From a virus (lineage: Duplodnaviria > Heunggongvirae > Uroviricota > Caudoviricetes): 64,000 nt of DNA. The DNA is taken from IMG/VR virus record IMGVR_UViG_2778261224_000007; one strand, written 5' to 3'. The notes under the pieces were generated by a model that did no database searches, was not told where the DNA came from, and saw nothing but the letters and a program-made list of their open reading frames with translations. The position numbers and the translations under genes are program-made. This document shows, piece after piece, positions 1-64,000 of the stretch (position 1 is the stretch's first letter; the number at the start of each line of letters is the position of its first letter).

Positions 1-21462: not shown

Positions 21463-22725
21463 ATGAGCACTTCAGCACAAAACCAATCAATCGAAAATGT
21501 ATGTATCCCTGATGTCCTGAATGCCGGTATCCCGGCCATTATCCAGAACATCCGGGCCGCGCAACGCCGCGTTAGTTGTGATGACCTCACAGCACGTTTT
21601 TTTGATAATGCGGTTCAGTCAGCGGAGATGCTTCACGCACAGCTTATTGATGTTTATAACGCAGAAGCTGATAGCCATAACTCCCTGGTAGATGCAGCTG
21701 AAAATATGCAGTTGGATCTCGGTCTGAAGGGTAAAGAAATTGAAGAGCTTCAGCTGGAAATTGAACATTTGAAACGCCAGCAACAGGACGCGATCGACGA
21801 TGCGACGCATGACGCCAACCAGCGTGCTGATAATGCCGAACGTATAAGCATTGAGCTGGAAACAAAACTCAATGAAATGACCGCGATGGTTGAACTGCGG
21901 AACTCACAGATTTCAACGCTAAAATCTCAATATAAAGAGATCATGAAACTTGATCCTTTTAACCTTGAGAAACGCTATAACAAAGCTAAAAGCGAGCGAC
22001 AGGAACTGCGTAAGCAGGTCGCCGACCTTAACCAACAGCTCAAAAAAACTATTAAAGATGCAAGCGAGGCGCGCGTGGCATTTGCTAATAAAAAAGCAGA
22101 GGTTACCGCGCTGGTTAATGAGAATGCCAAATTTGCGACGCTCAAGAAGGAAATGTATGGCATTACTGAGCGCCGTTTCCCTGCAAGCAAACTTCATCCG
22201 ACGTTAGGGCAAATCTCCTTCTTCCCGCGCCTCCTAGCTTATGGGATCTCATCGCCTAAAGAGTTCAATAACGAGCGTCCTTATATCGTTTCTAAGCTGG
22301 ACTTTGCTTATCAGTTCTGCTGCGACATGGGCTATGCCATTGATATCCGAATCAACGAATGGTTGATGCCAAACTTCCAGCCGTTGGCAATTTTCCGCGA
22401 GTTCCAGCCGGAAGGTTGGGTAGAGTTCTTCCATGAATTGATCTGTAAAGAGATGGAAAGCCGCCGCCCGGAATTGGTCCGTCGAGTTGAGTGGGCGCAA
22501 GAGGTTATGTTGGCAGATGCAGAGCTGCCGTTCGAACCGGAATTCATTGATGATCTGGCAACTAAAGGGTTGCATACCCTGTTTGATGTGGTTACCCGCC
22601 GTCATGAGCAGTTGGTTGTCGAATTGGGTTTAGAGGAAACTGCGGCAAGAAGACTTCTCGATGTTTGCTATGCACGTAGCGATGCATGGGAAAAAGAGAA
22701 CGGCGGCACTATTTACGTTCGCTGA
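21463..22725 (+). CDS. hypothetical coiled-coil protein
   Basis: 420-aa ORF; heptad-rich central region (residues about 90-230). Confidence 0.5.
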   Translation: MSTSAQNQSIENVCIPDVLNAGIPAIIQNIRAAQRRVSCDDLTARFFDNAVQSAEMLHAQLIDVYNAEADSHNSLVDAAENMQLDLGLKGKEIEELQLEIEHLKRQQQDAIDDATHDANQRADNAERISIELETKLNEMTAMVELRNSQISTLKSQYKEIMKLDPFNLEKRYNKAKSERQELRKQVADLNQQLKKTIKDASEARVAFANKKAEVTALVNENAKFATLKKEMYGITERRFPASKLHPTLGQISFFPRLLAYGISSPKEFNNERPYIVSKLDFAYQFCCDMGYAIDIRINEWLMPNFQPLAIFREFQPEGWVEFFHELICKEMESRRPELVRRVEWAQEVMLADAELPFEPEFIDDLATKGLHTLFDVVTRRHEQLVVELGLEETAARRLLDVCYARSDAWEKENGGTIYVR

Positions 22726-22744
22726 TAGTTACAGTGTCACTTTT

Positions 22745-22778
22745 AATGCTGGTGGAGTGCTCCCACCAGCATTTTTTT
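22745..22778 (+). terminator. intrinsic terminator containing Chi (GCTGGTGG) in both stem arms
   Basis: AATGCTGGTGGAG-TGC-TCCCACCAGCATT followed by TTTTTTT. Confidence 0.7.
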
Positions 22779-22797
22779 CGTCCAATGAGGAGGGCAT

Positions 22798-23304
22798 TTG
22801 AGTATTTTCAATAAACACGCACACCAGGAACGTCCGTACATCGTCATAGTAGATATTGATGGGACGATATCAGAGGCAACGGAAGACAGGCTGCATTTAC
22901 TTCCACCACCTGGCAAAGGTGCATTAACAGAGCACTGGAACGAGTTTAACCTTGCCTGTGACACTGATGCTCCCATCACTCCAGTTATTGATATGGTGCG
23001 CCAGTTATTTAACGTTTACACGGTCTGGTTTGTAACCGGGCGCTGTGAGATCGCAAGGGATAAAACACGAGCCTGGCTGCGGAAGTACGTAACAAACGGT
23101 GCTGAGCCTTTGCTATCTATGCGTCCTGCCACCGATGACAGAAATGACGGCCCAGCAAAGATTGATCTCCTTAAGAAAATTGGTCTAAGTAAAATCGCGT
23201 TCGCACTGGAAGATAAGATTGAAGTGGCGCGTGTTTTCAGGAGTCACGGCGTACTTACGTTAATGGTCAGGGAGTATGAAAACGCACTTCTTCATCAACA
23301 ATAA
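22798..23304 (+). CDS. HAD-superfamily phosphatase-like protein
   Basis: 168 aa; N-terminal IVIVDIDGTIS (HAD motif I); TTG start with GAGGAGG RBS. Confidence 0.5.
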   Translation: MSIFNKHAHQERPYIVIVDIDGTISEATEDRLHLLPPPGKGALTEHWNEFNLACDTDAPITPVIDMVRQLFNVYTVWFVTGRCEIARDKTRAWLRKYVTNGAEPLLSMRPATDDRNDGPAKIDLLKKIGLSKIAFALEDKIEVARVFRSHGVLTLMVREYENALLHQQ

Positions 23305-23320
23305 TTGCTCTAATAAATCT
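23304..23320 (+). promoter_or_regulatory. C1 repressor operator
   Basis: ATTGCTCTAATAAATCT, 16/17. Confidence 0.7.
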
Positions 23321-23404
23321 TGATTTTTAAAACAGGGAAAGTGAAAATAAAAACATGCCGCAAGGGGCGCGGCATGTATCCAATCAATCACAGGAGCTGA
23401 AGAT

Positions 23405-23491
23405 ATGAACACGGCATTCAAAATCATTATGACCGCGATCTATTTCTGGCTGTTCTCTATCACTTTTGGCGGCATCGTCGCTCATGGGTAA
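23405..23491 (+). CDS. small hydrophobic peptide (28 aa)
   Basis: Hand-translated MNTAFKIIMTAIYFWLFSITFGGIVAHG behind AGGAG RBS, downstream of the C1 operator. Confidence 0.35.
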   Translation: MNTAFKIIMTAIYFWLFSITFGGIVAHG

Positions 23492-23570
23492 GGGGAGTAT
23501 ATTAGCCATTTGGGACCCCACGGTCTCTTGCGGGTTTAATTAAGAACCCGCAAGAAAAATACGAATTGGG

Positions 23571-26500
23571 CTATATTTTTCCGCCTACGCCTTTAAACTT
23601 CTCAATAAACGAGACGATTTTCTGGAAAACTGCCTGTTTTTTCGTTTTATATTGCGGATTTAACGGACTAAGTTTTGGTAATGTTTCGTTTAATTCTGTG
23701 CCATTTTCGGTGGCATATTCGCGTTTTAAAGACGTGCGAATATAGCGTTTTGCTGCATCTTCATTGAGATTTTCTTCTTTTATCAATGCTTCTGCTTCAC
23801 GTTGCTGTTCGCGTTGAGCAAACGTAAAGAATGCGTCAATGATGCTGGCTTTGTCCGGTAAATCATCCAGGTTCGTTTGCTGAATAAAATCGACCACCAG
23901 GCCCTCTTTAGCACGGTTCCCTAGGCTTGAACGAATTAAGCGTTTGACCTCTTCGATCATTTCGCCCTTGCCTTTATTTTGTCTGTTGTGTTCGAAAATC
24001 AGTCCAAGGATATAATCCAGGTTTATTTCCTGAGACTTCAGCAAATCGACCTCAAAAACTACGTCATCCCAGTCAGTGGTTGATTTCTCTTTTTTCTCAG
24101 CTTCTTTCTCACGGCGCTGCCAGTCGCGAATATCGTTATAGGCAGAACGATAATCCTGAATCTTGCGATCAGCAGGGAGACGAATTGTTTGCAATTTAGC
24201 GAACTTTTCATCATCCACATAATGCTCTGCTTTGAATTTTTCTACCGCAACAGGATCGCTAAGATCGATTTGTTGCAGGGCTTTTAGCGTGGCAAATTCA
24301 TCATAGTTTTGCAGGATGTTCTCGGCACGCAGGTATTCGCCAAACAGTTTAACGAAGTCTTTCTTCTCTTTTTCACTTTCAATACTGGCAGGGTCAGGGA
24401 ACCGTTGTTCCAGTTCTGAAACTACTGTCATAAAGCCGCGTTTAGCTTCACCAGTAGCAGCATCAGTAAAGCCTTCCATATACTCTGTATAACTCTTTTC
24501 TAACACCACATTTTTGGTGTTTTTGTCACCAAACAGCGTTATGGCATCAATAGTTGAGCGTTCCAGATCCCGGAAAGTGACGATATTACCGAAGGTTTTA
24601 GTAGCGTCATAAATGCGGTTGGTGCGGGAAAATGCCTGCATCAGGCCGTGAAAACGCAAGTTTTTATCGACGAATAGCGTGTTCAATGTTGGAGCATCGA
24701 AGCCGGTTAAAAACATCCCCACGACGATTAACAAGTCAACATCCTGATTTTTAACCCGCTGAGCCAGGTCCCGATAGTAGTTCTGAAAACCCTTGCTATC
24801 AGTACTGAAATTCATTTGAAAATGGTCGTTATATTCACGAATTGCAGCATCCAGAAACTCTTTAGCACTGCTGTCCATTGCGCTGGTATCAAAAGTTTCA
24901 TCGGAAATTTCACCAATGGCATTTTGTTCTTCATTAGCGGCAAAGGAGAAGATTGTCGCAACACGCAGCGGTTTATAGGTAGCCGATTTATTAGCGGCTT
25001 CTTCTTGTAACCGTTTAAACGTCGCATAATAGGCTTTCGCGGCATCCACGCTGCTCACTGCCAGCATGGCATTAAAGCCTTTGGAGCCTGGGAAGGTACG
25101 GTGGGTTTTCTGGCGGAAGTTGTTCAGGATATATTGCGTGATTTCCTGAATACGCATGGGATGAAGAAACGCCTGCTGATTTTCAGCCGCACTCAGTTTT
25201 TTCTCGTCAGTTTCTGTCTCTAAAGACTTAAACTGTGGCCGCACATCGTTGTAGTCCACCTTGAATTTGAGCACTTTTTCGTCACGAATCGCATCGGTAA
25301 TTACATACGAATGCAATTCACGACCAAATACGCTGGCGGTTGTTTCTGAGCCTAAGGCGTTTTCCGGGAAAATAGGGGTGCCGGTAAAACCAAACTGATA
25401 ATAGCGTTTGAATTTCTTCTTCAGGTTTTTCTGCGCTTCTCCAAACTGGCTGCGGTGGCATTCATCAAATATAAACACCACTTGCTGATTATATACAGGC
25501 AGGTCGCTTTCTGCTTTCATCAGATTATTGAGTTTCTGAATAGTAGTGACGATAATTTTGTTATCGTCCTTATCCAGATTTCGTTTAAGGCCTGCGGTAT
25601 TTTCCGAGCCGTTGACGCTGTCTGGCGAAAAACGCTGATATTCCTTCATGGTCTGGTAATCGAGGTCTTTCCTGTCGACCACAAAGAAGACTTTATCAAT
25701 AAAGTCCAGCTCTGTTGCCAGACGCGCGGCTTTAAAGCTGGTGAGGGTTTTACCAGAACCGGTAGTGTGCCAGATATACCCACCGCTTTCCGGTTTTGAC
25801 CAGTTCTTCGCTGTAAAGGAACTCTTAATTTTCCACAGAATGCGCTCGGTGGCGGCAATCTGGTACGGTCGCATCACCAGTAGCGTCTGACTACTGTCAA
25901 AAACGCTGTAGTTCACCAGAACATTCAGCAGAGTATGTTTCTGGAAAAAGGTAGCGGTAAAGTCTTTGAGGTCTTTAATCAGCGTGTTGTCTGATTTCGC
26001 CCAATTCATGGTGAAGTCAAAACTGTTTTTATCGCGCTTTGTCGTGTTGGCAAAATAACGGGTATCGGTGCCGTTAGAAATGACAAACAGTTGCAGATAC
26101 TTAAACAGGGAATTTTCGCTGTTAAAACTCTCTTTACTGTAACGATGTATCTGGTTGAAAGCCTCACGAATCGCCACCCCGCGTTTTTTTAGTTCGATTT
26201 GCACCAGCGGTAAACCATTAACCAGGATCGTGACGTCATAACGGTTAGCATGAGAACCCGTCTGTTCAAACTGCTGGATAATCTGCACCTTATTGCGCAT
26301 GAGATTCTTTTTATCTATCAAATAGATGTTCTCAAGTCGCTCGTCATCAAAAATAAAGTCGCAAATATAGTCGATATGGATTTTACGGGTCTTATCCAGA
26401 ATGCCATCGCTCGGGTTGTCCAGATACTGCTCCGTGAAACGCCGCCACTCGCTGTCATTAAACACCACACCATTGAGGCTCTGAAGCTGTTGTCGAACAT

Positions 26501-26687
26501 TGGCCAGCATCGCCGACTGAGATTTTACGGATATAAATTCATAGCCCTGATTTCGCAGGTCCTGAATCAGTTCACGTTCCAGGTCCGATTCGCTCTGGTA
26601 GCTGTCGCCTGTTGGCTCAGCTTTGATGTACTTATCAAGAACGATAAAGTTATTGGATTCAGCAATGGTGTGTGTCTGATGAGTCAT
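23571..26687 (-). CDS. hsdR: type I restriction enzyme R subunit
   Basis: 1038 aa; Walker [13 protein letters not shown]-like [10 protein letters not shown], typical HsdR length and motif order. Confidence 0.9.
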
Positions 26688-26808
26688 AGCGCATCCTTTG
26701 TGCCGTCTGGCAAGGGCCGGAAGGGGGGTAATGGTGACTTCCGGCGCGTAAAAAATAGTCTATATACTGACCGGGTGTTAAGGTGGTCCGATCGGTAGCA
26801 ATGATCAA

Positions 26809-27435
26809 TTAATTACTGACAGTTTCAGGTTTCGGGAAACTGAACAGTAAATCACGGTAGTATTCGTATTGTTTCTGGCGCAACTCGATTTCACGCGGAA
26901 GACCTTCGGTGATGGAGTTAGTCAGGGTGTCGAAATTATCCAGAATCCGAACGATTTCAGACTGGATGGCAAGGGATTTTTCCGGATTATCCGGGCAGGG
27001 GATTGGGATTTTTTTTTGAGAATAATTACTAATCCATTGGCGTTTATGGTCTCCCTCTGCGAATTCACTTGGTAATGTATTGAGCCAATAGTAAACATAT
27101 TTCAGTAAGGTTTTATTATCATCACATGATGTAACCATTTTCATAGCCGATGATTTTGCCTTAAAGTCAAAATCCACCCATTTATTAGCGGTGGTGAAAT
27201 CATCAAAAATTATTACAGGTGCCTTTGATGCCTGATAAATACCATGAGTCTCATTTGTGTATCCAAGAATAAATGTTTTTCCGGCAGTAAGAACCGGGAT
27301 GGTATATGTGTCGTGATAATCTTTTGCTTTTACCAAATACTTTGTTGGCTGTTCATATTTGGTTATTTCCCCCAATGGCAACCACTCAACCTCAACCCCA
27401 TCCAGCAATTTTTCCAGATAACTTAACTCGCTCAT
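26809..27435 (-). CDS. hsdS: type I R-M specificity subunit, half-size (single target-recognition domain)
   Basis: 208 aa; one variable TRD plus conserved C-terminal helix ([17 protein letters not shown]...[15 protein letters not shown]); ATG overlaps hsdM stop. Confidence 0.75.
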
Positions 27436-28994
27436 TTTTGCACCTCGCAGCCTTCAATTTCAGCCACAATCGCATCAATATCTTTACGCAACTGGTCGAT
27501 TTTGCTGACCGTGGTTTTCAGCTCAGCATTCAGCTCAGCAATATCGATAATTTCGCGGTTATCTTTCGCTTCCACATAGCTGCTCACCGACAGGTTATAG
27601 TCATTAGCAACAACGGTCTCAAACGCGACAGATTTCGCCAGATGAGCAACATCTTCCTTGCTGGCAAATACCTGCATAATCTGTTCGATATGGGTATCGG
27701 TCAGGATATTGTTGTTAGTCTCTTTTTTGAACAGTTCGCTGGCGTCAATAAACTGAACGTTGGTATCCGTTTTATGTTTGGACAGAACCAGAATGTTTAC
27801 TGCAATGGTGGTGCCAAAGAACAGGTTCGGTGCCAGTGAAATTACGGTTTCGACATAGTTATTGTCAATCAGATACTGACGGATTTTCTGCTCCGCGCCG
27901 CCACGGTAAAAAATACCCGGGAAGCAAACAATCGCAGCACGACCTTTGGCAGAAAGATAGTTCAGCGCATGTAGTACAAAGGCGAAGTCAGCTTTTGATT
28001 TGGGGGCCAGAACGCCAGCCGGGGCAAAACGCTCATCGTTAATCAGTGTCGGGTCATCGCTGCCAATCCATTTCACCGAATACGGCGGGTTAGAAACGAT
28101 GGCATCAAACGGTTTTTCATCTCTGAAGTGCGGCTCAGTCAGTGTATTACCCAGCCTGATATCAAACTTGTCGTAGTTGATGTTGTGCAAAAACATGTTC
28201 ATACGCGCCAGATTATAGGTCGTATGGTTGATTTCCTGACCGAAAAAGCCTTCTTCGATGATATGGTTATCAAACTGCTTTTTCGCCTGCAACAACAGCG
28301 AGCCGGAACCCGCTGCCGGGTCGTAGATTTTGTTAACGTTGGTCTGCCCGTGCATAGCCAGTTGTGCAATCAGCCTGGAGACGTGCTGCGGTGTAAAGAA
28401 CTCACCGCCTGACTTACCAGCATTCGCCGCATAGTTAGAAATCAGGAACTCATAGGCATCGCCGAACAGGTCAATCTGATGTTCGTTAAAGTCGCCAAGC
28501 TTTAAGCCTTCAACCCCTTTCAGGACCGCAGCCAGGCGGGCATTTTTATCCTTAACGGTGTTACCCAGGCGGTTACTGGTGGTATCGAAATCAGCAAACA
28601 GACCTTTGATGTCTGCTTCTGAAGGATAACCGTAAGCAGAACTTTCGATAGCAACGAAGATGCTGTTTAAATCTGCATTCAGTCTGTCATTGGTATTTGC
28701 TTTCGCCGCTACGTTGCAGAAAAGCTGACTGGGGTAGATGAAGTAGCCTTTAGTTTTGATGGCATCGTCTTTAATATCATCAGTAATTACGCTGTCATCC
28801 AGTTTCGCATAACAGATACTGTCATCACCGGCTTCAATATAGCTGGAAAAATTTTCGCTGATAAAACGGTAGAAAAGTGCGCCCAGAACGTATTGCTTAA
28901 AATCCCATCCATCGACCGAACCCCTGACATCGTTAGCAATTTGCCAGATTTGACGATGAAGCTCTGCACGTTGTTGAATACTTGTCATTTTCAT
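27432..28994 (-). CDS. hsdM: type I R-M N6-adenine DNA methyltransferase subunit
   Basis: 520 aa; HsdM N-terminal domain and NPPY motif ([10 protein letters not shown]). Confidence 0.9.
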
Positions 28995-29170
28995 CCACTT
29001 ATTTCAGGCTTATGTAATTGGATGTGATTCTACAGCAACTTGGATGCTTTAGCAGTTCGGATATTAGGCTACGAATGACCTGCCTAGAGGTTTGTTAAGC
29101 CGCAAAGTGCTGGTGCTTTATGTCTGTGAAGTTTATAATTGCGTACACATAACGAGTACACGAGGTATTT

Positions 29171-29392
29171 ATGCAATCCATTAACTTCCGTACCGCGCGC
29201 GGCAACCTTTCTGAAGTGCTCAACAATGTTGAAGCCGGGGAAGAGGTTGAAATCACCCGCAGAGGCCGTGAGCCAGCAGTAATTGTCAGCAAGGCTACTT
29301 TCGAAGCCTACAAAAAAGCGGCGCTGGATGCTGAATTTGCATCCCTGTTTGACACCCTGGACTCCACCAACAAGGAACTGGTTAACCGATAA
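29171..29392 (+). CDS. phd: antitoxin Phd
   Basis: 73-aa protein upstream of and overlapping doc. Confidence 0.9.
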
Positions 29393-29772
29393 TGAGGCAT
29401 ATATCACCGGAAGAACTTATTGCGCTTCATGATGCGAATATAAGCCGCTACGGCGGCCTGCCGGGAATGTCAGATCCGGGTAGGGCAGAGGCCATTATCG
29501 GGAGAGTTCAGGCCAGAGTTGCCTACGAAGAGATCACCGACCTTTTCGAAGTCTCCGCCACCTACCTGGTGGCTACAGCGAGAGGGCATATATTCAATGA
29601 TGCCAATAAGCGTACCGCGCTAAACAGCGCGCTGCTATTTCTACGCCGTAACGGGGTGCAGGTATTTGATTCACCTGAACTGGTAGACCTTACCGTAGGG
29701 GCTGCGACCGGAGAGATATCTGTATCTTCTGTCGCCGACACGTTACGTAGATTGTATGGTTCTGCGGAGTAG
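29392..29772 (+). CDS. doc: toxin Doc (Fic-fold kinase)
   Basis: 126 aa; [12 protein letters not shown] Fic-like motif; start overlaps phd stop. Confidence 0.9.
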
Positions 29773-29776
29773 ATTA

Positions 29777-29956
29777 ATGGCACGTAAATACAACAAGTTG
29801 TCCCGTGAAGCGTTAAAGATGCTTCTTGATGGCGTGAGCCGCCGCAAGGTAAAGCAATACCTGGTTGGTAAGCAAATTGGAGTCAGGACCGCTATTGCTG
29901 TGTTATGCCGTCAGGAAATGGTTGTGCTTAAACAGAGAATGCCGGGCAGCAGATAA
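29777..29956 (+). CDS. hypothetical small basic protein (post-doc ORF)
   Basis: ATG 29777 with GGAG RBS; 59 aa. Confidence 0.4.
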   Translation: MARKYNKLSREALKMLLDGVSRRKVKQYLVGKQIGVRTAIAVLCRQEMVVLKQRMPGSR

Positions 29957-29983
29957 AGCCCAATCAGTGATTAAAGGTGTGAT

Positions 29984-31027
29984 GTGAAAGCCATAATTAC
30001 TCCCTTTGTACAGAAAGAGCTTGGCCTCGCCACGTTCAAAGTGGATCAGGAGGTCAGAAAGCTGGTGGAGGCTGGCCGTAAATTTATTATGGAGCCGGTG
30101 CCGCGTGAGTTAATCGAGCACATGGAAGACGGCCTCGTTGTTACCGAGCAAACCATGGCAACAAATGAGGCGTTGCAGCCGTTTTTTAACAGCGATGAAC
30201 TGTTTCGCCGTATTGGTGGAATTGACGCGCTGGTGGCGTGGTTGCGTAAGAAAGAGGGTCAATGCCAGGCCGCAGATCGTAGTTGGTGTGACAACCATAT
30301 TGTCCACGCTGAACGAGACAATAGCGCGGTGTTGTTGTGCTGGCATCACGATAACCATTATCGGATGCGTGGTTTTAATGAGCTGAAAGAAACGCTGCAC
30401 AATAATCGCGTTAACTGGATACTGGATGTCGCCCGTCAGGAAATGGGCCTTTCAAATAGCCATGATTTAAGTATTCAGGAGCTGTGCTGGTGGGCTTTCA
30501 TGCGCAACATGATGCACCTGATGCCGGAAGAAGTCTGCCGCATATCAATAAATAAGATGAAGGCTACTCCGCAGGATAGCGGACCTCTGAAAGAGGCGGA
30601 TATTCGCCCGTATGACGATCGCGCTACAGCATATGTTCAGATGATGGAAGAACGCGCCGCGCCGATGCGTGCAAAAGTATGCCCTGTGGATGTTGACTCC
30701 GACCCTGGCATGGCGCATTTCAAAATACCAAAACTGCAATCGCTAAAATTACCTGAGTACATGGACTTTGTTGCTTCCCGTCCATGCTGTGGGTGTGGAG
30801 CTGCGGGAGCTGGCGCTCACATTACGCCTCATATCGTTCGTCATAGTCGATTATGCGCGCATGACATTTACGCAATTCCTCTGTGCCAGTCATGCCAGCG
30901 TGATATTGAGCGTGACCGCGATAATTGGGAGAAGACGCACGGTAGGTTGGCGATGCATCAACGATTGTTCTTTGATTACGCGCTTGGAGTCGGCGCTATC
31001 ACAAGTCACTCGTCGAACGTTAGGTAA
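29984..31027 (+). CDS. hypothetical Cys-rich protein
   Basis: 347-aa ORF, GTG start with AAAGGTG RBS; C-terminal [12 protein letters not shown]...CQSCQ cluster. Confidence 0.5.
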
Positions 31028-31028
31028 A

Positions 31029-31045
31029 ATTGCTCTAATGTATTG
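31029..31045 (+). promoter_or_regulatory. C1 repressor operator (weaker match)
   Basis: ATTGCTCTAATGTATTG upstream of lpa. Confidence 0.5.
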
Positions 31046-31115
31046 CTATTTATTTAATCTATGGTATTATATTCCACGTTGATTAGTTGACATGGGCTAA
31101 TCAGTAGGTGACAGG

Positions 31116-31568
31116 ATGTTACTTAACTGGCAGGGACGCCACTTCATGGAAATAAATCACTTACGAATAACATCGTATGAGATTGCGGATTACATGATCC
31201 GCACCAAATCTCTTCTATCAGCGAAAGAACTCGCAGCAATCCTTGAAAAGGAATACCCGCATCTGGATGTCGATAAGCGCGACGTTTATCTGCGCTTAAA
31301 GGCTATCGCTGTGTCTAAGTATTCGTCTGTTTTGATTGATGACAGTACACGCCCACGTAGATTTCAGATCCACTCTCTGAATCCTGAATTCTTTCGCCGC
31401 AGCCGCGCGCCGCGCCGGTTTGATGAAAAACTCCAGAACGAACTCTATATGACGCAGGACGAAAAGGAACGCCGGGAACACCAGCCTTGGGTAATGGCGC
31501 GTCAACTTTTCAATAAGGTAGCCCGTCAGCACCGTCATTACGGTAATGCCACATCCGCACGTATCTGA
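31116..31568 (+). CDS. lpa: late promoter activator Lpa
   Basis: 150-aa ORF between an operator and pacA, as in P1; start could be the internal ATG at 31146. Confidence 0.65.
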   Translation: MLLNWQGRHFMEINHLRITSYEIADYMIRTKSLLSAKELAAILEKEYPHLDVDKRDVYLRLKAIAVSKYSSVLIDDSTRPRRFQIHSLNPEFFRRSRAPRRFDEKLQNELYMTQDEKERREHQPWVMARQLFNKVARQHRHYGNATSARI

Positions 31569-31594
31569 TTGATTGCTTGCCCGTTCCGGGCCTT

Positions 31595-31618
31595 TTGACA
31601 TGTGACTTTCGTTACCCT
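31595..31618 (+). promoter_or_regulatory. candidate late promoter upstream of pacA
   Basis: TTGACATGTGACTTTCGTTACCCT, shares the GTGACT core with other late-promoter candidates. Confidence 0.35.
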
Positions 31619-31653
31619 CGCGTCAAAAAGAGTTTTTACGAAAGGAAGCATAA

Positions 31654-32847
31654 GTGACCTGGGACGATCACAAGAAGAATTTTGCTCGCCTGGCGCGAGA
31701 TGGTGGTTACACCATCGCACAATATGCCGCCGAGTTTAATCTCAACCCAAACACCGCACGTCGTTATCTCCGTGCATTCAAAGAAGACACCAGAACAGCG
31801 GACAGCCGTAAGCCAAATAAGCCTGTCAGGAAACCACTAAAAAGCATGATCATTGATCACGCTAATGATCAACGTGCAGGTGATCACATTGTGGCTGAAG
31901 TGGCTGAAAAACAAAGAGTTAATGCTGTTGTCAGTGCCGCAGTCGAGAACGCTAAGCGCCAAAATAAGCGCATAAATGATCGTTCTGATGATCATGACGT
32001 GATCACCCGCGCCCACCGTACCTTACGTGATCGCCTGGAACGCGACACCCTGGATGATGATGGTGAACGCTTTGAATTCGAAGCTGGCGATTACCTGATA
32101 GATAACGTTGAAGCGCGGAAGGCCGCGCGCGCTATGTTGCGTCGGTCCGGGGCCGATGTTCTGGAAACCACTCTTCTGGAAAAGTCTCTTTCTCATCTCC
32201 TTATGCTGGAGAACGCCAGGGATACGTGCATTCGCCTGGTGCAGGAAATGCGCGATCAGCAAAAAGACGATGATGAAGGTACTCCGCCTGAATACCGTAT
32301 CGCGAGCATGCTAAACAGCTGTTCCGCGCAGATAAGCAGCCTGATCAACACCATTTACAGCATCCGGAATAACTATCGAAAAGAAAGCCGGGAGGCGGAA
32401 AAGCACGCTTTATCTATGGGGCAAGCTGGCATTGTTAAGCTGGCATACGAACGAAAGCGTGAAAATAACTGGTCAGTGCTGGAAGCGGCTGAATTCATCG
32501 AGGCGCATGGAGGAAAAGTGCCGCCCCTGATGCTGGAGCAAATCAAAGCCGATCTGCGTGCTCCTAAGACCAATACCGATGATGAGGAAAATCAAACAGC
32601 ATCTGGCGCTCCATCACTTGAAGATCTGGATAAAATCGCGCGAGAACGGGCCGCCAGCCGCCGCGCTGATGCCGCATTGTGGATTGAGCATCGTAGAGAA
32701 GAAATTGCCGATATCGTCGATACAGGTGGTTATGGTGATGTCGATGCGGAAGGCATATCAAACGAAGCATGGCTTGAACAGGATCTGGACGAAGACGAGG
32801 AGGAAGACGAAGAAGTTACCCGCAAACTGTACGGGGATGATGATTAA
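31654..32847 (+). CDS. pacA: terminase small subunit PacA (contains the pac site)
   Basis: 397 aa, GTG start with AAGGAAG RBS; GATC-hexamer pac site inside the coding sequence. Confidence 0.85.
31846..32006. other. pac: pac packaging site: two clusters of TGATCA hexamers (4 + 3 GATC sites)
   Basis: GATC at 31848, 31856, 31867, 31882 and 31978, 31990, 32001, all within TGATCA(N) elements. Confidence 0.85.
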
Positions 32848-34331
32848 TGGCCAGAAGTTGCGTAACGGATCCACGTTGGCGCGAGCTGGTGGCGCTATAT
32901 CGTTATGACTGGATTGCGGCCGCTGATGTGTTGTTTGGGAAGACACCAACCTGGCAGCAGGATGAGATCATTGAGTCCACGCAGCAGGACGGCAGTTGGA
33001 CAAGTGTGACCTCCGGCCATGGTACTGGTAAATCGGATATGACGAGTATCATTGCAATACTCTTCATCATGTTTTTCCCCGGCGCTCGCGTCATTCTGGT
33101 CGCTAACAAAAGACAGCAAGTCCTTGATGGTATTTTCAAATACATAAAGAGCAATTGGGCTACTGCTGTTAGCAGATTCCCGTGGTTGTCGAAGTATTTC
33201 ATTCTTACAGAAACGTCTTTTTTTGAGGTGACTGGCAAGGGTGTTTGGACAATATTGATAAAGTCCTGTCGCCCCGGAAATGAGGAGGCGTTGGCTGGTG
33301 AACACGCCGATCATCTCTTGTATATCATCGACGAAGCGTCGGGGGTGAGTGATAAAGCATTCAGTGTGATAACAGGTGCGCTGACCGGTAAGGATAACCG
33401 TATTCTGCTTCTTTCCCAGCCTACGCGACCTTCAGGCTATTTCTACGATTCACACCACAGACTAGCTATTCGCCCGGGAAATCCTGATGGATTGTTTACT
33501 GCGATAATACTGAATAGTGAAGAATCTCCGCTTGTAGATGCAAAATTTATACGAGCAAAACTTGCGGAGTATGGCGGTCGTGATAACCCCATGTACATGA
33601 TCAAAGTACGTGGTGAATTTCCCAAATCTCAAGATGGCTTTCTTCTTGGTCGTGATGAGGTTGAGCGGGCGACGCGGCGAAAGGTCAAGATTGCCAAAGG
33701 ATGGGGCTGGGTTGCATGTGTTGACGTTGCTGGTGGCACAGGACGAGATAAGTCCGTTATTAATATCATGATGGTGTCCGGCCAGCGAAATAAACGCCGT
33801 GTAATCAACTATCGTATGCTGGAATACACAGACGTTACAGAAACGCAGTTAGCCGCCAAGATTTTCGCAGAATGTAACCCAGAACGGTTCCCGAACATAA
33901 CCATAGCTATTGATGGCGATGGCTTGGGGAAATCGACGGCTGATCTAATGTACGAACGCTATGGCATTACCGTCCAGCGTATCCGCTGGGGTAAAAAGAT
34001 GCACAGCCGTGAAGATAAAAGCCTTTATTTCGATATGCGCGCTTTCGCGAATATTCAGGCGGCAGAAGCTGTAAAATCAGGGCGTATGAGGCTTGATAAG
34101 GGGGCTGCGACTATAGAGGAAGCATCAAAGATACCGGTAGGGATAAATTCCGCAGGTCAATGGAAGGTGATGTCAAAGGAAGATATGAAGAAAAAACTCA
34201 ACCTGCACTCACCGGACCATTGGGATACATATTGTTTCGCTATGTTGGCGAACTATGTTCCCCAAGATGAAGTGCTTAGCGTCGAAGACGAAGCGCAGGT
34301 TGATGAAGCTCTGGCATGGCTTAACGAGTAA
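32847..34331 (+). CDS. pacB: terminase large subunit PacB
   Basis: 494 aa, ATG overlapping pacA stop; Walker A-like [10 protein letters not shown]. Confidence 0.85.
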
Positions 34332-34334
34332 AAA

Positions 34335-34351
34335 CTTGCTCTAATAAATTG
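34335..34351 (+). promoter_or_regulatory. C1 repressor operator
   Basis: CTTGCTCTAATAAATTG, 15/17. Confidence 0.6.
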
Positions 34352-34483
34352 TGTTTTTTGACTGCCGATGTTACATTGAACCTGACCTCTTGCGCCTTGA
34401 GGCATTTTCGGTTTATGCTTATCAGGCACCTCATTAAAACGGGTGCCGGGATTGAGACCCCGGATAATGTCAAAGGCGACACA

Positions 34484-34505
34484 GACGCCGAAAGCGTCTT
34501 TTTTT
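34484..34505 (+). terminator. intrinsic terminator
   Basis: GACGC-CGAAA-GCGTC followed by TTTTTTT. Confidence 0.6.
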
Positions 34506-34690
34506 GTGTCATGCCATCGCACAGCCATACGTAGCGTTTAGCTCCGAAATCAATGGTAGTGCTGGCTGGGCTGCCGAAAGGCAGGCCGGTTCCCTTTGAC
34601 GCCGGTAGTCTCAACCCAGTCAGTGCTACCGCCATTGAGATTGAGACCTCACGCGGTAGCTCCTTAACTTAGTCAAAGGAGGCTGCCATT

Positions 34691-34912
34691 ATGGCTACTG
34701 TCCCTACCCCAACTCATCCTGAATTCATCTGGCGCTTCTATTCCTGCCAGAAACGTCACTATCACTTCGTTATTGCACCGACAGAAGATGAGGCCCGTTC
34801 TCAGCTTCCTGACGCTCCCTGCATTTTCTCTGCCCGCTTTTCCACTGATTCGCGCAACTCTCTCAGTTACTGGTGCCTCCCTGTTAACGCTTCTGCTCAG
34901 GAGGGACTATGA
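34691..34912 (+). CDS. hypothetical small protein
   Basis: 73 aa, strong AAGGAGG RBS; stop overlaps the next start. Confidence 0.5.
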   Translation: MATVPTPTHPEFIWRFYSCQKRHYHFVIAPTEDEARSQLPDAPCIFSARFSTDSRNSLSYWCLPVNASAQEGL

Positions 34913-36024
34913 GAACGTCATTAGTCACCCGTGAAGAAATGATTGAGGCAATTGAACAGCACACATCCTGTATCAGTACCAGGGATATACCGGGCGTTAT
35001 TGCCAACTACTTCATGATCACCAAACAACTTTACCGGAGAAAGGACAAGAACGCTGTTCACCGCATTCTGTTGTCTGATATCCGCGAATACCTGCTCGAA
35101 CAGGGGCATCTGAATTACGCAACCGTCGCAGCCGAAACACGCAAGGAGGCACACAGAATGAAAGCAACTAACGTTAAATCAGAAAAAACTCATGCACCTT
35201 CAGTTCAGGAATCGGAGCTGGTGGTTGTTCAGAATCAGTCTGATGAAATTCCCGTTCTGGAATGGCTGGGAGTGCGTGTAGTGACAACTAAGATCCTTGC
35301 TAAGGGGTATGGGACAGATGCGGATAACATCAAGAAGAACTTTTCCCGTAATGCTGAACGTTTTTGTGAAGGCAAGCATTTCTATAAAGTTATTGGAGAT
35401 GATTTGAACAATTTGCGGGTGACTTTAAGTAACTCACAAAATCCTATCTCTCCTAAAGCCCGCTCACTCATCCTCTGGACGGAACGCGGCGCAGCCCGCC
35501 ACGCTAAAATGATCGAAACCGATCAGGCATGGGCATTCTTTGAAAAACTGGAAGACAGCTACTTCCGACAAAAAGAACAGCAACCGATCGCAATCCCCCA
35601 GACGCTTCCAGAAGCTCTGCGCCTTGCTGCCGAACTGGCTGAACAAAAGCAACTTCTGGAACAGAAAGCCCATCAGCTAAATCAGCAGCTGGTGGCCGCA
35701 GCCCCCAAAGTCGATTTTGCCGACCGGGTATCAGTGGCTAAGGGGATCCTGATTGGGAATTTTGCAAAGGTCGTTGGACTTAAACAAAATGCGCTGTTTG
35801 CCTGGTTACGGGAGAACGGCATTCTGATAGCGTCCGGCGGCCGTAAAAATGTACCGTTCCAGCAGTACATAAACGCCGGATATTTCACAGTGAAAGAAGT
35901 GGTGCTGGATGATGAAGAGGGCTACCAGATACGGCTGACGCCCCAATTAACGGGGAAAGGCCAACAGTGGTTGACGCGTAAACTGCTCGATGCTGGCTTG
36001 TTAAAACCGGTGGCGGCTGAATAA
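34909..36024 (+). CDS. antirepressor-like protein (ORF6N-type N-domain plus KilA-C/Ant C-domain)
   Basis: Central ILAKGYGTDADNIKKNFSRNAERF...HFYKV (ORF6N-like) and C-terminal VDFADRVSVAKGIL...KNVPFQQYINAGYF (Ant/KilA-C-like). Confidence 0.55.
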   Translation: MRTSLVTREEMIEAIEQHTSCISTRDIPGVIANYFMITKQLYRRKDKNAVHRILLSDIREYLLEQGHLNYATVAAETRKEAHRMKATNVKSEKTHAPSVQESELVVVQNQSDEIPVLEWLGVRVVTTKILAKGYGTDADNIKKNFSRNAERFCEGKHFYKVIGDDLNNLRVTLSNSQNPISPKARSLILWTERGAARHAKMIETDQAWAFFEKLEDSYFRQKEQQPIAIPQTLPEALRLAAELAEQKQLLEQKAHQLNQQLVAAAPKVDFADRVSVAKGILIGNFAKVVGLKQNALFAWLRENGILIASGGRKNVPFQQYINAGYFTVKEVVLDDEEGYQIRLTPQLTGKGQQWLTRKLLDAGLLKPVAAE

Positions 36025-36027
36025 TGG

Positions 36028-36050
36028 AAGAATGCCCGGTTGATGCCGGG
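36028..36050. terminator. hairpin between convergent genes
   Basis: ATGCCCGG-TTGAT-GCCGGGCAT. Confidence 0.4.
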
Positions 36051-36056
36051 CATAAT

Positions 36057-36908
36057 TTATTGCGCGCTTTCGGGGTTGTCGTTTACTGGCTGCCCCTTCT
36101 TGGTTTTACGGCTGCGCGTAACTGATGCGGCTGACTTAACCTTTTTCTCTTCGCGAGTGATGGCAATTTGTTTTTTTACATTTTCAATATCTGCCAGGCG
36201 ATATATTTTTGCTTGCGGCCAGCGGTCGCAGATGATCGGTTCTATGGAGTCATAAAGGCTAAATTTTGCTTTTTCGAATTCACCGTTGATGATGATTCCA
36301 TCACGGAGAGTTTCATCGCAGATAAACACGCCACACAGCGGTACATGGTAACTAACTGATTTACCATCATTGTAGTTAGGGCTACTGGAGATGTAGTGGA
36401 CGCGCAGCATTGTTTCGCTAAAGCCGTGTACACGCATACGGAATTTTTCATCCTCCGGGTACTGCCTCATTAGCTCTTTTGTTGCTTCCAGGTTCTCTAT
36501 GTATTTCGCACTGTGCTCATTGATCCCCGCGCTTTTTTGGATGCGAATGTCCTTATCAATCAGATGAATAATGCGGCCAGCGGTCATGTTGACGCTGTTC
36601 ACAGCTTCTGTCTGATAAGTTGTAACCTTGCGCACACCGCGAAGGATGTTAGGCACTGGATATAAAATAGTCTTTGGGATATTGAGGTCTGGGTACTGTT
36701 CCAGTTCCCGCGCCATTAAAGTCCATTTATCAATTTCAGCCTGAATGCTGTCCGTTTCTTTGAACGGTAGAACGACAACCGGGCGTACAGGACGACCGTC
36801 GCTGGCGGTATCAACGTGTTGGGCGCGTGCAACAGCTTTTTTTAGAAAGAGATCCCTGAAGCTGACAAACTCCTGGTACAGTTGTTCGCCGTAGACATAA
36901 TTTATCAT
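36057..36908 (-). CDS. c1: master repressor C1
   Basis: 283-aa ORF immediately downstream of coi, GGAGGAGG RBS; size and position match P1 c1; operator copies genome-wide. Confidence 0.85.
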   Translation of the reverse strand: MINYVYGEQLYQEFVSFRDLFLKKAVARAQHVDTASDGRPVRPVVVLPFKETDSIQAEIDKWTLMARELEQYPDLNIPKTILYPVPNILRGVRKVTTYQTEAVNSVNMTAGRIIHLIDKDIRIQKSAGINEHSAKYIENLEATKELMRQYPEDEKFRMRVHGFSETMLRVHYISSSPNYNDGKSVSYHVPLCGVFICDETLRDGIIINGEFEKAKFSLYDSIEPIICDRWPQAKIYRLADIENVKKQIAITREEKKVKSAASVTRSRKTKKGQPVNDNPESAQ

Positions 36909-37002
36909 TGATCCTCCTCCAGAATTGACATGGTCAATAACGCCCGGCTGAGAAAACCGGTCATTACTGACCTATATTATAGAGGGATCAAACAAAAATA
37001 AT

Positions 37003-37019
37003 AGATTTATTAGTGCATT
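37003..37019 (-). promoter_or_regulatory. C1 repressor operator
   Basis: AGATTTATTAGTGCATT. Confidence 0.55.
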
Positions 37020-37228
37020 TATTGTGAGTCTAACTGGTTAGTTGCCATGAGATATTCGATTGTGTCAGTGAGGTCATCCAGGTCGTCTTGGGTGATGCGG
37101 TACTCCTGATTGGATATCTTTGAGTAGTGTTCAGCAATGGCGCGGGCTGCGTCGGTTTCGGCAGGGTCTACAGATAAAGCGTTAGAGCAATGTCTAACGT
37201 CGTCGATGGTTGGTTGAATGAAAGCCAT
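37019..37228 (-). CDS. coi: C1 inactivator Coi
   Basis: 69-aa acidic protein directly upstream of c1. Confidence 0.8.
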   Translation of the reverse strand: MAFIQPTIDDVRHCSNALSVDPAETDAARAIAEHYSKISNQEYRITQDDLDDLTDTIEYLMATNQLDSQ

Positions 37229-37466
37229 AATTATGCCTCACTGTATTGACAACACAGAGCCTGAAGCTCTGACCTACTGTTTCACCCATGATCCATGCTG
37301 GGGTAATCTAACAACATTGCGCTGTGTGTAAGATGAGCAATGCATAGCTGTAATGCCGTTGTATAAGGTTTCCCTGTTTGCTCATTTCCTTCTGAGCCGC
37401 TCTACAACGCTGAAGACACATTAAATAGTGAATCCCAAGTTGTATTACGAAACGGCGGCAAAACTA

Positions 37467-37483
37467 TAATTTATTAGAGCAAT
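37467..37483 (-). promoter_or_regulatory. C1 repressor operator
   Basis: TAATTTATTAGAGCAAT, 16/17. Confidence 0.7.
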
Positions 37484-37549
37484 TGTCAAACAACTATGAA
37501 AAACAATCCAGTTTTTTGCTGGTGGAGTGGGATTTTTCTCTCAAAATTT

Positions 37550-37566
37550 ATTGCTCTAATAATTCT
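37550..37566 (+). promoter_or_regulatory. C1 repressor operator
   Basis: ATTGCTCTAATAATTCT. Confidence 0.6.
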
Positions 37567-37609
37567 TGATTTTTATGCGCAGCTGGACGTAAACTCCTCT
37601 TCGGGCCTA

Positions 37610-37643
37610 ATAACTTCGTATAGCATACATTATACGAAGTTAT
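37610..37643. other. loxP: loxP site-specific recombination site
   Basis: Exact 34-bp ATAACTTCGTATA-GCATACAT-TATACGAAGTTAT. Confidence 0.98.
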
Positions 37644-37831
37644 CTTAAGGGTTATTGAACATGATCAATTTACCTGTAAATCCATACAGTTCAATACCTT
37701 ACAGGTCAAATAGTGATCACTTGATCATTTGATCAAGGTTGCGCTACGTAAAATCTGCGAAATGTTGGCAGTGTTAGTGCTCCAGATTTCGCGTAGCGCA
37801 CTTAGCACCACCAATCAATCAGAGGTGAAAA

Positions 37832-38053
37832 ATGGGATATTCAGCTGCTAAAGTGTCCACTCATCTTGAGCTTGAGAAAAACCGTGGTTACTGGCGGGCA
37901 AAAGGGTTTGATCGTGATAGTTGTCAACTGTCATTATCGCGCGGTGAAGAGAAAATAGAACGCACGCGCGGTCGCTGGCGTTTCTATGACGAGAACCATA
38001 AACAGGTAAAGGCAGAGCCGATCCTGTACACTTTACTTAAAACCATTATCTGA
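37832..38053 (+). CDS. hypothetical small protein between loxP and cre
   Basis: 73-aa ORF with GAGGTG RBS, ends 8 bp before cre. Confidence 0.35.
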   Translation: MGYSAAKVSTHLELEKNRGYWRAKGFDRDSCQLSLSRGEEKIERTRGRWRFYDENHKQVKAEPILYTLLKTII

Positions 38054-38060
38054 GTGTTAA

Positions 38061-39092
38061 ATGTCCAATTTACTGACCGTACACCAAAATTTGCCTGCAT
38101 TACCGGTCGATGCAACGAGTGATGAGGTTCGCAAGAACCTGATGGACATGTTCAGGGATCGCCAGGCGTTTTCTGAGCATACCTGGAAAATGCTTCTGTC
38201 CGTTTGCCGGTCGTGGGCGGCATGGTGCAAGTTAAATAACCGGAAATGGTTTCCCGCAGAACCTGAAGATGTTCGCGATTATCTTCTATATCTTCAGGCG
38301 CGCGGTCTGGCAGTGAAAACTATCCAGCAACATTTGGGCCAGCTAAATATGCTTCATCGTCGGTCCGGGCTGCCACGACCAAGTGACAGCAATGCTGTTT
38401 CACTGGTCATGCGGCGGATCCGAAAAGAAAACGTTGATGCCGGTGAACGTGCAAAACAGGCACTGGCGTTCGAACGCACTGATTTCGACCAGGTTCGTTC
38501 ACTCATAGAAAATAGCGATCGCTGCCAGGATATACGTAATCTGGCATTTCTGGGGATTGCTTATAACACCCTGTTACGTATAGCCGAAATTGCCAGGATC
38601 AGGGTTAAAGATATCTCACGTACTGACGGTGGGAGAATGTTAATCCATATTGGCAGAACGAAAACGCTGGTTAGCACCGCAGGTGTAGAGAAGGCACTTA
38701 GCCTGGGGGTAACTAAACTGGTCGAGCGATGGATTTCCGTCTCTGGTGTGGCTGATGATCCGAATAACTACTTGTTTTGCCGGGTCAGAAAAAATGGTGT
38801 TGCCTCGCCATCATCCACCAGCCAGCTATCAACTCGCGCCCTGGAAGGGATTTTTGAAGCAACTCACCGATTGATTTACGGGGCTAAGGATGACTCTGGT
38901 CAGAGGTACCTGGCCTGGTCTGGACACAGTGCCCGTGTCGGAGCCGCGCGAGATATGGCCCGCGCCGGAGTTTCAATACCGGAGATCATGCAAGCTGGTG
39001 GCTGGACCAACGTAAATATTGTCATGAACTATATCCGTAACCTGGATAGTGAAACAGGGGCAATGGTGCGCCTGCTGGAAGATGGCGATTAG
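38061..39092 (+). CDS. cre: Cre site-specific tyrosine recombinase
   Basis: 343-aa protein recognised as P1 Cre (MSNLLTVHQNLPALPVDATSDEVRKNLMDMFRDRQAFSEHTWKMLLSVCRSWAAWCKLNNRKWFPAEPEDVRDYLLYLQARGLAVKTIQQHLGQLNMLHRRSGLPRPSDSNAVSLVMRRIRKENVDAGERAKQALAFERTDFDQVRSLIENSDRCQDIRNLAFLGIAYNTLLRIAEIARIRVKDISRTDGGRMLIHIGRTKTLVSTAGVEKALSLGVTKLVERWISVSGVADDPNNYLFCRVRKNGVASPSSTSQLSTRALEGIFEATHRLIYGAKDDSGQRYLAWSGHSARVGAARDMARAGVSIPEIMQAGGWTNVNIVMNYIRNLDSETGAMVRLLEDGD), adjacent to loxP. Confidence 0.98.
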   Translation: MSNLLTVHQNLPALPVDATSDEVRKNLMDMFRDRQAFSEHTWKMLLSVCRSWAAWCKLNNRKWFPAEPEDVRDYLLYLQARGLAVKTIQQHLGQLNMLHRRSGLPRPSDSNAVSLVMRRIRKENVDAGERAKQALAFERTDFDQVRSLIENSDRCQDIRNLAFLGIAYNTLLRIAEIARIRVKDISRTDGGRMLIHIGRTKTLVSTAGVEKALSLGVTKLVERWISVSGVADDPNNYLFCRVRKNGVASPSSTSQLSTRALEGIFEATHRLIYGAKDDSGQRYLAWSGHSARVGAARDMARAGVSIPEIMQAGGWTNVNIVMNYIRNLDSETGAMVRLLEDGD

Positions 39093-39109
39093 CCATTAAC
39101 GCGTAAATG

Positions 39110-39126
39110 ATTGCTCTAATTCTTTG
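39110..39126 (+). promoter_or_regulatory. C1 operator-like site
   Basis: ATTGCTCTAATTCTTTG. Confidence 0.45.
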
Positions 39127-39142
39127 ATATTTATGGCGACAT

Positions 39143-39454
39143 ATGAGAAAGAATTTCAACATCGACGGAAAATATGTAGTGCTGTCAGTGAGCACTAATA
39201 TTCAGTCGCCAGCCGTCATTGTCACTGTAAAGCTGAGCGATAGAATGCCTGATATTGACTCAATATCCGTTGCGTTCCCTGTCAGAAGTATGCGTAGTGC
39301 TGAACATTTCGTGATGAATGCCACCGAGGAAGAAGCACGGCGCGGTTTTGCTAAAGTGATGTCTGAGTTTGGCGAATTTTTGGGGCACGTTGACAAAGCC
39401 CTCTCAATCAGTTCAGCAAGGTCCAAAGCATTAACAGCTTCCATGATGAAATAA
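39143..39454 (+). CDS. cra: Cra (cre-associated function)
   Basis: 103-aa ORF immediately downstream of cre. Confidence 0.6.
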   Translation: MRKNFNIDGKYVVLSVSTNIQSPAVIVTVKLSDRMPDIDSISVAFPVRSMRSAEHFVMNATEEEARRGFAKVMSEFGEFLGHVDKALSISSARSKALTASMMK

Positions 39455-39585
39455 AAAAAGCCTGGCAAGGAGCCAGGCTGCACAAAAGAGCGGGTTTGTA
39501 TTCCGCATCCAATCAATCAAGAAGGAGTATAGCACACAGGTACTGAAGTGAAAAAATGTGATTCGCGATAAACAAAATATCTACC

Positions 39586-39602
39586 ATTGCTCTAATTGAT
39601 TG
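39586..39602 (+). promoter_or_regulatory. C1 operator overlapping the ref promoter (TATAAT at 39605-39610)
   Basis: ATTGCTCTAATTGATTG followed by TATAAT. Confidence 0.6.
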
Positions 39603-39700
39603 CTATAATTGAGCCGCAGTTTTTGTCAACTACGAAGACGTTGCCATTACTTAACTCCTTGACATCATTGGCGGCCATCAGGCCGCCTTTTTTTTGCCAT

Positions 39701-40261
39701 ATGAAAACAATCGAACAAAAAATTGAACAGCACCGTAAGTGGCAGAAGGCAGCCAGAGAACGAGCGATCGCTCGGCAACGGGAGAAGTTGGCTGATCCGG
39801 CCTGGCGAGAATCTCAATATCAGAAAATGCGGAATACTATCGACCGCCGTATCGCTAAACAGAAAGAGCGCCCACCAGCCAGCAAAACGCGGAAAAGCGC
39901 GGTAAAGATAAAATCTCGTGGCTTGAAGGGGCGAACACCGACAGCGGAGGAACGGAGCATCACCAATGCTCTTGGCGCTCTCCCCTGCATTGCCTGCTAC
40001 ATGCATGGAGTAATATCTGAAGAGGTATCTCTGCACCATATCTCCGGTCGTACCGCGCCGGGTTGTCACAAAAAGCAATTGCCCCTTTGTAGATGGCACC
40101 ACCAGCATGCAGCACCAGCTGAAGTAAGAGAAAAATTCCCCTGGCTGGTCCCTGTTCATGCTGATGGTGTGGTTGGAGGCAAGAAAGAATTCACCCTGCT
40201 GAACAAGTCAGAGATGGAGTTACTGGCTGACGCCTATGAGATGGCAAACATTATGCACTAA
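39701..40261 (+). CDS. ref: Ref HNH endonuclease (recombination enhancement function)
   Basis: 186 aa from ATG 39701 (MKTIEQKIEQ...); HNH-like Cys/His cluster (CIACYMHG...HH...CHKK...CRWHH). Confidence 0.85.
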   Translation: MKTIEQKIEQHRKWQKAARERAIARQREKLADPAWRESQYQKMRNTIDRRIAKQKERPPASKTRKSAVKIKSRGLKGRTPTAEERSITNALGALPCIACYMHGVISEEVSLHHISGRTAPGCHKKQLPLCRWHHQHAAPAEVREKFPWLVPVHADGVVGGKKEFTLLNKSEMELLADAYEMANIMH

Positions 40262-40296
40262 TAAATATATTATTTTTAATGATAAATGATTGACAA

Positions 40297-40320
40297 CTGA
40301 CAAGTGACTTCAGTCAGAAT
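40297..40320 (+). promoter_or_regulatory. candidate late promoter of mat
   Basis: CTGACAAGTGACTTCAGT-CAGAAT. Confidence 0.45.
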
Positions 40321-40450
40321 CATCACATGCCCGGTACGGATGGATCCCTTTTCAAATATTCCATGGACGGCACAGTCTGAGTACCGGGCGCTACCTTCAG
40401 TTGTATTGCTAAGCCGCCGCTGGTGGCTTTTCTTTTTTATAAGGGGCGCT

Positions 40451-41092
40451 ATGGATAAGAAAATATGCGTTGTTTCGATGAGCGTCGGCAAACCGGCGTC
40501 AATGACTGCCGCATGGATCAACAATGAGCTGATAATGGCTGAGCGGACCAGCTACCCTGAACGCCGCCGCGATATGGAACTCCAGCTGCTGCGCGAATTG
40601 CGAGAAAAAGAGGAAAAGGGTTTTATCGTGCTGGTGGAAGAGGAAAACAGCTTTATTACGGGTCGAGTTGGCCAGCGTGTAAGGTTGCGCGATCCCTTCA
40701 TGAACGGCAGGCCGGTACTAATTGAAGCAATGCAGATTTACAAGGAGCTGGAACGCCAGAAAGCGATCAAGTTACCGCGCAAAGAATCCGGCAAATACAT
40801 CCTCCACCAAAGCATCTTCGATTCCGAACACGACAAAAAAGGCGATGAATTTTTCAACATCAACTGGAGCGAAATAACGACAGAGCACGTTCTGTCGTTG
40901 TTATGCTGCTTCGCAACGGAATATAACAACGTTGCAAGCGCCGACTACATCAGGGCAATGGCTGGAGAAGTTGAGGCTCGCCAGGAACCATCGTTACTAA
41001 GCCCTCTGATTAACATAATTCGCGGAACCCAATGTCTAGCCGACAAGCGAGTTCCTCAAGGCTTACTTACCGGCAAAGAAAACTATTTATAA
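40451..41092 (+). CDS. mat: particle maturation protein Mat
   Basis: Start at ATG 40451 with AAGGGG RBS; position after ref as in P1. Confidence 0.7.
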   Translation: MDKKICVVSMSVGKPASMTAAWINNELIMAERTSYPERRRDMELQLLRELREKEEKGFIVLVEEENSFITGRVGQRVRLRDPFMNGRPVLIEAMQIYKELERQKAIKLPRKESGKYILHQSIFDSEHDKKGDEFFNINWSEITTEHVLSLLCCFATEYNNVASADYIRAMAGEVEARQEPSLLSPLINIIRGTQCLADKRVPQGLLTGKENYL

Positions 41093-41117
41093 TTAATTAC
41101 GTCAGTAGCCAATAGAG

Positions 41118-41153
41118 ATTTTTGTTGTGGAACAAAAATATATATTTTACAAT
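41118..41153 (+). promoter_or_regulatory. hairpin plus candidate sigma70 promoter (TTGTGG-17-TACAAT) for the inserted cassette
   Basis: ATTTTTGTT-GTGG-AACAAAAAT hairpin; -10 TACAAT at 41148-41153. Confidence 0.35.
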
Positions 41154-41182
41154 CTAGTAACTTTGGGTGGGGGATTATTACA

Positions 41183-42223
41183 ATGATGAATATTAAGCCG
41201 CTGAAAATTAGGAACAAGGTCATGAAGCCTCATAAAGCATTATTAAACCCTGACCTAACCGCAAGGAATGTACTTACATACAGTCATTGGGATTTTGTCG
41301 AACTCTGGTTAAAGCGAAACGAAAAAGATGAGGCTCTTTTTTATTGGGAGCAAGCAAAAGTATTTAATCAGGCGGCCAATGGTTTACCCAACCAATCAGC
41401 CCCACTTTTGCACTATTATTCATTCATGAATGCAGTAAAGGCGTTACTTTCATCTCGCAATATAAACTTCAAACAGCATCATGGTGTTGCTAGGGGTGAA
41501 AATGCAGCCCAAATTGATAACTTATCTGATATAAAAGTAAAAATAAAAAATGAGGGTATACTTCCGTCTTTTTCAAAATATATTGACGGCACCTCTCATG
41601 AGGGGGTGTACAATATAAAAAACCTTTTTTCTGGATTGCCATATATTCATCGTACATATTGCCTTACTTATGATGTAACTGATGATATATTTATTCCACT
41701 GATCGATGCTGAGTTCGTTTTGAATGAGTCAGACAATAGCCTGTTTTTCACTGCGATTTTATCCAAGGATTTTCGGTTCGACACAGTTTTCGACATTCTA
41801 CCGCCAGCGTTCGAATTGTTTGAAAGAGAAAAGTACAAAATAAAATCAGTAGAATCATTACTTGATTATAATGAAAATCAATCGTCCAACATGCCGCAAT
41901 TAACTGAATTTCATAAAAAAATAAGAAGAAATCTTTACTATATCAATGGCGCAGAGACTCTTTGGTATCTCAAACGTAAAAACAATCAATCTGAGCATAC
42001 TTCTGTTTCAATATCGCCATTGGTTATAACCCTAGCAGCTATGCATCGATTAAGTGAGCTATGTCGGTATGACCCACTTAAGCTAAGACAGTTACTAAAT
42101 GAAAAAGAAAACTGGATTATTGCTGAATTTATTCAACAATCTCCGTCACAGTTTATAGATGCAATTTCATCTGAAATTACTGGACACCAATTTCTTATCC
42201 CAAACGTAAGGTCTGCTTCTTAA
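41183..42223 (+). CDS. hypothetical protein, unrecognised family (cassette gene A)
   Basis: 346-aa ORF with GGTGGGGGA RBS; AT-rich; possible Rx6H (RKNNQSEH) motif near C-terminus; no nucleotide-binding motifs seen. Confidence 0.8.
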   Translation: MMNIKPLKIRNKVMKPHKALLNPDLTARNVLTYSHWDFVELWLKRNEKDEALFYWEQAKVFNQAANGLPNQSAPLLHYYSFMNAVKALLSSRNINFKQHHGVARGENAAQIDNLSDIKVKIKNEGILPSFSKYIDGTSHEGVYNIKNLFSGLPYIHRTYCLTYDVTDDIFIPLIDAEFVLNESDNSLFFTAILSKDFRFDTVFDILPPAFELFEREKYKIKSVESLLDYNENQSSNMPQLTEFHKKIRRNLYYINGAETLWYLKRKNNQSEHTSVSISPLVITLAAMHRLSELCRYDPLKLRQLLNEKENWIIAEFIQQSPSQFIDAISSEITGHQFLIPNVRSAS

Positions 42224-42732
42224 TGAATATATATATCGCATGCGCTTTAACTCATGTTCCAAGGGAAATTTTCCATGAGTACAGTAATTGGATTCACAGC
42301 CTTGCAAAAGGTCTATCTCAAAATAACAACGTAAAATATGCTTTGATAAATAGTGACCCAGAATTATCAAAGCGCCCTGAAAGTAACAAATCTAGACTTT
42401 GTTACATTTGGGACAGAGATATGGTTGAGAAATCTGATGTAATAATTGCAGAATGTAGTTTTCCATCAACAGGGCTAGGAATAGAGTTGCAGATTGCTGA
42501 ACAGAAGAACATTCCTGTAATCATCTGTTATAAAGATTATGGGATAAATAAAACTAAAACCATTGAATACGTGAATCCAGATGAGACTACCCATAATCTA
42601 CAAGTTGGCGAGGGTTTCATTTCTCATATGGTATTAGGACTACCAAACATCCTTGATGTCATATTATGTAAAGATATTGATAACACATGCAGGAAGCTAA
42701 AAATACTGTTAGATATGATTAACCATAATTAA
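42223..42732 (+). CDS. DNPH1/nucleoside 2-deoxyribosyltransferase-like protein (cassette gene B)
   Basis: 169 aa; N-terminal NIYIACAL and catalytic-motif-like DVIIAECSFPSTGLGIELQIAEQKNIPVI (compare DNPH1 DVVVAEVTQPSLGVGYELGRA); start overlaps gene A stop (TAATG). Confidence 0.8.
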   Translation: MNIYIACALTHVPREIFHEYSNWIHSLAKGLSQNNNVKYALINSDPELSKRPESNKSRLCYIWDRDMVEKSDVIIAECSFPSTGLGIELQIAEQKNIPVIICYKDYGINKTKTIEYVNPDETTHNLQVGEGFISHMVLGLPNILDVILCKDIDNTCRKLKILLDMINHN

Positions 42733-42762
42733 AAATTAACACCCACTTAAGATGTCTAAACC

Positions 42763-42782
42763 AGCCCGGTATTAACCGGGCT
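42763..42782. terminator. hairpin between convergent genes
   Basis: AGCCCGG-TATTAA-CCGGGCT. Confidence 0.4.
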
Positions 42783-42790
42783 AGACAAAC

Positions 42791-43039
42791 TTAATCAGCA
42801 TTCAGGAGCAATGCATTATCTATGATGATTTGCTCCCATTCTTCGAATGCCCGGTCGCGGACGCCCTGGGGAACGCTGTTAGTTTTGAAATCGACGACCG
42901 TACGCCATTTCCCGTCCGGACGGTACATGCGCAGAGCTTTACTTCCCCCCTCCCTGCGCACCTCAACGTTATGCTTATCAGCAAACTCTTGTAATGCTCG
43001 TAGCGTCCCATGCTTTACTGTGTAGTATCGCTTTTTCAA
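42791..43039 (-). CDS. lxc: C1 corepressor/modulator Lxc (Bof)
   Basis: 82-aa ORF downstream of ulx-darB, size and position as P1 lxc; TTG start overlapping ulx stop. Confidence 0.7.
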   Translation of the reverse strand: MKKRYYTVKHGTLRALQEFADKHNVEVRREGGSKALRMYRPDGKWRTVVDFKTNSVPQGVRDRAFEEWEQIIIDNALLLNAD

Positions 43040-43476
43040 GTTTTCTCTCCAGCCTGTGCTAAGGCTTCAACTTCCAAATCGTAAGACTCAAACTCATAGT
43101 CCTGGTCGTCAACCTCTTCAGGCACTGGCAGTAAATGCCAGGCTGAGTATATCTGACCATTATCAAAACGCTCCTGGCTGTAGAGCGTCGCGGCTATGAG
43201 CGTCAGCGCCGGGCGGTCATAACGGTAAATTTTGCGAACGTCACGGTCAACGAGACGACCGAAATTACCATAACCGCGCTCCAGTAATAATTTTTTAATT
43301 TCCGGCCAGTATGGACCATAGCTGCGGTACAGACGGGGATTTTTCAGTAATCGCCCGCGTAGCCCTGACAGGAAGAAATCAACGTATTCGTCTTCTGTCT
43401 TTCCTAACAACGCTGTACGGAGTACCGCCTCAAGATATGTTTTATTCGGTTTTATTGTATCAGATAGTGTGGCCAT
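43036..43476 (-). CDS. ulx: Ulx (hypothetical, upstream of lxc)
   Basis: 146-aa ORF between darB and lxc. Confidence 0.6.
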   Translation of the reverse strand: MATLSDTIKPNKTYLEAVLRTALLGKTEDEYVDFFLSGLRGRLLKNPRLYRSYGPYWPEIKKLLLERGYGNFGRLVDRDVRKIYRYDRPALTLIAATLYSQERFDNGQIYSAWHLLPVPEEVDDQDYEFESYDLEVEALAQAGEKT

Positions 43477-43509
43477 ATTATGCGACGCCCGGCGAACCGG
43501 GCGCTCCTG

Positions 43510-46500
43510 TTATGCGTATTGTTGGATGACGGCCAGAACGTCCGCCACGTTGTGTTTTGTCTCGATAATCCACCAGTTACCCGGGAAATCGCTGTTCTTC
43601 GCCTTCGCTGGCAGCCAGCGAGCGCCGAATTTCGCCTTGATTGCGTCTTTCGCACGGAAAAGAACGCCTTTCATGCCTGAGGCTTCCTGAAGCCCAAATA
43701 CCTCGCCAGCGGCGAATTTTGGTGCGTACATCATCTTCAGGTCGGCGGTGGATACGCGATAATTCAGACCAAGAGACTGAGCTATGCTGGTGGCATCACC
43801 CTGTATTGATGATAACTCTTCTTGTTTCTCGTTTCTGGCGGCAATTTCTTCCTCCGTGATGTTGCCAAGGGCCAGGTTTATCCGATCAGCGTCGGCCTGT
43901 TTCTCTTCATCGGTGCGCCCGGCAAGAACCGTGTTAATTCTCTGCAATATCTCCACATGATTCTTGCGCATGCTGAGCAATTCCGGCGTAACCTCGTTAA
44001 GATCCACCAGCCCAAGGATGGCAAGGTCGGAAAACATTGATACCAGGTTGTAGGTCATGCGATAGCTGAGTTGGCCATAGGCTGATGGCAACTGCACCGC
44101 ATCCATTTGATAGGCATCCATAAATTTAGAGCCGTCGTTTACGACATCCGCAATTGCAGGTGTGATTTTCCCTGTGGTGGCGGCCTCCCTGATTGCTGTT
44201 ACCCACGATTGAGTCAGTGCGGCGACTGCATGATTCAGATTGGCTTCCCGTTCTGCTGCGATGCGCGCGTTTGCTGCGTCCATTGCCTGCTTGATCTCGG
44301 CTTTATTGCTGTAAATGCCAATGGTGCCAAACTGTGCTGTGGTGATCTCATAATCTGACGCCCGGAACTCATGGGTACCGAAAATGGCATTGGTGACCTC
44401 AAGTTCAGAATCCCCGTTACGAGTAGCCCCCTGGCTTGTTTTCTCCGGCATTTTTGCGATCGCATCCGCTATTTTCTCCTGAATTGCTTCAGGGGATAGC
44501 GTATCTCCGTATGACGCGATTACATCGCCATAATTGGAGCCAAACAATTCAACCAGGAATGTTTCTGCCGAACGGATCTGGCGGTTATTCCCTTCCGACA
44601 TCATACCAAGCACCCATTTTGCAATTGACGACTTCAGCGCGCCGTCACGGCGATCCGGGTAAACCGCATGCTTCAGTGGGTCCGTATAGGTACCAATAAA
44701 ATCAATGCTATAGCCTGACTCTGTAGTCTGAACGCCGTATGAGTCAGTGATTTTGATCATGCCGCGCTGCTGGAAACGGTAGAAATCGTCACAGGAAATG
44801 ATGTCGTTAATCCCGGCGATGGAGACGCCACCACTGATTTTCTGCATAACAGCATCTTCATCGGGAGTTACATCCACCTGTTTATCCAGCGTCTTCACAT
44901 CCCAGTTACCCGATTTGGTGCCTCTTAAGGTAAAGATGATCTCCACGTCTGCGCGCTGGCTGTCGAAGTCCAGCGACTTAATGCGAACGATATCACCGGC
45001 ACAATCGTAGTATTGGCCTACACGCCATGAGCGATCGCCGATAACAAGGAACTCATTCGCATGGTTAACCAGATCAGGATCAACATCCAGAATGCCTTTA
45101 TTTATTGCATCCTCCACCAGCGGGCGCAGGCGTTTGATATCCGTCGCGGCCTTCTGAGTACGGTTCAATAATTTCTCATAGCGGGAGATGGCCTGAGAGA
45201 TATTAGCCTTGCGCTGAATGGCGCTTTTCAACGACGCGCGATACTGTGCTAACAACATACGGTCTGTGTGATGGACACTCCCCCAGCGGGCCTTCCAGTC
45301 TGCGTTATCCGCTGCCTTGGCCATTGCCGCCTGTTTGAATTTAGCTACCTCGGCGGTGGTCTTTTCAAGTTCCGCTTTGCTTCGCTCTAATTCAGCGGTA
45401 AGTACCTCCACATCCTCGCCAGCTGCGTGCTGCGCCTTGATGTAGTTCTGAAGGTCGATAGTAGCCTGTTCTTTCTGGCGAGCGCGTTTCGCAGCTTTCG
45501 CCTTATCCATTTGAACCTGCATCATTGCCAGACGTTCGCCGTCATCCTTCGCGGTATACATCTGCATTTCGATCATGTCATTGGCGTCGGCGTTCTCCAT
45601 TTCTGACTTATCTGAACGGAGGATATCGGAGATCCAGCCTGCTTTACGCTTCAGCGTCTTCAGTCGGTATTCATCGAAAGACCCCTTGCCGCAGTAGTAG
45701 TGAACGCGAACGCTTGCACGGTTGGAACCAACTCGGGCACCGCGACCGTTACGCTGTGCGATACTGGCTGGTGTCCACGGCAACGTCAGGTGGTGGATAT
45801 CCGTCGTTCCTCGATGCAGGTTGATACCCACCTCTGCCTTTTTGTTGCAGATGATGATCGGAGTCCGGCCCTCCTGGAAGTCGGCTGCAATCTTTTCCAG
45901 ACCGCCCAACGACATTTCATTTTGCTGCGCGATATAGGCGTCATACAGAGCCATTTGCTCGTTGTATTTCGCTATCTGTGCATCTGTTGGTTCATCCGGT
46001 AGCTCTTTCGGCGGTTTAACCGCTTTCAGTTTCTTACCGGTTTTACCTGCCTCGGCAACCGTCTGAGCATTCAGGATCCCCACCTTTGAAGGTTCAAGGT
46101 TTAGAGCATTGCAGATAATGCGCTTGAGCTTCTGGTGCTGCGTTTTTTCATCGGTGAAGATGATTTGCTTACCTTCCGGGAAAAACTCCTTCAGCGTGGC
46201 GATCAGCTTCGCGTATTTCGGCGTAACGGGGTGAGTTACGGTCTGTTCGTCAATGCCAAACCTGGCCAGGCGCTTATTCACTTCCTGCTCGAACGCTTCC
46301 GGAACCTGCAACTGAATAAACTCGCCCTTATCTATCAGGGAGTATTGCGATTGCTGCGTGATTGAATCATCACTGTCGTCGTCTTCGCTGGTGGCTTGTT
46401 TAGGCAAACTGTCCGCCAGCTGCTGCACCGCATCGGCGTACTCCGGCAGGAAACGATAGGTGATCCGGCGATAGTACAGGTCCATGTCAGTACATACGCG

Positions 46501-49500
46501 GTCCATATCCCTGATTATTGAGAAGATCGGACGGGCTTTCTCGTGCTCAATCACGCCATCTTCATTGACCGAGGTCGTTACGCCATTGTTGGCTTTGGCC
46601 GCCGCTTCCGCCTGCTGACGCAATTCTTCATACGCCGCCAGTTGTTCTTCAGTAAGTGGTGCATCCTGCTGGTGTTCGTCCAGCTCCGGGATCTCCACGG
46701 TATCCTTAACGTCTTCCGCCGTTTTAAGCGTTACCCAGCGATGGAATATACCGCGCAGCGCATCAAGGTTTTCAAAGCCCACCAGCGCCATTTTTTCTTC
46801 AACTTCACCGCTAATTTTCTGTACCGTTTCCAGCCTAGTCTTGCCGAAGAATTTAACGAAGTCATCAGGACCGTAGATCCCCATGTTCTGCCAGTATTCC
46901 TTCGGCAGAACATGAGAAAGCATGTTGTATGCATCGATCGGGGTGTTAACGACTGGCGTTGCAGTCAGGAGAACCGGCCCGCGCCCGCCATTCTTTTTCA
47001 TCAGGTACGCGTTTTTAATTGCCATATCTCGCGCCGATTGCGCCACCGCGCTGGTGGGCAGATAGGCCAGTTGTGACGCTTCGCGACCATTTTTATAGCT
47101 ATTGCGGTAGTTGTGACCTTCGTCAGCGATCACACTATCGAAGCCCATATCCTCAAAGTACGGATACTTCTCTGCTTTTTCGGTGCCGGTATCTGAATAC
47201 TCCGACAATACCCGGCGACGCGCGGCCTCTTTGCGGTGGGAGTCGGAGTCCATTGCGCTGGCTACGCGTCCGGCGGCAACGAAGTCATAAAGCATATCCT
47301 GTGCATGCTCATCTACGGTGTCATCACGTAGCGGAATGCGGGCGTATTGTTCTTTGGTAAACACGACTGCACGGTAATTTGAGTGCGGGATCGCGTTCAT
47401 CCGCGCCGTGATAGTGGCTTCATCTGCCAGCTTAAGAGCATCGCGCATAACTGGAGTGCCATCAGTACCAAGAACAGGTTTACCGTTCTCATCGAGCACC
47501 GGCACCTGGCGAATCTGATCGCCATCCATCAGCACATCAAGACCGACGAACAGGTAGTTACTGAATGCCTCTTCACTCAGGAATTCTTTTGCTTCGTAAT
47601 ACCAGTTTTCCAGCACTGATTTAGGCACTACATACGCAGTACGGGTGGAGCGACCGTTCTCATAGTTGAACGCCTCAAGCGCCAGCGCGGTCGTGGTTTT
47701 ACCCAGCCCGGTGCCGAAGCCCAGGATGCCGCGCCCATCTTCGGACAGTCGGCGCACCTCGCTATTCTGGTAATCAAATGGCTGTCGCTTACCGCTTAAT
47801 CCCTTCAACCCAAGCGGATCGCCAGAGTGTTCATACGGGATATTGCTATTGAACACATCGTTGTATTTGGCAACCAGCTCATCGTAGCGATCGTGCGTCT
47901 TGATCCACTTATTGAACTGGTCCTCAAGCAGTGCCATCTGCTCGCGGTAGCCGTTCGCCGTCGCGCTATCTTTGCCACCGATACGCGCACCATTGAGATA
48001 CTTTTCCAGCTGTGCCGGGAACCCGGTCGCGTTTTCACCTGATTTACGGTCCCACTCGTAGCGGATCTCGCCTGTTTCTTTATCCTTGCGCTGGACGACA
48101 CCGTATCGGTGCCCGACGAACAGACCATCACCACCGTGATAGGTGTCAGAAACCATTTCGTCGCCTTCCAGCTGCACTGACTGCACATAGCGCAGATCCG
48201 GATAGCCGTTTTCCTGCAAAAATTCCAGAATGACGGAACGGTCGAACCAACGGCTATTGAGCTTAAAGCGGATATTCTCTGCTGGCGTCTTGATGCGCTT
48301 CTCTTCGATCGCTGCCAGCTGATTAAGGACGTTGTTTTTTACTGGACCGTCGGGGAGTGTGGCAAGGAATTCCTGTTTTGGAGCCACTATCTCGTTAATG
48401 TCGCCGCTGGTGGCGCGGGCGAACGGAACAATCCCGCCATACGGTGAAACCGCAATACCAGGGGTGCTGGCCAATAAATTAAGCAACTCTTCATCACTGG
48501 CTGGCAGTTCGCCGGTAAACGCAAGGCGGAAATCATCGAGCTGGATTGGATCGCGGGTAAGATCGCTATAGAGATAACGCAGGGTGTCCTGATAGCTGGT
48601 GGAGTCATAACTGGCGCTGGAATCATGCGTAACCAGCTTTCCTGTCAGCTCGTCAGAAATAGTGCCATCCAGCTTAATTGCACCACGGAAAGCAAACCAG
48701 GCGCGCGCACCGCTCCCCGATAATTTCGCTATCGGACCGCGACCGGGGTTACCAAAACGGTCAATCTCTGCCTGCAAACGGGATACCAGAGAAAGGCGCT
48801 GCTGTTCGATTTGTTCAGCACTATGCCCGGCGGCCTTCATGTCCTGATATTCAATTAACATCCGGCCAATCATCGCTCCGCGATACAAGCGTTCACGGTA
48901 TTTTTCAGGCTGGCTGTTAATCCAGTCCACCAGCTGCACCATATCGTCGCTGATTGATGTGGTGTACTTATCGCGGACATTTGCCATCTGGGTAAATGTC
49001 ATACCGAGACGGCCTTCTGTTGTAGTCAGGTTACGCTGAAGAGCCTCCCAGCTATCCGCACCATAACTGGCAACCTCAATCTTCAGCTCCTTCCCGGCAT
49101 CAGCTTCAATCCAGCGACCACCAGCATATTTTTGCCATACGCCATTAATCAGGCGCATTTCCCCTTCATCAACAACATCTGCGGTCGGTGACGGTTCAGC
49201 CATATCGAGCAAAGACCAGTCGATACGACTTTCGAAACGATGAATCAGCTTCGCTTTAAGAGCCTGGTTATCAATCTGCCCGTCGGCACGAACCTCAATA
49301 CGCCCCTGGAATCCCTTCTCCTGAGTGCCATGAACAAACCGGCGGCCGTCCTTTTCAAACCACTTGCCAGAAATAAACGTTGGCCAAAGCACATTTGCCG
49401 ATTCAAGAGTGTCTTCATCCACCAGGGGGATTTTCTCAGCCATCTCCGCCGGATGTTTGCGCATCAGCACCACGTCAACGACCGTACTGGTCCCGTTTGC

Positions 49501-50277
49501 GTCAAAAGTACCGGTAGGCAAGCGGTGGGCACCAAGAAATTCAGCTTTCCGTGATAGGCGCAGGCGTAACCGCTTCATGTTTGAACCTGAAACAATGGAC
49601 GGCGGCACAATCACGCACATGAATCCGCCTGGCTTTATCTTGTCCAGCATGCGGAGCATGAAGTAAGAACCCATGTCCGTTTCTTCTGCGTAAGGCTTAT
49701 CGATGTTGCGTGTGTTATCACGACCACCGAACGGAACGTTACCCACAACATGGTCGAATGAATCGTTAGGCGTGCTTACAGCCAGTTGTTCGAACGGGGA
49801 AATCTGTACGCTGTCTTCCGGATGTAACAGCTGGTTTATACGACCGGAAACACTGCTGATCTCAGTCGCGGTCATCACCGTACCAACCGGTTTTGTCTCA
49901 TTAAAAACGCCGGTGCCCGCCGATGGTTCCAGAGTGTTACCTACGTCCGCGCCGTAGAGCTTCATGATCTCCCAGACACCTTCAGCGATCGGCTTTGGTG
50001 TGTAATATTCGGAGACGGACCCGCCAATGCCACCTTCACCGGTGTACCCAGCCAGGATCTGGCGCTGTTCATCTGTCAGTGTCGCGCCGTCCACCAGCGA
50101 ATTAAGCAAATCTATCGCCTTCTGATTCGCCTCACGGCGCAGTCGGTCATAGCTTTTGCCTTCCACCTTTTCCACGCCGTATTTAATCGGCGCTCGGTGA
50201 GATGTTATTGCCCTAATGTATTTCAATATTTCGCTGACACTTGAACAGCGAAACACCCCCATAGATAGCTTGTTCAT
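43510..50277 (-). CDS. darB: DarB antirestriction protein (giant methyltransferase/helicase-like virion protein)
   Basis: 2255-aa ORF; N-terminal adenine-MTase-like motif (GNVPFG), Walker A (GFGTGLGKTTTALA), DExH box (VIADEGHNYRN). Confidence 0.85.
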   Translation of the reverse strand: MNKLSMGVFRCSSVSEILKYIRAITSHRAPIKYGVEKVEGKSYDRLRREANQKAIDLLNSLVDGATLTDEQRQILAGYTGEGGIGGSVSEYYTPKPIAEGVWEIMKLYGADVGNTLEPSAGTGVFNETKPVGTVMTATEISSVSGRINQLLHPEDSVQISPFEQLAVSTPNDSFDHVVGNVPFGGRDNTRNIDKPYAEETDMGSYFMLRMLDKIKPGGFMCVIVPPSIVSGSNMKRLRLRLSRKAEFLGAHRLPTGTFDANGTSTVVDVVLMRKHPAEMAEKIPLVDEDTLESANVLWPTFISGKWFEKDGRRFVHGTQEKGFQGRIEVRADGQIDNQALKAKLIHRFESRIDWSLLDMAEPSPTADVVDEGEMRLINGVWQKYAGGRWIEADAGKELKIEVASYGADSWEALQRNLTTTEGRLGMTFTQMANVRDKYTTSISDDMVQLVDWINSQPEKYRERLYRGAMIGRMLIEYQDMKAAGHSAEQIEQQRLSLVSRLQAEIDRFGNPGRGPIAKLSGSGARAWFAFRGAIKLDGTISDELTGKLVTHDSSASYDSTSYQDTLRYLYSDLTRDPIQLDDFRLAFTGELPASDEELLNLLASTPGIAVSPYGGIVPFARATSGDINEIVAPKQEFLATLPDGPVKNNVLNQLAAIEEKRIKTPAENIRFKLNSRWFDRSVILEFLQENGYPDLRYVQSVQLEGDEMVSDTYHGGDGLFVGHRYGVVQRKDKETGEIRYEWDRKSGENATGFPAQLEKYLNGARIGGKDSATANGYREQMALLEDQFNKWIKTHDRYDELVAKYNDVFNSNIPYEHSGDPLGLKGLSGKRQPFDYQNSEVRRLSEDGRGILGFGTGLGKTTTALALEAFNYENGRSTRTAYVVPKSVLENWYYEAKEFLSEEAFSNYLFVGLDVLMDGDQIRQVPVLDENGKPVLGTDGTPVMRDALKLADEATITARMNAIPHSNYRAVVFTKEQYARIPLRDDTVDEHAQDMLYDFVAAGRVASAMDSDSHRKEAARRRVLSEYSDTGTEKAEKYPYFEDMGFDSVIADEGHNYRNSYKNGREASQLAYLPTSAVAQSARDMAIKNAYLMKKNGGRGPVLLTATPVVNTPIDAYNMLSHVLPKEYWQNMGIYGPDDFVKFFGKTRLETVQKISGEVEEKMALVGFENLDALRGIFHRWVTLKTAEDVKDTVEIPELDEHQQDAPLTEEQLAAYEELRQQAEAAAKANNGVTTSVNEDGVIEHEKARPIFSIIRDMDRVCTDMDLYYRRITYRFLPEYADAVQQLADSLPKQATSEDDDSDDSITQQSQYSLIDKGEFIQLQVPEAFEQEVNKRLARFGIDEQTVTHPVTPKYAKLIATLKEFFPEGKQIIFTDEKTQHQKLKRIICNALNLEPSKVGILNAQTVAEAGKTGKKLKAVKPPKELPDEPTDAQIAKYNEQMALYDAYIAQQNEMSLGGLEKIAADFQEGRTPIIICNKKAEVGINLHRGTTDIHHLTLPWTPASIAQRNGRGARVGSNRASVRVHYYCGKGSFDEYRLKTLKRKAGWISDILRSDKSEMENADANDMIEMQMYTAKDDGERLAMMQVQMDKAKAAKRARQKEQATIDLQNYIKAQHAAGEDVEVLTAELERSKAELEKTTAEVAKFKQAAMAKAADNADWKARWGSVHHTDRMLLAQYRASLKSAIQRKANISQAISRYEKLLNRTQKAATDIKRLRPLVEDAINKGILDVDPDLVNHANEFLVIGDRSWRVGQYYDCAGDIVRIKSLDFDSQRADVEIIFTLRGTKSGNWDVKTLDKQVDVTPDEDAVMQKISGGVSIAGINDIISCDDFYRFQQRGMIKITDSYGVQTTESGYSIDFIGTYTDPLKHAVYPDRRDGALKSSIAKWVLGMMSEGNNRQIRSAETFLVELFGSNYGDVIASYGDTLSPEAIQEKIADAIAKMPEKTSQGATRNGDSELEVTNAIFGTHEFRASDYEITTAQFGTIGIYSNKAEIKQAMDAANARIAAEREANLNHAVAALTQSWVTAIREAATTGKITPAIADVVNDGSKFMDAYQMDAVQLPSAYGQLSYRMTYNLVSMFSDLAILGLVDLNEVTPELLSMRKNHVEILQRINTVLAGRTDEEKQADADRINLALGNITEEEIAARNEKQEELSSIQGDATSIAQSLGLNYRVSTADLKMMYAPKFAAGEVFGLQEASGMKGVLFRAKDAIKAKFGARWLPAKAKNSDFPGNWWIIETKHNVADVLAVIQQYA

Positions 50278-50288
50278 TGGTAATCCTT

Positions 50289-50309
50289 AACAAGTGACTA
50301 GTGTTAAAT
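50289..50309 (+). promoter_or_regulatory. candidate late promoter between darB and prt
   Basis: AACAAGTGACTAGTGTTAAAT. Confidence 0.45.
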
Positions 50310-50344
50310 TTCCGTTCAAACACGATGCGAATTATTCTAATTAA

Positions 50345-53075
<2,731 letters not shown>

Positions 53076-53119
53076 CCATCAAAAATAACCCCGGCGGCTG
53101 CCGGGGTTCTCGTTAACTA

Positions 53120-53374
53120 TTATCGCCTTCGTCTGCGTGCCATATATTTTCGCACCGCGCGACGTGGGCAATCTGAAGCGGTTTCTTTCTGCTGCATCAA
53201 TCTTGCAGCCATGCTCAAAAATGTCAGGCACAGCCGAAGCCCGGCATATAATAGCGGTTCCAGTGGCCACGTCTCATTGAGCACATATACCGCCATGAAA
53301 ATCGAGTCGAAAACTATCGCCGCCAGCGATAACTTCATTGTCGAAAGTCGGCGGAGCTGCCGGAGTTTATTCAT
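53120..53374 (-). CDS. hypothetical small membrane protein downstream of lyz
   Basis: 84-aa ORF, hydrophobic core, poly-Arg C-terminus; ATG overlaps lyz stop. Confidence 0.4.
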   Translation of the reverse strand: MNKLRQLRRLSTMKLSLAAIVFDSIFMAVYVLNETWPLEPLLYAGLRLCLTFLSMAARLMQQKETASDCPRRAVRKYMARRRRR

Positions 53375-53924
53375 TGACCAGTCCCGTCAGGCAAAGCTGA
53401 CGTTCTTTTTCACGGCGAATCTTTAAGCCTCGCAGTGGCACGCCGTTACTGTTCACGAAATCAGGGAGATGGTTACACATATTCACCCATTCCCCTTTCT
53501 GCGCCCACTTGTGGATGGACGTTTCGACTCGCATGCCTCGCGCTTTGCTGTAGTAGGTCCGTAAGCTATTGCATCCCATATTGAATGCCGCGCTTGTCAT
53601 TGCACTAAAGGCATTATCGGGCATGTCTTTGCCCCGGAAGTGCTGATTAATACAGCGTTCAGCGATCAGGATATTCTTTTCCCAATCAGCGGCGATTTGC
53701 TGGTCGGTTTTTCGCACACCCGGCGTTACCCCGTGTGTATTACCGATCCCGTCAGTCCATACCCCCGCCGGGCACATGTATGGATCACGTCGGCAACCTT
53801 CAGCGTTTCCGATAAGCTCAAGCCCCGCCTGGTTGGTTCGCACATTGCCATTACCCATCACGATGGTAATCATCACCGCGATAGCGCAAATTGCACCGCC
53901 TCCTGCGGCTGTTTTTCCCTTCAT
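53367..53924 (-). CDS. lyz: SAR endolysin (T4-lysozyme family)
   Basis: Start at internal ATG 53924 (MKGKTAAGGGAICAIAVMITIVMG = SAR domain); ELIGNAEGCRRDPY...GVWTDGIGNTHG lysozyme motifs. Confidence 0.85.
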   Translation of the reverse strand: MKGKTAAGGGAICAIAVMITIVMGNGNVRTNQAGLELIGNAEGCRRDPYMCPAGVWTDGIGNTHGVTPGVRKTDQQIAADWEKNILIAERCINQHFRGKDMPDNAFSAMTSAAFNMGCNSLRTYYSKARGMRVETSIHKWAQKGEWVNMCNHLPDFVNSNGVPLRGLKIRREKERQLCLTGLVNE

Positions 53925-54055
53925 AAAGACCTCATAAGCGAATTTTTTACGCTCCAGGACAACACCCATTCACAGCCAATACCGACTGACTCGATCCCTT
54001 TAGAAGGCACAGGATAATGCAAATCACTTGTTAGCTACGTTTCAAAGATATACAT

Positions 54056-54072
54056 TATTGCTCTAATTAATT
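54056..54072 (+). promoter_or_regulatory. C1 repressor operator upstream of ssb
   Basis: ATTGCTCTAATTAATTT, 15/17. Confidence 0.65.
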
Positions 54073-54092
54073 TATTTTATTAGGTAAGATAA

Positions 54093-54581
54093 GTGGCACA
54101 ACGCGGTGTAAACAAAGTCATCCTGATTGGTACCCTGGGGCAAGACCCGGAGATCAGGTATATACCAAATGGCGGAGCGGTCGGAAGACTCAGCATCGCA
54201 ACGAATGAATCATGGCGCGACAAGCAAACGGGCCAACAGAAAGAGCAAACAGAATGGCATAAAGTCGTTTTGTTCGGAAAACTTGCTGAAATTGCGAGTG
54301 AGTATTTACGAAAAGGTTCTCAGGTCTACATCGAAGGGAAACTTAAAACCCGTAAGTGGACAGATGACGCCGGTGTAGAACGTTACACGACGGAAATTAT
54401 CGTCAGCCAGGGCGGCACCATGCAAATGATCGGCGCTCGCCGTGACGATTCACAGTCCTCAAATGGCTGGGGGCAATCAAACCAACCTCAAAACCACCAG
54501 CAATACAGTGGTGGCGGTAAACCTCAGAGCAACGCCAATAACGAACCTCCAATGGACTTTGACGACGATATTCCGTTCTGA
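54093..54581 (+). CDS. ssb: single-stranded DNA-binding protein
   Basis: OB-fold SSB motifs and acidic tail DFDDDIPF; GTG start. Confidence 0.9.
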
Positions 54582-54658
54582 ATGTGTAAAAAACGACTGA
54601 AAGAAAAGCGGTGGTCCAGACGCCAACAAAAGCACGAACTCGCTAAAAAACGCCAAAG

Positions 54659-55567
54659 TTGGCAATGGCACGCGTTTTTAACGAACAGAACACCACGAGA
54701 TATTGCTTTCGCTGGTGGGAAAACATTCCTAACCCACCTGAAGACGCAATACATCAGTTTTTAAGCAGAGAAAAGACTATGACAGCACAAAAAACTAAAA
54801 CCATTCAATACCGCCTACGTAATGGCCAGAGTGTCGAAGTGACCATCAATAATGATGGAGTACCTGGCGAAAAAGTTTCTATCTCTGATCTGGCTATCGA
54901 AAAAACCATCATGTGCCACCTTGGCTTTACTGAAGAAGTGAGCAAAAAGCATGGTGTAGCAATCTGGAGCGCAATGGATACTGGTATGCGCAAATTCATT
55001 ACTGCTCGTACCCCAGGGATGACCATGATGGACCTCATGCAGATTGCGCCGCTGTTTGAATGTGAGCCTTTAGATGTATTCAGCAATCCAGCTATCTGCC
55101 AGCAGTTATATGGTGAGATGAAACTCGCGGTTACCCCCATTGTGCTGCATGAAGGATCGCTTGCTGGCGTGTGGAAAGTAGAGCGTATTTCAAGCTACAT
55201 GCCTTTCCATGTCAACGGCGTAATCACTGGTGAAAATCAACCTGTTTCCGTTATAAAGTCAGACCTCAAGCGCGCAATTCTTGAAGCAAGTTGTCGAGTT
55301 GTCGGGCTGGGCAAACAGTCTTATGTTTCCTTCCCGGCTGGCCCTGAAGGCCCGGCAGAAATTCTGATTATGGATGCCGATCTGCTCTGGCAAATACAGT
55401 TTCTGATTGGCAAAAGCATCATCCGCGCTGAAGAACTCGATCAGTACATTACCTGCACGATGACGGATGAAGTCAAAAGTGTGGCTATAGCCAATGCCCG
55501 GAACCTATGTCGTGCTGCATTAACAGAACTGCAAGAAAACACCACGGAAGAAGTGGAAAGCGATTAA
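54659..55567 (+). CDS. hypothetical protein
   Basis: 302-aa ORF; internal ATG at 54779 is an alternative start. Confidence 0.45.
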   Translation: MAMARVFNEQNTTRYCFRWWENIPNPPEDAIHQFLSREKTMTAQKTKTIQYRLRNGQSVEVTINNDGVPGEKVSISDLAIEKTIMCHLGFTEEVSKKHGVAIWSAMDTGMRKFITARTPGMTMMDLMQIAPLFECEPLDVFSNPAICQQLYGEMKLAVTPIVLHEGSLAGVWKVERISSYMPFHVNGVITGENQPVSVIKSDLKRAILEASCRVVGLGKQSYVSFPAGPEGPAEILIMDADLLWQIQFLIGKSIIRAEELDQYITCTMTDEVKSVAIANARNLCRAALTELQENTTEEVESD

Positions 55568-55598
55568 AAAAAATCCCGCCGATTGGCGGGATTTCTTC
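55566..55598. terminator. bidirectional intrinsic terminator
   Basis: AAAAAAA-ATCCCGCC-GATT-GGCGGGAT-TTCTTC. Confidence 0.7.
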
Positions 55599-55905
55599 AA
55601 TATACGATCTGGTCTACATGATCACCAAAATCATCGTCGTCGTCCTCATCGCCACCATCTACTGCTGGCCAATCAACAAACCAGCCAGCGTAAAGATGCA
55701 GCGTTCGGAGAACATCACTTGCGGGAGCATCAAGGGTGTTAACGAATCCCATATAGCTATTGGGATTTGCTCCAGCTATGGCTTCAGCGATCATGTCCTC
55801 GGTAATGTCACCGGAGATAATGCTTAAACGCCCGGAAACTTCTTCATTATCATCAAATTCGATAATGGCATCTCCGCCTAATGGCGCTGCGATTTTAATC
55901 TGCAT
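55597..55905 (-). CDS. hypothetical protein with poly-Asp C-terminus
   Basis: 102-aa ORF, last gene of the dar operon, overlapping ddrB end. Confidence 0.5.
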   Translation of the reverse strand: MQIKIAAPLGGDAIIEFDDNEEVSGRLSIISGDITEDMIAEAIAGANPNSYMGFVNTLDAPASDVLRTLHLYAGWFVDWPAVDGGDEDDDDDFGDHVDQIVY

Positions 55906-58882
55906 TATTTAGCTCCTTTGCCACACCTAATAACAGTTCCAGCAATCCGTCACCATTCATCAGTGATGCGGCAGCGGCCTCTTTGTCATGATACAACTGA
56001 AGAGCCATAGAGAATACTTCCGTTGCTGACGTTTTGGAAATAGTCGGTGATTTCTGCCGAATTTTCCCGGAATTACTCACTGAGGCTGGCGGGTATACCT
56101 TCGCCATATAAATATTACTCAATCGAGATCTGAAGCACCATTCAGGCTTGCCACGCCCACCGATATTAACGAAAGATGGCTTATCCCCTTCAACATTGGC
56201 CTTCAGGAATGACCGGGCTTTCTCTAACAAACCAGGGTTACTGTACTCAAGATGATGACCCAGCTCGTGCCACAGTGCACTTGCATTTTCATCGTTCAAA
56301 TTGACAGCAACAACACCATTAAGATTTGCATATGCCCTTCCCTGGTGGTGAACCACCTTTGTTAAGGTCGAAATTTTACCGCCGGTCAGGCGATAAATAT
56401 CAGCAAGTTCCTTGCGCAGGTCTATCCCACCATTCTGTCCAGCGCGGGCTTCTTCCACTTCTTCCGTGATAAAAGAGTCGGCCCACTCAAGAGCTTTTTC
56501 TTCAGATACGGATGAGTTGGCGATCGCACTGTTCATGGCAGATAACACTTTCTCGTGGACCGAACCCATACTTCGCTGATTCATTTGCCAGCGTGTCTGC
56601 GGGTTATATGAGAATCGCTTAAGTAGTTGGTCAAGCTGCTCAAGTTCTTCTTCACTGACATACTTTTTAGCCTCACCAATAATGCCAGGGAGAATATTGC
56701 CGTTAGGATTAAACGCTCGCGAAAGGAAGAGTTTCAGCGCCCCCATGCCCTCCGATGCTTCAATATCACCAATAACCCGGTTAACAATGGCCGCACTCTT
56801 CGGATTAGCATCCGCCAACGCTCTGGCTACGATTTGCAGGGACGATACGACCTCACGCTGCATATCCGTCCTGATCTCATCAATAAACTCTGGCGTTATG
56901 CCGTGCTCTTTAAGGATATCCCGGCCTTCCGCCGTTACCCCATCGATATCACCGACATGTTTATTAACACGACTTTGCAATGCCTTAAATGCCTTCAGAA
57001 TTCCACGGGCATCATCCGCTTTACTAACGGCCTTCCTGAATGCTGGCAAGAAGTCAGAGTTAACCTCATTTTGTTGATCGGCCCACTGAATGGAGGCTTC
57101 TTTCATCTCGTCCAGAGTCAGATCACCCAACGCGGTATGGTCTGTGAATATGAGCGACAACCTCTGAACCATTTCTGCCAATGGTGATGCCGAATGCGCC
57201 GCGCTAAGGAATGCTTTCACCCTGGTTGGGCGAATGGAAAACCAGTCAATAGCTGGTGGCATATCTCCGTTTTTTATCGCCTGCGCTATCTCATCAAAGC
57301 CGTCGCGCCCAAGGGAGGATGCGTGATTTAACAATCCGCGAAGTAACGAATTGCTGATACCGAATAATCGGCACCATTTATTCACGTCGGCAACAGGCAT
57401 TCGAACAAAATGCGCAAGCACTTGTACAAGCTGTTCATCCTGGGGATCTGTACGGGAAAGCAGCCTGATCAGATGAATAATGTCTTTGATGCCGGATGCC
57501 CGATGTAATAGCAAGCTGGTATATGGAGCAACACCGTTGTAACTACCGCCGGAAACGGACTCGAAAAGACCGCCGGATATCCCTTGCATGCCTTCGTTTT
57601 CCAGTTCCTGAGACACCTGGCGAAGGATATCCTGTAACGACACATCACCACCGCCAAACATATCCCCCAGCGCCTGGCCCTGGTGCTGTAACTCATCATT
57701 GATACGTTGAGCCATCAATTTAAAGGCGGTGGCCATACGCTTCGCGCTACGGTTATTCGCGACGATGAACAACGCGAGAGCTTTCACTTCCGGGGCTGTT
57801 TCGCTGAACATATCCCCCTGAGCAATAACATCGGTAATATGTTGGCCTGACTCCTTCGATTGCCTTACCAGGTCTACCGCATCTTTCAATGCCGCCAGCG
57901 CCTTTTTATCGAGACTATCCGCTGTCTCAATACCATCAACAATAGTTGTCACAGCCTGCTTGTGCGCTTCTCCTGATAAAGCCTGCATCTGGACAAAATC
58001 ATTGGCTGCCGCATTAAGCGCCGTCAGAACATTACGCATATCCGGATCAGGTTCTTCTGCAACCATTCTTACCAGGCGCGCATCCTTATATGCCTTGGCA
58101 AAGATCGCGTTTTGTATACGGTCAACAAGTTGCCGTGTTGGTCGCCCATCTTCCGTTACAAGGCCAGCAGCCTGTGTGGCACCAACTTGCGTCATGAATC
58201 CGCGAATAAACGCGTCATTACTGCGGCTAAGCAGATCTCCGCTTTCTGATGGGTTAAACAGCGCCATCATCGCCGGAGTTATGCTGTCGGCATCAACAAA
58301 AGCCTTTTCACTGGCTGCCATTTCCTGGAGATCAGAAATATTTGAGTCCTTGGCAAACTGAACACGGTCAACCTTCGTTAACCGGCGGCGCACCAGTACC
58401 GGAGCCGTCATTGATTCAACCTTTTCAGGTCGTATTCCGAATTCGGTCGCATGTTCAATCAGGTACTCCCGATACCGATCCGCATTACCGTCCTGATAGG
58501 CTTTAATGATCCCCATGGTCCTCCCATTACCTGACTCAACGGCATTGTCCTCACCAATTATCGGCGCGCCATGGCTGGATAAACCGGAATCAGTAAGCTG
58601 AGCAGGCCGCAAATCTTTGGATATCTGGTTAACCTGAAGAAGGCTGGATGCGCGGGTCCGGTCGCGCGGTTGAAGTTCCTGGGGATAGTCAGGATTAATT
58701 TTCCCATCCAGAGTATTGGATACCAAAAGAGCTGAGGCATCGACGATATCAAACGCTGTTTTTACCTCGTCTCCCTTCGCTGTCACCACATACGAAACCC
58801 GCCCATAATCGGGCAGGTTCTTTAGCAGCTCGATCAGCGTTTCTATGCTGGTGGCCATTACCACCTGATCGCTTAAGCTCAT
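55895..58882 (-). CDS. ddrB: DdrB (DarA-operon virion protein)
   Basis: 995-aa ORF downstream of ddrA/darA; symbol from gene order and size. Confidence 0.6.
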   Translation of the reverse strand: MSLSDQVVMATSIETLIELLKNLPDYGRVSYVVTAKGDEVKTAFDIVDASALLVSNTLDGKINPDYPQELQPRDRTRASSLLQVNQISKDLRPAQLTDSGLSSHGAPIIGEDNAVESGNGRTMGIIKAYQDGNADRYREYLIEHATEFGIRPEKVESMTAPVLVRRRLTKVDRVQFAKDSNISDLQEMAASEKAFVDADSITPAMMALFNPSESGDLLSRSNDAFIRGFMTQVGATQAAGLVTEDGRPTRQLVDRIQNAIFAKAYKDARLVRMVAEEPDPDMRNVLTALNAAANDFVQMQALSGEAHKQAVTTIVDGIETADSLDKKALAALKDAVDLVRQSKESGQHITDVIAQGDMFSETAPEVKALALFIVANNRSAKRMATAFKLMAQRINDELQHQGQALGDMFGGGDVSLQDILRQVSQELENEGMQGISGGLFESVSGGSYNGVAPYTSLLLHRASGIKDIIHLIRLLSRTDPQDEQLVQVLAHFVRMPVADVNKWCRLFGISNSLLRGLLNHASSLGRDGFDEIAQAIKNGDMPPAIDWFSIRPTRVKAFLSAAHSASPLAEMVQRLSLIFTDHTALGDLTLDEMKEASIQWADQQNEVNSDFLPAFRKAVSKADDARGILKAFKALQSRVNKHVGDIDGVTAEGRDILKEHGITPEFIDEIRTDMQREVVSSLQIVARALADANPKSAAIVNRVIGDIEASEGMGALKLFLSRAFNPNGNILPGIIGEAKKYVSEEELEQLDQLLKRFSYNPQTRWQMNQRSMGSVHEKVLSAMNSAIANSSVSEEKALEWADSFITEEVEEARAGQNGGIDLRKELADIYRLTGGKISTLTKVVHHQGRAYANLNGVVAVNLNDENASALWHELGHHLEYSNPGLLEKARSFLKANVEGDKPSFVNIGGRGKPEWCFRSRLSNIYMAKVYPPASVSNSGKIRQKSPTISKTSATEVFSMALQLYHDKEAAAASLMNGDGLLELLLGVAKELNNAD

Positions 58883-58894
58883 CCCTGTTACGCC

Positions 58895-59260
58895 TTATGC
58901 TGCCTCTTTAATGTTGGCGGCTATCCATGCCGCCGTGTGCTGTTTAACCTGGTCCAGGTCGATGTATGTGCCAACATATTGATTCAAATCCTGCAAGGTA
59001 CCGATAAATGCATCGGTGCTCTGATCGACGAATTTATCAGCCAGGAAATCAGCAACCAGTTTTGGCACACCATCATGTTCCGAAGGTTGTTTTTCCTCGC
59101 CACTACCACCGCCGGACGCGCCGTACCCCATCTGTTGCATGATCTGGTCAATTTCATCGCTGATATCCAGCAACTCCATACCACTCGCGGTAGCCGCTTT
59201 GGACATCAGAGCATCCAACTTATCGCTGAGATCCATTAACTCAATAGCTGATAGTGTCAT
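58895..59260 (-). CDS. ddrA: DdrA
   Basis: 121-aa ORF overlapping darA stop; symbol from gene order. Confidence 0.6.
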   Translation of the reverse strand: MTLSAIELMDLSDKLDALMSKAATASGMELLDISDEIDQIMQQMGYGASGGGSGEEKQPSEHDGVPKLVADFLADKFVDQSTDAFIGTLQDLNQYVGTYIDLDQVKQHTAAWIAANIKEAA

Positions 59261-61176
59261 GCCGCTACCCCCGCTTTCTGGATTGCTACCAACAGATCAG
59301 CCAGGTGGCGAGCTGCGCCGTTAACCAGCTCTTCGTTTTCCTCAAAACGTCCGGCAGCCTGAAGGGCTGCAATCGCTTCCCGGACATTGCCCCGGGCGTT
59401 ACGGATCTCCGCCATGTCAGTGCTTTGCATATCCATCACGTTATTGAGATATTCAATGGCTTTATTAGCCTCTGCATCTGCTTCGCTAACCGTTTCATCA
59501 GGCTGTGCCGGGGCCGGTTCTGGCTGAGTAATCTCACCGACTTCGGCCTGCAATGCATTGATCATGCTCTGCACCATTTTCTCGGTGCCAGCGCCCCCAG
59601 GAAACGCAATATTGGGGAAAGTTTTTTGAAACTGAGTTTTCAGCATTACGCGGAACTCGTCTGGTGAGCTGGTGGCCAGCTCCAGAGCTTTTTGTGCATA
59701 TTTGCCAAACGGACCATTAGTAAGTGTCTTCGCCAGGAAATCGAAAGAATCCTCGCGAGGCAATAACTTCAGGTCGTACTCACTCATTTGCTGATCAGAA
59801 AGCGGGGTATCGTAAGTAGCAATGCCGTAGCGTGCATATTCATAATACGGGTCACCTTCATCAGGGCGCGGCAGAATTGCTTTGTTACCTTCAGGTATTG
59901 CGCCAGGGGCCGCCGGACGCATTTGCAGGGCATATCGATATGCACCTACAGAGACTTCTGGTTCAGGCGAAGAGCTACCGGTATCCTCCGCTGGTTCAGG
60001 TTCGACGTTTTCCGGTTTATGTTCTTCTGGTTGGACCAGGTATTCCGATACATTACCCGCTTTATAGGCTTTAAACAGCTTGCCGATCGCATCTGCCATG
60101 TCCACACCCTGTATGGATTTAGCCTTGATCATGTATACGCTGCCATCCGGATCGGTTAACTGGATATACCCTTCGCCGTCCCCAATGAATTGCTTCATTG
60201 ATGCACCATTACTGAGCGTCGCTTCCCCGTCCATATGCATACGATTTTTGATACTGGCAAGGCGATCCGTCAGCGCGCGAGAGTGCCCACCAGTCATCCC
60301 CGCAGGGGCAATGGTATCGCGCCCACCAGTGCGATTGAGCCGATCAATCTCCCCCTGCAAACGCTCATTCTCTTCATAAAGAGAATCCGCTTCCGATGCA
60401 ACAGCGTTAATTTTCTGCTCCAGATCTGCCTTCTGCCCTTCTACCGCTGCCACCTGATCCGCGAGGTCGCTCATGGCGTCCTCTTTCTGGTCACTGTCAG
60501 CCTGTAGTTGGGTTATTTCATCAACAAGGGCTTTTTTCTTCTTCTGCGCACGCTGGAATTTTGCCGAGTTTTTCTCTGCAAGGTTGGCAAGTTTCATGGT
60601 GACCTGCGCCAGCGTCATATCACGTCCACTCATCGGAGCAACGGTGTGAGTAACGTCTTTTTTATTCAGTAAGAACTGGAAAGCAACCAGCGTATCGCTA
60701 TTGGTGATCCGGTTTTCCGCTGTCGGGCTATGAAACAGAATGCTGATAGTCTGACCATCACTGAGCGGAATAATGGCTGGCAGGACCGGCAGCCCGTTAA
60801 CGTTACGTGCCCGGCCAATTTCAGCACCGCCGATCGCGCGCGCGCCGCTCTGGGCCACATCCCCCGTTTTATCACTCCCCGCAGAGATTCCGGTACCATT
60901 CAGCTTCTGGTTCAATGCCCGGACAAATGCCTGCATGGTCCGGTGTAACTGCAAACGAGTAGAACTAATCGCCTCCAGTAAATCCGTAGCACACCAGTGG
61001 ATCGGCGTGTCATAGAAGAACGTAGCCTCGATTTCCTCCAGGGTGTTGGATTCCGTCATCAGATAGCGGTCCTCACCGGCCATTAATGCGCGATATTCAT
61101 CATCAGTCACTGGCGGGGGAAGCACGTCAAGCCCAGGCTTGATCGTCACCCCTTTATTGATATTGAACTGTTCCAT
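59257..61176 (-). CDS. darA: DarA antirestriction/internal head protein
   Basis: 639-aa ORF; the upstream 203-aa gene is a visible paralogue of its central segment. Confidence 0.7.
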   Translation of the reverse strand: MEQFNINKGVTIKPGLDVLPPPVTDDEYRALMAGEDRYLMTESNTLEEIEATFFYDTPIHWCATDLLEAISSTRLQLHRTMQAFVRALNQKLNGTGISAGSDKTGDVAQSGARAIGGAEIGRARNVNGLPVLPAIIPLSDGQTISILFHSPTAENRITNSDTLVAFQFLLNKKDVTHTVAPMSGRDMTLAQVTMKLANLAEKNSAKFQRAQKKKKALVDEITQLQADSDQKEDAMSDLADQVAAVEGQKADLEQKINAVASEADSLYEENERLQGEIDRLNRTGGRDTIAPAGMTGGHSRALTDRLASIKNRMHMDGEATLSNGASMKQFIGDGEGYIQLTDPDGSVYMIKAKSIQGVDMADAIGKLFKAYKAGNVSEYLVQPEEHKPENVEPEPAEDTGSSSPEPEVSVGAYRYALQMRPAAPGAIPEGNKAILPRPDEGDPYYEYARYGIATYDTPLSDQQMSEYDLKLLPREDSFDFLAKTLTNGPFGKYAQKALELATSSPDEFRVMLKTQFQKTFPNIAFPGGAGTEKMVQSMINALQAEVGEITQPEPAPAQPDETVSEADAEANKAIEYLNNVMDMQSTDMAEIRNARGNVREAIAALQAAGRFEENEELVNGAARHLADLLVAIQKAGVAA

Positions 61177-61177
61177 G

Positions 61178-61789
61178 TTAATTTCCTGCTTTCAGTTGCT
61201 TAAGACGGCGTTTGAGTTCGCCATTTCGGGCCTTTTCGTTATTGAGTCGGCCTGTCTCCTTATCCAGCTTCGCCCGCAAATCAGTGATCTGCTGTTGATT
61301 GAAAGACACCGAGTTCTGCGCTGATTTATAAGCGGCAACCACCTGAGCATTCCGCTGTTTTGCCTCTTGCAGGCGCTGAAAGTTGGATTTTACTGCCGGT
61401 TTCTTGTCTACCGGATTGGCAACACGTTTCGCTTTGGCGATCAGTGATTTCTGGAATTTTGCGGAGTTTTTGCGGGCCGCTTGCCCCATGACGGTACCAA
61501 GCGTCTTGATATCCGGCGACTGAGCGTTAGGAATAGCTTTTCCATTCAGCCTCACAGACGATATATCGCCAGTATCGTTTACCTGTATGGCAAGAATTTG
61601 TCCGTCGTTAAGAACCAGCTTTGCGGTTTTAACTTTAACGCCATCTTTCGTTGTTGCGCGGTTGCTGGAGTCAACCTCAATTACCGTAACACCGGTTTTA
61701 TTGATCGCCGCGATAAGGGATTTCAGCCCCTTTTCATTAACCTGGTCAAAATCGACCGTTGCATACTTATTTTTCGTCATCTGACACAT
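61178..61789 (-). CDS. hdf: Hdf (homologue of a DarA fragment)
   Basis: LNDGQILAIQV and RKNSAKFQKSLIAKAK mirror DarA LSDGQTISILF and EKNSAKFQRAQKKKKA; real start may be ATG 61780. Confidence 0.65.
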   Translation of the reverse strand: MCQMTKNKYATVDFDQVNEKGLKSLIAAINKTGVTVIEVDSSNRATTKDGVKVKTAKLVLNDGQILAIQVNDTGDISSVRLNGKAIPNAQSPDIKTLGTVMGQAARKNSAKFQKSLIAKAKRVANPVDKKPAVKSNFQRLQEAKQRNAQVVAAYKSAQNSVSFNQQQITDLRAKLDKETGRLNNEKARNGELKRRLKQLKAGN

Positions 61790-62210
61790 CCTGTGCGAGA
61801 TTTATTACGTAACTTCTGCGGATTTGCTGAGTAACAGGGAAAATCCGATACAACGGGTTAATGAACGAGTCGCCATGCGTAACCATGACGTTGAAATGCC
61901 ACAGTCGCTCTCCTTTACCCATATATTCAGTGGGTATGTACAACCATTCACTGTTTTCGCCCTGTTCAGCCGACGTCAAACAACGTTGTTCGCCTTCAAT
62001 CACTGTCGTCGGCTTCTGAACATCGCGGATCCAATATCTGACCGTTGCGCCGCGCAAAAACGGGAATTTAGACCGGTATTTGAACGGCACCCGGATGAAA
62101 CCCGGTTTAATTTCCACATCACCAAGTTCTAAATGCGTGATGTCCTTGCGTTTTAGCAAATAGCGATCGGCTAAGGCTAACGCAAGAACGCATACACCCC
62201 AGCCAATCAT
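61767..62210 (-). CDS. lydB: LydB (antiholin-like lysis regulator)
   Basis: 147-aa ORF immediately after the holin gene, stop/start overlap. Confidence 0.6.
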   Translation of the reverse strand: MIGWGVCVLALALADRYLLKRKDITHLELGDVEIKPGFIRVPFKYRSKFPFLRGATVRYWIRDVQKPTTVIEGEQRCLTSAEQGENSEWLYIPTEYMGKGERLWHFNVMVTHGDSFINPLYRIFPVTQQIRRSYVINLAQDVSDDEK

Positions 62211-62536
62211 TTCCCGCCTCCCTTTTTCACCAAACTTGTAAGAACATTCAGAATGCTATCGATATTCACTCGTTTCATCCCTGAAATCACCTCATGACCG
62301 TTATTGCTGGCTATCGTTACCATTAAGTACGTAATTGATAACTCCCAGCCCTCGTGTTGCCCCAATAGGTACGCCACCGCGCCAGCTGTCACTGCAACAA
62401 AGATCTCCGTAACCAATCCCAACAAATTGCCAGACTGGCGACCGTCTCGGACATCCATCAGGAACGTGCCTATCCCACCAATTACTGAAAGCAGGAGCGC
62501 AATAGCAACTGGAGCTAATTCCTGTGTGTCAAGCAC
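62207..62536 (-). CDS. lydA: holin LydA
   Basis: 109 aa, two or three TM segments, charged C-terminus. Confidence 0.7.
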   Translation of the reverse strand: MLDTQELAPVAIALLLSVIGGIGTFLMDVRDGRQSGNLLGLVTEIFVAVTAGAVAYLLGQHEGWELSITYLMVTIASNNGHEVISGMKRVNIDSILNVLTSLVKKGGGK

Positions 62537-62610
62537 AAGTTCCCTCCTACGTTGTCAGGAGGTAATGGTATGCAAAGTAACTTCTCAACCGGTTATGTTG
62601 CATAAGAGAC

Positions 62611-62874
62611 TTACCTATTCAACCGACTTTTGGAACCTTCAATAATAAGCCTGCTATTGGCGCTGAAAATAAGAACCATGCAGCTCTGAAGGCTTTCATT
62701 CATGTCCTTATATTCCGCGAGATACATGCCAATAAAGCCAGCAAGTACGGCGGAAATACATTCGGCCAGCAATTTCTTGCATGAAGACTCGTAACGGTTT
62801 TCACATAGCCCACTCAAATACGAATACACCCCACCAAGAAGGGATAACATCACGATATGTACATAAAATGTCAT
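62611..62874 (-). CDS. small membrane protein (holin-like)
   Basis: 87-aa ORF with two hydrophobic segments upstream of lydA. Confidence 0.4.
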   Translation of the reverse strand: MTFYVHIVMLSLLGGVYSYLSGLCENRYESSCKKLLAECISAVLAGFIGMYLAEYKDMNESLQSCMVLIFSANSRLIIEGSKSRLNR

Positions 62875-63309
62875 TTTTTACCTATACAACAGTAAGTTGA
62901 ACAACATTTGAGAACGGTATGCACTTTGTGATTTCCACACACACTGGTTTTGTTAATTAAAACCTGTAGCTTGCAATAAATAACGATAGTGGGCAGAAAA
63001 TATGTTAATAGGCTATGTATGCATATAGACAAATGAACAAAACACAGCTATGCAGTGAAAAGCACTTGAAAGCGCAGGATGTGAGCTAATTTTTGCGAAT
63101 AAGGCGAGCAGCAAAAAAACTGGGCACCCTGGGTTAAAAAAGGTTCTGCGTATGCTTTCCAGAGGTGATACCCTAGTCTCGGACTAGGGACAACATTTCG
63201 AGAACAGTTTTCATTAGCGGTCAGCAGGCGCTAGATACATCGAATTGATGTGCCGCGCGATAAATGTACCTATTCTATCAAGATAAATTACACCGACGCG
63301 GCATTAGAA

Positions 63310-63882
63310 TTACAGCTCAGATTGAGTTTGGCGCTTCTCTACAGGATGATAACGATAAATCGTCGATACACCGATATCGTAAATAATTGCCAACTGTTTC
63401 CTGCTGTAGCCATTTTCGATCAACCTCGCTATTTGCTCATGTTGTTCTTTTGTCAACTTCGGGCGACGTCCGCCAATGCGTCCCTGTTCGCGTGCAGCTG
63501 CCAGTCCGGCCAGTGTTCTCTCAACAATTAATTCACGTTCCATTTCTGCTAAAGCACCCATGACATGAAAAAAGAAACGCCCCATGGGTGTTGATGTGTC
63601 AATACTGTCTGTCAGACTACGGAAATTAACACCTTTTTCCCGCAACTCCTCTATAAGCGTGATAAGGTGTTTCATACTTCTGCCAAGCCTATCCAGCTTC
63701 CAGACAACCAGCGTATCTCCTTCTGATAACGTTCTGAGCAGCTTTTTCAAGCCTGGTCTGGCTGACTTTGTTCCGCTTATTTTATCTTCAAAAATCAGTT
63801 CACATCCTGCGCAATTCAGTGCATTTCTTTGTAAATCTGTGTTTTGGTCATTTGTTGACACACGAATGTAGCCAATTTGCAT
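63310..63882 (-). CDS. cin: DNA invertase, serine recombinase (Cin/Hin/Gin family)
   Basis: IGYIRVSTNDQNTDLQRNAL, TLVVWKLDRLGRS, PMGRFFFHVMGALAEMERELIVERT; start at ATG 63882. Confidence 0.85.
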   Translation of the reverse strand: MQIGYIRVSTNDQNTDLQRNALNCAGCELIFEDKISGTKSARPGLKKLLRTLSEGDTLVVWKLDRLGRSMKHLITLIEELREKGVNFRSLTDSIDTSTPMGRFFFHVMGALAEMERELIVERTLAGLAAAREQGRIGGRRPKLTKEQHEQIARLIENGYSRKQLAIIYDIGVSTIYRYHPVEKRQTQSEL

Positions 63883-63934
63883 GAAAAACAACCTCTTTGT
63901 TTAGTTAAAAATACATCGTTGGTATAGGTAGGGA

Positions 63935-63960
63935 TTAAGACTAAAACGTTGGTTTAGGGG
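63935..63960. other. possible cix-like crossover site (imperfect palindrome) just upstream of cin
   Basis: TTAAGACTAAAACGTTGGTTTAGGGG. Confidence 0.25.
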
Positions 63961-64000
63961 AAGGCTCGGCGCTGCCCGTTGGTGTACCTATTCCATGGCC

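Follow-up and report, generated by a model that had tools for sequence, protein, structure and literature searches.

The window analysed here, a 64,000-nucleotide (64-kb) stretch of DNA from a P1-like phage-plasmid, carries an intact type IC restriction-modification (R-M) locus whose specificity subunit, HsdS, is 208 aa long, about half the usual size. We consider it probable, at roughly four chances in five, that this is a functional system in which a natural half HsdS works as a homodimer on a palindromic target. Two half subunits would zip together in antiparallel fashion through their helices, forming a two-fold symmetric S core, and the binding of two HsdM to this core would give an M2S2 methyltransferase. 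The enzyme would then methylate both strands of a palindromic bipartite site, predicted to be GAA(N7)TTC or GAA(N8)TTC on the basis of precedents (PMC3874165 Table 2; PMC12707154 table). With the addition of HsdR, it would become an ATP-driven translocating endonuclease that cuts unmarked DNA, thereby shielding the lysogen from other phages and plasmids. A search of the accessible literature returned no methylome, restriction or biochemical data on this hsdS allele.

The hsd locus and its family

The three genes of the system lie on the minus strand at 23571-28994. The first, hsdM (27432-28994), encodes a 520-aa N6-adenine methyltransferase subunit, followed by hsdS (26809-27435) for the half-size specificity subunit and by hsdR (23571-26687) for a nuclease/translocase subunit of 1038 aa. 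HsdM matches the Pfam families N6_Mtase (E 6.5e-121) and HsdM_N and is a TIGR00497 hsdM equivalog in NCBIfam (647 bits), HsdS has a single Methylase_S domain, and HsdR matches HSDR_N, SWI2_SNF2/ResIII, T1R_D3-like and EcoR124_C; the Pfam and NCBIfam matches for type I subunits are well above cut-offs. The NPPY motif of HsdM is found at residues 302-305. In HsdR, the motor motifs GSGKT (310-314) and DECH (408-411) are accompanied by the nuclease residues D151, E165 and K167, within YDVTIL and QIELKK. The full type I subunit set is present: a gamma-class N6-adenine methyltransferase, an HsdS, and an HsdR combining a PD-(D/E)xK nuclease with an SF2 motor. The preliminary description of this DNA had proposed such a complete minus-strand set from the NPPY of HsdM and from a Walker A and a DEAH-like box in HsdR, and the open reading frames, domains and motifs bear it out. 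The lower G+C content that it suspected is also real, at 44.0% for the hsd cassette (39.2% for hsdS) versus 48.5% for the remaining window.

The same description placed all three genes in one operon, which holds for part of the locus. The hsdM and hsdS genes overlap by ATGA, as is usual in type I operons, and the hsdS reading frame is clean, but hsdR is separated from hsdS by a 121-bp gap and may be a unit of its own. In type IC systems, hsdR is transcribed from its own promoter. Since a promoter-like site (TTAACA-18-TATTTT) is present in this gap on the minus strand at 26752-26781, as a candidate separate hsdR promoter, there may be two transcription units instead of one operon. In the same consensus scan, promoter-like sites in the hsdS-hsdR region were no more numerous than in shuffles. 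A putative terminator, a hairpin with a 10-bp stem and a T run, lies 3' of hsdR on the same strand (23353-23377), within the P1-homologous flank.

HsdM is identical to the EcoR124I HsdM chain 7BST_D at 515 of 520 positions (99%), and HsdR is ~98.7% identical to EcoR124I HsdR 2W00_A, differing at 13 of the ~968 aligned residues shown. Both proteins match the crystallised/cryo-EM EcoR124I subunits end to end and retain every catalytic motif, and the gene order hsdM-hsdS-hsdR, with hsdR set apart, is that of type IC. As judged from these alignments, the locus is an intact R-M system of the type IC (EcoR124) family, a membership that the preliminary description overlooked. It has the gene order of EcoR124I and EcoR124II (plasmid R124; PDB 2W00, 7BST) in common with them, and the N-terminal stretch, GAA target-recognition domain (TRD) and C-terminal helix of its HsdS are essentially identical to theirs. 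However, the EcoR124I HsdS has 404 aa, two different TRDs (GAA and CGAY) and a central helix with TAEL repeats, whereas alignment and repeat comparison found neither a second TRD nor a TAEL-bearing central conserved helix in the 208-aa protein. With its one TRD, no TAEL repeat and a distal helix, the locus is therefore classed as a half-subunit variant inside type IC, not as a canonical member.

Architecture of the half-size HsdS

Alignment to the two-TRD HsdS of EcoR124I (7BST_A) divides the protein, encoded on the minus strand, into an N-terminal conserved stretch (aa 1-18, nt 27382-27435), a GAA-type TRD (about aa 19-150, nt 26986-27381), and a single dimerisation helix of the distal (D2) type (about aa 151-208). 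The two proteins are near-identical through ~residue 165, and aa 107-208 also align to 7BST_A 304-404, where the last ~43 residues (~362-404, the C-terminal conserved helix) match exactly. Conserved motifs are located at aa 6-18 (13 residues) and 168-179 (12 residues). One open reading frame of ~200 aa with a single TRD, one dimerisation helix and the N-terminal conserved stretch is what defines a half HsdS, and the single TRD plus conserved helix first proposed for this gene agrees with the alignment. A frameshifted second TRD nearby, named beforehand as the mark of a truncated remnant, is not there: just 121 bp separate the gene from hsdR, and tblastn of the 64-kb window found no further hsdS-like sequence or second TRD fragment. 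The preliminary description had left the choice between a dimer recognising a symmetric site and a truncation, and each is correct in part, as a TRD plus helix has been lost precisely and in frame, yet all the parts of engineered active halves are kept. From its sequence, then, the 208-aa HsdS is a natural half subunit and not a decayed remnant.

An engineered equivalent is known from the laboratory. EcoR124IΔ50/NT (HsdS residues 1-215) is homodimeric, recognises GAA N7 TTC, and is active both as a methyltransferase and as an endonuclease (PMC2877798, PMC3320862, PMC3874165). It has the same TRD as the window HsdS, a similar length (~208-215 aa), the N-terminal conserved stretch and one coiled-coil helix. 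It differs in keeping the central D1 helix with two TAEL repeats, whereas the helix of the window HsdS is of the distal D2 type, which the alignment shows to be 4 aa longer, and in being an engineered truncation, whereas the window allele is a repeat deletion circulating in wild plasmids. Other type IC half subunits also give interrupted palindromes: EcoDXXIΔC and EcoDXXIΔN, likewise active as homodimers, recognise TCA N8 TGA and GAAY N5 RTTC respectively, and the natural half-HsdS system NgoAV recognises GCA N8 TGC (PMC3874165). EcoDXXIΔN, made of the C-TRD with a D2:D2 zipper, shows that the helix type present in the window HsdS can work in this way (PMC3874165). The TRDs and hosts of these three systems are different, and in NgoAV the half subunit is the product of a fragmented gene that still carries a dead remnant of its C-terminal part, in contrast to the clean, remnant-free deletion seen here. 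The combination in the window HsdS, an N-TRD with a mostly D2 helix, is absent as such among the engineered constructs. The protein is nonetheless the natural counterpart of a well-studied laboratory mutant, real and largely explained by existing knowledge.

Placement and origin in P1-like plasmids

Homology to P1 stops at window position 23495 (P1 84482) and restarts at 29095 (P1 87970), so that the hsd cassette (5599 bp, or 5.6 kb; 23496-29094) replaces P1 84483-87969 and with it pmgT, pmgU, pmgV, upfM-O, hot, lxr and humD. The reference P1 genome carries pmgT to humD at this position, without hsd genes, confirming the earlier remark that it has no type I system. The cassette sits between pap and phd-doc, and the proposed neighbours phd (29171-29392) and doc (29392-29772) are found immediately to its right, on the plus strand. 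They diverge from hsdM across 176 bp, are 98.3% identical to P1 87970-88600, and are annotated as Phd/Doc in sister records. According to the annotation of the P1 record, both junction flanks share 96-98% identity with the sequences that border the EcoDXXI and R124/3 hsd loci.

Type IC hsd loci with P1 DNA on both sides were reportedly described by Tyndall and colleagues in 1997 (Mol Microbiol 23:729), and this position, with P1 pap on one side and phd-doc on the other, has been on record from that time, although the preliminary description overlooked it. The P1-flanked loci of EcoDXXI, EcoR124 and EcoprrI have their insertion point in common with the window cassette, from the pap/Op88 region to phd-doc, but they are carried by a conjugative plasmid or the chromosome, whereas the window cassette is in an otherwise complete P1-like genome that keeps its Dar genes. 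On the minus strand, darB (43510-50277) encodes 2255 aa with 98.9% amino-acid identity to P1 DarB, and darA (59257-61176) encodes 639 aa with 99.4% identity to P1 DarA; ddrB (55895-58882) and hdf (61178-61789) have 98.7% and 98.5% amino-acid identity to their P1 counterparts. All four are intact and encode proteins of the same lengths as in P1, while ulx and ddrA are inside P1-homologous blocks of the window. DarA and DarB are thus encoded uninterrupted in the same genome, as had been claimed, and their presence beside a type I system is not paradoxical, since Dar protection works in cis, on the DNA that is injected (PMC12707154).

Across the hsd locus, the sister plasmid pRHB13-C03_3 shares 99.85% identity with the window. 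An extra in-frame block of 609 bp gives it an HsdS of 411 aa, in which the GAA TRD is present in two identical copies. The hsdS segment at window 26941-27421 (minus strand) is doubled there as a 481-bp perfect direct repeat, as defined by blastn, self-comparison and two 3'-end mismatch positions, and the loss of one repeat yields the window hsdS exactly. The half-size gene would thus have arisen from a symmetric hsdS with two identical TRD repeats, one of which was lost by homologous recombination. The symmetric HsdS, which about 13 other plasmids share with pRHB13-C03_3, has the same GAA TRD, twice, and the same distal helix, but it is one 411-aa chain with a three-TAEL central helix, while the window HsdS is half-size. 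By the EcoR124II and EcoRD3 rule, the target of the 411-aa chain should be GAA N8 TTC, a specificity that the half subunit may or may not share.

A tentative and rather doubtful extension is that the half-size and two-identical-TRD alleles, residing in near-identical P1-like plasmids, constitute a natural recombinational specificity switch from an N8 to an N7 spacer. Were RecA to mediate the loss of one 481-bp repeat, a single-chain HsdS (three-TAEL D1 plus D2, GAA N8 TTC expected) would become a homodimeric half HsdS held by a D2:D2 zipper, for which GAA N7 TTC would be expected from the EcoDXXIΔN precedent. If this is true, one deletion would alter the spacer, and with it the specificity of restriction, in a defence system carried by a phage, and the product would be the first type I enzyme from wild E. 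coli whose S subunit is an obligate homodimer.

Recurrence, alternatives and significance

The exact 208-aa HsdS occurs on at least 74 contigs, and two further 208-aa alleles occur on 60 and 31, bringing the three alleles to ~165 contigs. All 10 inspected contexts of the exact allele are P1-like and contain full-length hsdM and hsdR, despite up to 38 nucleotide differences in hsdM and 22 in hsdR. In the 11 loci carrying the window allele, hsdM and hsdR are always intact and the hsdS nucleotide sequence is always identical, which implies that this allele is young; its conservation, taken alone, cannot prove selection. A more diverged locus, on plasmid A of E. coli H15, combines a 208-aa allele with intact hsdM and hsdR. 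Compared to the window, it has 13 synonymous versus 3 amino-acid changes in hsdS, 55 versus 8 in hsdM, and 67 versus 14 in hsdR. This synonymous bias between two 208-aa alleles could also come from independent deletions in functional full-length parents rather than from maintenance of the half form.

The same data bear on whether the half-size hsdS is an inactivating deletion, which would mean a recently disabled R-M system, or M and R leftovers usable only with an HsdS from elsewhere, with decay to follow. HsdS proteins with two fused TRDs predominate overwhelmingly (among 69 related hsdS ORFs from viral contigs, 65 have at least 330 aa), perfect repeats of 481 bp readily lead to accidental deletion, and the absence of nucleotide diversity in hsdS across the 11 loci fits such a recent event. 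We nevertheless judge it unlikely: equivalent truncations in the type IC family are active enzymes (PMC3874165, PMC3320862), hsdM and hsdR are intact in all 11 loci as well as in the diverged H15 plasmid, and three 208-aa alleles occur on about 165 contigs between them. Real decay does occur in other relatives, with an IS insertion in phi456 and a fragmented hsdM/hsdR annotation in 673R5, but none is seen at the window locus.

It is very unlikely that the system acts mainly as an M2S2 methyltransferase, restricting little in vivo and serving instead to mark DNA epigenetically or to confer protection against related type IC enzymes. Assembly of a type IC endonuclease needs a second HsdR, which binds weakly. 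Type IC assembly does pass through a cleavage-incompetent R1 intermediate, with restriction tuned by assembly (PMC12707154), and the candidate promoter site makes separate hsdR expression plausible. Against this, HsdR is full length with its nuclease and motor motifs intact, its divergence is mainly synonymous, and R.EcoR124I-NT cleaves DNA in vitro with half subunits (PMC3320862). Pairing with a different half or an HsdS fragment from the host or another element, giving an asymmetric specificity, is hardly credible even though co-expressed N- and C-terminal EcoDXXI halves restore wild-type specificity (PMC3874165) and type IC sequences are widespread in E. coli (an hsdM-hsdS-hsdR junction query matches 1349 of the 5426 complete genomes), as neither another hsdS nor a fragment of one lies in the 64-kb window, resident type IC hsdS genes are mostly full length and would need no partner, and the homodimer would form regardless.

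The proposed homodimeric half HsdS leaves current understanding of type I systems and of P1 unchanged. By analogy, it gives the laboratory result that half an HsdS suffices a natural and recurrent E. coli counterpart, on transmissible P1-like phage-plasmids, and the sister allele documents a one-step route between the fused and half forms. In lysogens of such plasmids, a predictable palindromic m6A motif is to be expected, and incoming DNA should meet a barrier. The locus also offers a natural system for asking why fused S subunits are so strongly preferred, and whether the type of helix, D1 or D2, sets the length of the spacer.

The hsd operon and its place in P1-like DNA

Three consecutive hsd ORFs span window positions 23571-28994 on the minus strand: hsdM (27432-28994, 520 aa; Pfam N6_Mtase and HsdM_N), hsdS (26809-27435, 208 aa; a single Methylase_S domain) and hsdR (23571-26687, 1038 aa; HSDR_N, SWI2_SNF2/ResIII, T1R_D3-like and EcoR124_C). 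The NCBIfam assignments for hsdM and hsdR agree with Pfam. The minus-strand hsdM-hsdS-hsdR set of the preliminary description is thus borne out by the ORFs and their domains, and the motifs that it named have been located: NPPY at HsdM residues 302-305, the Walker A sequence GSGKT at HsdR residues 310-314, and the DEAH-like box, DECH, at 408-411. HsdR has its nuclease residues as well (D151, E165 and K167). The hsdM and hsdS genes overlap by ATGA, and the 121-bp gap between hsdS and hsdR contains a promoter-like site (26752-26781). The lower G+C that had been noticed for the hsd genes is real, at 44.0% in the cassette and 39.2% in hsdS against 48.5% in the remainder of the window.

HsdM aligns end to end with EcoR124I HsdM (7BST_D), with 5 of 520 residues differing, and HsdR aligns end to end with EcoR124I HsdR (2W00_A), with 13 differences in the ~968 residues displayed. 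HsdS aligns with the 404-aa EcoR124I/II HsdS (7BST_A) in two pieces. Its N-terminal ~165 residues, almost identical to those of 7BST_A, comprise the N-terminal conserved stretch and the GAA-reading target-recognition domain (TRD). A second alignment, of residues 107-208 to 7BST_A 304-404, is weak in the TRD part and exact over the last ~43 residues, which form the C-terminal conserved helix. Unlike EcoR124I HsdS, the window protein has no second TRD and no central helix bearing TAEL repeats. Because all three subunits match EcoR124I while these two elements are missing, the system is assigned by sequence to type IC (the EcoR124 family) with a one-TRD specificity subunit; the single TRD plus conserved helix proposed for HsdS is confirmed by this alignment to a two-TRD protein.

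Nucleotide identity to P1 (NC_005856) comes in blocks of 96-99% over most of the window, which is a P1-like genome. On the left, P1 homology ends at window 23495 (P1 84482), just upstream of pmgT, and it restarts at 29095 (P1 87970), just past humD; a 5599-bp cassette stands here in place of 3487 bp of P1 (pmgT, pmgU, pmgV, upfM-O, hot, lxr and humD). The annotation of the P1 record itself notes matches to sequences flanking known hsd loci: to the downstream side of EcoDXXI hsd for 84263-84482 (96% identity), to the downstream side of R124/3 hsdR for 84399-84482 (98%), and to the upstream side of EcoDXXI hsd for the phd-doc segment, 87969-88647 (98%). The placement of hsd in P1 DNA is already known and not new; its position between these flanks was reportedly found by Tyndall et al. 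in 1997 (reference 364 of PMC12707154). The same cassette occupies the same place in the phage records phi456 and vB_EcoM-673R5, and P1, P7, RCS47, SJ46 and others share with the locus only a 166-bp flank. Matches to the hsdM-hsdS-hsdR junction occur in 860 plasmid records and in 1349 of 5426 complete E. coli genomes, and type IC sequences are, by this measure, common overall. Elsewhere, this genome lacks IS1 and isaB, which reference P1 carries at 22532-24245: at window 55568-55598, P1 homology skips from P1 22531 to 24246 across ~30 bp.

Recurrence, integrity and decay

That the half gene is an isolated error of assembly or sequencing is ruled out, the exact protein being present on 74 contigs and several complete plasmids. 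Two other 208-aa alleles occur on 60 and 31 contigs. All ten fetched contexts are P1-like (pap, hsdR, hsdS, hsdM, phd, doc, pdcA, pdcB, lpa, pacA and pacB), and hsdM and hsdR are full-length in 10/10. Across these contexts hsdS is nucleotide-identical, hsdM differs by at most 38 nt (3 aa) and hsdR by at most 22 nt (5 aa), with zero stops. The second 208-aa allele is found, next to intact M and R genes, at a more diverged locus on plasmid A (IncY) of E. coli H15. Between the window and this plasmid, synonymous codon changes against amino-acid changes number 13 vs 3 in hsdS, 55 vs 8 in hsdM and 67 vs 14 in hsdR.

Half-size forms are nonetheless a minority: 65 of the 69 related hsdS ORFs in viral contigs have at least 330 aa, against 4 with fewer than 260. 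One 99-kb metagenome viral contig (IMGVR_UViG_3300028603_000025, 6216-6830 of the retrieved locus) encodes a 204-aa single-TRD HsdS, 73% identical to that of the window, which may be an independent natural half-size relative. The P1-like hsd locus of the window, with the 208-aa hsdS, is also found at 5453899-5470525 of a chromosome-sized, 5.57-Mb record (CP043541.1), which points to integration of a P1-like element or to a join made in assembly. There is real decay in other relatives. In phi456 (7648-8628 of the locus) hsdS is split by an insertion encoding a 326-aa transposase-like ORF, recorded as 'baseplate hub protein', and in 673R5 the annotation breaks both hsdM and hsdR into pieces (two for M, and HsdR1 and HsdR2), suggesting frameshifts or sequencing errors.

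The res/mod region and the Dar proteins

The type III R-M genes of P1, res and mod (EcoP1I, with IS5; P1 3469-9749), are absent from the window, where two overlapping co-directional ORFs are found instead at 41093-42790. They encode a 346-aa YaaC-like protein (PF14175, E 1.5e-45) and a 169-aa protein whose weak resemblance to nucleoside 2-deoxyribosyltransferase (PF05014) falls below threshold; PADLOC and NCBIfam gave no hit for either. The block has no near match among 50,697 phage records. Eighty-five plasmids, for the most part non-mobilizable ones of E. coli, contain it at 95-100% identity; the 12 that are listed measure 91-369 kb, mostly 91-120 kb. The block, located in the P1 R-M hotspot, is a candidate accessory or defence cassette that is still uncharacterised.

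As the preliminary description stated, the genome encodes both DarB (2255 aa, 98.9% identity) and DarA (639 aa, 99.4% identity), and both are intact, as are DdrB and Hdf. The packaged Dar proteins work in cis, shielding injected DNA from several type I systems and from BREX (PMC12707154). The targets of a type I system encoded by a prophage are other DNAs that enter the cell, so the two functions do not conflict, and finding them together is unsurprising. No statement on Dar versus type IC enzymes was found in the literature searched.

Origin and predicted specificity of the half-size subunit

A decayed remnant, with a second TRD or a second hsdS nearby, is rejected as an origin for the gene: tblastn of four HsdS proteins against the 64-kb window matched only 26812-27435, and the frameshifted second TRD that would have marked a truncation is found nowhere in the 64 kb. 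A sister locus points to another origin. On plasmid pRHB13-C03_3 (CP057845), the locus is 99.85% identical to that of the window, and its hsdS (6210-7445 of the locus, 1236 bp) encodes 411 aa; ~13 other plasmid records (H40-H53) carry such a two-TRD allele. This protein is a natural single-chain subunit with two copies of the GAA TRD, the first leading into a three-TAEL central helix and the second into the distal helix, and it is expected to read a palindrome. The DNA copies of the two TRDs form a perfect direct repeat, identical over 481 bp, with divergence starting only at the helices. The window hsdS consists of the first 14 nt of the 411-aa gene joined to the second copy, which nt 15-627 match at 100% identity. 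Thus a single homologous-recombination deletion between the repeats would yield the window gene exactly and in frame. The route from half to fused gene is less simple, because the half gene has no central helix.

In P0005 and the 429-aa P0015, from the cluster of the window HsdS, the GAA TRD stands second, after an unrelated first TRD, and a normally N-terminal 13-residue motif accompanies it there. Among natural type IC alleles this recognition domain has thus shifted between positions 1 and 2, which makes the symmetric allele explicable: a crossover of an EcoR124-type with a P0015-type allele, within the central conserved region, could have produced it.

Systems of this kind, their insertion at this point of P1 DNA and working half S subunits are all already known. 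The RefSeq name for the window HsdS (WP_016231377.1) is only 'restriction endonuclease subunit S'. The literature searched, with REBASE outside the search, gave no description of this natural 208-aa allele and only engineered E. coli enzymes for GAA N7 or N8 TTC; nor did it give an account of the allele's recurrence in P1-like phage-plasmids or of the one-step relation between the half allele and a naturally symmetric two-TRD allele.

EcoR124I HsdS(Δ50) and the engineered S-NT (residues 1-215) dimerise and recognise GAA N7 TTC, and the enzymes built from them are active both as methyltransferase and as R2 endonuclease (PMC2877798; PMC3320862; PMC3874165). S-NT has the same TRD and N-terminal stretch as the window HsdS, whereas the window helix is of the distal (D2) type. 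The target of EcoDXXIΔC is TCA N8 TGA, and that of EcoDXXIΔN, made of the C-terminal TRD and distal helix, is GAAY N5 RTTC (PMC3874165), so a D2:D2 zipper is functional. Among natural type IC systems, NgoAV is an example with a half subunit (PMC3874165). With one TRD plus helix, a clean gene and such active precedents in the family, the earlier interpretation of the single-TRD system is supported. Two copies of the window HsdS would pair antiparallel and bind two HsdM, and this M2S2 complex would methylate both strands of a palindromic GAA...TTC site; together with HsdR, it would restrict unmodified DNA.

A count made to look for target-site avoidance gave 22 GAA N7 TTC and 18 GAA N8 TTC sites in the window, against ~26 expected, which tells neither for nor against avoidance. 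In the alignment to 7BST_A the distal helix is 4 aa longer than a two-TAEL central helix, and helix length, with the 4-aa rule in the type IC table (PMC12707154), suggests a spacer of N8. The sole D2:D2 precedent, EcoDXXIΔN, keeps a 7-nt methylation interval by our own counting (PMC3874165, Table 2), which suggests N7. The fused symmetric allele, having three TAEL repeats, should give N8 by the EcoR124II/EcoRD3 rule. Since the fused allele should give N8 and the half allele N7 or N8, it may be speculated that the two sister alleles, of 208 and 411 aa, differ in specificity.

Follow-up and report, generated by a model that had tools for sequence, protein, structure and literature searches.

The window, that is, the whole stretch of 64,000 nucleotides analysed here (IMG/VR record IMGVR_UViG_2778261224_000007), belongs to a P1-like E. 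coli phage-plasmid. Only two ORFs are found between mat and the convergent lxc gene, and they encode proteins of 346 and 169 aa (gene A and gene B, Table 1). As the original prediction had described, the two genes overlap, the TAA stop codon of gene A (42221-42223) sharing a nucleotide with the ATG start codon of gene B (42223-42225).

Table 1. Features of the mat-lxc region and its surroundings; positions are those of the window.
Feature	Position	Strand	Basis or remark
mat (maturation control gene)	40340..41092	+	Left boundary of the variable slot; start coordinate by P1 homology
5' intergenic region of the cassette	41093..41182	+	Weak candidate promoter and purine-rich GGGGGA stretch before the start
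Gene A, YaaC-family protein (PF14175)	41183..42223	+	Pfam match, AF2 model
Gene B, DNPH1/MilB/NDT fold (DrHyd superfamily), predicted nucleotide N-glycosidase	42223..42732	+	AF2, Foldseek, profile
3' intergenic region with GC-rich hairpin	42733..42790		Between convergent gene B and lxc
lxc (modulator of C1 repressor)	42791..43039	-	Right boundary of the variable slot
ulx	43036-43476		After lxc; ORF list
darB	43510-50277		After ulx; ORF list

Homology to P1, RCS47 and SJ46 ends at the stop codon of mat (41092) and restarts at the stop codon of lxc (42791), and therefore the cassette with its two intergenic regions (41093-42790) is the precise swapped segment, exactly that by which this phage-plasmid differs from the other three. 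On the left side mat is 94-97% identical to the mat genes of P1, P7 and RCS47, while from 42791 onward the identity to P1, RCS47 and SJ46 is 98-99%. Between 41000 and 42800 the G+C fraction is 0.335-0.38, whereas mat and darB have 0.48-0.53, and the cassette is the lowest-GC kilobase within the 64-kb window. The original prediction of an AT-rich module swapped into the position where P1 carries res-mod is borne out by these data, which support the view of the cassette as foreign cargo. The predicted lack of a nearby C1 operator was likewise seen, no C1-operator-like site being present between 39602 and 50207.

The mat-lxc slot is a hotspot with polymorphic content, and validated or candidate defence genes are among the alternatives present there. 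It holds the EcoP1I res-mod genes in P1, CapRel in SJ46 and, elsewhere, SIR2 (PDC-S25/ThsA-like) or DUF2971 (PDC-S31) genes; a GNAT protein and a protein with an EAL domain also occur there and are unclassified, and the slot is empty in RCS47. EcoP1I is a proven defence system, and CapRel(SJ46), a fused toxin-antitoxin, has been validated experimentally as defence. The EcoP1I, CapRel, SIR2 and DUF2971 cargos share the position of the A-B cassette, although their proteins and mechanisms are unrelated to it. Since the slot is variable, and empty in RCS47, the cassette lies outside the dar system.

The signals around the two genes correspond only in part to what had been proposed. A promoter of its own had been attributed to the cassette; the promoter scan called nothing upstream of gene A, and the candidate found by eye (TTGTGG at 41125-41130, a 17-nt spacer, TACAAT at 41148-41153) is weak. 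Read-through from the mat promoters into the cassette is possible. Hairpins had been expected on both sides and the one at the 3' end is present, with its core at 42763-42782 (AGCCCGGT-ATTA-ACCGGGCT) and a folding energy of -21.2 kcal/mol on the + strand (z -6.5) and -25.4 kcal/mol on the - strand (z -4.8), whereas folding of the 5' region equals that of shuffled sequences (z 0.05), with no significant hairpin. The 3' hairpin is not followed by a T-run and for this reason was not called by the terminator scan. Before lxc the other slot cargos likewise have a hairpin, each a different one.

The product of gene B is predicted with very high confidence to adopt the NDT/MilB/DNPH1 fold. Its AF2 model (pLDDT 96.9) finds human DNPH1, BcmB and NDTs as best Foldseek matches, and its profile matches Rcl/DNPH1 in the PDB (E 2.4e-5). 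The Pfam family PF05014 (Nuc_deoxyrib_tr) is hit with 22.1 bits, below the gathering threshold of 28.8; some homologues have a precomputed PF05014 match. In the hhalign alignment with human DNPH1, residues D64, S82 and E88 correspond to D80, S98 and E104, respectively. E88, the Glu of the GIELQ motif at the position of the catalytic nucleophile, is invariant in all 81 family members, as are D64 and S/T134, while Y4 is conserved in 80 and S82 in 79 of them. Y4 sits in strand 1 like Y24 of DNPH1, an equivalence drawn from position and not from an explicit alignment. S/T134 lies in the stretch ISHMVLG, which resembles LSAMIRG around S128 of DNPH1 in a region outside the hhalign alignment. S98 and S128 are the two serines with which the human enzyme binds the phosphate. 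The DNPH1/NDT-like assignment and the catalytic Glu put forward from the sequence are therefore upheld by fold, structural and profile matches, and by the conservation of the catalytic Glu, Asp and Tyr and of the phosphate-binding Ser. Moreover, gene B is under purifying selection (dN/dS 0.05).

The protein is nonetheless only 15-18% identical to DNPH1/Rcl and MilB/BcmB, and it differs from DNPH1 and MilB in an extra, highly conserved segment (105-141, with Y116, N118-P119-D120, L126-Q127, G129 and G131). DNPH1/Rcl is a 2'-deoxynucleoside 5'-phosphate N-hydrolase (5-hydroxymethyl-dUMP hydrolase), and MilB and BcmB are CMP and hydroxymethyl-CMP N-glycosidases. These are stand-alone metabolic or biosynthetic enzymes, whereas gene B always has a YaaC partner and is found in defence islands and mobile elements. 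Proteins in which a B-like domain is followed by a long C-terminal extension (250-565 aa) also exist; a scan of these extensions for partner domains gave no Pfam match.

Apart from a possible HEPN-like motif, gene A had been considered devoid of recognisable features. In fact, its product matches the Pfam family YaaC (PF14175) over practically the whole profile (positions 18-307 of 307, E 1.5e-45, 156.4 bits with a cut-off of 27), and RefSeq labels it 'YaaC family protein'. Judged from the sequences, the second ATG (41186), giving 345 aa, is the probable start codon: the first ATG is lost (M1 to I) in a 96%-identical allele, and both RefSeq and the 345-aa cluster representative begin at the second one. 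Nothing relevant to YaaC or PF14175 was found by a literature search, which on DNPH1 in connection with defence and HEPN, and on DrHyd, yielded no more than general background. The founding member of the family, YaaC of B. subtilis, is not known to have an assigned function (Pfam description) and lacks, like the solo clade described below, an NDT-like partner; it gives no basis for a functional transfer.

In the AF2 model of gene A (pLDDT 93.7), residues 35-91 and 279-333 form a helical core of HEPN type, into which an alpha/beta domain (about 92-278) is inserted; the best structural match is AF0298. This insert, of about 185 residues, is much longer than those of the described HEPN families, which reach about 60 at most (PMC3710099), and most of the variability falls in it, both family-wide and between the two E. 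coli alleles, with a variable segment at 196-240. H100, H156, R157, H288, S291, R295 and Y296, among others, are invariant in the family; the three histidines H100, H156 and H288, as well as R157, R289 and R295, occur both in the YaaC clade paired with B and in a clade without it, as seen at the sequence level. [quoted passage not shown] At the helix-3 end of YaaC, R289 and R295 are conserved and no conserved His is found 4-6 residues downstream. The octapeptide RKNNQSEH (265-272), earlier suggested as a HEPN Rx6H motif, has to be discarded: it is part of a variable loop and lacks conservation, and N267-N268 is an insertion peculiar to this protein. A sequence profile of YaaC matched none of the PDB chains at E<=10, and no sequence-level match links it to any solved HEPN. 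The nearest known HEPN proteins are those of the AF0298/UPF0332 and AbiV types (HEPN-T clade). YaaC is also absent from the 2013 HEPN census and, unlike the HEPN proteins of MNT-HEPN toxin-antitoxin systems, it has no nucleotidyltransferase partner.

The pairing of the two genes is obligate in the close YaaC clade, where a B homologue is found at +1 on the same strand in every case (at least 45 loci, in many phyla), and the gap between the two genes ranges from -20 to +54 nt in 45 loci; in the other direction, YaaC lies directly upstream of all four of four independently chosen B homologues. Across the A-B loci neither a third conserved neighbour nor recurring metabolic neighbour genes were found. 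Members of the solo YaaC clade are instead located in or beside R-M loci, as in the arrangement HsdM-YaaC-HsdS (locus L043). The family is patchily distributed: of 1.84 billion cluster representatives, only 34 match at E<=1e-30. Among 5,426 complete E. coli genomes the cassette is carried by 109 (about 2%), mostly clinical and livestock isolates, and is intact in 106 of these. In the H50 record, a long-read assembly, a difference of a single nucleotide puts YaaC out of frame, and this may be an error; in one variant, a PF06189 5'-nucleotidase-family gene is located immediately upstream. A tblastn search of both proteins against 50,697 phage genomes revealed no homologue, PHROGs contained no match for either, and an NCBIfam scan gave nothing useful. 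In PADLOC-DB 2.0.0, no family matches gene A or gene B at E<=1; the pairing is therefore without precedent among the PADLOC 2.0 models, in agreement with the prediction that it fits no named system.

The A-B cassette is mobile cargo in several types of element, namely P1-like, lambdoid and P2-like prophages, a conjugative element and chromosomal islands. Most pairs are found in bacterial chromosomes and islands distant from phage genes. The lambdoid prophage copy adjoins DNA methylases, the P2-like one is inserted between genes S and V, and the copy of the conjugative element directly follows a CBASS pair of Patatin and CD-NTase. An integrase-bounded E. coli island carries the cassette together with BrxR, JetD, McrA-like and Dpd genes, while other loci lie beside BREX pglZ/brxL or beside a Gabija-like ATPase and a UvrD helicase. 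PADLOC and Pfam scans of 148 neighbours detected type I R-M, GajA, AriA, PbeA, PDC-M19/M45, mad3, Mrr and OLD-TOPRIM, an association with defence islands that is a qualitative one; many PADLOC models are generic (helicases, ATPases, methylases). Some loci, among them that of Aeromonas, have no obvious defence neighbours. On the whole, the generic attributes of defence systems, namely a conserved operon, a patchy and mobile distribution and a location in defence islands or prophage hotspots, were found in qualitative terms.

Enzymes of this fold have already been recruited for immunity. Conflict systems are known to draw enzymes from the DrHyd superfamily; an NDT-like domain is the established effector of retron Ec86 (Retron-Eco1), where it is held in check by its partner, and in AbiJ-NTD1-NDT fusions, too, an NDT-superfamily domain acts as the effector, which is toxic or depletes nucleotides. 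The partner is RT-msDNA in Ec86 and the AbiJ N-terminal domain in the fusions, while here it is a HEPN-fold YaaC; furthermore, gene B encodes a single-domain protein of 169 aa, whereas the Ec86 effector is bilobed. A retron organisation of the cassette was considered and rejected: there are only two ORFs, no reverse transcriptase, no Rfam match between 40000 and 44000 and no third conserved neighbour.

Since the pair is conserved across phyla, lies among defence genes and matches no named system, it is a strong candidate for a new defence system. Of the roles that the original prediction had left open, defence, counter-defence and nucleotide-pool metabolism, the genomic context favours the first. 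The reading that we hold, with moderate confidence, is that of a self-contained, mobile two-gene module for anti-phage defence or, more generally, for conflict between mobile genetic elements, with B as N-glycosidase effector and YaaC as sensor or controller. The P1-like prophage-plasmid would carry it as cargo in the mat-lxc defence hotspot. Gene B would be a conserved enzymatic effector, an active glycosidase of the DNPH1/MilB type that removes the base from a substrate of the (deoxy)nucleoside 5'-phosphate kind. This substrate may belong to the dNMPs, to dNMPs with modifications specific to phages, or to related nucleotides, for example an adenine or NAD-derived compound. The His/Arg core of YaaC may bind a nucleotide or nucleic acid, or cleave RNA, and its fast-evolving inserted domain may recognise an infection cue. 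YaaC would form a complex with B and control it, and the translational coupling would favour matched amounts of the two proteins. Protection against phages, the substrate of B, the physical interaction and the assignment of sensor and executor are in this scheme what we infer from fold, pairing and context.

Within a defensive role, the two proteins could also have exchanged tasks, a somewhat unlikely arrangement in which YaaC would be the effector, as a HEPN-type RNase with an alternative His/Arg site in the style of AF0298/AbiV, and B the sensor or regulator, binding or hydrolysing a nucleotide of infection (host-DNA-breakdown or phage-modified dNMPs) and thereby licensing or restraining YaaC. 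The existence of the solo clade, from which it follows that YaaC can function without B, fits YaaC as effector at least equally well as YaaC as sensor, and the location of this clade in or next to R-M operons recalls that of classic Abi-type HEPN genes. Moreover, the invariant His/Arg residues are common to solo and paired clades, and the best structural match belongs to the HEPN group with the proposed alternative His. A precedent for such a trigger comes from recent preprints, which report that DNA-breakdown nucleotides trigger the HEPN effector ApeA and a PUA-Cal-HAD filament. However, B has the complete catalytic set and is the more constrained gene, as is typical of effectors, whereas the fast-evolving segment is in YaaC, as expected of a sensor, and YaaC lacks a canonical Rx4-6H. 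A further variant concerns the target of B. Among characterised proteins, the structurally nearest to B are MilB, which prefers hydroxymethyl-CMP, and DNPH1, which prefers 5-hydroxymethyl-dUMP; by analogy, B might be a selective hydrolase of phage-modified pyrimidine nucleotides (such as 5-hydroxymethyl-dCMP or -dUMP) and not a bulk-depleting suicide enzyme. This unlikely scenario would correspond to a non-abortive, metabolite-level immunity, in which phages with modified DNA are starved of their precursor, host pools stay intact and YaaC gates or targets B.

Explanations outside defence are less probable. It is distinctly unlikely that the pair is a toxin-antitoxin-like addiction or stabilisation module that retains its carrier element and has no specific anti-phage role, even if the small size, translational coupling and mobile location of the two genes would suit such a module, other occupants of the slot (R-M, CapRel) are addictive too and a disrupted cassette is almost never found; precisely because the cassette is almost always intact, truncated copies are uninformative about a toxin-antitoxin dependency. 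In P1-like plasmids addiction is already the task of a system of its own, phd-doc, the pair is often met in chromosomal islands and next to bona fide defence systems, and YaaC, with its 345 aa and its hypervariable domain, does not resemble a simple antitoxin; in addition, toxin-antitoxin and defence roles are compatible. Ordinary salvage or detoxification of damaged or modified dNMPs, as by eukaryotic DNPH1, to the advantage of host metabolism and with the genes hitch-hiking on mobile elements, is very unlikely. DNPH1, MilB and NDTs are indeed metabolic enzymes, and the 5'-nucleotidase-family gene of one variant could be read in the same way, but plain nucleotide-pool metabolism is disfavoured because the distribution is patchy, mobile and in defence islands, and the pair recurs as cargo of prophages, plasmids or islands in the neighbourhood of defence genes; the composition of the cassette is foreign, the partner to which B is obligately coupled has the HEPN fold and a hypervariable domain, and metabolic genes are never recurrent neighbours. 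The least credible possibility is that B benefits the phage, destroying immune nucleotide signals of the host or remodelling nucleotide pools to help P1. The cassette does adjoin lxc-ulx-darB, of which ulx and darB are anti-restriction genes, and DrHyd and related Rossmannoid enzymes can process messengers derived from NAD/ADPr; yet counter-defence is disfavoured by the lack of homologues in the phage genomes searched and of PHROG matches, by the prevalence of the pair in chromosomes and islands away from phage genes, by the variability of the slot, empty in RCS47, and by a survey of viral NAD/ADPr systems in which DrHyd domains are under-represented in viruses.

If the A-B module proves protective, bacterial immunity would gain a new two-gene system and the widespread YaaC family (PF14175) its first function. 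The module would also represent, after retron Ec86, a second architecture in which a glycosidase of the NDT/DNPH1 type serves immunity, and the DNPH1-like active site, predicted to be complete, would point to nucleoside-monophosphate chemistry. The mat-lxc slot of P1-like phage-plasmids would then be a site at which defence cargo is swapped. Finally, the cassette may alter the phage susceptibility of the E. coli strains that carry it, also towards therapeutic phages.

The window is a P1-like phage-plasmid in which the P1 gene order cre, ref, mat, lxc, ulx and darB is present, and an E. coli plasmid 99.6 kb long matches its positions 40304-50277 with 100% identity. Two ORFs, genes A and B, are found between mat and lxc, the latter convergent to both, and the stop codon of gene A shares bases with the start codon of gene B (TAATG), as had been described in the original prediction. 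In BLAST comparisons with P1, RCS47 and SJ46, homology extends up to the stop codon of mat (41092) and sets in again at that of lxc (42791), so that the interval initially proposed, 41093-42790, is exactly the replaced segment. The AT-richness noticed by eye was equally borne out: the cassette has a GC content of 0.335-0.38, against about 0.5 on either side, and no other kilobase of the window is as GC-poor. The second ATG (41186) is probably the true start of gene A, since a 96%-identical allele carries a mutation in the first, and both RefSeq and a large cluster of 345-aa proteins begin at the second.

Hairpins had been proposed on both sides of the cassette; the one between gene B and lxc is strong (z = -6.5 on the + strand, -4.8 on the - strand), while shuffled sequence folds just as well as the 5' intergenic region. 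The promoter ascribed to the cassette is only a weak by-eye candidate, because a promoter scan upstream of gene A called no site, and the reported lack of a nearby C1 operator agrees with the zero C1-operator-like sites in 39602-50207. An Rfam scan of 40000-44000 matched no family.

Features of the window, of the mat-lxc slot of P1-like elements and of other loci (L-numbers); paired and solo refer to YaaC genes with and without a gene B homologue
Feature	Coordinates	Location	Description
tRNA genes	8359-8434, 8437-8512, 9944-10019	window	Asn-GTT, Thr-TGT, CAT-anticodon tRNA
cre	38061-39092	window
gene A	41183-42223	window, same strand as gene B	ORF, 346 aa
gene B	42223-42732	window, same strand as gene A	ORF, 169 aa
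hairpin	42763-42782	window
slot		P1	EcoP1I res-mod
slot		RCS47	empty
slot		SJ46	373-aa RelA/SpoT protein (PADLOC PDC-S33, 7e-87)
slot		PLSDB plasmids	SIR2 protein (PDC-S25/ThsA-like)
slot		PLSDB plasmids	DUF2971 protein (PDC-S31)
slot		PLSDB plasmids	KilAC/Icd pair
slot	L101:988-1596	PLSDB plasmids	GNAT protein
slot	L102:845-1534	PLSDB plasmids	EAL-domain protein; about 1 kb unannotated at L102:1535-2528
variable mat	L098:711-1500		linked to the 96% allele of the cassette
paired locus		lambdoid prophage	beside DNA methylases and MORC-like ATPase
paired locus		Yersinia P2-like prophage	cargo position between genes S and V
paired locus		E. coli island, integrase-bounded	with BrxR, JetD-like, McrA-like and Dpd genes
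paired locus			adjoins BREX pglZ/brxL
paired locus		Bradyrhizobium	adjoins Gabija-like ATPase and UvrD helicase
paired locus	L106:612-4040	conjugative element (flanked by a TraG-like coupling protein and a relaxase)	CBASS-like Patatin and CD-NTase, then directly YaaC-B; four genes on one strand
paired locus	L004:5410-8489, L005:1-3065	one metagenomic variant	PF06189 gene (5'-nucleotidase family), ~490 aa, 23 nt upstream of YaaC-B
solo locus	L043:8367-12327	type I R-M	hsdM 8367-10001, YaaC 10004-11038, hsdS 11035-12327; ORFs abutting or overlapping
solo locus	L075:6188-11035, L085:6228-10990	Bacillus-type genomes	YaaC immediately downstream of glmM-glmS

P1-type phages carry a tRNA set such as that of the window. 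The original prediction was right that P1 holds res-mod at the position of the cassette, and the slot has a variety of other occupants (see table). Phage SJ46 encodes CapRel(SJ46), whose anti-phage role is proven by experiment (PMC9712102); by its family and size, the SJ46 occupant of the slot would be this protein. The GNAT acetyltransferase and the EAL-domain protein have no PADLOC match and may be further unclassified cargo of this hotspot. Moreover, the 3' end of mat is variable in P1-like elements: homology to RCS47 ends ~60 nt before the stop codon (window 41032-41092), and the mat linked to the 96% allele is only 84% identical to that of the window, while lxc-ulx is still 98% identical, which suggests recombination breakpoints inside mat.

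Gene B reaches only 22.1 bits against Pfam Nuc_deoxyrib_tr, below the cut-off of 28.8; a profile of 81 homologues matches Rcl/DNPH1 PDB chains (E = 2.4e-5), and its very confident AlphaFold model (pLDDT 96.9) retrieves human DNPH1, the CMP N-glycosidase BcmB and NDTs at the top of the Foldseek ranking. Alignment by hhalign with human DNPH1, whose sequence was checked against PDB 8qhr, equates D64 with D80, S82 with S98 and E88 with E104, and the family conserves D64, E88 and S/T134 in 81/81 members, Y4 in 80/81 and S82 in 79/81. The DNPH1/NDT likeness and catalytic Glu first recognized by motif are therefore upheld, and fold, residue equivalences and conservation predict for gene B an N-glycosidase of the 5'-phosphate-binding (DNPH1/MilB) type that is catalytically competent, not a binding domain that has degenerated. 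With 34 clusters at E <= 1e-30, and 107 when the threshold is relaxed to E <= 1e-10, among 1.84 billion representatives searched exhaustively, the family is small. A sister family (P0293-P0332, 250-565 aa) has a full-length B-like N-terminal domain keeping the motifs PSTG.GQELE and GG.S.M..GNP; the long extensions behind it match nothing in Pfam and by eye resemble low-complexity or coiled-coil sequence.

Gene A, originally considered unknown, belongs over its full length to the YaaC family (PF14175, E = 1.5e-45), as also annotated in RefSeq. The canonical HEPN Rx4-6H motif sits at the end of helix 3 (PMC3710099), where YaaC has invariant R289 and R295 without the downstream His; the His residues that are invariant precede these two arginines (H288, plus H100 and H156 in the insert). 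In this respect YaaC resembles AF0298-type and AbiV-type HEPNs, for whose His-before-Arg pattern an alternative active site has been proposed (PMC3710099). Across the family, conservation is highest in the helices and in the motifs IHRT and MHRLSELCRY, and variability peaks at residues 196-240. Comparison of the cassette with its 96.1%-identical allele gives a dN/dS of 0.05 (gene B) and 0.26 (gene A); the HEPN helices of gene A took 0/20 substitutions, and insert residues 212-238 and 263-274 took 12/20 (post hoc binomial P ~4e-5).

A YaaC alignment scanned against one genome per species returned 80 loci, from Proteobacteria, Bacteroidota, Planctomycetota, Cyanobacteria, Firmicutes, Nitrospirota, Spirochaetota and one archaeal MAG. 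When these were pooled with loci fetched earlier, a B homologue lay directly downstream on the same strand in all 45 loci of the close clade (gaps of -20 to +54 nt) and in none of the 39 of the distant clade; the conserved core residues of YaaC are all common to both. Neighbour clustering identified B as the sole conserved neighbour, always at +1 (38/38 non-redundant loci), and, conversely, YaaC was directly upstream of 4/4 independently chosen B homologues. Of 5,426 complete E. coli genomes, 109 carry the cassette, as do 85 PLSDB plasmids, and it is nearly always intact; tblastn matched neither protein in 50,697 phage genomes, and PHROG held no match to either. The pair is a conserved, mobile unit. 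The PF06189 gene of one metagenomic variant, not recurrent among the other loci, could make a three-gene version hinting at nucleotide chemistry.

Among 148 neighbours of paired loci, PADLOC and Pfam recognized type I R-M, GajA, AriA, PbeA, PDC-M19/M45, mad3, Mrr, OLD-TOPRIM and DUF2971. Solo YaaC genes neighbour HsdM, HsdS, Mrr or EcoRI genes, and a position inside an R-M locus, as in L043, is classic for PrrC/Abi-type HEPN genes. In the Bacillus-type genomes, glmM-glmS was called from ORF sizes and PGM_PMM, GATase and SIS matches; in L075, YaaC is followed by ORFs whose lengths (273, 718 and 534 aa) resemble those of Tn7-like tnsABC, and it may represent cargo of an attTn7-type site.

The solo occurrence of YaaC in R-M loci favours the main rival reading, in which the defence role is the same and the parts are swapped, YaaC being the RNase effector and gene B a nucleotide sensor. 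An addiction module, a counter-defence module or a metabolic pair is less likely. The best-supported reading is a self-contained module for anti-phage or inter-MGE conflict, in which the DNPH1-like glycosidase would be the conserved enzymatic effector and YaaC its HEPN-fold partner carrying a fast-evolving recognition domain; we infer both the substrate of gene B and an A-B complex. An NDT-type enzyme as proposed effector has precedents in retron Ec86, whose NDT-like effector depletes adenine derivatives, and in AbiJ-NTD-NDT fusions, and DrHyd-superfamily enzymes are generally used in conflict systems. The original prediction could not match the cassette to a named system; likewise, PADLOC 2.0 models match neither protein, and the literature search returned no mention of YaaC or PF14175. 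The domains are of known kinds; their pairing, YaaC with a DNPH1-like enzyme, is undescribed in PADLOC 2.0 and the literature searched.
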